Shown piece after piece: positions 1 through 64,000 of a stretch of 64,000 nt of DNA (the first letter of the stretch is position 1; every line of letters starts with the position of its first letter). The position numbers and the translations under genes are program-made. This DNA comes from an uncultured Spirochaetia bacterium (GTDB taxonomy: Bacteria > Spirochaetota > Spirochaetia > Sphaerochaetales > Sphaerochaetaceae), in the NCBI GenBank assembly GCA_905236385.1, contig CAJOOY010000034.1:14048-78047 (forward strand). Direction: 5' to 3'. A model generated the notes under the pieces. That model saw nothing but the letters and a program-made list of their open reading frames with translations. It did not search any database and was not told the origin of the DNA.

Positions 1-1802
1 AAGCTGTTTCAATTGTCTCTTCAGCTTCTCACAAAACAGAGCTGCTTAATAGGCTTAAGGAGCTTGGGGTCTTCCATATAAGTGAGAAAAAGAGTGCAGA
101 CCAGGCCCTTCTGGACCGTTTTGCTTCATTGAATTCCAATTTCTCTGCTCTTAAGGAGATAGAAGGCTCTTCATTTGATTCAGAAGTTCTAGATAAAGAG
201 TGCTTTGAAGAGTTAGATAAGTCTGTAACAGAGGCTAGGGCGTCTATAGCAAAGCTTACTGAAGAGAGAACAAAGTGTGCTCTCGCTTCCGATAAAATCA
301 GGTCTTGGGGAGACTTTGATCCTTCTTCTGTTTCAGCTCTTAAGGAAGAGGGCGTGGAACTGCACTTCTTCCGTATGGGTAAGAAGGAGCTTCAGAGCCT
401 AAGCAAAGATGAGAACGTTAAGTTTATAAGGCTTGCTACTGTAGATAAGATGGAGGCTGTAGCCGTAATAGGGGAGGCTTCTTCTGTACAGGTTGGAACA
501 GAGTTTGAACTTCCTGAAGAGGGTATTTCTGACTTGGATAGCAGGATTAAGAAGATTGAAGACTCTATTTCTTCAAATAAGAAGGTTCTTGAAGAGGCTT
601 CTAAGCACCTCTCCAGCTACAGGTTCTACATCTTAGGCTGTTCAAATGAGATTAACTATTCATCTGCAGGAAACACTGTTGAAGCTGAAGACGGGCTTAT
701 CTGGATTTCTGGTTACATTCCGGAGGAGAGTTCTAAGGCCTTCTTAGAAGCTGCTTCTGAGCAGAAATGGGCTTACATGATTGGAGAGCCGGCAAATGAT
801 GATGAGAAGGTTCCTACCAAGGTTAAGTACAACAAGGTTACAACCCTCATGGAGCCTGTTTTTGATATCTTGGGTACCATCCCGGGCTACAGGGAGTATG
901 ATATTTCATTCTGGTTCCTCTGCTTCTTTGCTCTTTTCTTTGCAATGATCATAGGAGATGCCGGTTACGGATTCTGCTTCCTTGCTGTTGCTTTGGGATT
1001 GCACTTCAAGCAGAAAAAGGCTACAAACCTAGTCTTGCTTGTCTATGTCATGTCACTAACCACCATTGCTTGGGGCGCAGTAACTGGAACATGGTTTGGC
1101 CTTGAAGGCGCCATGAATATTCCACTTCTGAAGTCACTGGTAATTGGGCCGATAGCAAACTATCCAGAGTACTTTGGATACACTGCAGTTCAGCAGCAGA
1201 ACACAATCATGAAGTTCTGTTTCATGATAGGTACCATCCAGCTTTCACTGGCATGTGTCATGAATGTCTGGACAAAACTTGGCAAAAAGGACCTGAGCTT
1301 CATAGCAGATATAGGGTGGCTGCTTTCTATAAACGCCCTTTACTATGTGGTTCTTCTGTTGGTAATCAACGCTGAAGTGAACCTTGTACCTGTGGCTTTG
1401 ATTATTCTCTCTGGCTTCTTGATTGTAGTTCTTTTCGGTGGCATGAGCCCGGAGAAGAGCTTTGTTCAGGGACTAAAGGCAGGCTTAGCAGACGCCTTTA
1501 CAGTCTTCTTGAATACAATCAGCGCCTTTGGAAACATAATGAGCTACATAAGACTGTTTGCTGTAGGTCTTGCTTCCTTGGCTATTGCCCAAAGTTTCAA
1601 CAACATGGCTCTTGGGTTCAACGGATGGCTTAAGGTTGCTGGCGTGTTGATTTTTGTAATTGGACACGCATTGAATCTTGTAATGGGTCTGCTTTCCGTT
1701 GTTGTTCACGGAGTGAGACTTAATCTTCTTGAATTCTCCGGCCAGCTCGGAATGGAGTGGACCGGTGTCGCATATGAACCTTTTAAGGAAAAAACAAAAT
1801 AG
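1..1802 (+). CDS. ntpI: V-type ATP synthase subunit I (membrane a-subunit), 5'-truncated by the window edge
   Basis: Frame 3 is open from nt 3 (AVSIVSSASHKTELLNRLKELGVFHISEK...), so the listed TTG start at 129 is internal. Hydrophilic N-half and multi-TM C-half with SYIRLFAVGLAS (stator Arg motif). Followed directly by subunit K. Confidence 0.9.
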   Translation, partial: AVSIVSSASHKTELLNRLKELGVFHISEKKSADQALLDRFASLNSNFSALKEIEGSSFDSEVLDKECFEELDKSVTEARASIAKLTEERTKCALASDKIRSWGDFDPSSVSALKEEGVELHFFRMGKKELQSLSKDENVKFIRLATVDKMEAVAVIGEASSVQVGTEFELPEEGISDLDSRIKKIEDSISSNKKVLEEASKHLSSYRFYILGCSNEINYSSAGNTVEAEDGLIWISGYIPEESSKAFLEAASEQKWAYMIGEPANDDEKVPTKVKYNKVTTLMEPVFDILGTIPGYREYDISFWFLCFFALFFAMIIGDAGYGFCFLAVALGLHFKQKKATNLVLLVYVMSLTTIAWGAVTGTWFGLEGAMNIPLLKSLVIGPIANYPEYFGYTAVQQQNTIMKFCFMIGTIQLSLACVMNVWTKLGKKDLSFIADIGWLLSINALYYVVLLLVINAEVNLVPVALIILSGFLIVVLFGGMSPEKSFVQGLKAGLADAFTVFLNTISAFGNIMSYIRLFAVGLASLAIAQSFNNMALGFNGWLKVAGVLIFVIGHALNLVMGLLSVVVHGVRLNLLEFSGQLGMEWTGVAYEPFKEKTK

Positions 1803-1828
1803 GTAGTAAAACCTTAAGGAGAATAAAA

Positions 1829-2263
1829 ATGGATATTTCATTTATCGGAATGGCTTGTGCTCTCGGACTTTCAGCTCTCGGTTCCTGTTTCGGCGCCGGT
1901 GCCGCAGCTCTTTCATCAGTTGGTGCATGGAAGAAGTGCTATGCTAACGGAAAGCCGGCACCATTCATCATGGTTGCTTTCTCAGGTGCTCCGCTTACAC
2001 AGACAATTTACGGCTTCCTGCTCATGTCGTTCATCAAGAGTGCCGCTTCTTCTGGAGCCAGTCCACTGCTTTGTATGTTCACCGGTCTTCTCGGTGGTCT
2101 TGCAATCGGTATGTCTGCTCTTTACCAGGGCAGGGTTGCTGCAGCTTCTGCAGACGCTCTTGGAGAGACAGGTAAGGGAACTGCAAACTTCTTTATCGTT
2201 ATTGGTATAGTAGAAACAGTTGCTCTGTTTACTCTTGTTTTCAGCCTTCTCCTTTTACAGTAA
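1829..2263 (+). CDS. ntpK: V-type ATP synthase subunit K (proteolipid c-ring subunit)
   Basis: 144 aa, four-TM double hairpin that is Gly/Ala-rich, with GIVETVALF as the ion-binding Glu helix. AAGGAG RBS lies 8 nt upstream. Confidence 0.92.
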   Translation: MDISFIGMACALGLSALGSCFGAGAAALSSVGAWKKCYANGKPAPFIMVAFSGAPLTQTIYGFLLMSFIKSAASSGASPLLCMFTGLLGGLAIGMSALYQGRVAAASADALGETGKGTANFFIVIGIVETVALFTLVFSLLLLQ

Positions 2264-2270
2264 GGCAATA

Positions 2271-2339
2271 GTTGCAAAGCCCAGTGATTCGGGGCATTTT
2301 TTTAAATTTGTTGCAAATTGCATAAGTTGCAATTAAACT
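2271..2339 (+). promoter_or_regulatory. GTTGCAA repeat cluster and candidate sigma-70 promoter (TTGCAA-N17-TAAACT) upstream of the BMP/ABC operon
   Basis: GTTGCAA at 2271, 2310 and 2326, plus ATTGCA at 2317. TTGCAA (2311-2316), 17-nt spacer, TAAACT (2334-2339). Confidence 0.3.
2279..2303 (+). terminator. Weak putative rho-independent terminator after the V-ATPase operon
   Basis: 4-bp GCCC/GGGC stem with a 9-nt loop, followed by T7. The stem is short. Confidence 0.3.
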
Positions 2340-2393
2340 TTTTATTAATCAGATTATCCTCATTGATTGGGGATGAAACTTTGGAGGTTTTAA

Positions 2394-3482
2394 ATGAAGA
2401 AATTTTTGGTGATTCTTCTTGTTCTCTTGGTTTCTTTCTCTATCTTCGCAAAAGGTGGAAAGGAAGAGACAAAATCAAGCAAGCCAACTGTAGCTATTCT
2501 TACTGATGCTACCGGTGTTGATGATAAGTCATTTAACGCAGCTGCATGGCGCGGAATCAAGCAGTTCTATAACAACGAAGGTGAAGGCACTCTTTACAGA
2601 AACATCACAGCTCAGTCATCAGATGACTACCTTCCTAACCTTAAGAATACTGCTGCTCAGGGTTATGACCTGATCATTACAACCGGTTTCACATGGGGAG
2701 ATGCTGTAGCAGCTTTCTGTGCTGAGTATCCAAACCAGAAGGTTATTATTGTTGACGTTGACTATCTGCCACAGACAGCCAATCTGATCCAGTACATCTA
2801 CGAAGAAGAGCAGGGTTCATATCTTGTTGGTGTTGCTGCAGCAAAGCAGGCACAGCATGATGGAATTTCAAATCCTGTTTTCGGATTCATCGGTGGTGTA
2901 CCGGGAGCTACAATCACAAAGTTCGAGATTGGTTACATTGAAGGTATCAAGTCTGTATTCCCGAATGCAAAGATTGTTGACTACTATGCAAACAGCTGGG
3001 GCGCACCTGAACTTGCTAAGACACAGGCCAAGAGCTGGTATGACAGTGGTGTATACTGCATCTTCTCAGCAGCTGGTGGAACAGGTGGTGGAACAATTGC
3101 TCAGGCAGCTGAATACAGAGCAGCTGGCAAGAACGTATGGGCAATCGGTGTTGACTCTGACCAGTATGAAGATGGTCTCTATGGAGACAAGACAAAGTCT
3201 GCAGTTCTCACATCCATGCTTAAGATGGTTGAAAACTCAACAATTGACGCTCTCACAAAGGTTGAGAACGGAACATTTGTCGGTGGCGTAGTAACTCAGA
3301 ACATGAAGACTGAAGGTGTCGGATATGCTACAACAAACGCAGAACTTTGCGCAGAAGCAAAGACCGCTTGTGAAGCAGCTAAGGCTGACATCCTCTCAGG
3401 AAAGATTGTTGTCAACAAGACATATGCAGCTTCTAAGGCAGCTGGAATTGCTCCTGCAGGCCTTGGCGCTATTGACGACTGA
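2394..3482 (+). CDS. BMP-family (PnrA/TmpC-like) nucleoside ABC transporter substrate-binding protein
   Basis: Signal peptide MKKFLVILLVLLVSFSIFA. BMP/Med-type fold motifs (VAILTDATGVDDKSFN, GFIGGVPG, WAIGVDSDQ). Followed by a dual-NBD ATPase and two permeases, as in the T. pallidum pnrA operon. Confidence 0.88.
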   Translation: MKKFLVILLVLLVSFSIFAKGGKEETKSSKPTVAILTDATGVDDKSFNAAAWRGIKQFYNNEGEGTLYRNITAQSSDDYLPNLKNTAAQGYDLIITTGFTWGDAVAAFCAEYPNQKVIIVDVDYLPQTANLIQYIYEEEQGSYLVGVAAAKQAQHDGISNPVFGFIGGVPGATITKFEIGYIEGIKSVFPNAKIVDYYANSWGAPELAKTQAKSWYDSGVYCIFSAAGGTGGGTIAQAAEYRAAGKNVWAIGVDSDQYEDGLYGDKTKSAVLTSMLKMVENSTIDALTKVENGTFVGGVVTQNMKTEGVGYATTNAELCAEAKTACEAAKADILSGKIVVNKTYAASKAAGIAPAGLGAIDD

Positions 3483-3503
3483 TTATTCTTTCAGACATTT
3501 ATG

Positions 3504-3530
3504 GACACGCCTCACTGAGGCGTGTCTTTG
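3504..3530 (+). terminator. Intra-operon hairpin/attenuator after the SBP gene
   Basis: Perfect 10-bp stem GACACGCCTC/GAGGCGTGTC with a 3-nt loop, followed by TTTGT. Confidence 0.6.
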
Positions 3531-3571
3531 TAATACCTGAAAGGTAAAGGAATTAACTAAAGGAGGAGAGG

Positions 3572-5110
3572 GTGAGCGAATATGCAATTGAGATGCTGGG
3601 TATAACCAAGACATTCCCGGGCATTATAGCAAATGACAACGTTAATCTTGTTGTTAAGAAGAATGAAGTTCATGCCATTCTCGGAGAAAACGGAGCGGGA
3701 AAGAGTACACTTATGTCGGTACTTTTCGGAGCGTATTCTCCTGATAGCGGTAAAATTCTTATCAACGGAAAAGAGGTAAAGATAACTAACCCTAACGTTG
3801 CTACAGATCTTGGAATAGGTATGGTTCATCAGCACTTCAAACTTGTCCATAACTACACAGTTACGGAGAACATTGTTCTTGGAAGAGAGCCGAGAAACAA
3901 GTTTGGAATTCTTTCGCTGGATGAAGCTGAGAAGAAGGTTCAGATGCTTTCTGAGAAGTATGGACTGCAGGTAGATCCGAAGGCAAAGATTGAAGATATT
4001 ACAGTCGGTCAGCAGCAGAGAGTAGAGATTCTCAAAACCCTCTATTCTGACTCAGATATCATTATTCTTGACGAGCCATCAGCTGTTCTTACCCCGCAGG
4101 AAATAGATGAGTTGATGGATATAATCAGACTTCTGCAGAAGGAAGGTAAGACCATTGTTCTCATTACCCATAAGCTCAAGGAAATCAAGGCTGTTGCAAA
4201 CAGATGTACCATCCTCAGAAGAGGTAAGTATATTGACTGTGTGGATATTACTCCTGAGACTTCTGAGCAGGAACTGGCTACCATGATGGTTGGAAGACCC
4301 GTTAAGTTTGATATTGAGAAAAAGCCTTGTAATCCAGGTGAAAAGCTTCTTGAAATCAAGAGTATCAGCGTAAATGACAGTGTTGGTGTAGAAAAGGTAC
4401 ATGACCTTTCACTGGATGTGTGCGCTGGTGAGATTGTCGGTATAGCAGGTGTTGACGGTAATGGTCAGACTGAGCTTTTGTACGCATTAAGTGGTCTTTC
4501 TCCTGTAACGAAGGGTCAGATAATCATGAACGGTAAGGATATTACCAACATGAAGATCCGTGAAAGAAATGAAGCAGGACTTGGTCATATTCCTGAGGAC
4601 AGACATAAGCATGGTCTTGTAGGAGGACTCTCCGTAGCTGAAAACACAGTACTTAAAGATTTCTATACACTAAAGTATTCCGGAAAACTCGGTGTCCTCA
4701 TGACCGACAGGATTTTTGCAAATTCCGACAAGCTTATTGAAGAGTTTGATATTCGTTCAGGTCAGGGAAGCATAACTCCGGCTGGTGCACTTTCAGGTGG
4801 AAACCAGCAGAAAGTCATTGTTGCACGTGAGATTTCCCTTTCTCCGAATGTCCTGCTTGTTGCCCAGCCTACCCGTGGTCTTGATGTAGGTGCTATTGAA
4901 TACATCAGAAAGCGACTGGTTGCTGAAAGAGATAAAGGCAGAGCCATCTTGCTTGTCAGCTTTGAGCTTGATGAGATCATGAACCTTTGTGACCGTATTG
5001 CCGCCATTTCAAAGGGTTCTATTGCCGGTGTATTCAAGGCCGGTGAAAAGACAGCTTCTGAAATTGGTCTCATGATGGCTGGTGAAAAATCAAAGGAGGC
5101 TTCTAAATGA
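3572..5110 (+). CDS. Sugar/nucleoside ABC transporter ATP-binding protein (two fused NBDs)
   Basis: GTG start after AAAGGAGGAGAG. Walker A GENGAGKST, signature LSGGNQQK, and a second degenerate NBD. 512 aa, typical of CUT2/RbsA-like ATPases. Confidence 0.92.
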   Translation: MSEYAIEMLGITKTFPGIIANDNVNLVVKKNEVHAILGENGAGKSTLMSVLFGAYSPDSGKILINGKEVKITNPNVATDLGIGMVHQHFKLVHNYTVTENIVLGREPRNKFGILSLDEAEKKVQMLSEKYGLQVDPKAKIEDITVGQQQRVEILKTLYSDSDIIILDEPSAVLTPQEIDELMDIIRLLQKEGKTIVLITHKLKEIKAVANRCTILRRGKYIDCVDITPETSEQELATMMVGRPVKFDIEKKPCNPGEKLLEIKSISVNDSVGVEKVHDLSLDVCAGEIVGIAGVDGNGQTELLYALSGLSPVTKGQIIMNGKDITNMKIRERNEAGLGHIPEDRHKHGLVGGLSVAENTVLKDFYTLKYSGKLGVLMTDRIFANSDKLIEEFDIRSGQGSITPAGALSGGNQQKVIVAREISLSPNVLLVAQPTRGLDVGAIEYIRKRLVAERDKGRAILLVSFELDEIMNLCDRIAAISKGSIAGVFKAGEKTASEIGLMMAGEKSKEASK

Positions 5111-6249
5111 CAAAGTCTTCAAAATCCACAAATAAAACTGATCAGGTCTGGATTGATCGCCTGCTTGCAAGTGAGGGAGCTACATCCGTACTTGTAGTTA
5201 TCTTAGGTATTCTTTCCGGTACACTTATTGTTGCCCTTCTTGGAAAGAACCCCTCAAGTCTCTTCAAGGCCATTTGGCAGGCTTTTGTAGGTTACTACAA
5301 CAAGGGTAAGGGTGCCTGGAGTGTCGGTCCGCTTGGAGATACCTTGACATATGCTATTCCATATGTTCTTTGTGGTCTTTCAATGGGTTTTGCAAATAGA
5401 GTAGGTCTGTTCAATATAGGAGCTGAAGGTCAGTATACAGTTGGTATGCTTGCAGCTCATGCTTTTGCTGTATGTATTCCTGCTTTCCCTGGCCAGTGGC
5501 TCTTCTGTATGGTAGTTGCAGTTCTCGCCGGAGCTATCTGGGGTGGAATTGTCGGTATATTGAAAGCTAAGTTCAAGATTTCCGAAGTTGTTGCAACAAT
5601 CATGCTTAACTATATTGCACTGTACATTTACAGACTTGTTGCTCTTTATCTCTTCCCTGCAGGTCTTACAAACAGGACCTACAGAACAGCAGATCTTGCT
5701 TCCACATCTATCCTTAAGGGAGTATTTATCTCTGAATCAAACCTCAACATAGGTTTCTTCTTCATGATTCTTGCAGTATTTGTCTACTGGTTCATCATGG
5801 AGAAGACCAAGCTTGGTTTCAGCTTCAGAGCTACAGGTTTTAACAAGGATGCAGCTCGTTGCTCAGGTATCAATGACACTCAGGCCATTTCTCTTTCAAT
5901 GGCTATTGCAGGAGCCTTTGCAGGTCTTGCAGGCGCATGTGTTCTTCTCGGCTCACTTAAGTTCGGTAGAATCATGCAGGGTCAGGATAACTACGGCTTT
6001 ATGGGTATTGCAGTTGCCCTTGTCGGTAACAGTAAGGCTCCCGGAATCTTCCTTGCCGGTATTCTTTTCGGAGCACTCAGAAGTGCCTATTCACTTATGC
6101 AGTTCATGAATATTCCGAGAGAGGTTGTAAACATTATTGAGGGTCTTATTGTTATCTTTATTGCTCTTAGAGCCGGTCTTGGTAAAGTCCAGGAATACAG
6201 AGCAAAACAGAAAATCAAGAAAGCGAGAGAACAGGAGGCTGCAAAATGA
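5107..6249 (+). CDS. ABC transporter permease (BMP/nucleoside system)
   Basis: Multi-TM protein with a 4-nt overlap onto the ATPase gene. Branched-chain/ribose-type permease layout. Confidence 0.88.
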   Translation: MTKSSKSTNKTDQVWIDRLLASEGATSVLVVILGILSGTLIVALLGKNPSSLFKAIWQAFVGYYNKGKGAWSVGPLGDTLTYAIPYVLCGLSMGFANRVGLFNIGAEGQYTVGMLAAHAFAVCIPAFPGQWLFCMVVAVLAGAIWGGIVGILKAKFKISEVVATIMLNYIALYIYRLVALYLFPAGLTNRTYRTADLASTSILKGVFISESNLNIGFFFMILAVFVYWFIMEKTKLGFSFRATGFNKDAARCSGINDTQAISLSMAIAGAFAGLAGACVLLGSLKFGRIMQGQDNYGFMGIAVALVGNSKAPGIFLAGILFGALRSAYSLMQFMNIPREVVNIIEGLIVIFIALRAGLGKVQEYRAKQKIKKAREQEAAK

Positions 6250-7139
6250 ATATTTTAAATATGATTCCTACAATCATGATGGTTACTGCTCCTATTCTCA
6301 TTACTGCTATTGGTGGAATGATTTGTGAAAGAAGCGGTGTTGTTAACGTTGCTCTTGAAGGACTTATGAGTATTGGTGCCTGTGCTGCAGCATGTACGGC
6401 ATTTATCCTTCAGAGTACCGGAGCAGGTGGCGGTTCTGTATGGGTCGGTGTTCTCATTGCCATGCTTATCTCAGGTATTATCTCCCTGATTCATGCTGTA
6501 GCAGCCATTGACCTCAAGGCTAACCAGACCATTTCAGGTACAGGTATCAACCTTCTTGCAGATGGTATAACAATCTTTGCCTGTCAGGTTCTTTTCGGAA
6601 TGGACAGAACAGATACTATCCCAATCAGAATGCATACAGATGGTCTTGGATTCTATCCTTCATTCTATATTGCTATTGGTGTTGTTGTTCTTTCATGGTT
6701 TGTTCTCTATAAGACTCCGTTTGGAATGCACCTTAGAGCCTGTGGTGAACACCCGGCAGCAGCTGATTCAGTTGGTATTAATGTTAGACGTGTAAGATAC
6801 ATTGGTGTCTTTGTTTCCGGTGTTCTTGGTGGTCTGGCCGGTGCCTGTGCCGTTATGACACAGACAACACAGTTCACTTCAACACTCATTGGTGGTAGAG
6901 GATTTATTGCTCTTGCTGCAGTTGCCTTCGGTCGTTGGACTCCGATCGGAGTTCTCGGAGCTTCAGTTCTCTTTGGAGCTTCTCAGGCACTGTCAGTACT
7001 TCTTAGCGGAACATCTATTCCGTCAGAGGTGTTCAATATTATCCCTTACGCCATTACCCTGATAGCTCTTATTGCTTTCTCCGGTAAGGATTTTGCACCA
7101 AGAAGTGCAGGCCTGCCGTACGAGAAGTCTTCAAGCTGA
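6246..7139 (+). CDS. ABC transporter permease (BMP/nucleoside system), second subunit
   Basis: Multi-TM protein with a 4-nt overlap onto the preceding permease. Confidence 0.88.
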   Translation: MNILNMIPTIMMVTAPILITAIGGMICERSGVVNVALEGLMSIGACAAACTAFILQSTGAGGGSVWVGVLIAMLISGIISLIHAVAAIDLKANQTISGTGINLLADGITIFACQVLFGMDRTDTIPIRMHTDGLGFYPSFYIAIGVVVLSWFVLYKTPFGMHLRACGEHPAAADSVGINVRRVRYIGVFVSGVLGGLAGACAVMTQTTQFTSTLIGGRGFIALAAVAFGRWTPIGVLGASVLFGASQALSVLLSGTSIPSEVFNIIPYAITLIALIAFSGKDFAPRSAGLPYEKSSS

Positions 7140-7162
7140 CAGATTTTTGGTCCTTAAATTTA

Positions 7163-7199
7163 AGAGCTGACTGGTAATACCAGTTGGCTCTTTTGTTTA
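7163..7199 (+). terminator. Rho-independent terminator after the ABC operon
   Basis: AGAGCTGACTGG-taat-ACCAGTTGGCTCT stem (two mismatches) followed by TTTTGTTT. Confidence 0.6.
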
Positions 7200-7235
7200 C
7201 ATGTGTTAAGATATCTAAGGGTAAAGAGGTTTTTT

Positions 7236-7961
7236 ATGACTCCACATAATAGAGCAAGTGCTTCAGATTTTGCAAAAACAGTTCTCATGCCAGGAGACCC
7301 GCTTAGGGCTAAGTACTGCGCTGAGAACTTTATGGAAAACTCAAGGCTGGTTACAGATGTAAGAAATGTTCTAGGTTACACTGGAACCTACAAGGGTGTT
7401 CCTGTCTCTGTCATGTCCTGTGGCATGGGTGCTCCTAGTGCAGGGATTTATTCCTACGAGCTTTATACTGAGTACGGCGTGGAGAGTATAATCAGAATAG
7501 GAACCAGTGGAGGGCTACAGAAAGATTTGCCTCTTGGGTGCCTCATTTTTTCCATGTGCTGCTCAACTGATTCTTCCTGGGCAGATCAGTACAACCTGCC
7601 GGGAACTCTTGCTCCTTGTGCTGATTCATCTCTCTTGTTTGAGGCTATTGATTGTGCAAAAGAGCTGGGAGTTGATTACAGGTGTGGCATGACTCTCTCC
7701 AGTGATTTGTTTTCAACCTACAGTGCTAGAGAGAGTGAGTACAAGAAGTGGACAGATATGGGAGCATTGGCTTCAGATATGGAGACCATAGCCCTTTACT
7801 GTAACGCCATGTATACTCATAAGAGGGCTCTTTCAATTCTTACCATGACAGATAACTGTATAACTGGTGAGAGCTTTAAGAATGAAGACAGGATGCAGGC
7901 AAATGACAACATGATAAAGGTTGGACTTGAGACTGCATACAGACTTTCAAAGGACAGATAG
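7236..7961 (+). CDS. deoD: Purine nucleoside phosphorylase, DeoD type
   Basis: ATG at 7236 follows AAGAGG. MPGDPLRAKY, GMGAPSAGIY and RIGTSGG motifs are typical of hexameric PNP. Confidence 0.88.
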   Translation: MTPHNRASASDFAKTVLMPGDPLRAKYCAENFMENSRLVTDVRNVLGYTGTYKGVPVSVMSCGMGAPSAGIYSYELYTEYGVESIIRIGTSGGLQKDLPLGCLIFSMCCSTDSSWADQYNLPGTLAPCADSSLLFEAIDCAKELGVDYRCGMTLSSDLFSTYSARESEYKKWTDMGALASDMETIALYCNAMYTHKRALSILTMTDNCITGESFKNEDRMQANDNMIKVGLETAYRLSKDR

Positions 7962-7962
7962 T

Positions 7963-8880
7963 ATGGAAAGAATTATTTTTGATTGTGATCCTGGTCATGA
8001 TGATGCTGTAGCTCTTGCCATGGCTAAAGGCCTGTCAGAGTATTTCAAACTTGAGGCAGTTATTGCCACTTACGGCAACCAGATTAGAGAAAAAACCCTT
8101 ACAAACACCCTCAACCTGGCGCAGGCTCTTAATCTGGATGTACCTGTGTATGCTGGCTCTGTTGCTCCCCTTATCAGAGAGCGGGTAGTGGCTGGAAACA
8201 TACACGGCGAGAACGGTCTGGCTGGTCCTGTGTTTCCTGAGTGCAGGCTAAAGTGTGCAGGAAACGGAATTACCTATGCTCTGGATACAGTTATTAATAA
8301 TCCCGGGGAGATAACATTTGTTAGTGTCGGGCCTTTTACGGATCTGGCCGTCTGTCTAAAGGCAGACCCTAGGTTTGCCCCATCTCTTAAGAGAATTATA
8401 GTTATGGGCGGTTCAACCTGTGGTGGAAACGTAACCAGCACTGCTGAGTTTAATGTGTATGCTGATCCAGAGGCAGCTCAGATAGTCTTTAACAGTGGAG
8501 TAGAGATAGTTCAGTTTGGCCTGGATGTAACGTTGCAGGTCATGCTCAGTGAAGAGATACTTGAGAAGGTTCGCGCTTCAAAAGAAACAAACTATAAATC
8601 AATCTTCCTTGCTTCCATGGAGTACTATGTTAAGTCCTGCAAGGAGTTTATCCATGACTACCCGGCCATGCATGACCCATGCACTATTGCTTATCTGGCC
8701 GACCCGACTATTTTTAAGTTCATAGAAACAGACGTGGAAGTGGATTTAAAGAGCACTCTTCACTATGGAGCTACAGTGGATCTTAGAGAAAGCATAAATA
8801 AGAACGTTAAGAAGGCTATTAAGGCTGATATTAAGAAGTTCTGGGATCTGTTTTTCAAGGCTTTGGAGAAGCTTCCATGA
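7963..8880 (+). CDS. Nucleoside hydrolase (IUNH/Rih family)
   Basis: N-terminal DCDPGHDDAVAL aspartate cluster, the hallmark of inosine-uridine-preferring nucleoside hydrolases. ATG lies 1 nt after the deoD stop. Confidence 0.88.
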   Translation: MERIIFDCDPGHDDAVALAMAKGLSEYFKLEAVIATYGNQIREKTLTNTLNLAQALNLDVPVYAGSVAPLIRERVVAGNIHGENGLAGPVFPECRLKCAGNGITYALDTVINNPGEITFVSVGPFTDLAVCLKADPRFAPSLKRIIVMGGSTCGGNVTSTAEFNVYADPEAAQIVFNSGVEIVQFGLDVTLQVMLSEEILEKVRASKETNYKSIFLASMEYYVKSCKEFIHDYPAMHDPCTIAYLADPTIFKFIETDVEVDLKSTLHYGATVDLRESINKNVKKAIKADIKKFWDLFFKALEKLP

Positions 8881-9911
8881 GTAGAAAAGTAAGAGTTGGA
8901 GATGTTTTTATTGGCGGAGACGCCCCAATCACTGTTCAGACCATGTATGACAGGCCACTGAGTGCCATAGAAGAGAACTTCAGTCTCCGTATGGCTAAGC
9001 TTAAGTCCATGGGCTGTGACATAATACGTTTCTCTTATCCGGACATTGGGGAACATGATCAGTTGTCCTTTGTGGTAAAGAATACTCCTATGCCGGTGGT
9101 TGCAGATATTCATTTTGACTATAAAAACGCACTGGACTGCATAGACTGTGGTGTGGCCGCTCTGAGAATTAACCCTGGGAACATAGGGCAGCGGTGGAAG
9201 ACTGAGGAAGTTATCAAAAAATGCTTGGACAGTGGCGTGGCTGTGAGAATAGGACTTAACAGCGGCTCTCTTCCGAAGAACAAGAACAACTTAGGTATGG
9301 CTACTCTTATGACAGACACAGCTCTTGAGTATATTTCATGGTTTGAAAACCTTGGTTTTTATAATACTGTAGTCTCCCTTAAGGCTTCAGACCCGGAAGA
9401 AGCGTACCTTGCTTACAGCAGGTTTGCTTCTCTTAGTGACTATCCTCTTCATTTGGGAGTTACGGAAGCAGGGGGAGCTGTTACAAGCTGCGTCAGGAGC
9501 ACTATTACGCTTTCTAAACTTCTTGAGAAAGGGATTGGGGACACTCTAAGGTACTCAATTACTGGAAGTATTGAAGATGAGGTGATAGCTGGAACAGAGC
9601 TGCTTAAGACCATGGGCCTGAGAAAGAAAGGCGTTAGGATAGTGTCCTGCCCCATGTGTGGAAGAAAGAGCTTTAACAGCCAGGCCTTTCTTGCAGAGGT
9701 CCAGAATGATATTCTTTCATGCAATAAGGACATTTGTGTGGCAATAATGGGGTGCCAGGTAAATGGACCAGGGGAAGCCAAAGGGGCGGATATTGCCGTA
9801 GCAGGGATTGGTAAAAAAGTATATATTTACAGGAACGGAGAAATTTACAGGGAAGTTGCGGCTTCGGATGCCAAGGAGCAGCTTCTGCAAGTAATATCAG
9901 AATATGAATGA
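8877..9911 (+). CDS. ispG: 4-hydroxy-3-methylbut-2-enyl diphosphate synthase
   Basis: GGDAPITVQTM, ADIHFDY and RINPGNIG motifs, with C-terminal Fe-S cysteines (CPMCGR, GCQVNGPGE). Confidence 0.93.
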   Translation: MSRKVRVGDVFIGGDAPITVQTMYDRPLSAIEENFSLRMAKLKSMGCDIIRFSYPDIGEHDQLSFVVKNTPMPVVADIHFDYKNALDCIDCGVAALRINPGNIGQRWKTEEVIKKCLDSGVAVRIGLNSGSLPKNKNNLGMATLMTDTALEYISWFENLGFYNTVVSLKASDPEEAYLAYSRFASLSDYPLHLGVTEAGGAVTSCVRSTITLSKLLEKGIGDTLRYSITGSIEDEVIAGTELLKTMGLRKKGVRIVSCPMCGRKSFNSQAFLAEVQNDILSCNKDICVAIMGCQVNGPGEAKGADIAVAGIGKKVYIYRNGEIYREVAASDAKEQLLQVISEYE

Positions 9912-12726
9912 AAAATTAATCATCAGGGGAGCAAACGAGCACAATCTTAAAGATGTGAACCTATCTCTTGATAAGAATAAGCTCATTGTGGTCAGTGGCA
10001 TTTCCGGCTCAGGAAAGTCTTCTCTGGCTTTTGACACTATATTTGCTGAAGGCCAAAGAAGATACGTTGAGTCTCTTTCTTCTTACGCCAGGCAGTTTCT
10101 GGGGCGCCTAGATAAGCCGGATGTTGAGCTTATTGAGGGCCTCAGTCCAGCTATAGCCATAGAGCAAAAGACTACGGGTAAGAACCCAAGATCTACTGTG
10201 GGCACAATTACAGAGATCTACGACTACTTCAGGCTTCTGTGGGCAAGAATTGGAGAAGTTCACTGCCCGGAGTGCGGAAGAGTTATAGACAAGATGTCTG
10301 TTGACCAGATTATAGATATAATCTTCCGAGAAAGCGGCGAAGGCGGAAGAATCATGGTACTGGCTCCCGTAGCCCTAGGCAGAAAAGGCGAGTACAGGAA
10401 GGTCTTTGAGGACGCAAAGAAGGCTGGCTACCAGAGAGTTAAGGTTGACGGTCAGATGCTCATGCTTGAAGATCCTATAAATCTTGATAAGCAGGTTAAA
10501 CACAGTATAAGTATAGTAATAGACCGCCTTGTTCTCTCTTCAAAAGACCACATGAGGCTTGCTGATTCTATTGAAAAATCCATAGATATGACAGATGGAC
10601 TTGTTGAGATTATCTATTTAGGTGAAGATAGGTCAGAGAGAAGCGAGATTTACAGTGAGAAAAACAGCTGTCCTCACTGTGGAATCAGTATTGGTGACAT
10701 ACAGCCTAGAATGTTCTCCTTCAACAGTCCTTTTGGAGCCTGTCCTAACTGTCACGGACTTGGGTTTATCACTGAGTATGATATAGACAAGATTATTCCA
10801 GACAGAAAAAAGAGCTTTAATCAGGGGGCCATAGCCTGCTTGAATCCAGATGCAGCTTGGGGCAGATCCGGTTTTGAAGGCTTTGCCAAACAGGCTGGTT
10901 TTACTCTGGATACACCATTTGAGAAGCTCACACAGAGCCAGCTGGAGAAGGTTCTTTACGGATCTGAAAAGAAATATGCCGTGCACTATGAAGACCGCAT
11001 GGGTAGTATGGATATAAACAGAAGATGGCATGGTGTTATTAATGATCTGAAGAGGCGCTACGCCCAGACTGAAAGCATAGCCATGAAGGCTTGGATTTCA
11101 AACTTCCAGTCAGACATAGTATGTGATGTATGCCACGGAGAAAAGCTTAAAAAAGAGGCTCTCTCAGTGTATGTTGGGGGCCTGAATATAAACCAGGCCA
11201 CAGCTTTAAGCGTTAAAGACTGTTATGATTTTTTCCTGTCTCTGAAACTGAACAACGAACAGGAGACCATAAGCTGCCAGATAAGGCGTGAAATTCTCGC
11301 CCGCCTGAAGTTCCTGAAAAACGTAGGGCTTGAGTACCTGACTTTAAATAGAAGCGCAGCAACTCTCTCAGGCGGTGAGGCTCAGAGAATCAGGCTTGCC
11401 ACTCAAATAGGCTCGGCTCTTAGTGGAGTTCTGTACGTTCTCGATGAGCCGTCAATCGGCCTGCACCAGAGGGATAATGAGAAGCTGATTGCTACCCTTA
11501 AGAGCCTTAGGGACCTGGGAAACACAGTTCTTGTGGTTGAGCATGATGAGGCCACAATCAGAAACGCTGATTACATAGTAGATATGGGCCCGGGAGCGGG
11601 TGAGAACGGAGGCCACGTAATAGCTGAGGGCACCCCAGAAGAGATTATAGCCAACAAGAACAGCATAACTGGCCAGTTCCTAAGTGGAGCCCAGACCATC
11701 CCGCTACCTTTCATGCGCAGAACTGGAAACGGTAAACACCTATGCCTCATAGGCGCTGATAAGAACAATGTTAAATCTCTAAATGTAGATTTCCCCCTTG
11801 GCAAACTGATAGTTCTCACCGGTGTTTCAGGGAGTGGTAAGAGCACCATCCTTAACCAGATACTAGCTACAAACCTAGCTGACTACTTCAACAAGAAGAG
11901 TAAGGACTTTAAGTACTGTAAAGATATAGTAGGGCTTGAGAACATAGATAAGCTTATAAGAATAGACCAGAGCCCTATAGGAAAGACTCCAAGGTCTAAC
12001 CCGGCTACCTATGTTGAAGTCTTTGGCCAGATCAGAGACCTCTTTGCCAAGCTTCCAGAGAGTAAGGCCCGTGGGTACAAGAGTGGAAGATTCTCATTCA
12101 ATGTAGCCGGAGGTAGGTGCGAACACTGCTCTGGAGATGGAAACTTAAAGATAGAGATGAACTTCCTACCGGATGTGTATGTAACCTGTGATGTCTGCCA
12201 CGGTAAGCGCTTTAACACGGAAACACTGGCTGTTAAGTTCAAAGGCCACAGTATAAGTGATGTTTTGGATTTGACCGTCTCAGAAGCTCTGAAGCTCTTT
12301 GAAGCCTACCCACCGATTAAACGTAAGCTTAAGACACTTGAGGACGTGGGCCTGGATTATATAAAGCTTGGTCAGAGCGCCCTCACTCTTTCAGGGGGAG
12401 AGGCTCAGAGAGTGAAACTCAGTCTTGAGTTAAGTAAAATTGGAACAGGAATGACGCTTTATATACTTGATGAGCCTACAACAGGACTGCATTTTGCTGA
12501 TATAAAGAAATTAATGGAAGTAGTGAACACGTTGGTAGACGCAGGAAACACTGTAGTACTAATAGAGCATAATCTGGATGTTATTAAACAGGCAGACTGG
12601 ATTATTGACCTTGGTCCTGAAGGTGGAGACGGGGGTGGAAGTATAGTTGCTCAGGGAACACCTGAAGAGGTGGCTTCCTGCCCATCTTCTTACACGGGGC
12701 ACTTTCTTAAGGAGATACTTGCTTAA
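9904..12726 (+). CDS. uvrA: Excinuclease ABC subunit A
   Basis: 940 aa with two ABC modules (GISGSGKSS, GVSGSGKST, and LSGGEAQR twice) and CxxC zinc modules. Confidence 0.97.
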   Translation: MNEKLIIRGANEHNLKDVNLSLDKNKLIVVSGISGSGKSSLAFDTIFAEGQRRYVESLSSYARQFLGRLDKPDVELIEGLSPAIAIEQKTTGKNPRSTVGTITEIYDYFRLLWARIGEVHCPECGRVIDKMSVDQIIDIIFRESGEGGRIMVLAPVALGRKGEYRKVFEDAKKAGYQRVKVDGQMLMLEDPINLDKQVKHSISIVIDRLVLSSKDHMRLADSIEKSIDMTDGLVEIIYLGEDRSERSEIYSEKNSCPHCGISIGDIQPRMFSFNSPFGACPNCHGLGFITEYDIDKIIPDRKKSFNQGAIACLNPDAAWGRSGFEGFAKQAGFTLDTPFEKLTQSQLEKVLYGSEKKYAVHYEDRMGSMDINRRWHGVINDLKRRYAQTESIAMKAWISNFQSDIVCDVCHGEKLKKEALSVYVGGLNINQATALSVKDCYDFFLSLKLNNEQETISCQIRREILARLKFLKNVGLEYLTLNRSAATLSGGEAQRIRLATQIGSALSGVLYVLDEPSIGLHQRDNEKLIATLKSLRDLGNTVLVVEHDEATIRNADYIVDMGPGAGENGGHVIAEGTPEEIIANKNSITGQFLSGAQTIPLPFMRRTGNGKHLCLIGADKNNVKSLNVDFPLGKLIVLTGVSGSGKSTILNQILATNLADYFNKKSKDFKYCKDIVGLENIDKLIRIDQSPIGKTPRSNPATYVEVFGQIRDLFAKLPESKARGYKSGRFSFNVAGGRCEHCSGDGNLKIEMNFLPDVYVTCDVCHGKRFNTETLAVKFKGHSISDVLDLTVSEALKLFEAYPPIKRKLKTLEDVGLDYIKLGQSALTLSGGEAQRVKLSLELSKIGTGMTLYILDEPTTGLHFADIKKLMEVVNTLVDAGNTVVLIEHNLDVIKQADWIIDLGPEGGDGGGSIVAQGTPEEVASCPSSYTGHFLKEILA

Positions 12727-15537
12727 GTGAAGAAACTGTTTCTGCTGTTAGTTATTCTTCTCTCAACTGTTTCAATCTTTGCAGACTCTTACTCTGTGAA
12801 GATTCTAAATGCAGACAGTCTGACAGCAGATGGTTCTCTGATTGTAATTAAGGGAAATATTGTTCTGGAGATAAAAACAGACGGCTCGGAAGACGAGAGT
12901 AGAAAGCTCACAGCAGAGAAGGTTGTAGTTAACACTGAAACTAAAGAGATAACTGCCTCGGGCTCAGTTAGCCTTTCTGGTGGCTCAGTTAGAGACTACA
13001 CAGGGGATAGTCTTATTTTTAACTGGGATACTCTAGATTTAACTCTCTTTAACGGCGAATCTTCAATTGAAAAAACTAACTCAGAGAACAAGAAGATAAC
13101 CTTCTACTTAGACGGAGAGACTGTGTCTTACGGAGGAGACGGTGGACCGGTGATTATGGACGGCGTTATTCTCTCAACTAAGGATGAAGGTCCGTACTGG
13201 AGTATAGAAGCTCAAAACATAGCCATTTTGGAGTCAGATTTTGTCTTTAAAAATGCAACAATCAAGCTTGGTAGAGTCCCAGTTCTCTGGATTCCTTATT
13301 TCTACTATCCGAACACAAGATTGGCTTTTAACCCAGCTGTTGGTATTTCAGGAACCAAGGGCCTATTTCTTAATACTACATATGAAGTGTACGGAAAGTA
13401 TCCAACTCTATGGAACACGCCATCATCTTCTTCTTCATCTTCTTCAAGTACGAGTGATAGTGCTGCAGCTCTTTCCGCCTTGAGTCTGCTAAGCGAGTCT
13501 GACTCTTCCATGGTCAGAGATGGGCTTATCTACAGAAAGTCAGATTCTTCAAGTTCCAGTAAAAATAAAGACTACTTTGTGTTTATGGCAGATGCCTATA
13601 AAAACTACGGTGTAGCTTTAGGAGTAGACACTCATAATACTCTTCTAGATTCTTCACTTGTACTAGATGCAAAGGGTGTCCTTGCCTACAAGGCTGATCC
13701 TATTTATTCGTACTACGGGAAAATGCGCTACGCAGCAGACCTTTCTGCCTCTTACACCAAGGGGAACACCACTTTAAGTCTTTCTTTTCCTGTTTTAAGT
13801 GACCCTGAAGTCAAGCATGACTTTTACAACAGAAACACAACATTTCAACTGGATACTCTTCTAGGCCAAGCAGCAACTGTTCCAACCACTTACAAGAGTA
13901 ATCTTACTACCTACACTTGGGAAGCAAGCTTAAAAACCTCTTTCAAGGCACTGGACCAGAGCTTCACTCTTACAACCTTAGAGGCTGCAAGAACGTTTAA
14001 ATGGAACTCAACTGAGCATATTTATGAAGAGAGTAACACAGTTCTTCCAGAACTGGACGCAACCCTAAGCGGTACAGTTTTCTCTTTTAAGAAAGACACA
14101 GAGAAAACCAAGCAGGTTACATATTCAAACGACCTGGCTAATTCATTTCTAACTGAGTACAGAGAGCTTGAGGAGGAAGAAGAGGGTGAAGAGGAAGAAA
14201 AGTCATTTAACACCTATTCTGCAAAAGACCCGGGTGAGAAGACTGAAAAGGATTCTTACGGTGTCTCTATGGACTACAACTTCAGAACATACCTCAAGGA
14301 TGAGCTTAAAGAGGAAGATTCTTATTATTTCAAATTCAATGGAACGGTGAATCTTAAGGCAAATTCACCACTGGATATTATCTCAGTCACTGAAACACTC
14401 ACTCCAACCTATGTTTACACCATGGATGAGAGCAAGACAAACCCTGAGTCAAAGGATCTGAAAATACTTTCAAACCTCACAATAAACTCTCCTGTAATCG
14501 GCTTAAAGTACAATCAGCAGATAAATCTTTACCGCTACAAACTCAGTGAAAATGTAATCACGGATTATCCGATGAAGTGGGAAAAAGACTGTTTTAAGGC
14601 CCACAGTGTTGAGTTCTCAAAGACTCTTGGCTCTTTTACTTTCAGCTTAAATCAGCAACTTAAACCACTGGATCTGATTCTCACTCCAACTATTACCTTT
14701 ACTAAAGGTGTCTACACCATAAAGACTTCTTCTCAGCTTTATCTGGAAGATGATCAGCTGTTTGAGAAGGGAAAGACAACTCTTACTGTTAATCAGAAAG
14801 ATGAGACTTATGATTTTAAGGTAACTAACACTTATGACTTTAGTAAAGATGGCTGGGATGGAAACACTTTTGAACAGACACTTTCATGGTCTTTCTTAAA
14901 TAAGAGCCTGAAACTAACTGAAAAGCTTGTTCTTGAAAAAGACTTTCAGTTTAAGACCCTCAGTCTTGGAGTAAGCTACAACAAGAACTACATAAACATG
15001 TCTTTCAAGAACACCAGTTTTGATCCGGATGAATTGGCTGTTCATCTTGATTACACTCTCACTCCTATTTACTGGTGGTACAATAGAATAGGGTTCTCAA
15101 CCTCTGTTGCTGCAACCTACAAGAAGAACTTTAATAACAGGTACGGCTCGTCCCTCGTTTTTGATTTCTCACTTGATTTTGCCATTTCAGAGTTCGTTGA
15201 TTTAAAGATTAAGTCAACATCGACAAACACAAGTTTCTATAGATACTATGATGATGAGGGAGACTTTAGTCTTAACCTCATGTTTGATGATTTGCTCAGG
15301 TCTTTTGATTTCTTTGGAAACGGAAGGAAGTCTACAGGCTTTAACTTAAGCAAATTCAGTCTTCAGTTTGTGCATTATATGCATGACTGGACCCTGAACC
15401 TGGAAGCTTCTGCCTCTATTGCAACAAAGAACAGCGAGAGGTATTGGAACCCTGAAGTTACTGTTTATATTAAATGGAATGCCATTCCTGAGTTAAAGAG
15501 ACAAAATACACTGAAGAACAGTGTATGGGAGTATTGA
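12727..15537 (+). CDS. LptD/OstA-family outer-membrane beta-barrel protein
   Basis: GTG start 1 nt after the uvrA stop, with a signal peptide. N-terminal OstA-like beta-jellyroll segment, then a long alternating-hydrophobic C-terminal region. Contains poly-Ser and poly-Glu insertions. Confidence 0.6.
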   Translation: MKKLFLLLVILLSTVSIFADSYSVKILNADSLTADGSLIVIKGNIVLEIKTDGSEDESRKLTAEKVVVNTETKEITASGSVSLSGGSVRDYTGDSLIFNWDTLDLTLFNGESSIEKTNSENKKITFYLDGETVSYGGDGGPVIMDGVILSTKDEGPYWSIEAQNIAILESDFVFKNATIKLGRVPVLWIPYFYYPNTRLAFNPAVGISGTKGLFLNTTYEVYGKYPTLWNTPSSSSSSSSSTSDSAAALSALSLLSESDSSMVRDGLIYRKSDSSSSSKNKDYFVFMADAYKNYGVALGVDTHNTLLDSSLVLDAKGVLAYKADPIYSYYGKMRYAADLSASYTKGNTTLSLSFPVLSDPEVKHDFYNRNTTFQLDTLLGQAATVPTTYKSNLTTYTWEASLKTSFKALDQSFTLTTLEAARTFKWNSTEHIYEESNTVLPELDATLSGTVFSFKKDTEKTKQVTYSNDLANSFLTEYRELEEEEEGEEEEKSFNTYSAKDPGEKTEKDSYGVSMDYNFRTYLKDELKEEDSYYFKFNGTVNLKANSPLDIISVTETLTPTYVYTMDESKTNPESKDLKILSNLTINSPVIGLKYNQQINLYRYKLSENVITDYPMKWEKDCFKAHSVEFSKTLGSFTFSLNQQLKPLDLILTPTITFTKGVYTIKTSSQLYLEDDQLFEKGKTTLTVNQKDETYDFKVTNTYDFSKDGWDGNTFEQTLSWSFLNKSLKLTEKLVLEKDFQFKTLSLGVSYNKNYINMSFKNTSFDPDELAVHLDYTLTPIYWWYNRIGFSTSVAATYKKNFNNRYGSSLVFDFSLDFAISEFVDLKIKSTSTNTSFYRYYDDEGDFSLNLMFDDLLRSFDFFGNGRKSTGFNLSKFSLQFVHYMHDWTLNLEASASIATKNSERYWNPEVTVYIKWNAIPELKRQNTLKNSVWEY

Positions 15538-15538
15538 T

Positions 15539-16477
15539 ATGAGTGCGGGTTTTGTTTTTGAGAATCCACAGGTCCTTGCAACAGTTTGCGGACCAAATGA
15601 TACAAATATTGACTACCTGGAGAAGCTTCTCGGCTGCACCTTAACGGTTAGAGGAAACAGAATAGAGTACCCAGGAGAAGACAAAGCTGTTACAGAGGCC
15701 TTCAGTGCACTTCTTCCTAGGCTTCAAAGGTTGGCCTCTATCAGTGAAGATATTTCTCAGCCAGAGATTCTTATGGAGTATAAGGCCCTAGAGTCAGCAG
15801 AAGAGAGAGTAGAAAACTCTGTAAGAAAAATTATCACTATTGGGACAAGAACTGTTTACCCAAAAAGCATCAGGCAGGAAGAGTATATTTCAGCCATGGA
15901 AAACTCTCAGATAGTCTTCGCTACCGGTCCCGCTGGAACAGGAAAGACCTATTTGGCCGTAAGCCACTGCCTTGGAGAGCTTTTAAGTGGAAGAAAACAC
16001 AAGATTATTCTTACCCGTCCTGTAGTAGAGGCTGGAGAGAGCCTAGGATTCCTTCCAGGAGACCTAAGCCAGAAGCTGAACCCGTATCTAAAGCCCTTGT
16101 ATGACAGTATGGAGGCAACTCTTTCTCCATCAACAGTTAAGAGGCTGGAAGACACAGGGCAGATTGAAATAGCGCCTCTTGCGTACATGAGAGGAAGAAG
16201 TATAACTAATTCATGCATAATTCTTGATGAAGCTCAGAATACTACTGTCAGTCAGATGAAGATGTTTCTAACAAGACTGGGCGAGAATTCCTGTGCTATA
16301 ATTACCGGAGACACAACGCAGATTGATCTTCCAAATGAGAAATCAAGCGGACTGATAGACGCCAAAAAGAGGCTCTATGGTGTTGAAGGGATTTCTTTTA
16401 TAAATTTCACAGGAAGGGATACTGTGCGTTCAAGGATAGTGCAGAGGATAATAGACGCGTATGAAAATAAACAATAA
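15539..16477 (+). CDS. phoH: PhoH-family ATPase
   Basis: Walker A GPAGTGKT, DEAQN box and GDTTQIDL. ATG at 15539 lies just after the upstream stop. Confidence 0.92.
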   Translation: MSAGFVFENPQVLATVCGPNDTNIDYLEKLLGCTLTVRGNRIEYPGEDKAVTEAFSALLPRLQRLASISEDISQPEILMEYKALESAEERVENSVRKIITIGTRTVYPKSIRQEEYISAMENSQIVFATGPAGTGKTYLAVSHCLGELLSGRKHKIILTRPVVEAGESLGFLPGDLSQKLNPYLKPLYDSMEATLSPSTVKRLEDTGQIEIAPLAYMRGRSITNSCIILDEAQNTTVSQMKMFLTRLGENSCAIITGDTTQIDLPNEKSSGLIDAKKRLYGVEGISFINFTGRDTVRSRIVQRIIDAYENKQ

Positions 16478-18551
16478 AAGCACATCTGCAACTAATCTGA
16501 TTATTGCCATAAGTATCATTTTACTTACTGTTGTAGCTGTTGGCTCTTCTATGATTATCTCTTCTCAAACAGGGGTTAGGTACAACAGGTACCTGGAAAA
16601 AATGAAGAGTGGCTACATAGCAGATGAATCTGTTTATGTCTTCACTTCCGTAGACGTAGTAGACCAGACAGCCACAAAAGAAATGATTGAGAGAGCAAGA
16701 AGCAGCGTTCTCCCTGTTTTCACATTTAGTCTCTCTAGTAGTGACACTATTTTAACTAACTTTGACTTCTTCAAAGACCACGTTGAAACTTCCTCCAACA
16801 GAATGATGGCCATAGCCTACGAAGTTCTTCATGAGATAATCGGTCTTGGCTACTTCTCTGAAGACGAGCTTTTGGAGGCAACCAAAAGTGGCTACACTAC
16901 CATAGATATAATTGACCCATCGGTAGACAGCTCAGAAGGCACAATTGCAGACATAAATTCCCTTCTGTGCGCCTCAAACATTGATTCTTACGTTCTTTCA
17001 TCAATTAATAAGTACTCAGAGCTTCTAACTGCTTCAGACATAGAGACCATACTTTCCATAATCAGGTACTCCCTGGTGGAAAACATACACTACGACTATG
17101 TTATGACCACCTACTACAGAGACCTGGCCGAGTCAAAGGTCCTGCCCGTGGTGGCCTCATATTATAAAGGCGATGTAATCATCCCTGTTGACACCGTAAT
17201 CACTGATGACCAGATAAATACTCTTCACATCCTTGCGGACAATGCCAGTCTCTCCATTAAAGACTTCTACGGAGATACTCTTCTTCTACTCGTTGGCTAT
17301 CTGGCCGCTGTCCTTGCCTTTTACAAAATAGCCAAAAGGCTTAGTAAGCATGCCCTTAGCTACTTAAATATTTGTACCATTTCAATTTGTGTAGTCTTTG
17401 TAGCTGCAACTATCTTTATTCTCAAATACTCAGACAGATTCTCTTTCACCAGTGTTGTCTTCTTCCCGGTCTGTTTTGCTCCTATGCTAATTACAGCCCT
17501 TAGTGGGAAAAGGCGTCTTGGAATAATTGCTTCTACAATGATAGGCCTTGGTGCCGCTATTACCCCTGGCGCCTCCATTTTTACTTTCTTCTACTGTATA
17601 GCCATAGGTGGCTCATGTTCATACATGGTCCGCTTTATGAACAAGAGGCTGGACGCCATCTATCAGTTCATGCTCTCCGTTCTCAGCTCAGTTGGAATCA
17701 CAGCCTTCTTTATTCTTCTTGGCACAAGCGCAATAGAAAATATACTGATTATTGTTATTATTGCTGCTTCTAGAACAGCCATCTCTAATCTGGTTGTTTT
17801 CTCAATAGTTCCAATTCTCGAAAGACTGCTGAACCTTCCAACAGTATTCCGTCTCCATGAACTGGCCTATACTGATTCACCGCTACTTGTGCACCTTTCT
17901 CAAGCAGCCCCCGGAACCTACAGTCACAGCCGTCAGGTAGCAGATTTGGCTGCCGCAGCCGCCTCTGAAGTTGGAGCAAATGCAGCACTAGCTAGGGTTG
18001 GAGCCCTTTATCATGATATAGGAAAGATGGACTACCCGGAGTACTTTGTAGAGAACCAGACTGGAGGGAGTAAGCATGAAAACCTTAACCCAACCCTTTC
18101 TGTCTCCATTATAAGAAACCATGTTCGTAGCGGTGCTGAAAAGGGAAGAGAAGCCGGTCTTCCTGCAGAGATTATAGACATAATTGCTAACCACCATGGA
18201 AATGATGTAATCAGGTATTTCTATCATGAAGCTGTAACTGAAAAAGAAACAGACAGGCAGGTTGAAGAGCAGGACTACCGCTATAACGCTGATCCTCCTT
18301 CTTCAAAAGAGTGCGCCATAGTTATGCTCGCTGATAGCGTTGAAGCTGCAGCAAGAACTATAGCTGAGCCAACACCTGCCAAGTTTGCAAAGCTTATCAG
18401 GCAGATTTTCCTTTCAAAGATTGAGAACGACCAGCTGAATAGATGTGACCTGTCCATGAAGGACCTGGAAAAGATTTCCAAGTCATTCTTAAAGACTCTT
18501 CTTGCTCTTTACCATTCAAGAATTGAGTACCCGGATGAGGAAGATAACTGA
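16461..18551 (+). CDS. 7TM-receptor HD/HDIG phosphohydrolase (PgpH/YqfF-like)
   Basis: Extracytoplasmic N-domain, seven TM helices, and a C-terminal HD domain (HSRQVA, LYHDIGK, NHHGN). Sits in the conserved phoH-yqfF-ybeY order. Confidence 0.88.
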   Translation: MKINNKSTSATNLIIAISIILLTVVAVGSSMIISSQTGVRYNRYLEKMKSGYIADESVYVFTSVDVVDQTATKEMIERARSSVLPVFTFSLSSSDTILTNFDFFKDHVETSSNRMMAIAYEVLHEIIGLGYFSEDELLEATKSGYTTIDIIDPSVDSSEGTIADINSLLCASNIDSYVLSSINKYSELLTASDIETILSIIRYSLVENIHYDYVMTTYYRDLAESKVLPVVASYYKGDVIIPVDTVITDDQINTLHILADNASLSIKDFYGDTLLLLVGYLAAVLAFYKIAKRLSKHALSYLNICTISICVVFVAATIFILKYSDRFSFTSVVFFPVCFAPMLITALSGKRRLGIIASTMIGLGAAITPGASIFTFFYCIAIGGSCSYMVRFMNKRLDAIYQFMLSVLSSVGITAFFILLGTSAIENILIIVIIAASRTAISNLVVFSIVPILERLLNLPTVFRLHELAYTDSPLLVHLSQAAPGTYSHSRQVADLAAAAASEVGANAALARVGALYHDIGKMDYPEYFVENQTGGSKHENLNPTLSVSIIRNHVRSGAEKGREAGLPAEIIDIIANHHGNDVIRYFYHEAVTEKETDRQVEEQDYRYNADPPSSKECAIVMLADSVEAAARTIAEPTPAKFAKLIRQIFLSKIENDQLNRCDLSMKDLEKISKSFLKTLLALYHSRIEYPDEEDN

Positions 18552-19021
18552 TGAACACTTATTTAATTGAATACACAGATGAAAAGTTTGCAGAAGTAGC
18601 TCCAAAAAAGGCTGTAAAAGCTTATTTAGAAAAGCTTTGCTCTGTTCTTGAACTTAAAAATGTTGAATACTCAGTTACTTTTTGTGATGAAGAGTATATA
18701 AGAAATCTCAACAAAGATTACAGAAATATAGACAGCAGCACAGACATACTCAGTTTTGCCGCAGAAGACTCAGAGGAAGGTTTTGATTTCATAGTTCCTA
18801 AAAAGGCAAAGAGAAACCTTGGAGATATGATTATCTGCCTTTCTGTAATGAGCACAAACGCTAAAGCTTTCTCTGTAAGTGAAACTGAAGAGCTCTCCAG
18901 GCTCCTAATCCACGGCACTCTTCACCTCTCCGGCTTAGATCATAAGACAAATGACATGGAAACTGAGCCCATGCTTATAAAACAAGAGAAACTTTTAAAA
19001 GAAATAGGGCTTATCTGTTAA
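18551..19021 (+). CDS. ybeY: rRNA maturation endoribonuclease YbeY
   Basis: HGTLHLSGLDH zinc motif, 156 aa. Confidence 0.93.
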   Translation: MNTYLIEYTDEKFAEVAPKKAVKAYLEKLCSVLELKNVEYSVTFCDEEYIRNLNKDYRNIDSSTDILSFAAEDSEEGFDFIVPKKAKRNLGDMIICLSVMSTNAKAFSVSETEELSRLLIHGTLHLSGLDHKTNDMETEPMLIKQEKLLKEIGLIC

Positions 19022-20061
19022 AGCTTGGATTGAGAAACCAGGCCACCTTCAATAATGGAGGCTGCTTCTATCAGGGCCTCTTTTCCCATATTCTGTGTTG
19101 GCTCTATGCTTCCTAAGAAGAGAATGTAGCTGTTGTTTGGTCCTGACATGTTTAAAACTAATGAGCTTGAATTCTCATCAGCGTGGCTGTTAAACAGCTC
19201 TTTAATCAGGGCGCTGTCTTCATGCCTATCAACAAAATCACCAGCGCTGATAACAGGTAAGGCCTCATAAGTCTTTCCTTCAAACTCAAAGGTTTTTAGA
19301 TAAGCATAATCAGTCATATCTACGGTTGACTGGCTGTTCAGGTCATAGAAGGGGTAGGTGCTCAGGGCCAGTATTTCAGAAGTGTTTTTGTCCATAATAA
19401 AGCTGACAACAAGCTGTGGATTCTGAAGGCTGAAAACTCTCTGAACTGCCAAGTCTGAGAAATACTGAATATCCAAGTCAGCAGTTAGAACTATATCTGA
19501 GCCATAAGTAATCTGCTCTCCGTAGGAGGGCCTTGGGTTAAGTATGTCAGAGTAAGAAGACTCAACTTCCAGTAGTAGCTGAGCCAAATGAAACTGAGCC
19601 GGGTATATTCTCTTAGAGGACTTAGTTGTGCTGATAAAGGTGTTTAGGCCGTAAGAAGTGACCTCTGTGAGCATCTTCTGATAGTAGGATTCATCTTCAT
19701 AGGAGGCTATAAACACCTTCAAGGATTCAGCTTTGTTACAGATGTTCAGAATCTGTTTCTGATTATAAGAAGTGTAGAAACTAAGAGTTTGAGAGAGCAT
19801 GTCCAGCTGCGTGTTGTCTATGCCATCCAGGTTTATGTAAAGGTCGTAGACAGGAACTTCCATGGCCAGAATACGGCCGTTTCTGTCGTAAATTGTTCCC
19901 TCAACAACAGTTGATGCAACCTGTGGATCCATGTATTTCCCACTACGCATTTCACCAGAGAAAACATCATGAAAAGCCAGAACCAAAAGGGCGGCAATGG
20001 CCAGAATGGAGACCACTGTCAGAAAGCCGGCTGTATTGCTTTTTTGACTTGAAGATGACAT
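19018..20061 (-). CDS. Class-B penicillin-binding-protein N-terminal (pedestal/dimerisation) domain protein lacking a transpeptidase domain
   Basis: Start taken at MSSSSQKS (20061), followed by a single TM. GTIYDRNGRILA, RIYP, LTADLDIQ and DKNTSEILALSTYPFYDLN follow the bPBP pedestal motif order. No SxxK/SxN/KTG module; the ORF ends overlapping the ybeY stop. Confidence 0.6.
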   Translation of the reverse strand: MSSSSQKSNTAGFLTVVSILAIAALLVLAFHDVFSGEMRSGKYMDPQVASTVVEGTIYDRNGRILAMEVPVYDLYINLDGIDNTQLDMLSQTLSFYTSYNQKQILNICNKAESLKVFIASYEDESYYQKMLTEVTSYGLNTFISTTKSSKRIYPAQFHLAQLLLEVESSYSDILNPRPSYGEQITYGSDIVLTADLDIQYFSDLAVQRVFSLQNPQLVVSFIMDKNTSEILALSTYPFYDLNSQSTVDMTDYAYLKTFEFEGKTYEALPVISAGDFVDRHEDSALIKELFNSHADENSSSLVLNMSGPNNSYILFLGSIEPTQNMGKEALIEAASIIEGGLVSQSKL

Positions 20062-20108
20062 AATTTCATTATCTTTTTTATTTGCACAAATGTCGAGAGT
20101 TTTTGAAA

Positions 20109-21185
20109 ATGGCACGTGATTATGACGATTATTCAAACAGTTCCTCAGACAATAGCACAAGTGGTTCCTTTAAGCTGATTTTTGCTTTTATCCTGCTTGC
20201 TGTTCTTATCTGTATAGGGGCAGTTCTTGTTTGGTCGTCTATGAAGGGCCCAGCCGAGAGCAAAGAAACCACTACAGAACAACAGAGTGTATCAGTAGTA
20301 GAAACAACTCCTGTTCAGGTTGAAGACTCCTATTTTGAAATGCCAGAAGTTCGCTCTGATTACGCTGTAGAAACAGTTGAAACACCTGTTACAGTAGTTG
20401 TCTATGACACAGACGTCTCTCCAGCAGTAGCCGTCTCTCTTTCAGATGTTTCCAATAAAACCACTTCAACTGTAAAACCGGTTACCTATACTCAGCACAC
20501 AGTACAGGAAGGGGAGTCTGTGGCGCAGATAGCTGCCTCCTACGGCATTTCAATAAAAACTCTCTATGCTGTAAACAGTATTAGAAGGGCTATTGCCACA
20601 GGAGATGTTCTGATTATCCCTGACCGTAACGGCACTGTTTACCAGGTCTCTTCAACAGACACTCTCTCTTCTATTGTCGTTCAGCTTGGACTTAAGATTT
20701 CAGCAGGAACGCTGAAGGAAGTAAACGGACTTGAGTCTGATGAGCTTGTTCCAGGAACCAGACTCTTTATCCCGTCAGATGAGTACTTCATAGACTCTGC
20801 TTCAGATGCAGACAGTAACTATTTGTATTTCTCACTTCCTGTAAAAGATGCAGTTATCAGCGGTCTGTTCAACCAGGTTTCTTCAGGCGTAGTTCTTGAT
20901 GGAATTCTTCTTTCCTGTCCTATCCCTTCAACTGTTACTTCAGTTCTTGGTGGCACTGTTGTAGATATAATAATTAATACTGACGGTACATACGGAGTTA
21001 AGTTCTCCCACGCCGGTGGCTATACCTCCTTTATTGATTATCTGACAGAAGTGGATGTGTCTGTAAGCCAGAGAGTCTCAGCTAATGAAGTCATTGGAAC
21101 AGCCGGAAACGGACTCATCTTCTTCAGAATAGAACTGGACGGAGTGGCTCTTAACCCAGCTGATTTTATAGATAATTCAATTTGA
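20109..21185 (+). CDS. LysM-domain protein with a degenerate LytM (M23-like) domain, NlpD/EnvC-type
   Basis: ATG at 20109 preferred over TTG at 20082. TM anchor, two LysM repeats (VQEGESVAQIAASYGISIKTLYAVN and YQVSSTDTLSSIV...). C-terminal M23 fold has the HxxxD and HxH zinc ligands replaced (LDGILL, LIFFRIEL). Confidence 0.7.
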   Translation: MARDYDDYSNSSSDNSTSGSFKLIFAFILLAVLICIGAVLVWSSMKGPAESKETTTEQQSVSVVETTPVQVEDSYFEMPEVRSDYAVETVETPVTVVVYDTDVSPAVAVSLSDVSNKTTSTVKPVTYTQHTVQEGESVAQIAASYGISIKTLYAVNSIRRAIATGDVLIIPDRNGTVYQVSSTDTLSSIVVQLGLKISAGTLKEVNGLESDELVPGTRLFIPSDEYFIDSASDADSNYLYFSLPVKDAVISGLFNQVSSGVVLDGILLSCPIPSTVTSVLGGTVVDIIINTDGTYGVKFSHAGGYTSFIDYLTEVDVSVSQRVSANEVIGTAGNGLIFFRIELDGVALNPADFIDNSI

Positions 21186-21259
21186 CAACTAATTAACAGC
21201 AGTTATATTCTTTAAGCATGAGGTTTTAACCTTTTTTTAAGCTTTTTAAGGAGTGGCGT

Positions 21260-22915
21260 ATGAAAAAAAGATTTGTTGTTATAACACTTCTGTTAGTCCT
21301 CTTTGGTGCCATGCTGTTTGCACAGTCAACCAATGAGAAACCCATTTATGTTCTGTACACCAATGATATTCACTGCGGATATAACCAGAATATTTCATTC
21401 CCTGCAATTGCTGCATACAAGCAGAGCCTTCTTGCTGAAACTCCGTATGTAACACTTGTCGATAACGGAGATGCTGTTCAGGGTGAAACCGTCGGTACTG
21501 TTTCAAGAGGTGAATACCCTGTTGAAATGATGAATGCCGCCGGTTATGACTTTGCTATCTTCGGAAACCATGAGTTTGACTATGGTGTAGAGCGTCTTGG
21601 TGAACTTGTTGAGATGGCAGATTATACCTACCTGAATGCAACAATTACTTACCATGGTGCTTCTGGCCAGAGTTTCATCAATGACACAAAGCCTTATGAG
21701 ATTGTTGAATACGGCAAGACAAAGGTAGCTTTCATTGGTGCTTCAACTCATGAAACACTCTTCAAGTCAACCGTTAAGTACTTCATGGAAGGTGATGAGA
21801 TTGTTTATGACTTTGCTACAGGAGATGCTCTCTATGCTGTAATTCAGAGCTATGTAGATGAAGTTAGAAAACAGGGCGCTGATTATGTAATCATCCTTTC
21901 ACACCTTGGAATTGGTGAAGATGCTGCTCCAGACAGATCAATTGACCTGATTGAGCATATTAGAGGCGTTGATGTTCTTCTTGACGCTCACTCACACTCA
22001 GTTGTTGAAAGCATGTACGTTAAAGATGCCGAAGGTAAGCCAGTTGTCTATTCTCAGACAGGTACAAAGCTAAATAACCTCGGTCAGCTTATAATCTATC
22101 CTTATTCACATAAGATTATGACAGAGTTTGTCCATCCGACTGAAGAAGATCCAGAGGTTGCAGCAGTTATTAAAGCAATTGACCAGGAATACCTAGAAGA
22201 GGTTATGAAGCCTGTTGCTTATTCTGAGGTAACTCTTCCAATTAAAACAGCAGAGCTGGGAAGAATTGTAAGAAACAGCGAGACAATCATTGGGGATCTT
22301 TGTGCAGATGCTTACAAGGCTATCTCAGGTGCTGATATAGCATTCGTAAACGGTGGTGGTATCCGTGCTGACCTTAATGCCGGAGAGGTAAATCTTGATG
22401 CAATCATCAAGATTCATCCTTATGGAAACCTCCTCTGTGTCTGTTATGCTACAGGTCAGGAAATTCTTGATGCTCTTGAGTGGGGCTCAAAGAACGTAAG
22501 AATGCAGCAAACTGACGGAAGTGGAAACGCAGTAGGTGAAAGCGGTGGCTTCCTCCAGGTTGCAGGTCTTAAGTATACAATTGACCCATCTATTCCAAGT
22601 TCTTGTGTAGCAAATGAAGCTGGACTGTTTGTTGAAGTTGCAGGCGAGAGAAGAATTAAAGATGTATACGTAGGTTCAGAAGAGACCGGTTGGACTCCAA
22701 TTGATCCTGATAAGAATTACACCCTTGCTTGCCATAACTACAAGCTCCAGGATATGGGTGATGGTTACACCATGTTTGTTGACAATGAGTTCATAGTTGA
22801 CAAGTCCATGCTTGATAACCAGATTCTCATCAACTACATAACAGATTATCTCGGTGGCGTAATCACTGCTGAACAGTACGGTGCTGTCAAGGGTAGAATT
22901 ACAATTCTCAGATAA
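21260..22915 (+). CDS. Secreted 5'-nucleotidase / bifunctional metallophosphoesterase
   Basis: Signal peptide. NDIHCG, GDAVQGE and GNHEFDYG calcineurin-like motifs, plus a C-terminal 5'-nucleotidase substrate domain. Confidence 0.85.
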   Translation: MKKRFVVITLLLVLFGAMLFAQSTNEKPIYVLYTNDIHCGYNQNISFPAIAAYKQSLLAETPYVTLVDNGDAVQGETVGTVSRGEYPVEMMNAAGYDFAIFGNHEFDYGVERLGELVEMADYTYLNATITYHGASGQSFINDTKPYEIVEYGKTKVAFIGASTHETLFKSTVKYFMEGDEIVYDFATGDALYAVIQSYVDEVRKQGADYVIILSHLGIGEDAAPDRSIDLIEHIRGVDVLLDAHSHSVVESMYVKDAEGKPVVYSQTGTKLNNLGQLIIYPYSHKIMTEFVHPTEEDPEVAAVIKAIDQEYLEEVMKPVAYSEVTLPIKTAELGRIVRNSETIIGDLCADAYKAISGADIAFVNGGGIRADLNAGEVNLDAIIKIHPYGNLLCVCYATGQEILDALEWGSKNVRMQQTDGSGNAVGESGGFLQVAGLKYTIDPSIPSSCVANEAGLFVEVAGERRIKDVYVGSEETGWTPIDPDKNYTLACHNYKLQDMGDGYTMFVDNEFIVDKSMLDNQILINYITDYLGGVITAEQYGAVKGRITILR

Positions 22916-22939
22916 TTAGAGATAACTAGACAAAAAAAC

Positions 22940-22972
22940 GGGAGTCATGAAAACCATGGCTCCCATTTTTTT
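22940..22972. terminator. Bidirectional rho-independent terminator between convergent genes
   Basis: GGGAGTCATG-aaaa-CCATGGCTCCC stem, flanked by an A7 run upstream and a T7 run downstream. Confidence 0.7.
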
Positions 22973-22988
22973 ACCAATAAACAGATTA

Positions 22989-23915
22989 TTAATAGAAAAT
23001 CTGTTCAGCTGCATTATCAGAAATGCTTGTAACCTTCCAAATTCCATTGTTTGTTGTAGCAATATAAAGATCAGTTCCTACACTAACCATATCTGATACT
23101 TCAACACTTCTTATACTGGAAGCCCAGTTGGTAGTGACACTCGTAACAGTATCATAACTACTGGAACTCAGATAATCAAAAGAATTTGAAGTTTTAAATA
23201 CTGCATATGTTCCGCTTCCATCTGTATAGAGACAGGTTGGACCGGAAGCACTATTAGTTAAAGTTAGTCCAGTGGCAGTGGTAGTGGAACTGCTGCAAGA
23301 GTAAATCTCCTTATCAGAAGTTGCGGCAAAGGCTGTTGAACCAGTTGTAGCAATAAAGGCTTTAAAGGTTAAAGAAGTATCAAGCTCTTCTCCGTTGTAA
23401 TAATACTTATTTTCACCTGAAACCTTTCCAAGGTAGCTGTTTCCACTTGTCAAGATTTTTTCATAGACGGTGTCTGTGTCTGTAATATCTCCACCAATTT
23501 TTGAAATAGTTCCTTTTGTTTCGAGAAGGAACCCGTTTGAATCAAGGTATGAGTAAGAATTATCATCAGATACTACAGCACAGTCAGAAGGGGCAGTAAG
23601 TGTGTACTTGTACAGCTTTCCAGCCTGAGTCAGGAAGTAAACATAAGTTCCATCACAGTAGGCAGCCTTCATGTCATTTGAAAGGTAGTTGGCTGTCAGA
23701 GCTCCTTCAGTGATTTTATAAATACCCTTGTCACTTCTTATAACCATCTCATCTGAACCGGAGACAGAAAGAAGCTGAAGAACTCTTATGCCTGAAGCCT
23801 GAGCTGAGTTTCTGACCTGGTCAGCTAGCCCGTCAGAAGCGTCTACATTGCAGGAAGAGAGAAGAAAAACAGAAAGAATTGTGCAGATTAAAAGAACAAA
23901 AAGTGATTTTTTCAT
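22989..23915 (-). CDS. Lipoprotein of unknown function (beta-rich, possibly propeller-like)
   Basis: Signal peptide with lipobox LLSSC. Ser/Thr/Tyr-rich beta-strand pattern. Lies 12 nt downstream of the OMP gene. Confidence 0.7.
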   Translation of the reverse strand: MKKSLFVLLICTILSVFLLSSCNVDASDGLADQVRNSAQASGIRVLQLLSVSGSDEMVIRSDKGIYKITEGALTANYLSNDMKAAYCDGTYVYFLTQAGKLYKYTLTAPSDCAVVSDDNSYSYLDSNGFLLETKGTISKIGGDITDTDTVYEKILTSGNSYLGKVSGENKYYYNGEELDTSLTFKAFIATTGSTAFAATSDKEIYSCSSSTTTATGLTLTNSASGPTCLYTDGSGTYAVFKTSNSFDYLSSSSYDTVTSVTTNWASSIRSVEVSDMVSVGTDLYIATTNNGIWKVTSISDNAAEQIFY

Positions 23916-23927
23916 TTTAACTCCTCC

Positions 23928-24530
23928 TCAGTGTCTGTATGTAAGACAAACGGTTAGCGGTGTAAAAGCACCTATGCAGATGTCTTCCCATTTGTCATAG
24001 GTAGAACTCTTGGGATAGTACTCAAACCAGGACCAAAGACCAGCTTCAACACCGACACCCCAAGAGGCGCTGAAGTAGTAGGTTGGGTTTACTGTAAGAC
24101 TTACAAAAGGAGCAAGGTAGCGCTCGCTGTTGTATCTGAGAACAGAAGCACCAACATTTGCATTTAGCTTAAGATCAAAGTTGTAAGACTGAATAGGAAC
24201 GTATGTGAGCTTTACAGTAATAGGGACAGTTGCAAACAGAAGATTCGACTTGGAGAAATTGAAACCGTATCCAATTCCTCCACCCAGGGCCAGATGTCTG
24301 TTCAGAAAGCTTTGGTAGGAAAGTGAGGCGTAGCCGCCCAAAGAATAGTGTGTTCCATTGAAGCCGGAAACAAAGGTGTCAGCAGAACTGTTCGGGAAGA
24401 ACAGGAATGTAGGGAAGTTGACACCAACATTAACTGAAAAGAATGTGTCTCCTTTCTCGTAGTAGGTGTCAGCAAAAACTGAAACAAGAGCTACTGTGAG
24501 AATCAATAAAACAATTAAAAATTTTTTCAT
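23928..24530 (-). CDS. Small outer-membrane beta-barrel protein (about 8 strands)
   Basis: Signal peptide ending VFA. Alternating hydrophobic/aromatic strands (LSYQSF, GIGYGFNF, KLTYV, GVGVEAGLW). 200 aa. Confidence 0.65.
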   Translation of the reverse strand: MKKFLIVLLILTVALVSVFADTYYEKGDTFFSVNVGVNFPTFLFFPNSSADTFVSGFNGTHYSLGGYASLSYQSFLNRHLALGGGIGYGFNFSKSNLLFATVPITVKLTYVPIQSYNFDLKLNANVGASVLRYNSERYLAPFVSLTVNPTYYFSASWGVGVEAGLWSWFEYYPKSSTYDKWEDICIGAFTPLTVCLTYRH

Positions 24531-24654
24531 GTTTTACCTCGTAAGGGATAATCTAATCCCGTTTTGACTAGTTTAGTATTTTATGGGAAAACTGCCAATG
24601 TTCACAATAAGTTACAAATAAGATATATTGTTTTATATAAATACGGAGACTAGG

Positions 24655-25542
24655 ATGTTACTTTCAGGAAAAGAGCCATCTGTTAAAATGAAGGCAGATA
24701 CAAGAATTCTATCAGAGAAGTTTGAAGCCAGGTTTTCAAGAAAGCCTACTTTGGCTGTTGTTTACGTAGGTAATAATCCTGCAAGTGCTGTTTACGTAAG
24801 AAATAAGAAGAAGGCCTGCGAAGAAACCTCTATTGGCCATCTAGATGTAGATCTGGATGAGAATATTTCTGAAGAGGAACTTATCTGCAGAATTAAAGAG
24901 CTGGAAAAGGATGAGAAGGTAGACGGAATTCTTCTTCAGCTTCCGCTTCCAAAACATTTGGATGAAACCAGGGTTTTAAAGTATATAAGCGCAGAAAAAG
25001 ACGTTGATGGCTTCAGTGAAACTAACCTTGGTAGGCTCTTAACTGAGGAAAAGGGCTTAGTTGCCTGCACTCCGAAGGGAATTATGTACATGCTTGATTA
25101 CTACAACATAGAGACCGAAGGTAAAAATGTTGTTGTAGTTGGTAGAAGCAGAATTGTCGGTAAGCCTGTCTCGGCTCTTCTCAGTCAGAAAAAGAGAAAT
25201 GCTACAGTAACACTTTGTCACACTAAGACAGAGAACCTTGAGTTTTATTTGAAAAATGCAGATATAGTTATCTGTGCTGTTGGTAGGCCGAGGGTCATAA
25301 AAGAAAACATGGTTAAAAAAGATGCTGTTGTTATAGATGTTGGAACAAACAGGGTTGGAGACAGTACTAAGAAAAGTGGCTACGCCTTGGTAGGAGACTT
25401 CTGCTATTCACAGGAAGACGGTGGAAGCTTGAAGGTAACTCCTGTTCCAGGAGGAGTTGGACTAATGACAGTTGCCTCCCTTATGGAAAACACAGTAATC
25501 GCAGCCTGCCGCAGAATGGGCATAGAAACAGAGGAATTATGA
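24655..25542 (+). CDS. folD: Bifunctional methylenetetrahydrofolate dehydrogenase/cyclohydrolase
   Basis: ATG at 24655 follows GGAG. VGNNPASAVYVRNKKKA, GILLQLPLP and VVVVGRSRIVGKP motifs. Confidence 0.93.
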   Translation: MLLSGKEPSVKMKADTRILSEKFEARFSRKPTLAVVYVGNNPASAVYVRNKKKACEETSIGHLDVDLDENISEEELICRIKELEKDEKVDGILLQLPLPKHLDETRVLKYISAEKDVDGFSETNLGRLLTEEKGLVACTPKGIMYMLDYYNIETEGKNVVVVGRSRIVGKPVSALLSQKKRNATVTLCHTKTENLEFYLKNADIVICAVGRPRVIKENMVKKDAVVIDVGTNRVGDSTKKSGYALVGDFCYSQEDGGSLKVTPVPGGVGLMTVASLMENTVIAACRRMGIETEEL

Positions 25543-26843
25543 GGTATTTCTTTATTGAAACATACGGCTGTCAGATGAACACAGCTGAATCAGATGCCTT
25601 AGAGGCTCTGTTTCTCGGCTCTGGTTGGAAGAAGGCTGATAAGCCAGAAGAGTGTAATGTAGCAATAATTAACACTTGCTCCGTCAGGCAGAGTGCAGAA
25701 AATAGAATCTGGGGTAGACTCGGCTCCTACACGCCCATAAAAAGGCAAAAGAAGATGACTCTGATTCTTACAGGCTGCATGGCTGACAGACTTGGAGAAG
25801 ACATTAAAAAAGACGCTCCACAGCTAGATTATGTAGTTCCTGTAAATGATAAGTTGAAGATCCTTCAGATAGCTGAAGCTGCTTGCGAAGATGAAGAAAT
25901 AGAGTTTGTCCATAACAAGGACTATGATTTTGCTCTCTCTTACTACAAAGAGGGTGAGTTCTCTTCCTTTGTCCCTATCATGAACGGGTGTAATAATTTT
26001 TGCTCCTACTGCATAGTTCCCTATGTTAGAGGCAGGGAAGTCAGTAGAAACCCAAAACAGATAATTGAAGAAGTAAAGTTTCTGGACTCAAAGGGAGTTA
26101 GGGAAATAACACTCCTTGGCCAAAATGTTAACTCGTACAGCTTTGAGGGTCTTCGTTTCCCTCAGCTTCTTAGAGAAGTGTGTAAGCAGTGTAAAAATAT
26201 AAAATGGATTCGCTTTGAGTCTCCTCACCCAAAAGATTTCTCTGATGAGCTGATTGAAGTAATTGCCCAAGAAGAGAGGGTGGCTAAGCACATCCACGTG
26301 CCAATGCAGAGTGGAAGCACCAGGGTTCTTAGAGACATGAACAGGCGTTACACCTCTGAGCAGTACCTGGCCTTGATTGAGAAGATAAAAACCCGCGTAC
26401 CAGGAATAACTTTTGCAGTAGATGTAATGGTCGGCTTTCCTGGTGAGACTGAAGAGGAGTTCCAGGAAACTATTAAGGCCATGGATACGGTTGGCTACAT
26501 AGAGGCCTACATGTATTATTGGAACCCGAGAAAGGGCACCCGCGCCTGTGACATGGATGGCCAGCTACCCGAGAAGGAGAAACAGCAGCGCCTTCAGAGC
26601 CTCATTGATTTTCAGTTGAAGAAGGCTGCCTCCCTTAAGGAGCAGAGGGCCTCTGGGGTGCAGGAAGTGCTTTGCCTCTATCCTTCCAGGGACAATACCC
26701 ATCAGATGCTTGGCAGAAACGAGCACAATGAAATGGTAGTTTTTGATATTTGTACAGATATAAAGCCCGGAGACATGTTAAATGTTGAATTTCTGTACCT
26801 TAATGGCAACACATACGTTGGAAGGCAGGTAAAAAATGTTTAA
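25539..26843 (+). CDS. miaB: tRNA (i6A37) methylthiotransferase MiaB
   Basis: ETYGCQMN UPF0004 domain, radical-SAM CNNFCSYCIVP motif, C-terminal TRAM domain. Confidence 0.9.
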   Translation: MRYFFIETYGCQMNTAESDALEALFLGSGWKKADKPEECNVAIINTCSVRQSAENRIWGRLGSYTPIKRQKKMTLILTGCMADRLGEDIKKDAPQLDYVVPVNDKLKILQIAEAACEDEEIEFVHNKDYDFALSYYKEGEFSSFVPIMNGCNNFCSYCIVPYVRGREVSRNPKQIIEEVKFLDSKGVREITLLGQNVNSYSFEGLRFPQLLREVCKQCKNIKWIRFESPHPKDFSDELIEVIAQEERVAKHIHVPMQSGSTRVLRDMNRRYTSEQYLALIEKIKTRVPGITFAVDVMVGFPGETEEEFQETIKAMDTVGYIEAYMYYWNPRKGTRACDMDGQLPEKEKQQRLQSLIDFQLKKAASLKEQRASGVQEVLCLYPSRDNTHQMLGRNEHNEMVVFDICTDIKPGDMLNVEFLYLNGNTYVGRQVKNV

Positions 26844-27642
26844 TGACTCTTATGCTGAAAACCCAGAGGTGTTTGAGAAGAAGTTTGATAAGCTTGTTTC
26901 TCTTATAGAAAACTCCAAGAACATGACTGTTTTCACCGGTGCTGGTGTCTCCACCCTCAGTGGAATTCCAGACTTCAGAGGTCAGCATGGAGTATACACA
27001 GACCCTTGGATGGGGATGGACGTAGAAGAGATTATCTCCATGACCTTTTTCAGAAGAAAGCCGGATATCTTCTACAAGTGGGCCAAAGATGTTTGGTACC
27101 ACCTGGAGGACTATGAACCGAACGTGGTTCACAGAGTTCTTTCTAAGATGGAAAAGCAGGGTTTTTTGAAGAAAGTCTACACTCAAAATATAGATATGCT
27201 TCATCAGAGAGCTGGAAACACCACTGTTATGGAAGTTCATGGAAGCCCTGAATACCACACATGCCAAGGTTGTGGTAAGAAGTTCACCTATGCTGAAATA
27301 GCACCGCAGGTGAGAGAAGGAAAGGTTCCTTACTGCCCAGTGTGTAAGTCTGTAATTAAGCCAGATATTATCTTCTACGAAGAGGCTTTGAATGAAAGAA
27401 TTCTAAACAGTGCCTGGCATGATTTCTCCCATACAGACCTCTGTCTGGTCCTTGGCTCCTCGCTTCTTGTACAACCGGCGGCATCTTTGCCTGCTCTGGC
27501 TGGACAAAGTGGTGCAAAAATAGTTATTGTCAATGCTCAGGATACGTATCAGGATGCAAATGCTACTTTGCGTTTCAGGGATCTGAAACAGACATTTGAC
27601 GCTTTGGAAGCCTATCTTGATTCAAGAATAGAAGAAAAATGA
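26836..27642 (+). CDS. cobB: NAD-dependent protein deacylase, Sir2 family
   Basis: GAGVSTLSGIPDFRG, QNIDMLH, and Zn ribbon CQGCG...CPVCKS. Confidence 0.88.
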   Translation: MFNDSYAENPEVFEKKFDKLVSLIENSKNMTVFTGAGVSTLSGIPDFRGQHGVYTDPWMGMDVEEIISMTFFRRKPDIFYKWAKDVWYHLEDYEPNVVHRVLSKMEKQGFLKKVYTQNIDMLHQRAGNTTVMEVHGSPEYHTCQGCGKKFTYAEIAPQVREGKVPYCPVCKSVIKPDIIFYEEALNERILNSAWHDFSHTDLCLVLGSSLLVQPAASLPALAGQSGAKIVIVNAQDTYQDANATLRFRDLKQTFDALEAYLDSRIEEK

Positions 27643-29477
27643 TCAAAAGAAACGAAAACATCAGAAACATTGCAATCATTGCTCATGTTGACCACGGTAA
27701 AACTACACTTGTAGATGCGCTGTTTAAGCAGAGCGGTATTGCATCAAAAGACGGACAGGACCGCATAATGGATAGCGGGGCCATTGAAAGAGAGCGTGGA
27801 ATTACCATAAACGCCAAGAACTGTGCTATCAAATGGAAGGGCGTTAAGGTAAATATAATAGATACTCCGGGCCACGCAGATTTTGGCGGGGAGGTTGAAA
27901 GAGGTCTGAGTATGGTAGACGGCGTAATCCTTTTGTGTGACGCTGCCGAAGGCCCGCTTCCTCAAACTAGATTTGTTCTTCAGAAGGCTTTAGAGAAGAA
28001 GCTAGCTGTAATAGTTGTAATCAACAAGATTGACAGACAGGACGCCAGAGCTGAAGAAGTACTGAATGAAGTATACGATCTGCTCCTTGAGCTTGGAGAT
28101 GATGAGGCTCTGTTGGAAGTTCCTGTTTTCTACGCAAACGGTAGAGAAGGCATCTGTTCAAAAACCTTAAATGATCCAGAGGCTAAAAACCTTCACCCTC
28201 TGCTGGATGCGGTAATAGAGAGTATCCCAGCTCCTGTCTATGACACAGAGGAGCCTTTTCAGATGCTGGTTTCGGACCTGTCTTACAGTGATTATCTTGG
28301 CCGTCTGGCTGTTGGAAAGATTATTAACGGGAGTGCTTCAGTTAATGATGTCCTGGTGTGCATTAATGAAAAAGGAGACCATATACCTCTGAGAGTTACC
28401 AGACTTCAGGTCTATGATGGGCCTAAGTTTGCTGAGGCTGCGGATGTTCAGAGTGGAGATATAGTTGTTCTTTCAGGAATAGAAGACGTGTCTATAGGAG
28501 ATACTATTTGTAATAAGAACCATATTAAAGCTCTTCCAAGAATCTATGTTGACCAGCCAACTGTGTCCATGCTCTTCTCAAAGAATATTTCTCCTCTTGC
28601 AGGTAAAGAAGGAACTCAGGTCACAGGAGCAAAAATCTGGGAGCGTTTACAGAGAGAGGCTCTTAGAAACGTCTCTATCTCTATTGAAAAGTCTGATAAT
28701 GAAAGCTTTGTAGTTAAAGGACGTGGAGAGTTCCAGATGGCAATCATTGTAGAGCAGATGAGGCGAGAAGGCTTTGAGCTCTGCGTTGGTAGGCCTAAAA
28801 TCATTTTCAGAACAGATGAGTTTGGTCACAAGACGGAGCCGGTTGAGGAGCTGCTTATAGACTGCCCTGAAGAGTACAGTGGAACTGTTATGGAGAAGCT
28901 GGCCAAGAGAAAGGCTATTTTGGAAAATATGAACTATCCTGGAAACGGAAGAGTTAAAATTCAGTTCTCCATTCCAGCCCGTGGCCTTATTGGTTATAGA
29001 GATGAGTTTTTAACAGATACTCACGGTTACGGAATTATGAACAGCAGCCTCAGAGGTTATGAACCATACAAGGGAGACTTCCCGGACAGATCTTCAGGTT
29101 CTCTTATCTGTGACAGAGCAGGTGAGGCTGTAGCCTATGGCTTGTGGGAACTGGAAGACAGAGGAAGATTTTTCATAGTCCCAGGGGACCCAGTATATGA
29201 AGGGGAAGTTGTGGGAGAAAGAAATAGAGAAGGAGATCTGCTGCTAAACCCAACCAGAACCAAGAAACTTACCAACCTTAGAGCTTCTGGCCATGATGAT
29301 GCTGTAACATTAACACCTGTTAAGAAACTGACTCTTGAGCAGGCAATCGGATTCATAAAAGACGATGAGCTGGTTGAGGTAACTCCATCTGCTGTAAGAA
29401 TTTGTAAGAAGATTCTTGATAGTCAGAAGAGAAGAATTTTTGAAAACAGGGGTGAAATACCTGACTGCTTGAAATAA
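27639..29477 (+). CDS. typA: Translational GTPase TypA/BipA
   Basis: AHVDHGKTT, DTPGHADF and NKID G-motifs. 612 aa with an EF-G-like domain layout. Confidence 0.95.
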   Translation: MIKRNENIRNIAIIAHVDHGKTTLVDALFKQSGIASKDGQDRIMDSGAIERERGITINAKNCAIKWKGVKVNIIDTPGHADFGGEVERGLSMVDGVILLCDAAEGPLPQTRFVLQKALEKKLAVIVVINKIDRQDARAEEVLNEVYDLLLELGDDEALLEVPVFYANGREGICSKTLNDPEAKNLHPLLDAVIESIPAPVYDTEEPFQMLVSDLSYSDYLGRLAVGKIINGSASVNDVLVCINEKGDHIPLRVTRLQVYDGPKFAEAADVQSGDIVVLSGIEDVSIGDTICNKNHIKALPRIYVDQPTVSMLFSKNISPLAGKEGTQVTGAKIWERLQREALRNVSISIEKSDNESFVVKGRGEFQMAIIVEQMRREGFELCVGRPKIIFRTDEFGHKTEPVEELLIDCPEEYSGTVMEKLAKRKAILENMNYPGNGRVKIQFSIPARGLIGYRDEFLTDTHGYGIMNSSLRGYEPYKGDFPDRSSGSLICDRAGEAVAYGLWELEDRGRFFIVPGDPVYEGEVVGERNREGDLLLNPTRTKKLTNLRASGHDDAVTLTPVKKLTLEQAIGFIKDDELVEVTPSAVRICKKILDSQKRRIFENRGEIPDCLK

Positions 29478-29513
29478 ATAAAAGTTATATAACTTTAATA
29501 GATGTTAAGTATA

Positions 29514-29548
29514 AGAGGAAAATCTGTTTGATTTTCCTCTATTTTTTT
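29514..29548 (+). terminator. Rho-independent terminator after typA
   Basis: Perfect 11-bp stem AGAGGAAAATC/GATTTTCCTCT, 5-nt loop, then ATTTTTTT. Confidence 0.85.
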
Positions 29549-29556
29549 GTCTTAAG

Positions 29557-29653
29557 GTGGTTGAAAAGTGGTAAATAGTGGGATAAAAAAGGGTGTAGGT
29601 GGTAAAAATTCCCAAAAACTGGATATTTATTGGGAATAAGTGGGAGAGTGAAA
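29557..29653 (+). promoter_or_regulatory. Putative MraZ operator / dcw promoter region (phased GTGG/TGGGA boxes)
   Basis: GTGG at 29557, 29568, 29578 (GTGGGA) and 29599, and TGGGA at 29631 and 29640, in an otherwise AT-rich leader. The first three are spaced 10-11 bp. TTGAAA-N17-TAAAAA overlaps them. A 7-bp inverted repeat TTCCCAA/TTGGGAA lies at 29609 and 29630. Confidence 0.5.
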
Positions 29654-29654
29654 A

Positions 29655-30107
29655 ATGAACGGTGAGTTCAGAAACACAATGGATGAAAAAGGCAGACTCA
29701 TGATTCCCCCAAGGATCAGAGAACAGCTCGGTAGTGCTACCGGACTGATGCTGACAAAGTCCATGGACAACTCACTGTGGCTCTTTACTAAAGAAGATTT
29801 TGATAATCTTGATGCCGAGATTAACTATGGCCCTTTAGCCATGTTCAACAAGAACTCAAGAGCCCTGGATATGGCAGTTATTGCCCCGGCTAGGGAAGTT
29901 GAACTCGATAAGGCCGGAAGACTAAGTATTCCTCAGGTACTGAGGGATTATGCAAATCTGACTTCCAAGACCGAGTGCGTAATTCTCGGCTCTAAAAACC
30001 ACGTAGAGATTCTTAGTTCCGAATGCTATGAGAAGCTTGTTGAAGGCTACAGAAACCAGATAACAGAAGCTGGAAACAATCTCAGCGTTCAAAGGATGGG
30101 AATCTGA
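29655..30107 (+). CDS. mraZ: Transcriptional regulator MraZ
   Basis: Two SpoVT/AbrB-like repeats with DEKGRLMIP and DKAGRLSIP motifs. First gene of the dcw cluster. Confidence 0.93.
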   Translation: MNGEFRNTMDEKGRLMIPPRIREQLGSATGLMLTKSMDNSLWLFTKEDFDNLDAEINYGPLAMFNKNSRALDMAVIAPAREVELDKAGRLSIPQVLRDYANLTSKTECVILGSKNHVEILSSECYEKLVEGYRNQITEAGNNLSVQRMGI

Positions 30108-30988
30108 TGCAGTACGTACACTGTCCGGTCATGAAAGATGAGGTGCTGCAGTATCTGGTTCCAAAAAGAGAGAAGGCAATTATGGTTGATTGCACTCTCG
30201 GAGAAGGCGGACACAGCTTTCTGTTTCTTTCTGAGTATCCGGCTTTGAAAGTTATAGGGCTAGATAGAGATGATGCCATCAGGGCTAAGGCCATAAACAG
30301 GCTTTCAGGTTTTGGAGACAGATTCGAAGCAAAGGCAACCTGGTTTGATGATTTTTGGAAGAACTACGATGGTCCAAAGGTTGATTTAGTACTTTTTGAC
30401 CTTGGAATCAGCGTTTTTCACTATGAGGAATCTGGAAGAGGCTTCAGTTTCAGAAAGTCTGAAGATTTAGACATGAGACTGAATGCAAATGAAGGATTCT
30501 CGGCAAAAGATGTTGTAAACACATACGCCGAAGAGGATTTGGCAAATGTTATTTACAACTATGGAGAGGAGAGGTATTCAAGAAGAATTTCTAAGGCTAT
30601 CTGTGAGTATAGAAAGCAAAAAACTATAGAGAAAACAGACGAGCTGGCAGAAGTCATCTATAACGCAGTTCCGGGTGAATACAGGCACAGGAGAATTCAT
30701 CCTGCAACAAAAACCTTCCAGGCTTTGCGAATAGAGGTAAATGGGGAGCTGGATAGGATAGAGAGCTCTCTGGAGAATGCTATAAGGGCCTTGGTTCCAG
30801 GAGGAAGGTTAGCAGTTATTACCTTCCACTCTTTGGAAGATAGACCAGTTAAATGGTTTTTCAAAAGGCATACGGACCAAGTAGAGATTCTTACAAAGAA
30901 GCCTATAGTTCCAACGGAAGAGGAGTGCAGAACAAATTCTCCGTCTAGAAGTGCAAAATTGAGAGTTGTTGAAAAAAGGAGCATATAA
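30107..30988 (+). CDS. rsmH: 16S rRNA (cytosine1402-N4)-methyltransferase RsmH
   Basis: H.PVM start, DCTLGEGGHS, DLGISVFH and FHSLEDR motifs. Confidence 0.95.
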   Translation: MQYVHCPVMKDEVLQYLVPKREKAIMVDCTLGEGGHSFLFLSEYPALKVIGLDRDDAIRAKAINRLSGFGDRFEAKATWFDDFWKNYDGPKVDLVLFDLGISVFHYEESGRGFSFRKSEDLDMRLNANEGFSAKDVVNTYAEEDLANVIYNYGEERYSRRISKAICEYRKQKTIEKTDELAEVIYNAVPGEYRHRRIHPATKTFQALRIEVNGELDRIESSLENAIRALVPGGRLAVITFHSLEDRPVKWFFKRHTDQVEILTKKPIVPTEEECRTNSPSRSAKLRVVEKRSI

Positions 30989-30989
30989 A

Positions 30990-31286
30990 ATGGGTAAAGC
31001 ATTAAGAGCAAAAGGAAAGAGTTTTTCAATAGTAGTGATTCTTGTTTTTGTTGGTCTGTGCATGCTCGTTCCTGTATGGCAGAGTGCTGTAAGTGCCGGC
31101 ATAACTAGTAAGATTGAAATGTCCAAGTCAAATATTGTTTATCTCAGTGAAAAACAGATTGTTGAGAAGGGTCAGATTGCACGCAGAACTACTCCTGAGT
31201 ATCTGATTGAGCAGGCTTCTGTTCAGAATATTAACTTTACACAGATCAGTGACACAGTAGACGTAACTGTTGCAAGCGCACTTTGA
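30990..31286 (+). CDS. Small bitopic membrane protein, FtsL-like by position
   Basis: ATG lies 1 nt after the rsmH stop. Basic N-terminus, one TM (FSIVVILVFVGLCMLVPVW), then a short periplasmic coil. Occupies the ftsL slot of the dcw cluster. Confidence 0.55.
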   Translation: MGKALRAKGKSFSIVVILVFVGLCMLVPVWQSAVSAGITSKIEMSKSNIVYLSEKQIVEKGQIARRTTPEYLIEQASVQNINFTQISDTVDVTVASAL

Positions 31287-31316
31287 TTTTTTTATAATTA
31301 TTCCAGTAATCGCAAG

Positions 31317-32519
31317 GTGGGAACTGTGAACAGGAATAATTATGATGACTGGAATTTCATGGGCAAATCCCTTACTGGAAATGTTTCAGAAGGGAAAAGC
31401 TCAATTAACTTCAAAAGAAATTCAGTTGTCTTGTTCACAGTTATCCTGATTCTTGTTGTTTTAGGTCTTGTTTGTACATTTTCAGCTACTTATCCCCAGG
31501 CATTAACTGAAGGTAGAAATCACTACTACTATCTGCAGAACCAGATAATCTATATTTTCAGTGGTTTAGTTATTGGGCTACTGTTTTATTTTGTGCCAGA
31601 GAAGAGCTTTGAGGTACTATCTCCTCTCTCGGTTTTTATCTTCTTTGGCCTGGCAATAGCTTCTGAACTTGGAGCTTTGTTTTCTTCTGAGTTTACTTAT
31701 TCCCTTTTGGTGCTTGGAATTAGTATGTACCTTTCTCACTATTTTGGGAAAAGAAACAACAGTTTTGACAGGCTTAGAGAGATAGCTCTTCCTCTACTGT
31801 TTTGCGTAGCTTTCTTCTTTGTAGTTACGCTAGAGAAGAATCTGATGATGAGTCTCTTGTTTCTGGTGCTGATTATCTACTTGTTTGCTCTGGGAGGAGT
31901 AGGACTTGGGGGAGTATTGTTACTTATCCTCTTTATTGGTGTCCCCTTTGTCTGTACTGTCCTTTCAGACCCTAATGAGATAAAAGAGATACTGGGCTTC
32001 TTTATCCCAGGTCTCTTTACTGGGAACGATGCAACTCAGTCAGTACTTCGCTACAAAAGCATTTCTTCTGGAAATATTATGGGTAAGGGGGCAGCTCAAG
32101 GCTTGTATAAATACGGAGTGATTGATGGAATAGCTGGTCCCTATATTTTGTGTAACATATTTGAGGAATTTGGATTCTTTGGATTTGGAGTTGTCTCTTT
32201 TCTATTCATCCTGATTATTATCCTCGGTTACAGTGGAGCCAGGGGCTTGAGGAACATAAACTGTTTCTATTCAAACCTTTGCAATTCTATGACCACTCTA
32301 ATAGTGTGGCAGTTTATTCTCAATACTGCTTCAGTATTTGAAGTTCTGCCATTTTCATTTTTAAGTATGCCGTTTTTCTCCTATGGCATGGATGTGGCAG
32401 TGGTAATTATTGAGTGTTTCTTGCTACTGAAAACATTCAAAAAAGAAAAGGAGAAGGCCGAACTTCCGGTCTATCAGAAATACGATTACAGTCAGGAACC
32501 TGCACTTTATGAAAAATAG
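31317..32519 (+). CDS. SEDS-family (FtsW/RodA-like) membrane protein, highly divergent
   Basis: About 10 TM helices. Family landmarks TFSAT, SSEF (for QPSEF), TQSVLRYKSISSGNIMGKG, FEEFGFFG and MPFFSYG. Start uncertain: GTG 31317, GTG 31326 or ATG 31359. Confidence 0.7.
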   Translation: MGTVNRNNYDDWNFMGKSLTGNVSEGKSSINFKRNSVVLFTVILILVVLGLVCTFSATYPQALTEGRNHYYYLQNQIIYIFSGLVIGLLFYFVPEKSFEVLSPLSVFIFFGLAIASELGALFSSEFTYSLLVLGISMYLSHYFGKRNNSFDRLREIALPLLFCVAFFFVVTLEKNLMMSLLFLVLIIYLFALGGVGLGGVLLLILFIGVPFVCTVLSDPNEIKEILGFFIPGLFTGNDATQSVLRYKSISSGNIMGKGAAQGLYKYGVIDGIAGPYILCNIFEEFGFFGFGVVSFLFILIIILGYSGARGLRNINCFYSNLCNSMTTLIVWQFILNTASVFEVLPFSFLSMPFFSYGMDVAVVIIECFLLLKTFKKEKEKAELPVYQKYDYSQEPALYEK

Positions 32520-33255
32520 AAAACTGCTTGGTCTTATTCTGGTTCTGCTCTTTGTTGTAATTTTGGTTGCAGCTTTGTTTTTTGCAGCAAGGAACCTTAG
32601 TTATTTTGATGTAATGGAAGTAAATGTTACAGTCTCAGGCCAGAGTGGAACCATGAATAGTGATCTGATCAGGCTTCAAAACAGGTTGAAGGGCATGAAT
32701 ATTTTCGAGATATCTGTCTCAAATATTAAAAATACCATAAAAGGCTATGAAAGTGTGACTTCTGTGTCTGTCCAGAGGTATTTCCCATCTACTATCAACA
32801 TAGATGTTGTTTATCAAGACTACAGAATCAGGGCGTACTCAGAGTCAGAGATAGGCAGGGTTTACTACCTGGCAGATTCTTCTTCCATGCAGGAGACAGA
32901 TGAAGACACTTTTAATCTTTATTCACAGCTTCCGGCTGTAGAATTGAACACTGCTTATGCTGTTTTGATTGATAAATGGGGCTATGATCAGGGCTTTTAT
33001 CAGATGCTTGAACTGGCTGGTTCGGTTAGTTCAAACAACTTGATAACTACTATAAAATACGATAATAATAACAGTAATGAATTCGGCCTGATAGAGATGG
33101 TTTTATCCGGCATGAACACGTTCTTATATGTTCGTGAACCTGTTACACCTTCTCGACTGTCTGAAGCACTGGAACTTATAGTTCAGAAGCATGAGGGGTC
33201 AGCCGAACGAGTCAGGTATGACCTTTACTCAACTGCTTTGGTCAAAAGGAAATAA
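32509..33255 (+). CDS. ftsQ: Cell division protein FtsQ/DivIB-like
   Basis: N-terminal TM followed by a POTRA-like segment (FDVMEVNVTVSG). Lies between the ftsW-like gene and ftsA. Confidence 0.75.
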   Translation: MKNRKLLGLILVLLFVVILVAALFFAARNLSYFDVMEVNVTVSGQSGTMNSDLIRLQNRLKGMNIFEISVSNIKNTIKGYESVTSVSVQRYFPSTINIDVVYQDYRIRAYSESEIGRVYYLADSSSMQETDEDTFNLYSQLPAVELNTAYAVLIDKWGYDQGFYQMLELAGSVSSNNLITTIKYDNNNSNEFGLIEMVLSGMNTFLYVREPVTPSRLSEALELIVQKHEGSAERVRYDLYSTALVKRK

Positions 33256-33267
33256 GGAGGGAGAGAT

Positions 33268-34506
33268 ATGGCTTCAGAAAAAGTAATGATGGGGCTTGAT
33301 ATTGGTTCTTCATGGATTCGGGCTGCTATAGGCTCTATTTCCAAAGACGGCTCTCTTATGATAGACACTCTCTGCGAAAGACCCAGTGAAGGGGTACGTA
33401 ACGGTGTTATTGTTAACGTAGAGCAGACTCTTAAATCCGTTACTTCCGTTGTCCAGGAAGCAGAGTTACAGGCAGGAGTTGAGGTTCAGACACTTATAGC
33501 TGGAGTTGGGGGCTCTTCAATTGAAGGGCGCCAGAGTGAAGGCGTTATTGGAATAAACACAAAGGGTCTTGAGATAACCAGTTCAGATATTTTTAAGTCT
33601 CTTGAGGTGGCTAGAACTTTTGAGCTTGCTCAGGATAGATTTATACTTCACACCCTTGTTCAGGATTTTAGTGTTGATGGAAAAAGCGGCATAAAAGACC
33701 CTGTGAATATGTCTGGTCACAGGCTTGAAAGCAGGGCTCTTGTTGTCCTTGGTTCTCAGACTAACTGTTTAAATACAAAGAAGTGCCTGCAGAGAGCAGG
33801 TTTTAACAGTTCACGCCTTGTTCTTGAGCAGCTTGCGGATGCAGAGGTGGTTCTTGGAACAGATGAAAAGGAAATGGGAACCCTCTTGATAAACATTGGT
33901 TCAAACGTAACTAACATGATTGCGTACCAGGGTGGTTCTCCTTGTTATGTTGGTGGCGTTGATCTTGGAGGAAACAACGTTACTAATGATATAGCCTTCC
34001 TTCTTAACAAGCCAAAGAATACAGCAGAGCAGATTAAGTGCGAGTCCGGTAGCTGTTTTATCCCGTCTGTTAAACCTGAAGATAAGATAATTATCCCACA
34101 GGTTGGAGGGCTGCCTTCTATACAGATGCCTAGAGTTGAGCTGAGTAAGATAATTGAGCCTAGAATGGCTGAGATATTTTCTCTTCTTAAACAGGATTTG
34201 GAGCTTAAGGGCGTTAGAGGAAACTTTGGTGGTGGAGTTGTGCTTGTTGGCGGAGGCTCTCTTATTTCAGGAGCTACAGAGCTTGCTAATGAGATTTTCC
34301 GCATGCAGGCAAGAATTGGCTTCCCTGAGGCTCTTCCAGGACTGGACAGAACCTACATTGATCCAAGGTACACAACTGTTCTTGGACTACTGAAGTCAGA
34401 GGCCAGAAGAAGTGGTGGTGGCTCATCCAAGATGAGCAATGGCAAGGATTCTTCAAAATCCGGCTTTTTCAGAAAGCTGTCCAACTTTATCAAAACTGTT
34501 GTTTGA
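33268..34506 (+). CDS. ftsA: Cell division protein FtsA
   Basis: Actin-fold motifs (GLDIGSSWIRAAIG, GVVLVGGGS) and a C-terminal amphipathic helix (GFFRKLSNFIKTVV). Confidence 0.95.
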   Translation: MASEKVMMGLDIGSSWIRAAIGSISKDGSLMIDTLCERPSEGVRNGVIVNVEQTLKSVTSVVQEAELQAGVEVQTLIAGVGGSSIEGRQSEGVIGINTKGLEITSSDIFKSLEVARTFELAQDRFILHTLVQDFSVDGKSGIKDPVNMSGHRLESRALVVLGSQTNCLNTKKCLQRAGFNSSRLVLEQLADAEVVLGTDEKEMGTLLINIGSNVTNMIAYQGGSPCYVGGVDLGGNNVTNDIAFLLNKPKNTAEQIKCESGSCFIPSVKPEDKIIIPQVGGLPSIQMPRVELSKIIEPRMAEIFSLLKQDLELKGVRGNFGGGVVLVGGGSLISGATELANEIFRMQARIGFPEALPGLDRTYIDPRYTTVLGLLKSEARRSGGGSSKMSNGKDSSKSGFFRKLSNFIKTVV

Positions 34507-34531
34507 TGTATATTTTGAGTGAGGAAATATA

Positions 34532-35773
34532 ATGGATTTTGCAACTATTGAAGATTTATTGAGTGACGAACAGAGTCAGCCTACTGAAATTAAGGTTATT
34601 GGTGTTGGCGGAGCAGGTGGAAACGCTGTCAACAGAATGATTTCAGCAGGCCTTAAAAAGGTTACCTTTGTAGCCATGAATACAGATGTCCAGGCACTTC
34701 AGAGATCTAATGCCAGCATAAGACTTCCAATTGGAAAAGAACTAACAGGCGGTCTTGGAGCCGGTGGAATTCCCGAGATGGGAGAGAAGGCTGCTGAAGA
34801 GAGCAAGGAAGAGATTAAAAAGCTTCTCCATGGAACAGATATGGTCTTTATCACTGCTGGTATGGGTGGTGGTACTGGAACTGGTGCTGCTCCAATTGTT
34901 GCTGAGATTGCAAAAGCTGAAAATATTCTCACAGTTGCTGTTGTAACTACGCCTTTTGCTTTTGAAGGTAGAAAGAAGCTTGAGTTTGCCAATCAGGGTA
35001 TAGAGAAGCTTAGAAAGCAGGTAGATACACTTCTTCTCATTCCTAACCAGTACCTACTGAAGGTTGCTGAAAACAACACACCAATTAGACAGGCCTTCCT
35101 TCTTGCTGATGATGTATTGAGACAGGGTGTTCAGGGCATTTCAGAGCTTATTACTGAGCCGGGTGAGATAAACATTGACTTTGCTGACGTAAGAACAGTT
35201 ATGAAGGGCAAGGGAGATGCAATCATGGGAATAGGTCTCGGTGAAGGAGCTAACAGAGCCATAGATGCAGCAAGACTTGCTGTTAACAATCCACTTCTTG
35301 AAAATGCCAAGATTGATGGAGCTAAGAGCGTTCTTGTAAATGTTACAGCAGGAGATGGTCTTACTCTTACAGAGTTCCAGGATGTTGTTGAGCTTATTAC
35401 AGAGAACTGTGATTCTGATGCTCTTATCATCTCTGGTCAGGCCTATAATCCAGATCTTGGAGACAAGGTTCAGGTTACTGTTGTTGCTACAGGCTTCAAG
35501 CAGGAGTCTATCTCTGTAGATATGCCTGAGTATGAAAAGCCAAGAAAGAGATTTGACCAGTACTTGAATTCTGAAACACCAAGACAGGAGGAGTCTTCTT
35601 CTGCGCCTACACAGAAGCAGGAAGAGGTGATAACTGTTAACAGATGGCAGGATTTACAACAGCAGATTGGTAGAAGACAGAATTCAGGTAATTCCACTAC
35701 TCCATCTCAGAATGATTACTCTTATCCTGCAATTCTCCGCTACCAGCGTAGAGATGATGAAGGAAACAACTAA
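34532..35773 (+). CDS. ftsZ: Cell division GTPase FtsZ
   Basis: GVGGAGGNAVN and the tubulin signature GGGTGTGAAP. C-terminal conserved peptide YPAILRYQ. Confidence 0.98.
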   Translation: MDFATIEDLLSDEQSQPTEIKVIGVGGAGGNAVNRMISAGLKKVTFVAMNTDVQALQRSNASIRLPIGKELTGGLGAGGIPEMGEKAAEESKEEIKKLLHGTDMVFITAGMGGGTGTGAAPIVAEIAKAENILTVAVVTTPFAFEGRKKLEFANQGIEKLRKQVDTLLLIPNQYLLKVAENNTPIRQAFLLADDVLRQGVQGISELITEPGEINIDFADVRTVMKGKGDAIMGIGLGEGANRAIDAARLAVNNPLLENAKIDGAKSVLVNVTAGDGLTLTEFQDVVELITENCDSDALIISGQAYNPDLGDKVQVTVVATGFKQESISVDMPEYEKPRKRFDQYLNSETPRQEESSSAPTQKQEEVITVNRWQDLQQQIGRRQNSGNSTTPSQNDYSYPAILRYQRRDDEGNN

Positions 35774-36647
35774 GAGTTTACTTAAGGCTTTTGAAGAGAG
35801 CCTTATTGTTGAAAGGCATGCTTCTTCCGCAACCAGGGCAACCTATAAAAGGGAGATAGCATGCTTTCTTTGTTATTTAGAATCAATTAATGAAGATGTT
35901 GATACTGTAAGTACTCAGCAGTTGCATTCATACCTAATTGAGCGATCAGAGAATCTATCTTCAAGAACAAGGGCCAAGGTTGTTACTATTCTCAGAGTGT
36001 TTTTCAAGTATGTTTGCTCTGAACACATGAGAAAGGACGACCCGACTGAGCTACTGGAAAGCATTCACTTAGAGAGAAAGCTTCCAACAGTTATTGACTA
36101 TGACTGTGTCGAGAAGATTCTTGGAGCAATAGACACAAGTACCGAAATAGGAATTAGAGACAGAGCTCTTTTTGAACTTATTTACTCCTGCGGTTTGAGA
36201 GTCAGTGAATGTACATATTTAAAAAATACTGACTACTACAGGGAAGAGAAGAAAATAATTGTAACTGGGAAAAGAGATAAGCAGCGCTTCATTCCAATTG
36301 GAGATAGGGCTGTTGAGGCTTTAGAAAGGCATATTGGATTCACAAACGCCTCAGGTAAAAAGAGAATCTACATATTTTTTGATGAGAAGGGAAAACCCTT
36401 AAGTAGGCAAGCTGTGTGGTACAGGCTGAAATTTTATGCTGAAAAGGCAGGAGTTGAAGCTAAAGTTCATACTCTTAGGCACAGCTTTGCAACCCATATG
36501 CTTCGTAACGGAGCAGATTTAAGGTCGGTTCAGGAGCTACTAGGACACTCGGATATAAGAACCACAGAAATATACACCCACGTAAACACTGATAACCTCT
36601 ATCAGGCCTTTCTTAAGGCAGATTTTGATAAGAAAGATGATGAATAA
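35754..36647 (+). CDS. Tyrosine recombinase, XerC/XerD family
   Basis: Start taken at MMKETTK, overlapping the ftsZ 3' end by 20 nt. CGLRVSE, HTLRHSFATH, LGHSDIRTTEIYTHV (R-H-R-H-Y set). About 297 aa. Confidence 0.88.
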   Translation: MMKETTKSLLKAFEESLIVERHASSATRATYKREIACFLCYLESINEDVDTVSTQQLHSYLIERSENLSSRTRAKVVTILRVFFKYVCSEHMRKDDPTELLESIHLERKLPTVIDYDCVEKILGAIDTSTEIGIRDRALFELIYSCGLRVSECTYLKNTDYYREEKKIIVTGKRDKQRFIPIGDRAVEALERHIGFTNASGKKRIYIFFDEKGKPLSRQAVWYRLKFYAEKAGVEAKVHTLRHSFATHMLRNGADLRSVQELLGHSDIRTTEIYTHVNTDNLYQAFLKADFDKKDDE

Positions 36648-36700
36648 TTACAAGGCTTAAGCACTTTGAAGCGTCTTAATTGGTAGAAGGAGATTTTACC

Positions 36701-37648
36701 ATGACAGACAACGAGTTAAAAAGACAAATATTAATTGGTCTAATGACTGAACTAAGCCTTGATTTAAGAGCTTCTCTCATTAGAGAAGAAGTGCCGGTTC
36801 AAGAAGTATGTAATAAATACAAGATAGAGAGTGCGGACTTTATGACAGCGGATTCTGTTCTCTCTTGGCTAAACTGTTCAAAGAGCAGTGGAATCTGGTG
36901 GTATGGAGAAAAAGGCTTTCCACCAGTGAATGAACTGGAAAGGCGTTTTCCTTCCATGGTTTTCTACGAAGGTAAGAAACCTGATTCTCTAGATACAAGG
37001 GTTACAATAGTTGGAAGTAGGCACTGTGATTATCTGGGAATTCAAAAATCTTTCATGTTGGGTTTGGAAGCTTCAATTAATGGACTGACCGTAGTTACAG
37101 GGGTGGCTGAGGGGTGTGACCAGGCCTCCTGTGTTGGGGCTTTGTCAGCGTTTAATATGGAAGAAACGCTGTATGCACCACCTGTATTGGTACTTCCCAA
37201 CGGGTTTGATATTGAGTATCCAAAGGGGAGTGCTTATTTAAGGAACAGGACCTTAGAGCGGGGCGGCAGTGTTCTTTCGTGTTTTGTGCCCGGTACGCCT
37301 GCGCTTAAGCATAATTTTGTATATAGAAATATGATTTTGGCGGCCATGAGTGATATGACTTTGGTAATCCAGTCGCCTTCTCATTCTGGGGCACTGATGA
37401 CTGCCGATTTTGCTTTGAGAATTGGTAGAGATGTGTGCGTAAGCGTGGGTGGTGTTGGAGAAGCTCCGTGCAGAAAGGGCACATGTACTCTAGCGAGAGA
37501 TGGGGCTACTGTTATAAACAGCTATTCAGACTATGCAGAGAACGGAATAGATAGTGTGTATGTAATTAGACAGGTAGATTATGAAGAAAAACATGAAGTC
37601 AGGTTTGGTGATAGGTACTACAGAGTTGAACGTAAGGTTTCAAATTAA
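36701..37648 (+). CDS. dprA: DNA-processing protein DprA (Smf)
   Basis: AAGGAG RBS 8 nt upstream of ATG 36701. IVGSRHCDYLG, TGVAEGCDQA and SGALMTADFALRIGRDV match the DprA Rossmann-fold motifs, with some divergence. Confidence 0.75.
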   Translation: MTDNELKRQILIGLMTELSLDLRASLIREEVPVQEVCNKYKIESADFMTADSVLSWLNCSKSSGIWWYGEKGFPPVNELERRFPSMVFYEGKKPDSLDTRVTIVGSRHCDYLGIQKSFMLGLEASINGLTVVTGVAEGCDQASCVGALSAFNMEETLYAPPVLVLPNGFDIEYPKGSAYLRNRTLERGGSVLSCFVPGTPALKHNFVYRNMILAAMSDMTLVIQSPSHSGALMTADFALRIGRDVCVSVGGVGEAPCRKGTCTLARDGATVINSYSDYAENGIDSVYVIRQVDYEEKHEVRFGDRYYRVERKVSN

Positions 37649-37673
37649 ATGTAAATAGTGCTAATATGGGAGT

Positions 37674-38585
37674 ATGGATTCAAACAAAGATCTTATAGAT
37701 AAATACCTGGAATACCTTTTGAAAGTCAGGTCCTTTTCTCCAAAAACAGTTACTTCCTACGCTCATGATTTAAAGATTCTTGAGGAATTCCTGGAGAAGA
37801 GAAAAATGAGCTTGTCAGATATGGTGTTTGAGGACGCTAGAGAGTTTTTTCTTATGCTTTACGACTTAGGTTATAAAAGTGCCTCTATAAACAGAATTAT
37901 ATCTGGCTGCAGAAGTTTTTATCATTATCTTTGTGCCAATTCCTATACCTCAGTTCAACCCTTTTCTAGAATAGCTCAAGCTAAACAAGGAAGGCGCATT
38001 CCGTCTGTTCTTTCTGAAAATGAACTGGATAAACTATTAAATTATGAATACACAGACTATTCAAGCCTCATGGAAGTGACCATGTTTAATCTCTTCTATT
38101 GTACAGGGTGCAGACTCCAGGAACTGTTAAGCATGAAGATCTCTGATCTGGAGCTGAAAGAGCACAGGGCAAGGGTTATGGGAAAGGGCTCTAAACAAAG
38201 ATATGTGTTCTTTACAGAGCGGGCTGAAAGGCTTCTTGGAGAATACTTGCCACAGAGAAGTATAGTTTTAGATTCACTGAGAAAAGAGGATGACGGAACT
38301 CTTTTGATTAATAAAAAAGGGAATAAGTTGCCGAATTCGAGTGTTCACGCTATTTTTGATAAATATAGGGATGAACTTGGGCTTACGAAGAAGTTCACAC
38401 CCCACGTATTTAGGCACACTTTTGCAACAAGATTGTTGGATAAGGATACTGATATACGAATAGTACAGGCCTTGCTTGGGCATGAGAATATTGGGACCAC
38501 CCAGATATACACGCATGTGTCAGGAGCAAGACTGGAGGCTGTGTACAAAAAGACACATCCTCATGCCAGGAGGAAAGACGAATGA
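37674..38585 (+). CDS. xerC: Tyrosine recombinase XerC (CodV-like position upstream of hslVU)
   Basis: TGCRLQE, HVFRHTFATRLL, LGHENIGTTQIYTHV. N-terminal SAM-like core-binding domain. Conserved xerC-hslV-hslU order. Confidence 0.85.
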   Translation: MDSNKDLIDKYLEYLLKVRSFSPKTVTSYAHDLKILEEFLEKRKMSLSDMVFEDAREFFLMLYDLGYKSASINRIISGCRSFYHYLCANSYTSVQPFSRIAQAKQGRRIPSVLSENELDKLLNYEYTDYSSLMEVTMFNLFYCTGCRLQELLSMKISDLELKEHRARVMGKGSKQRYVFFTERAERLLGEYLPQRSIVLDSLRKEDDGTLLINKKGNKLPNSSVHAIFDKYRDELGLTKKFTPHVFRHTFATRLLDKDTDIRIVQALLGHENIGTTQIYTHVSGARLEAVYKKTHPHARRKDE

Positions 38586-39115
38586 GTTTTAGAGGAACAA
38601 CAATTGTGGCTGTTAAAAAGAATGGTCACGTGGCTATAGCTGGTGACGGTCAGGTCACTAATGGCGATACTATAATGAAAGGAAATGCCAAGAAGGTCAG
38701 AAGAATCTTCAATGATAAGATTATTGTCGGTTTTGCCGGTAGTACTGCAGATGCATTTACTCTCTATGATCTATTTGAAAAGAAGCTTTCTGAGCTCAAT
38801 GGAGATATAACTAGAGCTTCAGTAAAATTAGCTCAGGAGTGGCGCATGGACAGGGCTTTGAGAAAACTTGAAGCCATGATTCTGGCTACCGACGGAAACA
38901 AGATTTTCCTTATCTCCGGTGTTGGAGATGTACTGGAGCCTGAGTATGACGCAATTGCTATTGGTAGCGGTGGAAACTACGCTCTCTCCGCAGCACGAGC
39001 TTATCTGGATTCAGGAGCAGATCTTTCAGCTAAAGAGATAGCCCTTAAGTCTATGGCCATAGCCAGCTCAATCTGTATTTATACAGACTCAACATTTACC
39101 GTGGAGGAGATTTGA
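38582..39115 (+). CDS. hslV: ATP-dependent protease subunit HslV
   Basis: MSFRG-TTIVAV N-terminal Thr nucleophile context, plus GDGQVT and GSGGNYA motifs. Confidence 0.95.
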   Translation: MSFRGTTIVAVKKNGHVAIAGDGQVTNGDTIMKGNAKKVRRIFNDKIIVGFAGSTADAFTLYDLFEKKLSELNGDITRASVKLAQEWRMDRALRKLEAMILATDGNKIFLISGVGDVLEPEYDAIAIGSGGNYALSAARAYLDSGADLSAKEIALKSMAIASSICIYTDSTFTVEEI

Positions 39116-39116
39116 C

Positions 39117-40508
39117 ATGGAAGAAAAAAGTCTTCAGGCAGTAGCAGAAAAGAAATATAATCTGGACGAGATGGTCCCGTCTCAGATTGTTTCTGAGCTT
39201 GATAAATATATAATCGGTCAGAAAAGGGCCAAGAGAACCATTGCAGTTGCTCTTAGAAACAGAACGAGAAGGAAAAGACTCCCTGACGAAATCAGAGAGG
39301 AAGTTTTTCCTAAAAACATAATTATGATTGGACCTACAGGAGTAGGTAAGACAGAGATTGCTAGAAGAATAGCTAAACTTTCAAACGCTCCTTTTATTAA
39401 AATTGAAGCTACCAAATTCACTGAAGTTGGATACGTGGGCCGAGATGTTGAATCTATGATTAAGGATCTTATGGCCAGTGCAGTTCTCATGGTGAAGAAA
39501 GAGATGGCTGAAAAGAATGAGGAAGCTGTTAAGGCTAAGGTTGATGAAAGATTGGTGGACCTGCTTATTCCGAACTTAAATTCAAATCCCAATGCTGATC
39601 AGGGTTTTGAAGAGAACAGAATAAAGGTTAGGGAACTGACACTTGAGAAGCTTAGAAAAGGCGAGTTTGAAAACACTGAAGTTGAAGTTGTTTACAACAG
39701 GACTCCAAAGAGCTTTGAGATAGGTGTAATGGGTGGATCTCCTGATGATATTCAGAACGCCATGAACAACATAACTGATCTTTTCCGAAGCGCTCAGAAC
39801 AGGGGTAAGAAGCATAAGATAACTATCAAACGTGCTCGTGAGATGTTCATGGAAGAAGAATTAGACAGGTCTGTTGACCAGGATAAGGTAGTAGATCTGG
39901 CTAAGGAAAGAACAGAGCAGATGGGAATAGTCTTTATAGATGAGATAGACAAGATAGCTAGCTCAAGTGGAAGCTCTAACAGCCCAGATGTTTCTAGAGA
40001 AGGAGTTCAGAGAGATATTCTTCCTATAGTTGAAGGAACTAAGGTTTCAACAAAATGGGGAGTAATAGATACCTCACACATTCTCTTTATTGCCGCAGGC
40101 GCCTTCCATGTAAGTAAGCCTAGTGATCTTATACCGGAACTACAGGGTAGATTCCCACTGAGAGTTGAGCTGGATGATCTAAAGGCTGAAGATTTCTTCA
40201 GAATTCTTAAAGAGCCCGAGAATGCAATTACTCTACAGTACAGAGAACTGCTTGGAACAGAAGGAGTAGAGGTTGAATTTACAGATGATGCAGTTAGAAG
40301 AATAAGTGAGATTGCCTACGAAGTAAACTCAACTTCTGAGAATATTGGAGCTAGAAGACTTTATACAATCATGGAACTCCTTCTAGAGGAGCTAAGTTTC
40401 AGTGCAAACGAGCTTAGTGGCCAGAAAGTTGTGATTACTCCTGATTATGTAAATGAAAGACTCTCAGATGTTGTAAAGAATCAGGACCTCTCTAGATACA
40501 TATTGTAA
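39117..40508 (+). CDS. hslU: ATP-dependent protease ATPase subunit HslU
   Basis: GPTGVGKTEIARR Walker A, VFIDEIDK Walker B, inserted I-domain, IGARRL sensor. Confidence 0.97.
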   Translation: MEEKSLQAVAEKKYNLDEMVPSQIVSELDKYIIGQKRAKRTIAVALRNRTRRKRLPDEIREEVFPKNIIMIGPTGVGKTEIARRIAKLSNAPFIKIEATKFTEVGYVGRDVESMIKDLMASAVLMVKKEMAEKNEEAVKAKVDERLVDLLIPNLNSNPNADQGFEENRIKVRELTLEKLRKGEFENTEVEVVYNRTPKSFEIGVMGGSPDDIQNAMNNITDLFRSAQNRGKKHKITIKRAREMFMEEELDRSVDQDKVVDLAKERTEQMGIVFIDEIDKIASSSGSSNSPDVSREGVQRDILPIVEGTKVSTKWGVIDTSHILFIAAGAFHVSKPSDLIPELQGRFPLRVELDDLKAEDFFRILKEPENAITLQYRELLGTEGVEVEFTDDAVRRISEIAYEVNSTSENIGARRLYTIMELLLEELSFSANELSGQKVVITPDYVNERLSDVVKNQDLSRYIL

Positions 40509-40531
40509 TTTCAGCTATAATTTTCACAATT

Positions 40532-41674
40532 ATGAACTATATTACAATTCAAGCTAAAACATACGAGGAAGCTCTCAAAAAAGCCCGTCACCAGTACGGT
40601 GACAGGCTGAGAATCCTCAGCAGAAAAGATATAAGTAAACCTGGGTTTATGGGTCTTGGGCATGTGGACAGCTGTGAGATAACATGCTTTCTGACAGGTG
40701 AAGAAGAAAAACCCGTTGAAACTATTGTCCCAGAAGAGAAAGAAGACGCAACTCTCATTAAGCGTTTTGAGAACGAAGCAAGAACACCGAATCCTGATGC
40801 TGTAAATTTTACTTTGTCAAATGAAATAGAAGAAACAGAGGAAGAATTTGATAATTCTGAAGCTATTTCTGTAATTGAAGAGTTACTTTCAGATACTAGT
40901 TCTGTTCTTAGTGAGAATGATTTTACTCCATATTACATAAAGTTTCTCATGGATAAGGTTCGTCAACAGGCCATGCGTGCTCTGCCAGATGTGCCATCAA
41001 AATCAGATATTGAGACAGCAGTACTTGATCAGATAGCTGGAACTCTTAAAACCAGCAAGGAAACAGTCACTTCTCCTATTAGTGTCTTTGTTGGTCCTGA
41101 GGGAAGCGGGAAGAGCACAACTCTTGGAAAAATAGCTCTCACTCTTTCAAAGAATCCAGAAACGAAGGTTGGAGTAATCTCACTACATAAAGAAGGCTCT
41201 TCTGCAGATATTCTTTCAAGGATTTGCCAGGCTGGAAACATACCTCTCTTAGAGGCTACTGATTCTTCTTCTCTTGGAGCGGCTCTTAGCAGTTTCTCCT
41301 CCATGAATCACATTTTGATAGACACTGAAGGCCAGAAGTTAACTCAGAGTAGTTCTGATAAGGCCATGGTAAATGCTCTTAAAGGTTGTTCTAAGGACCT
41401 GCGTTATGTTCTAGTTCTTTCAGCTACCATGAAATACTCAGATATGGATGCTGCATCTGTGCTTTTCTATCCGTTTGATATTTCTTCTATGGCAGTTACC
41501 GGAGTGGACAAAACTCTGACTATAGGAAACGTGGTTTCATTCAGTTATGAGAAGAAAATCCCTATGGAGTTCATTTCAAATGGAAAGGCTATTCCTAGAG
41601 ATTTGAAAACTGTAACGGTTTCAGACGTTATAAATAGAATAAAAGGCTTTACTAGTGCGGTTTTTTCGCGTTAA
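40532..41674 (+). CDS. FlhF-like SRP-family GTPase homologue with degenerate G2-G4 motifs
   Basis: FlhF-type N-terminus (ITIQAKTYEEALKKARHQYG). P-loop GPEGSGKST. DTEGQ in place of DTAGR and TGVDK in place of TKLDE. No DTYR motif. Confidence 0.65.
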   Translation: MNYITIQAKTYEEALKKARHQYGDRLRILSRKDISKPGFMGLGHVDSCEITCFLTGEEEKPVETIVPEEKEDATLIKRFENEARTPNPDAVNFTLSNEIEETEEEFDNSEAISVIEELLSDTSSVLSENDFTPYYIKFLMDKVRQQAMRALPDVPSKSDIETAVLDQIAGTLKTSKETVTSPISVFVGPEGSGKSTTLGKIALTLSKNPETKVGVISLHKEGSSADILSRICQAGNIPLLEATDSSSLGAALSSFSSMNHILIDTEGQKLTQSSSDKAMVNALKGCSKDLRYVLVLSATMKYSDMDAASVLFYPFDISSMAVTGVDKTLTIGNVVSFSYEKKIPMEFISNGKAIPRDLKTVTVSDVINRIKGFTSAVFSR

Positions 41675-41699
41675 TATTGTCTAGTCTTTTTGATGAATA

Positions 41700-41729
41700 T
41701 TGACAGCAAAAACGCTAACTCAATATATT
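41700..41729 (+). promoter_or_regulatory. Candidate sigma-70 promoter for gap-pgk-tpiA-secG
   Basis: TTGACA (41700-41705), 18-nt spacer, TATATT (41724-41729). GGAGG RBS lies upstream of gap. Confidence 0.45.
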
Positions 41730-41746
41730 ATTATCGGAAATTTTAA

Positions 41747-42778
<1,032 letters not shown>

Positions 42779-42794
42779 TAATAGAACCAATTTA

Positions 42795-42817
42795 AAGGCC
42801 TGCCTTGTGCAGGCCTT
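42795..42817 (+). terminator. Hairpin between gap and pgk (partial terminator or processing site)
   Basis: Perfect 9-bp stem AAGGCCTGC/GCAGGCCTT with a 5-nt loop. The downstream U-tract is poor (ATCTTTCATTT). Confidence 0.35.
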
Positions 42818-42840
42818 ATCTTTCATTTACGAGGTAAATT

Positions 42841-44022
42841 ATGAAACTTAATACAGTAAGAGAAGCTGATCTAACTGGGAAAAGAGTTCTTATCCGTGTT
42901 GATTTCAACGTTCCATTGAAAGAAGGTGTTGTAAAGGATGACACAAGAATCAGAGCTGCTCTCCCAACACTTAACTATATTCTTGAGCAGAAGGGAACTT
43001 CTGTTGTTGTTATGAGCCACTTTGGAAGACCAAAGGGACAGAAGAATCCTGATTTCTCCATGGTTCCAGTTGGAAAGAAGTTTGAAGAGCTCCTTGGAAG
43101 ACCTGTAAAGGTAGCTCCAGATGTAATTGGAGAAGAGGTAAAGAAGGAGGTTGAAAGCCTTAAGGCTGGAGAAGTTCTTCTTCTTGAAAACGTTAGATTC
43201 TATCCAGATGAAGAAAAGAACAATCCTGAGTTTGCAAAAGAGCTTGCTTCTTATGGAGATATCTATGTAAACGACGCTTTCGGAACAGCTCACAGAGCTC
43301 ACGCATCCACAGAAGGTGTTGCTCACTATCTTCCAAGCTATGCTGGTTTCCTAATTGAGAAAGAAGTTCATTTCATGGCTCCTCTTCTTGAGAATCCGGA
43401 TAAACCTTTTGTTGCAATTATTGGTGGTGCAAAGGTTTCTTCAAAGATTACTGTTCTTGAGTCTCTTGTTAAGACCTGTAACACAATCGTAATCGGTGGT
43501 GGTATGGCTTACACATTCCTCAAGGTTCAGGGTCACGAAGTAGGTAAGTCTCTTGTTGAAGATGATTTTGCAGATACTGCAAAGGCTTTCCTCAAGGCTG
43601 CTAAGGATAAGAACGTTAAGGTTATTCTTCCTGTAGACCATGTCTGTGCTTCTGAGTTTGATGAGAACGCAAAGCCGGTTGCAGTTGATGGAATTGATAT
43701 TCCAGCAGAACTGATGGGTATGGATATTGGACCAAAGACAACAGCATCTATTGTTGAAGAGCTTAAAAGTGCTAAGTCTGTTGTATGGAACGGACCAATG
43801 GGCGTATTTGAGTTTGCTCAGTTTGCTAAGGGAACTGAAGATGTAGCTAAGGCTCTTGCAGAATCTAAGGCTACAACAGTTGTTGGTGGCGGAGACTCTG
43901 TTGCTGCAATTAACAAGTTCGGTCTTGCATCTAAGATCAGTCACGTTTCTACAGGTGGTGGTGCTTCTCTTGAGTTCCTTGAAGGTAAGGTTCTGCCGGG
44001 AATTAAGGCTTTGGAGAAGTAA
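42841..44022 (+). CDS. pgk: Phosphoglycerate kinase
   Basis: [15 protein letters not shown] and GGGDS motifs. 393 aa. Confidence 0.98.
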
Positions 44023-44023
44023 G

Positions 44024-44776
44024 ATGAGAAAGTTGTATATTGCAGGTAACTGGAAGATGAATCTTGTGCCAAGTGAGGCAGCTAAGTATGCTGCTTCTTT
44101 GGCTAAGGCTGCAAAGGACCCAAATGTTAAGGTAATGATTGCTCCTACATTTGTATGTCTTCCTGCAGTAGTTGAAGCAGTTAAGGGAAGTAATATTATT
44201 GTTGCTGCTCAGAACGTTAATGATCATGAGAGCGGAGCTTACACAGGTGAGATTTCTTGTAAGATGCTTAAGGATATTGGAGTAAACACAGTTATCCTTG
44301 GTCATAGTGAGAGAAGACAGTACTACGGAGAGACAGATGAGTTTATCAATAAGAAGGTTCTCTTTGCTCTTGAAAATGGCATGGATGTAGACCTCTGCAT
44401 AGGTGAGACCCTTGATGAACGTGAGGGTGGTAAGCTTGAAGAAGTTCTTACCAGACAGATTGAAGTCGGTTTGAACGGAGTATCAGAAGAGCAGATGTCT
44501 AAGGTTACTATTGCTTATGAACCAGTCTGGGCTATTGGAACCGGAAAGACTGCTACTCCTGAAGATGCTAACAACGCTCATGCTTTTATTAGAACTCTTA
44601 TTGAGCATAAGTTTGGTTCAGCTGTTGCAGAAAAAACAATTATACAGTATGGTGGTTCGGTAAAGCCTTCTAATGTAAAGGATCTTATGTCCAGAGAACA
44701 TATAGATGGTGCGCTTGTAGGTGGAGCTTCTTTGACACTCGAGCAGTTTCTCCCTATAATAAACTGTAATAATTGA
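44024..44776 (+). CDS. tpiA: Triosephosphate isomerase
   Basis: True start is MRKLYIAGNWKMN, 1 nt after the pgk stop. The listed 43856 ORF is a 5' over-extension. AYEPVWAIGTG motif. Confidence 0.97.
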   Translation: MRKLYIAGNWKMNLVPSEAAKYAASLAKAAKDPNVKVMIAPTFVCLPAVVEAVKGSNIIVAAQNVNDHESGAYTGEISCKMLKDIGVNTVILGHSERRQYYGETDEFINKKVLFALENGMDVDLCIGETLDEREGGKLEEVLTRQIEVGLNGVSEEQMSKVTIAYEPVWAIGTGKTATPEDANNAHAFIRTLIEHKFGSAVAEKTIIQYGGSVKPSNVKDLMSREHIDGALVGGASLTLEQFLPIINCNN

Positions 44777-44791
44777 TAAGTAGGTTTTGAA

Positions 44792-45094
44792 ATGGCAGCA
44801 TTAAGCATCATTCTTCTTATTTTATTTGTACTTGTAAGTCTTCTTCTGATTTTTGTTGTTGCAATTCAGAGTGAAGATGATTCCGGTCTTGGTGGAGTTT
44901 TCGGTGGAAACAGTAATACTGTTTTCGGTGGAAATACAAACAAGGTTATTAACAAGATTACAACTTATCTTGTTATTGCCTTCTTTGTTCTTGCAGTTCT
45001 TGTTGCATTTATCAACAAGTCTTCTGAAGATTCTATTCTTAAGACTGCACAGACAACAGCTACAGCTACTGCTACAGCAGAAGCGGGTAACTGA
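44792..45094 (+). CDS. secG: Preprotein translocase subunit SecG
   Basis: Two TM helices around a Gly-rich loop (GLGGVFGG). Conserved tpiA-secG linkage. Confidence 0.85.
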   Translation: MAALSIILLILFVLVSLLLIFVVAIQSEDDSGLGGVFGGNSNTVFGGNTNKVINKITTYLVIAFFVLAVLVAFINKSSEDSILKTAQTTATATATAEAGN

Positions 45095-45116
45095 TTGTAA
45101 AGTATAGTTATTTTAA

Positions 45117-45150
45117 GGCCGCCTGTATGAGCGGCCTTATTGTCTATTTT
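45117..45150 (+). terminator. Rho-independent terminator after secG
   Basis: GGCCGC-ctgtatga-GCGGCC stem followed by TTATTGTCTATTTT. Confidence 0.65.
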
Positions 45151-45167
45151 AACGGAGAAAAAAAGAA

Positions 45168-46328
45168 ATGAATAAAAAAGTATTATCACTGGTTCTTATT
45201 TTCCTTGTTCTTTTCTCTTTCTCTACCTTTGCTTCAGGAAATAAGGAAAAGGCAGACAAAGAGAGTATTGAAGTTGTAGATACAGTAGTTGAATCTGCTG
45301 CTACTGTTGAGACTGTTGCAGAAGCAACAGAAAAAGTTATTGCAAAGATTGAAGTTGGAACTCGAACTCAAGAGATTACTAACTTTGATGTAAATGATAC
45401 TATTGCTTCCTATAAGGAGAGCGGAGTAGTGATTACAGAGGAACAGGCTCTTTCTATTCTTACTAACAATGCTCTTATTAACCTTACTCTTGAAAATCAG
45501 GGTTATGAAGTAACAGATCAGATTGCTACATACCTTGTTGTAAGCTACCTTGAAAGTGCCCTTGGAATTACTATTGAGACACAGGAACAGCTTGACCGCA
45601 TTATTTCTACATACCAGATAGATGTAAATGCAATTGTTAGCAACCTTGCTGGTACTTATTTCTTAAATGTTTATTTGAACGAGAATTATTCAGATATCCT
45701 TAATCAGGAAATTAAAGTAACTGAAGAAGAAATCAACAATACTTATGAGATGAATAAAGATATTTTTACAAACTCTCAGAAGGTTAAGATTGCTCATATC
45801 TTCTTTAGTTTTGATGAAAATAAAACTGAAGAAGAAGTTAAGGCTAATGCCAATTCAGTATACGCAAAGATTAAAGATGGTTCTCTTACTTTTGAGCAGG
45901 CTGTATCTGATTATTCAGATGATGCTGAAACAAAGACAAACGCAGGAATACTCGGTTGGGTAAACAACACTGAAACTGATTTTGAGGTAGAGGTGGCTTC
46001 CCTTACTGGAAATCTTAATCTTGTTTCTTCCTCTTATCATAAGCAGCTTTTTACTGAAGATACCTACAACAAGATTATTGCCCTTAAGGCTGGTCAGATT
46101 ACTGAGCCTCTCAAGAGCAGTTCAGGTTATCATATCTTCAAGGCTCTTGTAAGAAATGAAGAGAAGACTCTGGCTCTTAGAGATAACGTTTATCCAGAAG
46201 TCTCTCTTACAGTTTACGATTATGTAGAGTACAGAGTTGGATCAGAACTTAGTTCTGCTTATTATAATCAGGCTCTTGCACAGATGCTTACAGATGTAAG
46301 CGCAAGTGCTGTTATTACAACATATTGA
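45168..46328 (+). CDS. Periplasmic parvulin-type peptidyl-prolyl isomerase (SurA/PrsA-like chaperone)
   Basis: Signal peptide ending TFA. C-terminal PpiC domain (KIAHIFF, GILGWV, SSGYHIFKA). Confidence 0.8.
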   Translation: MNKKVLSLVLIFLVLFSFSTFASGNKEKADKESIEVVDTVVESAATVETVAEATEKVIAKIEVGTRTQEITNFDVNDTIASYKESGVVITEEQALSILTNNALINLTLENQGYEVTDQIATYLVVSYLESALGITIETQEQLDRIISTYQIDVNAIVSNLAGTYFLNVYLNENYSDILNQEIKVTEEEINNTYEMNKDIFTNSQKVKIAHIFFSFDENKTEEEVKANANSVYAKIKDGSLTFEQAVSDYSDDAETKTNAGILGWVNNTETDFEVEVASLTGNLNLVSSSYHKQLFTEDTYNKIIALKAGQITEPLKSSSGYHIFKALVRNEEKTLALRDNVYPEVSLTVYDYVEYRVGSELSSAYYNQALAQMLTDVSASAVITTY

Positions 46329-46329
46329 T

Positions 46330-46773
46330 ATGAAATCAAGACATTTGGCCAGATCTCTGGCAGTACAGACACTGTATGCTCTTGATATTAATGGGAAAAT
46401 CCATGAGACGGAAGTTCCGTATTCATGCGGTTTTCCCGGCCTTTCAGAAAAGGAGCAGGAAGAACTTGAATCAGATGTAGTTCTTTATGCTCTTTTTCTT
46501 ATAAATGGGACTCTTGAGCATATTGATGAAACGGATGAGATGATCAGCAGATTCTCTTCCAGACGCAGTATTGAAAATATAAGCATTGTAGATAGAAACA
46601 TACTCAGAATCAGTATTTTCTCACTTCTTTACTGCAAAGATGTACATACAAATATTGTAATTGATGAGGCTGTTAAGCTTTCTCAGGAATTCAGTACTGA
46701 GGTTAACTACAGATTCATTAACGGATTACTTGATACAGCTGTGAGGTATTTACATGATTCAGCTCAAAACTGA
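46330..46773 (+). CDS. nusB: Transcription antitermination factor NusB
   Basis: Start taken at MKSRHLARSLAVQTLYALD. Conserved C-terminal NGLLD. Confidence 0.88.
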   Translation: MKSRHLARSLAVQTLYALDINGKIHETEVPYSCGFPGLSEKEQEELESDVVLYALFLINGTLEHIDETDEMISRFSSRRSIENISIVDRNILRISIFSLLYCKDVHTNIVIDEAVKLSQEFSTEVNYRFINGLLDTAVRYLHDSAQN

Positions 46774-47518
46774 TGAGCAGATAGAAGGAATCAGACAGAG
46801 TTGTCATATGCTCTGCGAACTATTGGATTCTCTTGAAGATGGAAAGATCATCAAAGAGGGCATGAGCACTAAAGATATTGATACCTACTGTCATGACTGG
46901 ATTACTAAAAGGCATGCAGAACCCGCATGTCTTCATTATGAAGGCTTTCCTGCAGCAACATGTATCAGTGTTAATGATGAAATCATTCATGGAATTCCAA
47001 AGGCAAATAAGATAATTAAAGATGGGGATCTGGTCAGTGTAGATCTCTGCATAAATCTTAAGGGTTATATTTCTGACAGTGCCAGAACTTACATAGTCGG
47101 AGGTAAATCAACTGCTCAGGCAGAGAAGCTGGTTAAAGTTACAAGGGAATGCCTCTACAAGGGTATAGAAGCAGCCTCTCAGCCTCATGCCAGGGTTATG
47201 GATATAGGAGCTGCAGTATTTAAGCATGCAGATAAGAATGGTTTTGGAGTAGTTAGAGAGTACTGCGGTCATGGAGTTGGCTTTGATGTTCATGAGGATC
47301 CTGAGATACCTAACTATGTAAGCCACTCTCTTGGAAACCCGAGACTTAGAGAAGGTATGGTATTTGCTATTGAACCCATGATTACTATGGGTTCTAGAAA
47401 TATTATTGATATGCCTGATGGATGGACTGTAGTGACTGCAGATCATAAGATGGCAGCACATTTTGAACACACAGTAGCTATTACCCGAAATGGCTTAGAG
47501 ATTCTTACCCAGATTTGA
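46754..47518 (+). CDS. map: Type I methionine aminopeptidase
   Basis: IHGIP, VDL, HGVG, FAIEP and EHT metal-ligand motifs. 20-nt overlap with nusB. Confidence 0.95.
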   Translation: MIQLKTDEQIEGIRQSCHMLCELLDSLEDGKIIKEGMSTKDIDTYCHDWITKRHAEPACLHYEGFPAATCISVNDEIIHGIPKANKIIKDGDLVSVDLCINLKGYISDSARTYIVGGKSTAQAEKLVKVTRECLYKGIEAASQPHARVMDIGAAVFKHADKNGFGVVREYCGHGVGFDVHEDPEIPNYVSHSLGNPRLREGMVFAIEPMITMGSRNIIDMPDGWTVVTADHKMAAHFEHTVAITRNGLEILTQI

Positions 47519-47533
47519 TTATAGGAGAGGACC

Positions 47534-48157
47534 ATGTCAAAAGACTTTATTACACCGGAAGTTATCAGAGACAGCGCTCTGAAACTCGTTTACAAGATGT
47601 ACAAGGAAGATGGTTTTATACCTGATGTAATCTATGTCTCTCTTAGAGGCGGCGTTTACATGGGAAACGTTATGTCCGAGTTCTATAAGATGGTCTGTAA
47701 GAAGCTTAACAGAAGACCTGTTCTGTACGCTGCAGTTGTTGCTAGAAGTAGGTACGCTCTTGTTCCAGGTGAAGAGACCAAGGTTTTTATTGATGGGTGG
47801 ACTTATTCTCCGGATTATCTTAGAAGTGGAGACAAGGTTCTGATTGTTGATGACATTTTTGATACAGGAAATACAGTAAACAAGCTTGCTCAGGTAATTA
47901 TGGATAAGGGAATACCCCGTGAGGACCTGAAGATAGCCGTCTATGATTACAAGATTCCTGAGTACAAGTACGCAACTTCAAAGCCACTTCCAATTCAGCC
48001 TGATTACTACTGCAGAAAGCATGTTCTCCATTCACCAAAAGAGGAGACATGGATTCACTATCTGTGCCATGAATACGTAGGGCTAACCAATGATGAGATA
48101 GATGAAGTCTACTCTGACCCGGAGGTCAGAGAGATTCTTCATGAGGTGAAAGACTGA
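47534..48157 (+). CDS. Phosphoribosyltransferase-family protein (purine PRT-like)
   Basis: PRPP-binding loop VLIVDDIFDTGNT. Confidence 0.75.
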   Translation: MSKDFITPEVIRDSALKLVYKMYKEDGFIPDVIYVSLRGGVYMGNVMSEFYKMVCKKLNRRPVLYAAVVARSRYALVPGEETKVFIDGWTYSPDYLRSGDKVLIVDDIFDTGNTVNKLAQVIMDKGIPREDLKIAVYDYKIPEYKYATSKPLPIQPDYYCRKHVLHSPKEETWIHYLCHEYVGLTNDEIDEVYSDPEVREILHEVKD

Positions 48158-50892
48158 TTTCTTCCGCAACAGTTTTTGTATTTCTTACCGCTCCCGCATG
48201 GGCAAGGATCATTTCTTCCTACCTTGGGAGCGTTTCTTATTACCTGAATTGGAGAAGTGTTTCCGTTCTCTTTTGCTTCTCTGGCTTTCTGCATCTGGGC
48301 TCTGGCTCTGTCGTTAAACTGTTCAACAGAGGAGTGAGATTCCTGAACTCTTTTAACATGCCTTGGGCCTTCTACTGGATTAGTTCTGATCTTTACGCTT
48401 ACAACAGTCTTAATGACGGCTGTACGAATCTTATCCAGCATCTCATCAAAGATATCAAAACCTTCTAGTTTGTACTCTAAAAGTGGATTCTTTTGAGCGT
48501 AGGAGCGTAGGGCTACAGAGTCTCTTAAATCTTCAAGCTCTTCAAGATGGTTCTGCCACCTGGTGTCTATGTGCCTTAGATATGTCTGACGAGTGAACAT
48601 GGAGAATATCTGAGGGCCGGTAATTTTAACTTTTTCATCTATTTCCGTAGACAAAGCAGCCTTAATCTTAGAAGAAAGTTCAGCTTTCTGAAGCTTTGAA
48701 TCTTCTTCAGATGGAGTCCAATCAAAGCCGATAGTGTCTCTGAGCTGTTCATGAACTGATTCAAAAGGCCCTTCACAGATTTCATCAATATACTCATCTG
48801 CAGACTTAAGAACACGAGCGATTATGTTTTGGTCATTGAGAATATCATCTCTCTGAGAGTAGATGAAGTTTCTCTGTTCATTCAGAACATCATCATAATC
48901 CAGCAGGTGTTTTCTGATTTCAAAGTTTCTCTCTTCAACACGCTTTTGGGCTGTTTCAATGATTCTACTGACCATGGAGTGCTCTAGTGGCTCTCCAGTG
49001 TTCATGCCAAGTCTTGCTACCGTTGCTTTAATATTGTCCTTGGCAAAGAGTCTAAGAAGAGTGTCATCAAAAGAGACAAAGAATCTGGAAGTTCCAGGGT
49101 CTCCCTGTCTTCCGCTTCTTCCCCTGAGTTGGTTATCTATTCTTCTAGACTCATGTCTTTCAGTACCGAGAATGTAGAGACCGCCAAGGGCTTTTACTTT
49201 TTCATACTCAGCTCTCCACTCTGGATATACTCTCTTTCTAGCTTCCTTCAGCTCTTCTTCACTGGCTTCTGAGCCACAGATTTTTCTGGCCAGGTAGTCA
49301 ATTGAACCACCAAGTTTAATATCTGTACCTCTACCGGCCATGTTGGTTGCAATAGTTACTGAGCCAACAGCACCTGCGTTTTCAATAATGACAGCTTCTC
49401 TGGCGTGATTCTTGGCGTTCAGTACTTCATGTTTAATTCCCATCTTTCTTAAAAGAGAGGAGAGGAACTCTGATTTTTCAATAGAGACCGTACCAACGAG
49501 AATTGGTTGTCCTGTGGCGTGTACACGGGCTATCTCTTCACAGATGGCCTTGTATTTAAACTGGTCGTTAAGAAACACATAATCATCCAGGTCTTGTCTC
49601 TGAACTGGAAGGTGAGTTGGGATAACAACTACATCCAGATTATAAATGGAGTTAAACTCGGCACTTTCTGTGTCCGCTGTTCCTGTCATACCAGAGAGCT
49701 TGTCGTACATACGGAAGAAGTTCTGGAAGGTGATTGTTGCCAGGGTTCTGTTCTTTCCGAGAACCTTTATGTGTTCTTTGGCTTCTATGGCCTGATGCAG
49801 GCCGTCTGAGTAGCGCCTTCCGTAAAGAATACGGCCGGTAAATTCATCTACTATCTGGATTTGGCCTTCTTGAACAACATAATCAACATCTTTCTTGTAA
49901 AGATATCTGGCGTTCATGGCCTGAGTTACGTAGTGTATGTATTCAAAGTTTTCATCATCATACAAAGAGCCGGAGAAAGCACCTGTTCTTTTTAGAAGCT
50001 CTTCCATGTGCGTCATACCTTCTTTGGTAAAGGTAATCTGCTTTCTTTTTTCATCTATCTTGAAGTCTCCCTTTGGCTCTAGAGAGGAAGGGTCATCAAA
50101 GCGGGCAAAGGCGGAAGCAACAGGGTACTCGCCAGTTTCTGGGTCTTTCTCACACTCTTTGAAGAAAGAGGTAATCTTTTCCGCGTTGCGAGCAAACTCT
50201 GTGTCATCATCCGCGGGACCGGAAATGATAAGTGGCGTTCTGGCCTCATCAATGAGGATGGAGTCTATCTCGTCAACAATGCAATAGTGGTGTTTTGGCT
50301 GGATTTTGTCCTCAAAGCGATACTTCATGTTGTCTCTGAGGTAATCAAAGCCGAATTCATTGTTAGTGCCGTAGGTTATGTCACAGGCGTAGGCTTGTCT
50401 TCTGCGCTCATTGTCCATGTTGGACACGATTACGCCAACACTGAGGCCAAGGTAGTTGTACACAGGCCCCATCCAGGCTGCGTCTCTCTGGGCGAGATAG
50501 TCGTTAACTGTAACTACGTGGACCCCTTTGCCTTCAAGAGCGTTCAGGTAGGCGGCCGGCACACAGGTGAGAGTTTTACCTTCACCGGTTTTCATTTCAA
50601 GGATCTTGCCCTGGTGGAGGACTACAGCTCCCATAATCTGTACATCATAGTGGCGCTCTCCAAGCACCCTTGATGAAGCTTCCCTACTTAGAGCAAAAGC
50701 TTCAGGAAGTAGCTCATCTAGGCTTTCACCAGCAGAAAAGCGTTCTTTCAGCTTCTGAGTCTCTCTAGGGAAGTCTTCAGCCTTCAGGCTTTCAGCCCAG
50801 GAAGAGAAACTATTTACCTTATCAACAACAGGGGCAAGGCGAGATATATCTTTATCATTCTTTGTTCCGAAAATCTTAGTAAGTAAACTCAT
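48139..50892 (-). CDS. secA: Preprotein translocase ATPase SecA
   Basis: Start taken at MSLLTKIFG (50892). MKTGEGKT, DEIDSILIDEARTPLIIS and TNMAGRGTDI motifs. C-terminal Zn motif CPCGSGKKYKNCCG. Confidence 0.98.
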   Translation of the reverse strand: MSLLTKIFGTKNDKDISRLAPVVDKVNSFSSWAESLKAEDFPRETQKLKERFSAGESLDELLPEAFALSREASSRVLGERHYDVQIMGAVVLHQGKILEMKTGEGKTLTCVPAAYLNALEGKGVHVVTVNDYLAQRDAAWMGPVYNYLGLSVGVIVSNMDNERRRQAYACDITYGTNNEFGFDYLRDNMKYRFEDKIQPKHHYCIVDEIDSILIDEARTPLIISGPADDDTEFARNAEKITSFFKECEKDPETGEYPVASAFARFDDPSSLEPKGDFKIDEKRKQITFTKEGMTHMEELLKRTGAFSGSLYDDENFEYIHYVTQAMNARYLYKKDVDYVVQEGQIQIVDEFTGRILYGRRYSDGLHQAIEAKEHIKVLGKNRTLATITFQNFFRMYDKLSGMTGTADTESAEFNSIYNLDVVVIPTHLPVQRQDLDDYVFLNDQFKYKAICEEIARVHATGQPILVGTVSIEKSEFLSSLLRKMGIKHEVLNAKNHAREAVIIENAGAVGSVTIATNMAGRGTDIKLGGSIDYLARKICGSEASEEELKEARKRVYPEWRAEYEKVKALGGLYILGTERHESRRIDNQLRGRSGRQGDPGTSRFFVSFDDTLLRLFAKDNIKATVARLGMNTGEPLEHSMVSRIIETAQKRVEERNFEIRKHLLDYDDVLNEQRNFIYSQRDDILNDQNIIARVLKSADEYIDEICEGPFESVHEQLRDTIGFDWTPSEEDSKLQKAELSSKIKAALSTEIDEKVKITGPQIFSMFTRQTYLRHIDTRWQNHLEELEDLRDSVALRSYAQKNPLLEYKLEGFDIFDEMLDKIRTAVIKTVVSVKIRTNPVEGPRHVKRVQESHSSVEQFNDRARAQMQKAREAKENGNTSPIQVIRNAPKVGRNDPCPCGSGKKYKNCCGRNQSFTS

Positions 50893-50998
50893 ATCTCTAA
50901 ATATAAACAAAAAACCAACAATAGAAAAGGAAGGACAGAGAACAGACAAATACAAAACATTTGAAAACTGAGTCTTTATATTGGTTGTATATGCAAAC

Positions 50999-51027
50999 TT
51001 GATAGTGAAAATTGAAAGCAGTATAAT
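50999..51027 (+). promoter_or_regulatory. Near-consensus sigma-70 promoter upstream of cvpA
   Basis: TTGATA (50999-51004), 17-nt spacer, TATAAT (51022-51027). Confidence 0.5.
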
Positions 51028-51034
51028 GAGGCGG

Positions 51035-51523
51035 ATGAGTGCTTTAACTACTTTTGATTATATTGTTTTTGTTTTTATTATGATTTGGGGCATCTGGGGA
51101 GCCATCAAAGGCTTCCTTGAGGAGTTGTCTCAGAAATTTGGTTATGTAACCGGGTTTCTTGTGGCTCTCATGTTCACAGCTCTGTTTGCTTCATTCTTTG
51201 TAGACAGACTGTCCATTCCTTATTGGTTTGCAGCCTTTGTCTCGTACGTTATTCTTTTTATTCTCGGTTATCTGTTTATTAAGGTCGTAGGGAATGTCTT
51301 GCAGGCCATCTTCAAGACCATCCAGCTTAAGTTTCTTGATAATCTTCTGGGATTCTTTTTGGGGCTTTTTGAAGGAATTATCATTTTGGGCCTGTTGGAG
51401 ATAGTTCTTAAGTATCAGTCGCTGATAGACGTTTCTGCATATGTAAATTCAAGTGTAATTTATCAAAATATCATTGAACCGTTTACCGGCTTTGTTTCAA
51501 GTTTTATCAAGGGCCTTTGGTGA
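51035..51523 (+). CDS. cvpA: CvpA-family membrane protein
   Basis: Four-TM small membrane protein with a CvpA-like N-terminus (FDYIVFVFIMIWGIWGAIKGF). Start is ATG 51035, or 51026. Confidence 0.78.
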   Translation: MSALTTFDYIVFVFIMIWGIWGAIKGFLEELSQKFGYVTGFLVALMFTALFASFFVDRLSIPYWFAAFVSYVILFILGYLFIKVVGNVLQAIFKTIQLKFLDNLLGFFLGLFEGIIILGLLEIVLKYQSLIDVSAYVNSSVIYQNIIEPFTGFVSSFIKGLW

Positions 51524-52623
51524 TGATCTCTCCGCTTGAGAAAACACAGAAGGACCTTTCATTATTATTTGATAAATTACTTTCCTCAAACTCATTTCCT
51601 CGTGTAAGTCTTTTCTCCGGTCCATCTTTCAGTGGGCGCATGTACGCCTCTATTTTGATATCTGAGAAAACAGGGTCTGATTATTCATCAACTATTATTC
51701 TATCAGACAGAGAGTTTGGAAGAATCATTCCTGCTGCTATTGAGCTTTACAGAAAGAATAGAACTTATAGAGCAGCGAACTTTCTTAAGCATAATGTTTC
51801 TGTTTTTCTAAGTGAATTCAATGGAGCAATGCTTGAAAGTGGCTCTTCAACTGTAAAGAAAAAGTTTGAAACAGCAGGAAACTGTTATGATTTGATTTCA
51901 CGTTTACCAGATGTTCCAGAGAATGAAATAGAGTCATTTTGTTCTTCCTTGTCTAAAGAAGTAGCTAACGTTATGGGTAGGAAGACGTCCACAGGAGCAG
52001 TAACAGTTGGTCAGGTGAGAAACATAAAGGAGTGGTGCAGCACTTCTTCACTTGAAAACAAAAGAAAGACAGTAATTATTGAAGGCCTTGAAAACTCACT
52101 TCCTGCAACTTCAAATGCTTTATTAAAGATTCTGGAAGAGCCTCCTGAAAATACTACATTTATTCTCATTTCCTCTAATACTTCTTCCATACCTCCAACC
52201 ATCCTTAGTAGAGTAAGAGTCTTTAATTTTAAAGCTTTGGATAAGGACGCTCTTCGTTATATTTTTGACAGCATTTCCTTACCGCCTGACGCATTCAAGG
52301 ATTATGAGAGTTTTATCTGGAAGTACAGTGGAACAGATGAAGAGCTGTTGGATAAGAGTGCATTATCTCTTGTTACTACTGGAAAGACAGATGTAAGAAC
52401 ACTTTTAGGAGAGCTTGAGAAGAGTAAGTCTTATGACAGATTCTTTTATCTGGTTCTTAAATATTTGAAAGATAGTATTGAGCCGGACGACCCCGATTTT
52501 GAAAAAAAGTTGTATCTTTATAATGAATTGAGTACTTCAATTTCCAGAAGTAAGACTTTTAATCAGAACCAGAGACTCGTTTTTGATTACATAGTCTACA
52601 GGACGGGAGAGTTTATCAAATGA
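51523..52623 (+). CDS. holB: DNA polymerase III delta-prime subunit (clamp-loader AAA+ protein)
   Basis: Degenerate P-loop (LFSGPSFSGRMYAS) and the LLKILEEPPENTTFILIS box with SRV. ATG overlaps the cvpA stop (TGATG). Confidence 0.8.
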   Translation: MISPLEKTQKDLSLLFDKLLSSNSFPRVSLFSGPSFSGRMYASILISEKTGSDYSSTIILSDREFGRIIPAAIELYRKNRTYRAANFLKHNVSVFLSEFNGAMLESGSSTVKKKFETAGNCYDLISRLPDVPENEIESFCSSLSKEVANVMGRKTSTGAVTVGQVRNIKEWCSTSSLENKRKTVIIEGLENSLPATSNALLKILEEPPENTTFILISSNTSSIPPTILSRVRVFNFKALDKDALRYIFDSISLPPDAFKDYESFIWKYSGTDEELLDKSALSLVTTGKTDVRTLLGELEKSKSYDRFFYLVLKYLKDSIEPDDPDFEKKLYLYNELSTSISRSKTFNQNQRLVFDYIVYRTGEFIK

Positions 52624-53780
52624 GCAGAATCAGTGAAAAGGTAACTAAGAATATATCCAAACTTTCAGATGACCAGATTCTATCATATATGAAGTACCTT
52701 ACAGATGAGATAGAGAAAAGAGATTCTGTTCTGGAATTCATAAAAGAGGGATATATTGAAATTGATAGCTCATGTAAAGTCCTTTATATGAATGAAGCAG
52801 CCAAATCTCTTTTGCCTGTAAATTCTGATGCTGTAAACAGAAAGATAGTAACTACTGAAAGTTTAATCACTGATAAAAGCATCTGCTCGTTTTTTAAAAA
52901 AAGTATTTCAAAAAAAGATTTGAAGAGTGTTTATGAATTCAGAGATAAGAGCCCTCTGTATGGAGAGCGTGATATTAGTATTTCTGCTTTAAAAATCACA
53001 CAGAGCGGAAGTTATATTTTTGAAATTCAAGATATTACTTTCATAAAGAAGATTAGAAGAGAGTTCTCTAGGAATGAAAGCCTGGCTGCCATGACAACCA
53101 TGGCAGCAGGTGTGGCGCATGAGATAAAAAACCCTCTGGCTTCCATGTCTATATATGTTCAGCTTTTGGCTAAAAAACTTGATAAGAACAAGAGCATAAC
53201 AAAAGCAGATGCTGAAAAGACAATCAACGTACTGAATGAAGAGATAGAAAAGCTTAATAAGATGGCTGTTGATTTTCTTTATGCAGTAAAACCAGTAAAT
53301 GCGGAGTTCACTATTGAAAATGTTAATAATCCCATTCAAGAGACCATAAAGCTTGTAGAGGCGGAACTTGAGCAGAACGGAATAAGTATAAAAACAGATT
53401 TAGCTGTGTCTTTGCCAAATGTGAAGCTTGATGCTTCCCTGATTCAGCAGTGTATTCTTAATCTTATTAAAAATTCCATGCAGGCAAAGAAAGAAGCTCA
53501 GACAGATCTCTACATAAAAGTCAGAAGCTTCCTGGATGGGAACAGTGTCTGTATTTCTGTAGAAGATAACGGTTGTGGAATGACTGAGAATCAGATGGTA
53601 AAGATTTTTGAACCTTACTATACTACTAAGGCTAGCGGAACAGGGCTTGGGCTGACAAATATTTATAAGATTATAAAAGAGCATGGCGGAGATATAACTG
53701 TTAACTCTACAGTAAACGTAGGAACAGTTTTTACCATTTCTCTTCCTGTGCCAAGCAGTGAAAGATACAGACTGGAGTAG
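52620..53780 (+). CDS. Cytoplasmic PAS-domain sensor histidine kinase (NtrB/AtoS-like)
   Basis: No TM segment. PAS-like region, H-box AHEIKNPLASM, and N/G1/G2 boxes (LIKNSMQA, DNGCGM, GTGLGL). Confidence 0.9.
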   Translation: MSRISEKVTKNISKLSDDQILSYMKYLTDEIEKRDSVLEFIKEGYIEIDSSCKVLYMNEAAKSLLPVNSDAVNRKIVTTESLITDKSICSFFKKSISKKDLKSVYEFRDKSPLYGERDISISALKITQSGSYIFEIQDITFIKKIRREFSRNESLAAMTTMAAGVAHEIKNPLASMSIYVQLLAKKLDKNKSITKADAEKTINVLNEEIEKLNKMAVDFLYAVKPVNAEFTIENVNNPIQETIKLVEAELEQNGISIKTDLAVSLPNVKLDASLIQQCILNLIKNSMQAKKEAQTDLYIKVRSFLDGNSVCISVEDNGCGMTENQMVKIFEPYYTTKASGTGLGLTNIYKIIKEHGGDITVNSTVNVGTVFTISLPVPSSERYRLE

Positions 53781-53783
53781 AGT

Positions 53784-55136
53784 ATGAAGAAAAGAATACT
53801 TATTGCAGATGATGAATTGAACATTAGAGAAGGTCTAGCTGCTGCAGTAGAGTCTGAAGGCTATGATTCTATTACTGCTGAAAACGGCTCTGTTGCCTGG
53901 AATATAATCCAAAAGCAGGGTGCTGATCTTGTTATAACAGATCTGCGCATGCCTGTTATGACCGGCTCTGAGCTTCTTGAAAAAATCTATTCTTCTTATC
54001 CAACTCTCCCAGTGGTTGTTCTTACAGGCCATGGCTCCATAGAAGATGCAGTAAAAGCCATGCAGAACGGAGCTGTAGATTTTCTTACTAAGCCTGTAAA
54101 TCTGGATCACCTGTTTGTCCTCATAAAAAAGACTCTGAGAGGTAGAGATATTGAGGAAAAAAATCTTGAGCTTCAGAGAGAGCTTGAGAACCTGAAGAAC
54201 AAGAGTTCTTATTCAAGCATAATCGGCAAGAGCAAGAAGGTTCAGGATCTTCTGGATACCATCAGTCAGGTTGCTTCTACAAAGGCCTCTGTATTGATTA
54301 CAGGTGAAAGCGGAGTTGGAAAAGAGCTTGTTGCAGATGCTATTGTCAACTTCAGTGACAGAAAAGATAAGAGTTTTGTTAAGGTTCACTGTGCAGCATT
54401 AAATTCAAATCTTCTTGAAAGTGAACTGTTCGGTCATGTAAAAGGAGCCTTCACGGGCGCTGTGTCCGATAAAAAGGGTCGCTTTGAACAGGCTGATGGA
54501 GGAACTATCTTCCTGGATGAGATTGGAGAGATAGACAAGAGTACCCAAATAAAGCTTTTAAGGGTTCTCCAAGAGCACGAGTTTGAAAAAGTCGGTGGTG
54601 AAAAGACCATCAAGACAGATGTAAGAGTAATAGCAGCTACAAACAGAAATCTGGAAGAAGAGATCAGAAAAGGAAATTTCCGAGAAGACCTTTATTACAG
54701 ATTAAATGTAGTAAATCTTAAAGTTCCGCCTCTAAGGGAAAGAAAAGAAGATATAATCCTACTCGCTACTCACTTTCTGAAACAATTCTGTGAAGAGAAT
54801 AACAAGAAGATTGAAGGTTTTTCAAACCAGGCTATGGCAGCAATTAATAATTATGACTGGCCAGGAAACATAAGAGAGCTTAGAAACTGCCTTGAAAGTG
54901 CAGTTGTCATGTGTAGAAACTCGATTATAGATTTAAATGATCTTCCACCTGCTGTCTCAAGTGCCGGAAGTTCTGTAGATATAGTTATTCCACTTGGAAC
55001 AACTATGGAGGAAGCTGAGAAGACAATAATTCTAGAAACACTTGCTTACTGTAAAGGCAACAAGAGTAAGACTGCAGATGTTTTGAATCTTGGAAGAAAA
55101 ACAGTATTAAGAAAGCTCGCTGAATATGAACAGTAA
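53784..55136 (+). CDS. Sigma-54-dependent response regulator (NtrC-family bacterial enhancer-binding protein)
   Basis: Receiver domain (DLVITDLRMP). AAA+ domain with GESGVGKE and the GAFTGA loop. C-terminal Fis-type HTH. Confidence 0.95.
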   Translation: MKKRILIADDELNIREGLAAAVESEGYDSITAENGSVAWNIIQKQGADLVITDLRMPVMTGSELLEKIYSSYPTLPVVVLTGHGSIEDAVKAMQNGAVDFLTKPVNLDHLFVLIKKTLRGRDIEEKNLELQRELENLKNKSSYSSIIGKSKKVQDLLDTISQVASTKASVLITGESGVGKELVADAIVNFSDRKDKSFVKVHCAALNSNLLESELFGHVKGAFTGAVSDKKGRFEQADGGTIFLDEIGEIDKSTQIKLLRVLQEHEFEKVGGEKTIKTDVRVIAATNRNLEEEIRKGNFREDLYYRLNVVNLKVPPLRERKEDIILLATHFLKQFCEENNKKIEGFSNQAMAAINNYDWPGNIRELRNCLESAVVMCRNSIIDLNDLPPAVSSAGSSVDIVIPLGTTMEEAEKTIILETLAYCKGNKSKTADVLNLGRKTVLRKLAEYEQ

Positions 55137-57240
55137 AGATATTTTTGACTTCTTCGATGCAGGTGGTTTATTAAGCCGGTCTTTGTCCAGGTTTGAATAC
55201 AGGGAAGGGCAGCAGCTAATGGCTCAGGACGCATTCAGCTGTTTTGAGAACAAATCTGTCCATGCAGTGGAAGCCGGGACTGGAATTGGTAAGAGTTTTG
55301 CCTACCTTGTTCCAGCACTGGATAGGGCATTCATAAATGATGAAGACAGAACTGTTATTGCAACCTCCACCATAAATTTGCAAAAACAGATAGTTAAAAA
55401 AGATATTCCTGCCCTGTTCAACACTTTTGGTAAGAAATGTAACGTTGAACTTGCTGTTGGAAGAAGTAACTATATCTGTAAAAGAAAGTTAAAAGAAATA
55501 TATGAATCAAATGCTCTCTTAGAGTCTGTGGGACAGGGCCGCCTTGCTGCATTTATGCATTTTGCTGAAAACTCTGAAACGGGGCTCTTAACTGACTTTA
55601 AGGGCTTTACTGATAAAGAGATACTCTCTGAAATAAGTTCGGATTCGGATACGTGCAGAGGTGCTCAGTGTCCGTTTTTTACTAAATGTTTCTACTTACA
55701 GGCCAAAAGAAGACTATCAAATGCTTCAGTAATTATCTGTAACCACCATTTGTTACTGACAGACTGTATTTCCAGAATGGAAAGTGAGATTGAATATGAC
55801 GAAGAAGCTGTTCTTCCGCCGTTTAAACACTTAGTGATAGATGAGGCACACAACCTGGAGAAAAATGCAACTTCTGTCTTTACAAGAGAGTTCAGTAATA
55901 TAGCTTTAAACAGACAGCTTGAGTACCTGCATTCAGATGCAAGAGCTAGAAAGATGGTAGATTCCGATAAAAATCTTGTTGATAAAATAGCTAAGCATAC
56001 AAAAGATCTGAACTTGGTAAATGAAGTACTTAATTCTATACAAACACTAAAGATGCTTTCTGACTCCATGAATGCTCAGATCTCAGCTTTCCTGCTGGAT
56101 AACCGAATAATGACTGTTCATGTAAATAAGAACAACATTCAAAGTCTGCTCTCGGCTATAGGAACAGCATGTTTGAATCTAAGTACTGCCGGAAAACAAC
56201 TGACTGATTTGTTAACAAGACTGCTGAGAAAGATTGTGAATACTGATGAGACGGAAACACTTATAAACCAGTTTTCTTCAAGGCTTGATAAACTTATTTC
56301 CCTGATAAATATAGTAGATGAGTTAACTCACCCGGAGAAGTGGACAGAGGATATTTATTATCTGGAGAACATCCGCAGAAGAGGAGGGTACACAGCAACT
56401 TTCAACATAGCTCCAATAAGTGTGGCTCCTCTTCTGAAAGACAATCTCTTCAATAAGATAAACAGTGTACTATGCACCAGTGCTACACTTGATTTAAATG
56501 ATGATTTTAAATTTTTCAGTCGTCAGGTCGGTTTACCTGTTGATACAAAGCCTTACGTTAAAAAGAAATACATGTCTCCATTTGAATACAAGAGCCACCT
56601 TATGCTCCTGACTCCTTCCGACTCTGTCCAGTACAATAATGAAGATATACCTTCCTATAAAGAGTTTCTTTGCTCATCCATTAAAAGCGCTGTTCTGAGT
56701 AGCGGTGGCGGGGCTCTTGTGCTCTTTACAAATGCAACTCTCATGAACGAAGTCTTTGAAGAGCTTCAGCCCCAGATCAGTGAAACGCTCGGTGTGAACT
56801 GCTATGTTCAGGGCCAGATGGAGCGTTACAATCTGATGGAAACTTTTAAAATGGAGGAAGATAGCGTACTCTTTGCCACAAATAGCTTTTGGGAAGGAGT
56901 AGATGCCCCGGGCAATACCTTACGTCTTGTTATTATCACAAAACTTCCCTTCATTATGCCAACTGATCCAATCTTTAAAGCCAGAAGTGAGAAGATTGAT
57001 AAAGATAATGGAGGAAGTGGCTTTATTCTTCTTTCTCTTCCTGAGGCAACCATGAAGCTGAAGCAGGGTTTTGGTCGGCTTATGAGGCACGCAGAAGATA
57101 AAGGAATAGTTCTGATTCTGGACTCAAGGATATCTAGCAAGGGCTACGGGCCGTACATGCTTTCAAATCTGCCGGAAAGCTACCACCCGGATTGCAGGCT
57201 GGCAAATATAAGTGATTATATTGAACAATTTCTCTATTAA
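55126..57240 (+). CDS. dinG: DinG/Rad3-family ATP-dependent DNA helicase
   Basis: GTGIGKSFAYLVP, DEAHNLE, a Cys cluster (CRGAQCPFFTKC) consistent with an Fe-S domain, and a C-terminal helicase domain (QGFGRLMR). Confidence 0.85.
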   Translation: MNSKDIFDFFDAGGLLSRSLSRFEYREGQQLMAQDAFSCFENKSVHAVEAGTGIGKSFAYLVPALDRAFINDEDRTVIATSTINLQKQIVKKDIPALFNTFGKKCNVELAVGRSNYICKRKLKEIYESNALLESVGQGRLAAFMHFAENSETGLLTDFKGFTDKEILSEISSDSDTCRGAQCPFFTKCFYLQAKRRLSNASVIICNHHLLLTDCISRMESEIEYDEEAVLPPFKHLVIDEAHNLEKNATSVFTREFSNIALNRQLEYLHSDARARKMVDSDKNLVDKIAKHTKDLNLVNEVLNSIQTLKMLSDSMNAQISAFLLDNRIMTVHVNKNNIQSLLSAIGTACLNLSTAGKQLTDLLTRLLRKIVNTDETETLINQFSSRLDKLISLINIVDELTHPEKWTEDIYYLENIRRRGGYTATFNIAPISVAPLLKDNLFNKINSVLCTSATLDLNDDFKFFSRQVGLPVDTKPYVKKKYMSPFEYKSHLMLLTPSDSVQYNNEDIPSYKEFLCSSIKSAVLSSGGGALVLFTNATLMNEVFEELQPQISETLGVNCYVQGQMERYNLMETFKMEEDSVLFATNSFWEGVDAPGNTLRLVIITKLPFIMPTDPIFKARSEKIDKDNGGSGFILLSLPEATMKLKQGFGRLMRHAEDKGIVLILDSRISSKGYGPYMLSNLPESYHPDCRLANISDYIEQFLY

Positions 57241-57258
57241 TTGTGTTAAACTTTTCCC

Positions 57259-58473
57259 ATGACAAATGACAAACACTCTGATACTTATCAAAGGCGTCCA
57301 AACGTTTTTTTATACTTTTTAGCTGGCATCTATTTTTCTGTTTATTGTAAGCTTTTCTGTCATCTAAGGATCAAAGGGGATAAACCCAAAGGACCAGCGG
57401 TAATTGTCAGTAACCATGCTTCAAATGCTGATTACAAGATAATAGCTGTGTCGGCCTATCCAAGAAGAATCAACTTTCTTGGTACCTATCATTGGTTTAC
57501 CTTCAAGAAGTTTGCCTTCTGGCTGAAGGTGATAGGTGTCATCCCGAAGTATCAGTTTGCCACTGACCTCAAGTCATTCAGAAAGATGCAGTACGTTCTC
57601 AAGGAAAACAAGGGCATGATTTACATTGCACCTGAAGGAACAATCTTTGCAAACGGCAAGTTGGGCCCTATCTCTCCTTCCATAGCAAAAATGATCCGTA
57701 TGTTCCGTGTTCCTGTCTATGCCTCCAGAATAGAAGGTACAGGTCTTGGCATGGCAAAATGGACCAGAAAGCTTCACAGAACCCATGTAACAGTAACTAC
57801 AAAGAAGATTATCAGTGAGGAAGAGTGCGGAAAACTTTCTGTAGATACGATTATGAACAGAATTATTAATTCTCTTTCTTATAATGAGTTCGATTATCAG
57901 AGTCTGAACGCTATCTCTTCAAAAGACAAGAATCTTGCTGAAGGTTTTGAGACCATGTTCTACAAATGTCCTTGCTGCAAAAGTGAATTTACCCTAAAGA
58001 CATATGAGAATACTGTTGAATGCACCCAGTGCGGGTCTAAGGCACATATAGGAATAGATTTCCGTTTCAAATGGAATGGGGAAAAACAGTATTTTGATAA
58101 CTATATTCAATGGTATGACTGGCAGAAAGAAGAGCTTAGAAAAGAGATTGAGAAACCGGATTTTAAGTTGGAAGATGAAGTTGAATATGCCATAGATAAA
58201 AGCGGGATTAACAATTATGTAAAAGTGGGGAAGGGAAAAATGACACTGTCTCACACAGGTTGGGACTATAAGGGAACATTTGATGGGAAATCTGTGGAAG
58301 AGCACGATGATTTGTCTCAGGTTTACCTGGCCACTTTAAAGGTAGGACTACACTTTGAACTGCCATACAGGTTTGATCACTGCAGGGTCTTCTATCCAAA
58401 AAACGGACTAACATCTATGAAATGGCATCTTGCCTCAAGAGTAATAAGTGAATTACTTGCCGAAAAAGGCTAA
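57259..58473 (+). CDS. PlsC-type acyltransferase with a C-terminal zinc-ribbon-containing extension
   Basis: HX4D motif NHASNAD and a PEGT box. CPCCKS...CTQCGS lies about 230 residues in. Confidence 0.75.
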   Translation: MTNDKHSDTYQRRPNVFLYFLAGIYFSVYCKLFCHLRIKGDKPKGPAVIVSNHASNADYKIIAVSAYPRRINFLGTYHWFTFKKFAFWLKVIGVIPKYQFATDLKSFRKMQYVLKENKGMIYIAPEGTIFANGKLGPISPSIAKMIRMFRVPVYASRIEGTGLGMAKWTRKLHRTHVTVTTKKIISEEECGKLSVDTIMNRIINSLSYNEFDYQSLNAISSKDKNLAEGFETMFYKCPCCKSEFTLKTYENTVECTQCGSKAHIGIDFRFKWNGEKQYFDNYIQWYDWQKEELRKEIEKPDFKLEDEVEYAIDKSGINNYVKVGKGKMTLSHTGWDYKGTFDGKSVEEHDDLSQVYLATLKVGLHFELPYRFDHCRVFYPKNGLTSMKWHLASRVISELLAEKG

Positions 58474-58503
58474 TGAAGTTATATTTGCGTAGGAGTGTGA
58501 ACT

Positions 58504-58764
58504 ATGACTATTAAACCACTAGGTGAAAGAGTTCTTGTCAAGGTTGAAAAAGCCGAAGAGAAGACAGCAAGCGGTCTTTTTATTCCTCAGACTTCTCAGG
58601 AAAAGACCCAGTTCGCTTTTGTAGAGGAAGTAGGACCGGAGGTCAAGACTGTAAAAAAAGGAGATAAGATTCTCCATGATAAATATGCCGGCACAGCTCT
58701 TAAGCTTGATTCAGAAGATTATCTGATTCTTGAGCTTAAAGATGTTCTGGCTGTTATCTGCTGA
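58504..58764 (+). CDS. groES: Co-chaperonin GroES
   Basis: IKPLGERVLVK and TASGLFIP mobile-loop context. 86 aa. Confidence 0.95.
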   Translation: MTIKPLGERVLVKVEKAEEKTASGLFIPQTSQEKTQFAFVEEVGPEVKTVKKGDKILHDKYAGTALKLDSEDYLILELKDVLAVIC

Positions 58765-58786
58765 TCAGAACTAATTTTCACAAACA

Positions 58787-58812
58787 GGGCTGCGTTTGCA
58801 GCTCTTTTTTTT
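58787..58812 (+). terminator. Rho-independent terminator after groES
   Basis: GGGCTGC-gttt-GCAGCTC stem (one G-U pair) followed by T8. Confidence 0.8.
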
Positions 58813-58831
58813 CATAATTTAATAATCAACC

Positions 58832-58861
58832 TTGTTTTTCTCACTTTAAAAAAAATATAAT
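58832..58861 (+). promoter_or_regulatory. Candidate sigma-70 promoter for the OMP/LRR-lipoprotein pair
   Basis: TTGTTT (58832-58837), 18-nt spacer, TATAAT (58856-58861). Confidence 0.35.
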
Positions 58862-58894
58862 ATCCTAAATAATATTTTTTTCTGGAGTTTATTT

Positions 58895-59437
58895 ATGAAA
58901 AAATCTTTAATCCTTGTTCTGGTTGCTTTTGTCTGCCTCAGTGCAGTTTATGCTTCCGGAAATGCGGTAAAGGTTTCTGTTGTTCCTTACGGATGGCAGA
59001 TTACAACATCTTCAGCAGATAATGAGAATCCTTTTTCTTCCAAATATGGAATAGGTCTTGAAGCTTCTTATCAGCTGGGCATTGAAAAAGGCTTTTATGC
59101 TGAAATGGGTCTCGGATGGAATACGTTTATCATGAAAGATGACAGACCTGCTTTTACAAACATTCTTGCCTTTGCCGGTCTGGGATACAGGTATGATTTC
59201 AATGACAAGCTCTCCTGTTCTGCAAATGCAGGAGTTGGAACAGACACTCTGATTTATATTTCCAAAGCTTCAGAGACAGTCACTCTCAGATCAGCACTGG
59301 ACGTTTCCTATGCCATCAGCGACAGTCTTGAACTGTCTCTTGGATGCAGAGGAACATTCGGATTTGCAAAAGATGAGTCAGCCAACTATGTCAACTACAG
59401 AATTCTGCCTGTTCTAGGCATAAGCTACAAATTCTGA
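58895..59437 (+). CDS. Small outer-membrane beta-barrel protein (about 8 strands)
   Basis: Signal peptide ending VYA. Alternating amphipathic strands. C-terminal ISYKF with a terminal Phe, typical of BAM substrates. Confidence 0.72.
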   Translation: MKKSLILVLVAFVCLSAVYASGNAVKVSVVPYGWQITTSSADNENPFSSKYGIGLEASYQLGIEKGFYAEMGLGWNTFIMKDDRPAFTNILAFAGLGYRYDFNDKLSCSANAGVGTDTLIYISKASETVTLRSALDVSYAISDSLELSLGCRGTFGFAKDESANYVNYRILPVLGISYKF

Positions 59438-59451
59438 AAAGGAAGGAAAAC

Positions 59452-60381
59452 ATGAAAAAGATATCTATTATCCTTATTTCCATAGTCTTGCTTTTACTTG
59501 CATCCAGTTGTGATGGACAGGTATTTTCCGAACTTATGGATACTGAAACTCAAACAATTGATTATACAACAGTCCCTCTGACTCTTGAATTCACTGCTGA
59601 TGGCGAACTTTCATTTATTAATCTCAGAGACAGCCTGCAGTATTCTATCAATGGTGGAGCAAAAACAAATGCTCCAGACAGTATAGATGTTAAAGCAAAT
59701 GATATAGTTAGACTTTATGCTGAGGCTGCAGAGCAGTCAAATTCAAGCTATCTTAAGATCAACTGTACTTCTGATTGCTATGTATATGGCAATGTGATGA
59801 GTCTTCTTGATCCTGATAACTTTGCTACTAATACTGAAATAACAGTAAAAGGGGCTTTTTTAGGATTATTTTTAAATAATACACATATAAAGAATCATGA
59901 AACAAAGAAGCTGGTTCTGCCAGCAACTACATTGGCTGAATCTTGCTATGAAGATATGTTCTCTGGCTGTACAAGTCTGGAAGTGGCTCCTGAATTGCCA
60001 GCAACTACATTGGCTGAATCTTGCTATTTAAATATGTTCTATGGCTGTACAGGTCTGACTAAGGCTCCAGAACTGCCAGCAACAACATTGGCTAATTATT
60101 GCTATGCCTATATGTTCTATAACTGTATTGGTCTGACTAAGGCTCCAGAACTGCCAGCAACTACATTGGCTCATTCTTGCTATGAAGGTATGTTCTCTGA
60201 CTGTGCAAGTCTGATTTCAGTCACTTGTCTTGCAACAGATATCTCAGCAGGTTACTGTACAACTGATTGGCTTAAAGGTGTTTCACCTTCAGGAACCTTT
60301 ACAAAAGCTTCTGCTATGAATAGCTGGGAAAGTGGTTCCTATGGTATTCCTTCAGGATGGGATGTTGAGGATAAACAGTAA
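59452..60381 (+). CDS. Leucine-rich-repeat (BspA/TpLRR-like) surface lipoprotein
   Basis: Lipobox LLASSC. Four tandem 26-aa repeats of LPATTLAxxCYxxMFxGCxxLxxAPE. Confidence 0.82.
   Translation: MKKISIILISIVLLLLASSCDGQVFSELMDTETQTIDYTTVPLTLEFTADGELSFINLRDSLQYSINGGAKTNAPDSIDVKANDIVRLYAEAAEQSNSSYLKINCTSDCYVYGNVMSLLDPDNFATNTEITVKGAFLGLFLNNTHIKNHETKKLVLPATTLAESCYEDMFSGCTSLEVAPELPATTLAESCYLNMFYGCTGLTKAPELPATTLANYCYAYMFYNCIGLTKAPELPATTLAHSCYEGMFSDCASLISVTCLATDISAGYCTTDWLKGVSPSGTFTKASAMNSWESGSYGIPSGWDVEDKQ
59917..60228 (+). repeat. 4 x 78-bp in-frame tandem repeat inside the LRR lipoprotein gene
   Basis: Units start at 59917, 59995, 60073 and 60151. Each begins (C/T)TGCCAGCAAC(T/A)ACATTGGCT and is highly similar at the nucleotide level. 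Confidence 0.9.
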
Positions 60382-60423
60382 GAACTGTATATGATTATTC
60401 TTTGATTTGTTGATTCAACATTA

Positions 60424-60466
60424 GCCGCCTTGCTCATTTGGAGTGGGGCGGCATTCTTATTATTTT
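60424..60466 (+). terminator. Rho-independent terminator after the LRR lipoprotein gene
   Basis: 12-bp stem GCCGCCTTGCTC/GAGTGGGGCGGC (three G-U pairs), 5-nt loop, T-rich tail. Confidence 0.65.
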
Positions 60467-60535
60467 GGTTCATTTGATTTCTGTTTTATATTAATTAAAT
60501 TTGACGGTTTATATTTGTTTTAGTAACTTAGTTTC

Positions 60536-60829
60536 ATGAAGGGAACCATACCAAGACTTATATGCGAATACAGTGATCTTGTTCTTGCAGTTGCAGATGA
60601 CAGGAACAATGATCCGGCCTGGGATAGGTTTTATCATATCCAGATGGCCATTTATCTTCTCTCGCATGCTAATTGCAGCATAAATCTTGAAGATTCCATT
60701 CATGCCTATCACATGATTTTCAATGTCTGGCAGGACCTTGAAGAGTGGTGTGGACCCTCTTGTTGTGGTCTTTCTGACCCTGAATCCATCTTCAAATCTA
60801 TCCCAATAGACTTTTTAGGGTCAAATTGA
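60536..60829 (+). CDS. Orphan hypothetical ORF (coding status and strand uncertain)
   Basis: 97-codon ATG ORF with no SD. The opposite strand is also open over about 100 codons. No motif recognised by eye. Confidence 0.3.
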   Translation: MKGTIPRLICEYSDLVLAVADDRNNDPAWDRFYHIQMAIYLLSHANCSINLEDSIHAYHMIFNVWQDLEEWCGPSCCGLSDPESIFKSIPIDFLGSN

Positions 60830-60938
60830 CGCATTTTTAATTGTTTTTTTGACTACAGTATCATTTTGACACTCTTAATTTAACTGTTCATTGTTTTTGG
60901 TTGTGTTTTAAGGTCTTTAAATGCATGTTTTTTGAATT

Positions 60939-60954
60939 TGGCACGAACCTTGCT
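60939..60954 (+). promoter_or_regulatory. Sigma-54 (RpoN) -24/-12 promoter
   Basis: TGGCACGAACCTTGCT matches TGGCAC-N5-TTGC at every specified position. Oriented toward the sigma factor gene. Confidence 0.7.
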
Positions 60955-60956
60955 TG

Positions 60957-61709
60957 ATGTTTGACATGAACAATGTAAATTATTTGATTGACAACGAACA
61001 AAGCTCTCTTACAACATACCTCAAGGAAGTTGAGAGAATTCCCCTTCTGACACGTGAGCAGGAGTATGAACTGGCTCTCAAGGCTAAAAACGGAGACTCT
61101 CTAGCTAGAGAAAAACTCGTTGAATCAAACTCAAGATTTGTAATCAGTGTTGCTAAACAGTTTCAGGGAAGGGGACTTCCACTTGAAGATTTAATCAGTG
61201 AAGGAAACTTGGGTTTACTCATTGCTATAGATAAGTTTGAACCTGAAACAGGAAACCACTTCATAAGCTACGCCATCTGGTGGATCAGACAGTCCATTCT
61301 TAAGGCACTGAACGAGAAGTCCAGAATGGTCAGGCTTCCTGCAAACAAAATTAAAGATGCAGATATATATGGAATAGATGTAACCAGTCTTGATACTCCT
61401 ATTAATGATGATGAAGACTCATCTCTTGGAGATGTTATCCAGAGCACTGATGACAACCCAGAAGATTCAGTTATGGAGCAGACACTCACAGAAGCCATAG
61501 ATAAGGCGCTCTCATCCTTTGATGATAAGGAGAGAGATATAATTATCAGACGTTTTGGCCTTCATAACACAGAACCCATGAGTCTTCAGGAAATTGGCTC
61601 ACTCTACGGGGTAACCAAGGAAAGAATCAGACAGATTGAGAAAAAAGTTCTTACATCCATGAAACAGATAGATGAAGTGCAGGATTTAAGGGCTTATATG
61701 GCCTCTTAA
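60957..61709 (+). CDS. Sigma-70-family alternative sigma factor (RpoS/RpoD-like regions 1.2-2 and 4; region 3 nearly absent)
   Basis: DLISEGNLGLLIAIDKF and FISYAIWWIRQSI (regions 2.2-2.4). Region 4.2 HTH: SLQEIGSLYGVTKERIRQIE. Start ambiguous: TTG 60954, ATG 60957 or ATG 60966. Confidence 0.9.
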   Translation: MFDMNNVNYLIDNEQSSLTTYLKEVERIPLLTREQEYELALKAKNGDSLAREKLVESNSRFVISVAKQFQGRGLPLEDLISEGNLGLLIAIDKFEPETGNHFISYAIWWIRQSILKALNEKSRMVRLPANKIKDADIYGIDVTSLDTPINDDEDSSLGDVIQSTDDNPEDSVMEQTLTEAIDKALSSFDDKERDIIIRRFGLHNTEPMSLQEIGSLYGVTKERIRQIEKKVLTSMKQIDEVQDLRAYMAS

Positions 61710-61803
61710 TTGTAGTTTTACATTGACATTAGTTTGATTTTCAAAGAGAATTGGTACGTTCTTTATATTGCTAAAAAATTATTAATTTTCTAAGGGAAAT
61801 CAA

Positions 61804-64000
61804 ATGGAAAAAAAAGTAACTAAATGGGTTTATTTCTTTGGCAACGGAAGAGCCGAAGGAACTGCCAACATGAAGGATGTCCTTGGAGGTAAGGGTGCAA
61901 ACCTTGCTGAGATGACCAGTATTGGACTTCCTGTTCCTCCCGGATTCACAATCAGTACCTATGCTTGTGATTATTTTACAAAGCATGATGGTCAGTATCC
62001 TGATGGAATGAAAGAAGAGGTACTTCTCAACCTCAAGCAGCTTGAGAAGACTATGGGTGCTTCTCTTGGAGATCCTGTCAATCCTCTTCTTGTCTCAGTC
62101 AGAAGCGGTGCTGCACAGTCAATGCCAGGAATGATGGATACAGTTCTCAACCTTGGTCTTAATCCAACCACTGTTGATGCTATGGCTAAAAAGACAAACA
62201 ACGAGCGTTTTGCATGGGACAGCTACAGACGTTTCATCCAGATGTTCGGAGATGTTGTCATGGGCGTTCCTCATGCTAAGTTTGAGGAAGCCATCCAGGA
62301 TGTTAAGGATGAAGAAGGTCTTACATGGGACTATGAGCTTACAACAGAGCACCTTCAGAACCTTGTGAAGCGCTACAAGAGAATCTACAAGCGCCACACT
62401 GGAGAAGAGTTCCCAACAGATCCTTATGAGCAGCTTTTCAAGGCTATAAATGCTGTCTTCGGTTCTTGGAACAACGACAGAGCTATTAAGTACAGACAGA
62501 TGAATGATATTCGTGGTCTTCTCGGAACAGCTGTTAACGTTCAGTCAATGGTTTTCGGTAACATGGGCGAGACTTCCGGAACCGGTGTTGCTTTCACAAG
62601 AGATCCATCCACCGGAGATAACCATTTCTACGGTGAATACCTTATGAATGCTCAGGGTGAAGACGTTGTTGCAGGTATCAGAACACCTCAGTCAATTGAA
62701 ACACTCAGAAAGGTAAACGAAGGCGTTTACAACCAGCTCTGTGGAATCAGAGAAACACTCGAGAAGCATTATCATGATATGCAGGATATGGAGTTCACCA
62801 TCCAGGAAGGCAAGCTCTTCATGCTTCAGACAAGAAGTGGAAAGAGAACAATCTTCAGCTGGCTCAGAAGCCAGGTTGAAATGGTTGAAGAAGGTCTGGT
62901 TGACAAGAAGACAGCTGTAAGCCGTGTTCCTGCTTCAGAGTTCAATAAGCTCTTTGCTCCTATCCTTGACCAGGCACAGATTAAGAAGAATGGTATCAAG
63001 CCTATCACAACAGGTTTGAACGCTTCTCCTGGTGGAGCTTGCGGACAGGTTTACTTCTCAGCAGAAGACGCTGAAGAGCAGGCTAAGCTTGGTAAGGATG
63101 TTATTCTTGTTAGAACAGAAACATCTCCTGAGGATATTGGCGGAATGGCTGTTTCTAAGGGTGTTGTTACCTGCCGTGGTGGTATGACAAGCCACGCTGC
63201 TGTTGTTGCCAGAGGTATGGGTTGCCCATGTGTTTCCGGAGCAGGTGAGATTATTGTCAACTTCGGAAAGAAATACTTTGAAGTAAACGGCACAATTGTT
63301 AAAGAAGGAGACTTCATCTCAATTGATGGTTTCTCAGGTGCTGTCTATGCTGCAAAGATAGATGTTAAGGATTCTGAGATTCTTCAGGTTCTTGACGGTC
63401 ACATGAAGGAAAGTGATTCAAATCTTTTCCAGAACTACAAGAAGTTCATGAGCTACGTTGATGATATTAAGACCATGGGAGTCAGAACAAACGCTGATAC
63501 TCCTGCAGATACTCACAGAGCAGTTCTTCTTGGTGCTGAAGGTATTGGTCTCTGCAGAACAGAGCACATGTTCTTCGGCGGTACAAGAATCATCAACATG
63601 AGAAAGATGATTCTTGCCAATAATACAAGAGAAAGAGAAGATGCTCTTGCTGAGATTCTTCCAATGCAGAGAGAAGACTTTGAAGCCATGTTCACAGAGC
63701 TTAAGGGACTTCCAGCAAACATCAGACTTCTTGATCCTCCTCTACATGAATTCCTTCCGAATGACTCTACGACAAGACATGAGCTTTCACTCAAGCTTGG
63801 TATTTCAGTTGAAGAGATTGCTCAGAAGTGTGCTTCTCTTCACGAGTTCAACCCAATGCTCGGTTTCAGAGGCTGCCGTCTTGCTATCATCTATCCTGAG
63901 ATTCTCAAGATGCAGGTCAGAGCAATTATTGAGGCTGCAATCAATGTCCAGTCCAAGGGAATCAAGGTCTATCCGGAAATTATGATTCCTCTCGTAGGTC
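61804..64000 (+). CDS. ppdK: Pyruvate phosphate dikinase, 3'-truncated by the window edge
   Basis: Not in the ORF track because it runs off the window. ATG 61804 follows AAGGGA. MEKKVTKWVYFFGNGRAEGTANMKDVLGGKGANLAEM N-terminus. Phospho-His motif GGMTSHAAVVARGMG near 63180. Confidence 0.95.
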   Translation, partial: MEKKVTKWVYFFGNGRAEGTANMKDVLGGKGANLAEMTSIGLPVPPGFTISTYACDYFTKHDGQYPDGMKEEVLLNLKQLEKTMGASLGDPVNPLLVSVRSGAAQSMPGMMDTVLNLGLNPTTVDAMAKKTNNERFAWDSYRRFIQMFGDVVMGVPHAKFEEAIQDVKDEEGLTWDYELTTEHLQNLVKRYKRIYKRHTGEEFPTDPYEQLFKAINAVFGSWNNDRAIKYRQMNDIRGLLGTAVNVQSMVFGNMGETSGTGVAFTRDPSTGDNHFYGEYLMNAQGEDVVAGIRTPQSIETLRKVNEGVYNQLCGIRETLEKHYHDMQDMEFTIQEGKLFMLQTRSGKRTIFSWLRSQVEMVEEGLVDKKTAVSRVPASEFNKLFAPILDQAQIKKNGIKPITTGLNASPGGACGQVYFSAEDAEEQAKLGKDVILVRTETSPEDIGGMAVSKGVVTCRGGMTSHAAVVARGMGCPCVSGAGEIIVNFGKKYFEVNGTIVKEGDFISIDGFSGAVYAAKIDVKDSEILQVLDGHMKESDSNLFQNYKKFMSYVDDIKTMGVRTNADTPADTHRAVLLGAEGIGLCRTEHMFFGGTRIINMRKMILANNTREREDALAEILPMQREDFEAMFTELKGLPANIRLLDPPLHEFLPNDSTTRHELSLKLGISVEEIAQKCASLHEFNPMLGFRGCRLAIIYPEILKMQVRAIIEAAINVQSKGIKVYPEIMIPLVG

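Follow-up and report, generated by a model that had tools for sequence, protein, structure and literature searches.

A conserved sigma-54-type promoter upstream of an alternative sigma-70-family gene in Sphaerochaetaceae and other spirochaetes

Introduction

Does the circuit in which sigma-54 drives the gene of a second sigma factor, as in Borrelia, also exist in other spirochaetes? In the Lyme-disease spirochaete, the RpoN-RpoS pathway acts as the master switch for virulence. To our knowledge, accounts of the pathway mostly treat it as peculiar to Borrelia, and its enhancer-free activator is a puzzle. The question was raised by a 64-kb stretch of DNA (the window) in which a perfect match to the RpoN consensus stands before a sigma-70-family gene, with an NtrC-type regulator encoded nearby. 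A preliminary description of the window proposed a Borrelia-type cascade of enhancer-binding protein, RpoN and alternative sigma factor in a Treponema-like host; the host is in fact a Sphaerochaetaceae bacterium. Here, the promoter element, its relatives in other spirochaetes, the surrounding genes and the likely form of the transcript were analysed.

Results

A single perfect -24/-12 element precedes the sigma gene

The features of the locus are listed in Table 1. TGGCACGAACCTTGC at positions 60939 to 60953 of the + strand, followed by T60954, was the sole perfect match to TGGCAC-N5-TTGC on both strands of the 64 kb; all 10 specified bases agreed with the consensus, as first reported, and the GG and GC doublets were 10 bp apart. 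The chance level was determined with dinucleotide-preserving shuffles of the window (n = 100), which contained 0.10 perfect matches on average, in line with the roughly 0.1 estimated in the preliminary description, and at least one match in 9 of 100 cases. On its own, the single match was thus mildly significant (p of approximately 0.09), and there was no general excess of similar sites, since 39 matches were present against 44.9 expected when up to two mismatches were permitted. It is the conservation of the element in relatives, and not the single match in the window, that makes it more than chance. The motif lies directly 5' of the sigma-70-family gene in the same orientation, and Pfam matches to regions 1.2, 2, 3 (partial) and 4 confirmed the family of the gene.

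Table 1 Features of the sigma factor locus (positions in the window).
Feature	Position	Strand	Remarks
Cytoplasmic sensor histidine kinase, 386 aa	52620..53780	+	Pfam HisKA, HATPase_c; directly 5' of the activator gene
NtrC-type sigma-54 enhancer-binding response regulator, 450 aa, candidate activator	53784..55136	+	Pfam Response_reg, Sigma54_activat, AAA_lid_14, HTH_8
Putative sigma-70-like promoter of the 97-aa ORF	60501..60529	+	TTGACG 60501-60506, 17-nt spacer, TAACTT 60524-60529, 6 nt to ATG
Conserved 97-aa ORF	60536..60829	+	Orthologues always directly upstream of the sigma gene
Palindrome copy A, TGGTCTTTCTGACCC, possible third enhancer site	60766..60780		Inside the 97-aa ORF
Palindrome copy B, GGGTCAAATTGACGC, candidate enhancer (UAS) site	60818..60832		Overlaps the ORF stop codon; centre 115 bp upstream of GG
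Palindrome copy C, GTATCATTTTGACAC, candidate enhancer site	60858..60872		Centre 75 bp upstream of GG, 40 bp from copy B
Sigma-54-type (-24/-12) promoter, TGGCACGAACCTTGCT	60939..60954	+	GG 60940-60941, GC 60952-60953
Predicted transcription start: +1 is the A of the start codon, -1 is C	60965..60966	+	Predicted from spacing
Short alternative factor of the sigma-70 family, 247 aa, without region 3.0/3.1	60966..61709	+	Pfam regions 1.2, 2, partial 3, 4

The element is conserved across Spirochaetota

A comparison set of 173 loci (L001-L173) was assembled. Scans of genome and metagenome contigs gave, among the matches listed, none closer than 46% identity, and close relatives were fetched singly. 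When promoter matches of at least 9 of the 10 specified bases in the 200 nt 5' of the sigma gene were counted in the 173 loci, 35 were found against 0.46 expected. At least 35 loci thus have the same -24/-12 element in front of an orthologous short sigma gene, whose product is 244-295 aa long. Among these are the named records Rectinema subterraneum and Breznakiella homolactica as well as metagenome-assembled genomes of Treponema (loci L002, L010, L013 and L035), Sphaerochaeta and Brevinematales. Related sigma genes in Bacteroidota and Gemmatimonadota lacked the element in their upstream regions.

The preliminary description had named the alignment of orthologous upstream regions as a check on the promoter, and the GG and GC elements proved to be conserved while their flanks diverged. 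In four orthologous intergenic regions of Sphaerochaetaceae, whose coding third positions differ by ca. 36%, TTGGCA[C/T]G-N4-CTTGCT was kept within diverged flanks. The information content of the aligned promoters was maximal exactly at TTGGCA and TTGC, and the spacing from GG to GC was fixed at 10 bp. These observations support the identification of the match as a sigma-54-type promoter of an alternative sigma-70-family gene with an activator encoded nearby, and the circuit known from Borrelia looks widespread in spirochaetes as far as sequence comparison goes.

A regular-expression search in six frames detected no RpoN box in the window or the 173 loci. rpoN is present in 15 of 15 surveyed Spirochaetia genomes, including those of Sphaerochaeta pleomorpha and B. 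homolactica (PMC12316311). Since none was found in the window or the fetched loci, its presence in this genome rests on these relatives, from which we infer that sigma-54 is encoded here as well.

The sigma factor and its start codon

The gene had been described as starting at 60957; however, homologues share a start column M-N/K-N/K at ATG 60966, which is the conserved start codon. Starts at 60954 and 60957 were rejected on account of in-frame stops at the equivalent positions in L081, L082 and L083 and of the MNN column at which homologues start, and a start at 60957 would fall upstream of the predicted transcription start. The product is 28-37 aa shorter than its 275-285-aa relatives and the solved SigA/RpoS structures. 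It scored 224 bits (cut-off, 378.7) and 214 bits (cut-off, 394) against the proteobacterial RpoS equivalogs TIGR02394 and NF004207, respectively, and 190-199 bits against RpoD models, likewise under their own cut-offs; PGAP labels its close homologues 'RpoD/SigA'. The signature ILKA..EKSRM.RLP was common to the sigma factors preceded by the promoter, while their promoter-less relatives carried ILQAL.EQSRIVRLP. In the window, the neighbours of the sigma gene were ppdK and the 97-aa ORF.

The promoter lies flush with the start codon

The GC doublet was separated from the ATG by 12 nt in the window, L081, L082, L083, L084, L086, L087 and L170, and by 11 nt in L172, and no Shine-Dalgarno sequence preceded the sigma ATG in the window or in any locus with an 11-12-nt gap. 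The gap was wider, at 22-91 nt, in L169, L171 and all Treponema-type loci, each of which carried GGAG or GGAGG before the ATG; the leaders of relatives were 10-80 nt long, with GGAGG. Since 32 of 55 ORFs in the window had a strong Shine-Dalgarno sequence, its absence before the sigma ATG is an exception. A CA dinucleotide at GC+12/+13 was conserved across the family, leadered members included, and a pyrimidine at -1 and A at +1 were conserved at the sigma ATG. In the predicted 5' folds, the AUG was unpaired in the window, L081, L082 and L170 and paired in L084 and L087. Because the GC doublet is fixed 11-12 nt before an ATG without a Shine-Dalgarno sequence, and leadered relatives have GGAGG, the sigma transcript is probably leaderless.

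A shift of the start by 1 nt matters at this site: a Borrelia-like start 14 bp past the GC doublet would fall on T60967 and destroy the AUG. In the interval from the 97-aa ORF to the sigma gene, a promoter scan predicted no + strand sigma-70 promoter, and a terminator scan predicted no terminator between 60830 and 60965. Rfam matches in 60300-61100 were at chance level only (E 0.18-0.93), so no known RNA element was recognised there.

A conserved small ORF and tandem palindromes lie upstream

The promoter had been described as lying in a long stretch without a confidently assigned gene; this stretch turned out to hold a conserved 97-aa ORF. Its orthologues in L081-L088 and L169-L172 were 32-89% identical, and its differences from the L083 orthologue were distributed 5:4:35 over the three codon positions, which points to purifying selection. 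No Pfam family was found for the protein, and an AlphaFold2 model built from 3 sequences only (mean pLDDT, 53) was too poor for a fold search. The ORF has its own putative sigma-70-like promoter, and the geometry of -10 hexamer, 6 nt and ATG with no Shine-Dalgarno sequence recurred in L081, L082, L083, L084, L087 and L170.

Upstream of the sigma-54-type promoter, the palindrome GGGTCA-N3-TGACCC occurred in two or three copies, 40-52 bp apart, and such palindromes were 14-fold enriched upstream of these promoters (4.5 vs 0.31 per kb). Copy A was kept in L081-L083, although its coding constraint within the ORF is inseparable from conservation of a site. Copy B had a counterpart at the equivalent position in L081-L084, L087, L170 and L005, and copy C read GGGTCATTTTGACCC in L081-L083. 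In L005, L084, L087, L089 and L094, palindromes were paired at intervals of 40-41 bp and lay 75-130 bp from the GG doublet. From this arrangement, the palindromes look like enhancer sites.

Synteny of the sigma gene with a kinase-activator pair

The response regulator contained the receiver aspartate D53, the Walker A motif GESGVGK (174-180) and GAFTGA (221-226), and matched Sigma54_activat with an E-value of 1e-72; it is thus the NtrC-type protein with intact motifs that had been reported. The adjacent kinase had been called a cytoplasmic PAS kinase. It was indeed without any transmembrane or hydrophobic segment (maximum Kyte-Doolittle score, 1.2), but the PAS assignment found only a sub-threshold match (PAS_9, E 0.016). 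Its best NCBIfam match was AtoS, under the cut-off of that model.

The two genes are 3 nt apart and lie 5.8 kb from the promoter, with dinG, an acyltransferase gene, groES and two more ORFs, all unrelated, in between. The pair was syntenic with the sigma gene in at least five other loci (L083, L084, L087, L170, L172 and L005 among them): kinase orthologues held the same position in L087, L170, L172, L084 and L005, and activator orthologues that were 64-90% identical were found in L083, L084, L087 and L005. Loci whose sigma factors were 53% to 90% identical retained the order kinase, activator, dinG ... sigma, as did L005. Outside Sphaerochaetaceae loci, the pair accompanied the sigma gene in L005 only, and in most Treponema-type loci (L001-L004, L006-L016) no activator was found within 6 kb upstream, so the synteny may reflect inheritance rather than function. 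Sphaerochaeta genomes probably encode several activators.

Discussion

The proposal of a Borrelia-type cascade gains support from the conservation of the promoter in at least 35 loci, from the synteny of the kinase-activator pair and from the Borrelia rpoS promoter, which is of the same type. We therefore consider it probable, with good confidence, that a working sigma-54-dependent promoter controls the alternative sigma-70-family factor in a two-tier sigma cascade. Enhancer-dependent sigma-54 promoters are described in general terms in PMC3037356. In the mechanism proposed here, the cytoplasmic kinase would phosphorylate the response regulator on D53, and the activator would oligomerise on the tandem GGGTCA-N3-TGACCC palindromes, whose centres are ca. 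100 and ca. 140 bp 5' of the start site. Through DNA looping and hydrolysis of ATP, the activator would then open the closed complex of sigma-54 RNA polymerase at GG 60940-60941 and GC 60952-60953. Transcription would begin at A60966 or 1 nt earlier, giving an mRNA that starts on its own AUG and has no Shine-Dalgarno sequence to guide translation, and the 247-aa sigma factor would redirect RNA polymerase to a further regulon.

Several other explanations bear on parts of this mechanism. It is extremely improbable that the match is due to chance or is a conserved site of another kind, such as a repressor operator: a lone perfect match in 128 kb (p of approximately 0.09) leaves room for this, but the 35 matches against 0.46 expected upstream of orthologues, the information peaks exactly at the two recognition elements with their fixed 10-bp spacing, the co-occurrence of the motif with a GAFTGA activator and its identity in type with the validated Borrelia promoter all speak against it. 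We also regard it as somewhat unlikely that the promoter is real yet is activated by another enhancer-binding protein encoded elsewhere, the adjoining pair being linked to it by inherited gene order only. The distance of 5.8 kb with five unrelated genes between, the Treponema-type loci lacking an activator within 6 kb upstream, and a count of 8 for S. pleomorpha in a supplementary table of PMC12316311, which may refer to activators (the reading is uncertain), would fit such a protein. On the other hand, the gene order was kept over 53-90% sigma identity and in L005, hk2 likewise lies immediately upstream of rrp2 in Borrelia, and no other activator was present in any fetched flank.

The palindromes, too, could have another role, as terminators of the 97-aa ORF or as sites of an unrelated regulator. 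In L081 and L082, copy C indeed folds into a GC-rich hairpin of 7 bp (-9.6 kcal/mol) with seven T after it. In the window, however, its fold reaches only -1.1 kcal/mol, so that it is not a terminator there, and the terminator scan predicted none here; moreover, a T-run is missing from the L087 copies, the stop codon of the ORF and copy B overlap, and pairs 40-41 bp apart recur in L005, L084, L087, L089 and L094. A role other than that of activator enhancers is thus unlikely. It is quite improbable that a real promoter produces an mRNA with a leader, either because translation starts downstream (e.g. TTG 60984) or because RNA reads through from the promoter of the upstream ORF. The Borrelia start, 14 bp after the GC doublet, has its equivalent inside the ATG here, and the lack of a predicted terminator in 60830-60965 makes a bicistronic RNA possible. 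These points are countered by the ATG column and 12-nt spacing, invariant in eight independent loci, by the in-frame stops just upstream of the sigma ATG in L081, L082 and L083, by the absence of a Shine-Dalgarno sequence before either the ATG or TTG 60984 when every longer-gap relative has GGAG or GGAGG, and by the conserved -1 pyrimidine and +1 A.

A broader history can be suggested tentatively, with slightly less than even confidence. The cascade would be ancestral to Spirochaetia and originally enhancer-dependent via tandem GGGTCA-N3-TGACCC sites, and in one Sphaerochaetaceae subclade the promoter would have become flush with the start codon, yielding a leaderless sigma-54 mRNA, so that protein would be made only from sigma-54-start transcripts. 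Read-through RNA from the upstream gene would then be poorly translated because its internal AUG has no Shine-Dalgarno sequence. If this is true, translation is coupled to the choice of transcription start site, the 5' UTR that carries sRNA and BosR control in Borrelia has been removed, and the Borrelia state (no enhancer and a long, regulated 5' UTR) is derived. With the promoter conserved in Sphaerochaeta, Treponema, Rectinema, Breznakiella and Brevinematales, the Borrelia pathway can be placed in an evolutionary context, and the promoter offers a testable target for the 'unstudied' Rrp2 of Treponema denticola. The flush layout, if true, would be a rare and clean case of a sigma-54-initiated leaderless mRNA, useful for the study of coupling between start site and translation. 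For experiments on cultivable Sphaerochaeta or Treponema, the putative enhancer sequence and the small partner gene, which is conserved, provide leads.

Comparison with known systems

The closest parallel is Hk2-Rrp2-RpoN-RpoS of Borrelia. In both cases a -24/-12 promoter, TTGGCACGGTTTTTGCAT in Borrelia (L173; primers in PMC1976401), lies directly upstream of a short sigma-70-family gene, and an NtrC-type response regulator has a histidine kinase gene immediately upstream. For Borrelia rpoS, the start site, 14 bp downstream of GC, and the dependence on rpoN were shown experimentally; hk2 is immediately upstream of rrp2, and Rrp2, which binds to no part of the 238 bp upstream, acts independently of an enhancer (PMC1976401). 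The systems differ in that the Borrelia promoter is 62 bp before an ATG with the Shine-Dalgarno sequence GGGGAG, whereas the gap in the window is 12 nt with none; the 5' UTR of ca. 50 nt in Borrelia is a target of post-transcriptional control, whereas no UTR is predicted here; and Rrp2 lacks an enhancer, whereas conserved tandem palindromes are candidate enhancers here. The regulated UTR and the enhancer-free activation are peculiar to Borrelia and do not belong to the cascade scheme as such. The neighbours are flgI and flgJ in Borrelia but the 97-aa ORF and ppdK in the window, and the window sigma factor lacks region 3.0/3.1, unlike Borrelia RpoS. L173 was reached through a peptide reconstructed from published qPCR primers and then through RpoS fragments. 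The window sigma factor was 31% identical to the Borrelia RpoS used as query, a partial protein stitched from this 743-bp Borrelia-group contig, in which rpoS is frameshifted. The partial RpoS gave a median of 115 bits with the promoter-bearing spirochaete sigma factors vs 121 bits with those of other phyla, and the weakly shared signature K-[ST]-R-[LM] was the only hint of orthology.

In another non-Borrelia spirochaete, T. denticola, Hpk2-Rrp2 (TDE1970/TDE1969) combines a cytoplasmic PAS-type kinase with a predicted sigma-54 activator, and the question of the Rrp2 targets 'remains unstudied' (PMC12070737); the likeness to the pair in the window is at the level of these published descriptions. 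The Treponema loci differ in having leaders with Shine-Dalgarno sequences.

At glnAp2, the target of NtrB-NtrC in enterobacteria, two dyad-symmetric activator sites lie ca. 100-140 bp upstream of the start, about four helical turns apart. The geometry of the candidate sites, the GAFTGA AAA+ activator with a Fis-type HTH and TGGCAC-N5-TTGC are alike here, but the half-sites differ, being GGGTCA / TGACCC, the gene under control encodes a sigma factor and not a metabolic enzyme, and the transcript is probably leaderless. The flagellar hierarchies of Vibrio and related gamma-proteobacteria, in which sigma-54 acts on FliA (sigma-28), also place a sigma-54 promoter before a sigma-70-family gene; Sphaerochaeta is non-motile, and the window sigma factor is group-2-like (regions 1.2 to 4), not FliA. 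A survey of sigma-54 regulons flagged COG0568 and COG1191 sigma genes and found COG0568 in 'consistent association' with sigma-54 promoters, singling out neither spirochaetes nor this locus (PMC12316311).

A full-text literature search for sigma-54 and leaderless, judged by titles and abstracts, apparently returned no work on sigma-54-initiated leaderless mRNA. Leaderless mRNAs also occur in mycobacteria, and those known to us so far come from sigma-70-type promoters. In Borrelia, they were documented by a 5'-end map (PMC5314773). The sigma transcript of the window resembles them in having its AUG at the predicted 5' terminus and in lacking a Shine-Dalgarno sequence, and differs from them in its predicted promoter, which is of the sigma-54 and not the sigma-70 type.

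The probable sigma-54 promoter and its conservation

The match described before was confirmed; TGGCAC-N5-TTGC occurs only once in the window, as TGGCACGAACCTTGCT, when both strands are searched. Dinucleotide-preserving shuffles of the window gave a mean of 0.10 matches, in agreement with the chance level of about 0.1 given for this perfect match in the preliminary description, and at least one match was found in 9 of 100 shuffles. When up to two mismatches were allowed, 39 sites were found against 44.9 expected; thus, sigma-54-like motifs are not enriched across the window as a whole. Taken alone, the match is only mildly significant, and the case rests on its context and conservation.

Orthologous loci from Sphaerochaetaceae contigs (L081-L088 and L169-L172) and from named genomes were compared. 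In the intergenic alignment of the four closest loci, whose third codon positions differ from those of the window by ca. 36%, TTGGCA[C/T]G-N4-CTTGCT was kept and the flanks diverged. When 27 loci were tabulated on a common anchor, information content was highest at TTGGCA and TTGC. Across all 173 loci (3.36 Mb, both strands), 79 matches to at least 9 of the 10 positions were found, 35 of which lay within 200 nt upstream of the sigma gene against 0.46 expected from the density elsewhere. The GG and GC elements are thus conserved in orthologous upstream regions. The element was present in MAGs of Spirochaetales (L001), Treponema (L002, L010, L013, and L035), Sphaerochaeta (L012), and Brevinematales (L016), and in Rectinema subterraneum (L004) and Breznakiella homolactica (L014), all of which encode short sigmas of 279-295 aa. 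In Bacteroidota and Gemmatimonadota, the related sigma genes of the data set are not preceded by it. After region 2.4, the promoter-bearing sigmas carry ILKA..EKSRM.RLP, whereas the others carry ILQAL.EQSRIVRLP, and this common signature indicates that the former are one protein family. The element is likely to be a working promoter under whose control the sigma gene stands.

Two other perfect matches were seen in L094 at 3707 and in L069 at 4630 (- strand), and a 9/10 match, TGGTACTCACATTGC, occurs in L089 almost where the L094 site lies. Besides, three loci (see table) have tsaD (COG0533) downstream of the sigma gene, at a distance of a few kb and in the same orientation. COG0533 is a Spirochaetia-specific 'sigma-54-regulated' cluster in a sigma-54 regulon survey (PMC12316311), a listing that may echo the sigma-gene promoter through operon assignment.

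Start codon and domain structure of the sigma factor

Sigma homologues with 63-98% identity are 244-250 aa long. Of 19 aligned homologues, 14 begin at the column M-N/K-N/K, which corresponds to the ATG at 60966; these comprise every homologue of 244-247 aa and three longer ones. Since L081, L082, and L083 have an in-frame stop just 5' of the equivalent ATG, 60954 and 60957 were rejected as conserved starts, and the gene start previously placed at 60957 is corrected to 60966. No Shine-Dalgarno sequence was found at 60966 or any nearby codon; GGAG, GAGG, or AGGA stands at the right distance in 32 of the 55 window ORFs.

By curated models, the protein is neither RpoS nor RpoD (TIGR02394, 224 bits; cut-off, 378.7), and it matched solved SigA and RpoS chains equally well (E about 1e-50). 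Relatives of 274-297 aa and the solved SigA and RpoS structures have about 28-37 residues of region 3.0/3.1 that are missing from the sigmas of the window clade (244-250 aa; gap at residues about 125-135, window 61340-61360). The window-clade sigmas might therefore not recognise extended -10 elements.

A putative leaderless transcript

The distance from the C of the GC doublet to the A of the ATG is exactly 12 nt in the window, L081, L082, L083, L084/85, L086, L087/88, and L170, and 11 nt in L172; no Shine-Dalgarno sequence was found in these loci (window, L081-L088, L170, and L172). L169 and L171, members of the same family with 60-61% identity, and all Treponema-type loci have gaps of 22-91 nt, with GGAG or GGAGG before every ATG. 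L169 has TTGCTTGTCTGTTGGCAT at the same register, followed by AGGAGATACCGAC-ATG, so that "CAT" at GC+12 to +14 is an initiation region and not a codon in the L169 lineage. Downstream of the -12 element, the best-conserved feature across the family is CA at GC+12/+13. The simplest reading is that transcription would start at the A (GC+13) after a pyrimidine, this A being the first base of the start codon in the window subclade. In contrast, the Borrelia rpoS start is reported at +14, which is the T of the ATG in the window. From this geometry, the sigma mRNA is probably leaderless. Borrelia leaderless mRNAs are documented, with 85 transcripts having UTRs under 10 nt (PMC5314773). Judged by title and abstract, none of the papers that a literature search returned describes a leaderless mRNA initiated by sigma-54. 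Over their first 50 nt, the predicted mRNAs showed weak structure, none differing from shuffled controls, and the predicted AUG was free in the window, L081, L082, and L170 and inside a weak helix in L084 and L087.

Two other window genes have a predicted sigma-70 geometry without a Shine-Dalgarno sequence, namely the 97-aa ORF (TTGACG-N17-TAACTT-N6-ATG, conserved; TAACTT-AGTTTC-ATG) and the acyltransferase gene (TGtTAAACT-N6-ATG; spacer TTTCCC). In both, the -10-like hexamer ends 6 nt before the ATG, which suggests sigma-70-driven leaderless mRNAs; thus, leaderless genes do not seem rare in the bacterium. The small ORF has a Shine-Dalgarno sequence instead in L171, L172, and L169.

Gene neighbourhood and candidate regulators

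Gene order around the promoter was assigned with Pfam and NCBIfam.

Features of the window and of related loci
Locus	Feature	Position	Remarks
Window	CvpA	50981-51523	
Window	DNA polymerase III delta'	51517-52623	
Window	Histidine kinase	52620-53780	HisKA, HATPase_c
Window	NtrC-type activator	53784-55136	Receiver, Sigma54_activat (E 1e-72), AAA lid, HTH_8
Window	DinG/YoaA helicase	55126-57240	
Window	Predicted sigma-70 geometry, acyltransferase	57220-57261	
Window	Acyltransferase	57259-58473	
Window	GroES	58504-58764	
Window	Outer-membrane beta-barrel-like protein	58895-59437	
Window	309-aa ORF	59452-60381	No family
Window	Hairpin-like sequences	60075-60092, 60153-60170	78 bp apart
Window	Intrinsic terminator	60424-60452	12-bp stem, 8 GC pairs, T-run
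Window	Predicted sigma-70 geometry, 97-aa ORF	60501-60536	
Window	97-aa ORF	60536-60829	
Window	Palindrome copy A (third)	60766-60780	TGGTCTTTCTGACCC; inside 97-aa ORF
Window	Palindrome copy B	60818-60832	GGGTCAAATTGACGC; upstream of promoter
Window	Palindrome copy C	60858-60872	GTATCATTTTGACAC; GGGTCATTTTGACCC in L081-L083
Window	Sigma-54 promoter	60939-60954 (+)	GG 60940-60941, GC 60952-60953
Window	Sigma gene	60966-61709 (+)	247 aa
Window	Pyruvate phosphate dikinase	from about 61804	Runs past window end
L081	Small ORF	740-1036	
L087	Small ORF	7571-7900	
L170	Small ORF	8571-8903	
L169	Small ORF	8399-8857	
L087	tsaD	12383-13393	
L170	tsaD	13002-14012	
L086	tsaD	3948-4961	

The strong terminator after the 309-aa ORF sets the 97-aa ORF and the sigma gene apart from the upstream genes as a transcription unit. 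The 309-aa ORF had no Pfam match; two near-identical short hairpin-like sequences inside it, GCCAGCAAC[A/T]ACATTGGC, point to an internally repeated protein. L083, L084, and L087 have no counterpart of this ORF or of the preceding beta-barrel-like gene at the equivalent position. Since NCBI names the close sigma homologues as Sphaerochaetaceae MAG proteins, the source is a Sphaerochaetaceae bacterium and not Treponema, contrary to its earlier label "Treponema-like".

The 97-aa ORF belongs to a conserved family (93-152 aa; motifs DP.W.RFY.IQM and LFK[ST]I.IDF) that always adjoins the sigma gene upstream and matched no Pfam family. A family HMM found distant homologues at the same position in L012, L005, L009, L004, and L007; in two of the longer ones (L009 and L004), Pfam matched TPR-like repeats and, at the C terminus, a SEC-C motif (CxCGSGLPxxxCCGR), all below threshold. 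The small protein may associate with the sigma factor or regulate it.

The activator carries D53, GESGVGK (174-180), and GAFTGA (221-226), as expected from the receiver Asp, Walker A, and GAFTGA loop described before. As for the kinase, described as cytoplasmic with a PAS domain, no hydrophobic segment was found, which bears out the former; the PAS match is below threshold (E 0.016), with the kinase aligning with the PAS-containing half of AtoS. L087 and L170 retain the order secA, cvpA, holB, kinase, activator, dinG, (acyltransferase), groES, small ORF, sigma, ppdK; L083, L084, and L172 show part of it, and kinase-activator-dinG is likewise upstream of the sigma gene in L005. This synteny is suggestive of a tie between the kinase-activator pair and the sigma gene but falls short of proof because the genes in between are unrelated and, in most loci of the Treponema type (L001-L004 and L006-L016), no activator was seen within 6 kb upstream. 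We slightly favour the neighbouring activator as the one acting here. Nine Gemmatimonadota loci (L018, L021, L028, L038, L044, L051, L053, L057, and L070) also have an NtrC-type activator, 39-44% identical to that of the window, 3-5 kb upstream of an RpoD-like sigma gene, with no -24/-12 element before the latter; this proximity may be shared ancient synteny or coincidence. No rpoN was found in the window or fetched loci. It is present in 15 of 15 Spirochaetia genomes in a 2025 survey, including Sphaerochaeta pleomorpha (SpiGrapes_1229) and B. homolactica (JFL75_00620), the same genome as L014 (PMC12316311).

Two copies of the dyad GGGTCA-N3-TGACCC lie upstream of the promoter, and a third lies inside the 97-aa ORF. 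In promoter-bearing loci, the core GTCA-N3-TGAC (up to one mismatch) has a density of 4.5 per kb in the upstream 230 nt, compared with an overall 0.31 per kb, and paired copies spaced by 40-41 bp were found repeatedly (L084, L087, L005, L089, and L094). Their position, dyad symmetry, and spacing would fit sites for a dimeric Fis-type HTH activator. In L081 and L082, copy C has a folding energy of -9.6 kcal/mol and a T-run after it, and might also be a terminator of the upstream gene. The folding energy of the window copy C is only -1.1 kcal/mol, and a T-run is missing after the copies of L087.

Comparison with the Borrelia cascade

Literature searches turned up no sigma gene under sigma-54 control described from Treponema or Sphaerochaeta. 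Rrp2 of T. denticola 'remains unstudied' (PMC12070737), and sigma-factor regulation in this species 'has not been clarified' (PMC7586716). The survey generally associates COG0568 sigma genes with sigma-54 promoters and does not point to spirochaetes (PMC12316311).

In B. burgdorferi, hk2 is directly upstream of rrp2, and rpoS has its promoter 62 bp before the ATG, with a start 14 bp downstream of the GC doublet that is lost in an rpoN mutant (PMC1976401). This promoter, TTGGCACAGTTTTTGCATG from primer sequences (PMC1976401), and that of L173, a 743-bp Borrelia-group contig that begins with TTAAATTGGCACGGTTTTTGCATG and has GGGGAG and an ATG 63 nt after the GC doublet, are of the same type as in the window family. 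The window sigma is 31% identical to a partial Borrelia RpoS stitched from the frameshifted L173; this RpoS is no closer to the promoter-bearing spirochaete sigmas than to those of other phyla, so that similarity does not decide orthology. Activation by Rrp2 is enhancer-independent, with no Rrp2 binding in the 238 bp upstream (PMC1976401), from which the candidate enhancer in the window would differ. Conservation across relatives supports the core of the original reading, a sigma-54 promoter driving an alternative sigma gene in a Borrelia-type cascade, and the form found here is probably an ancestral, enhancer-bearing one. The sigma-54-to-sigma cascade is best described as widespread in Spirochaetia, with the putative leaderless arrangement derived in the Sphaerochaetaceae subclade of the window.
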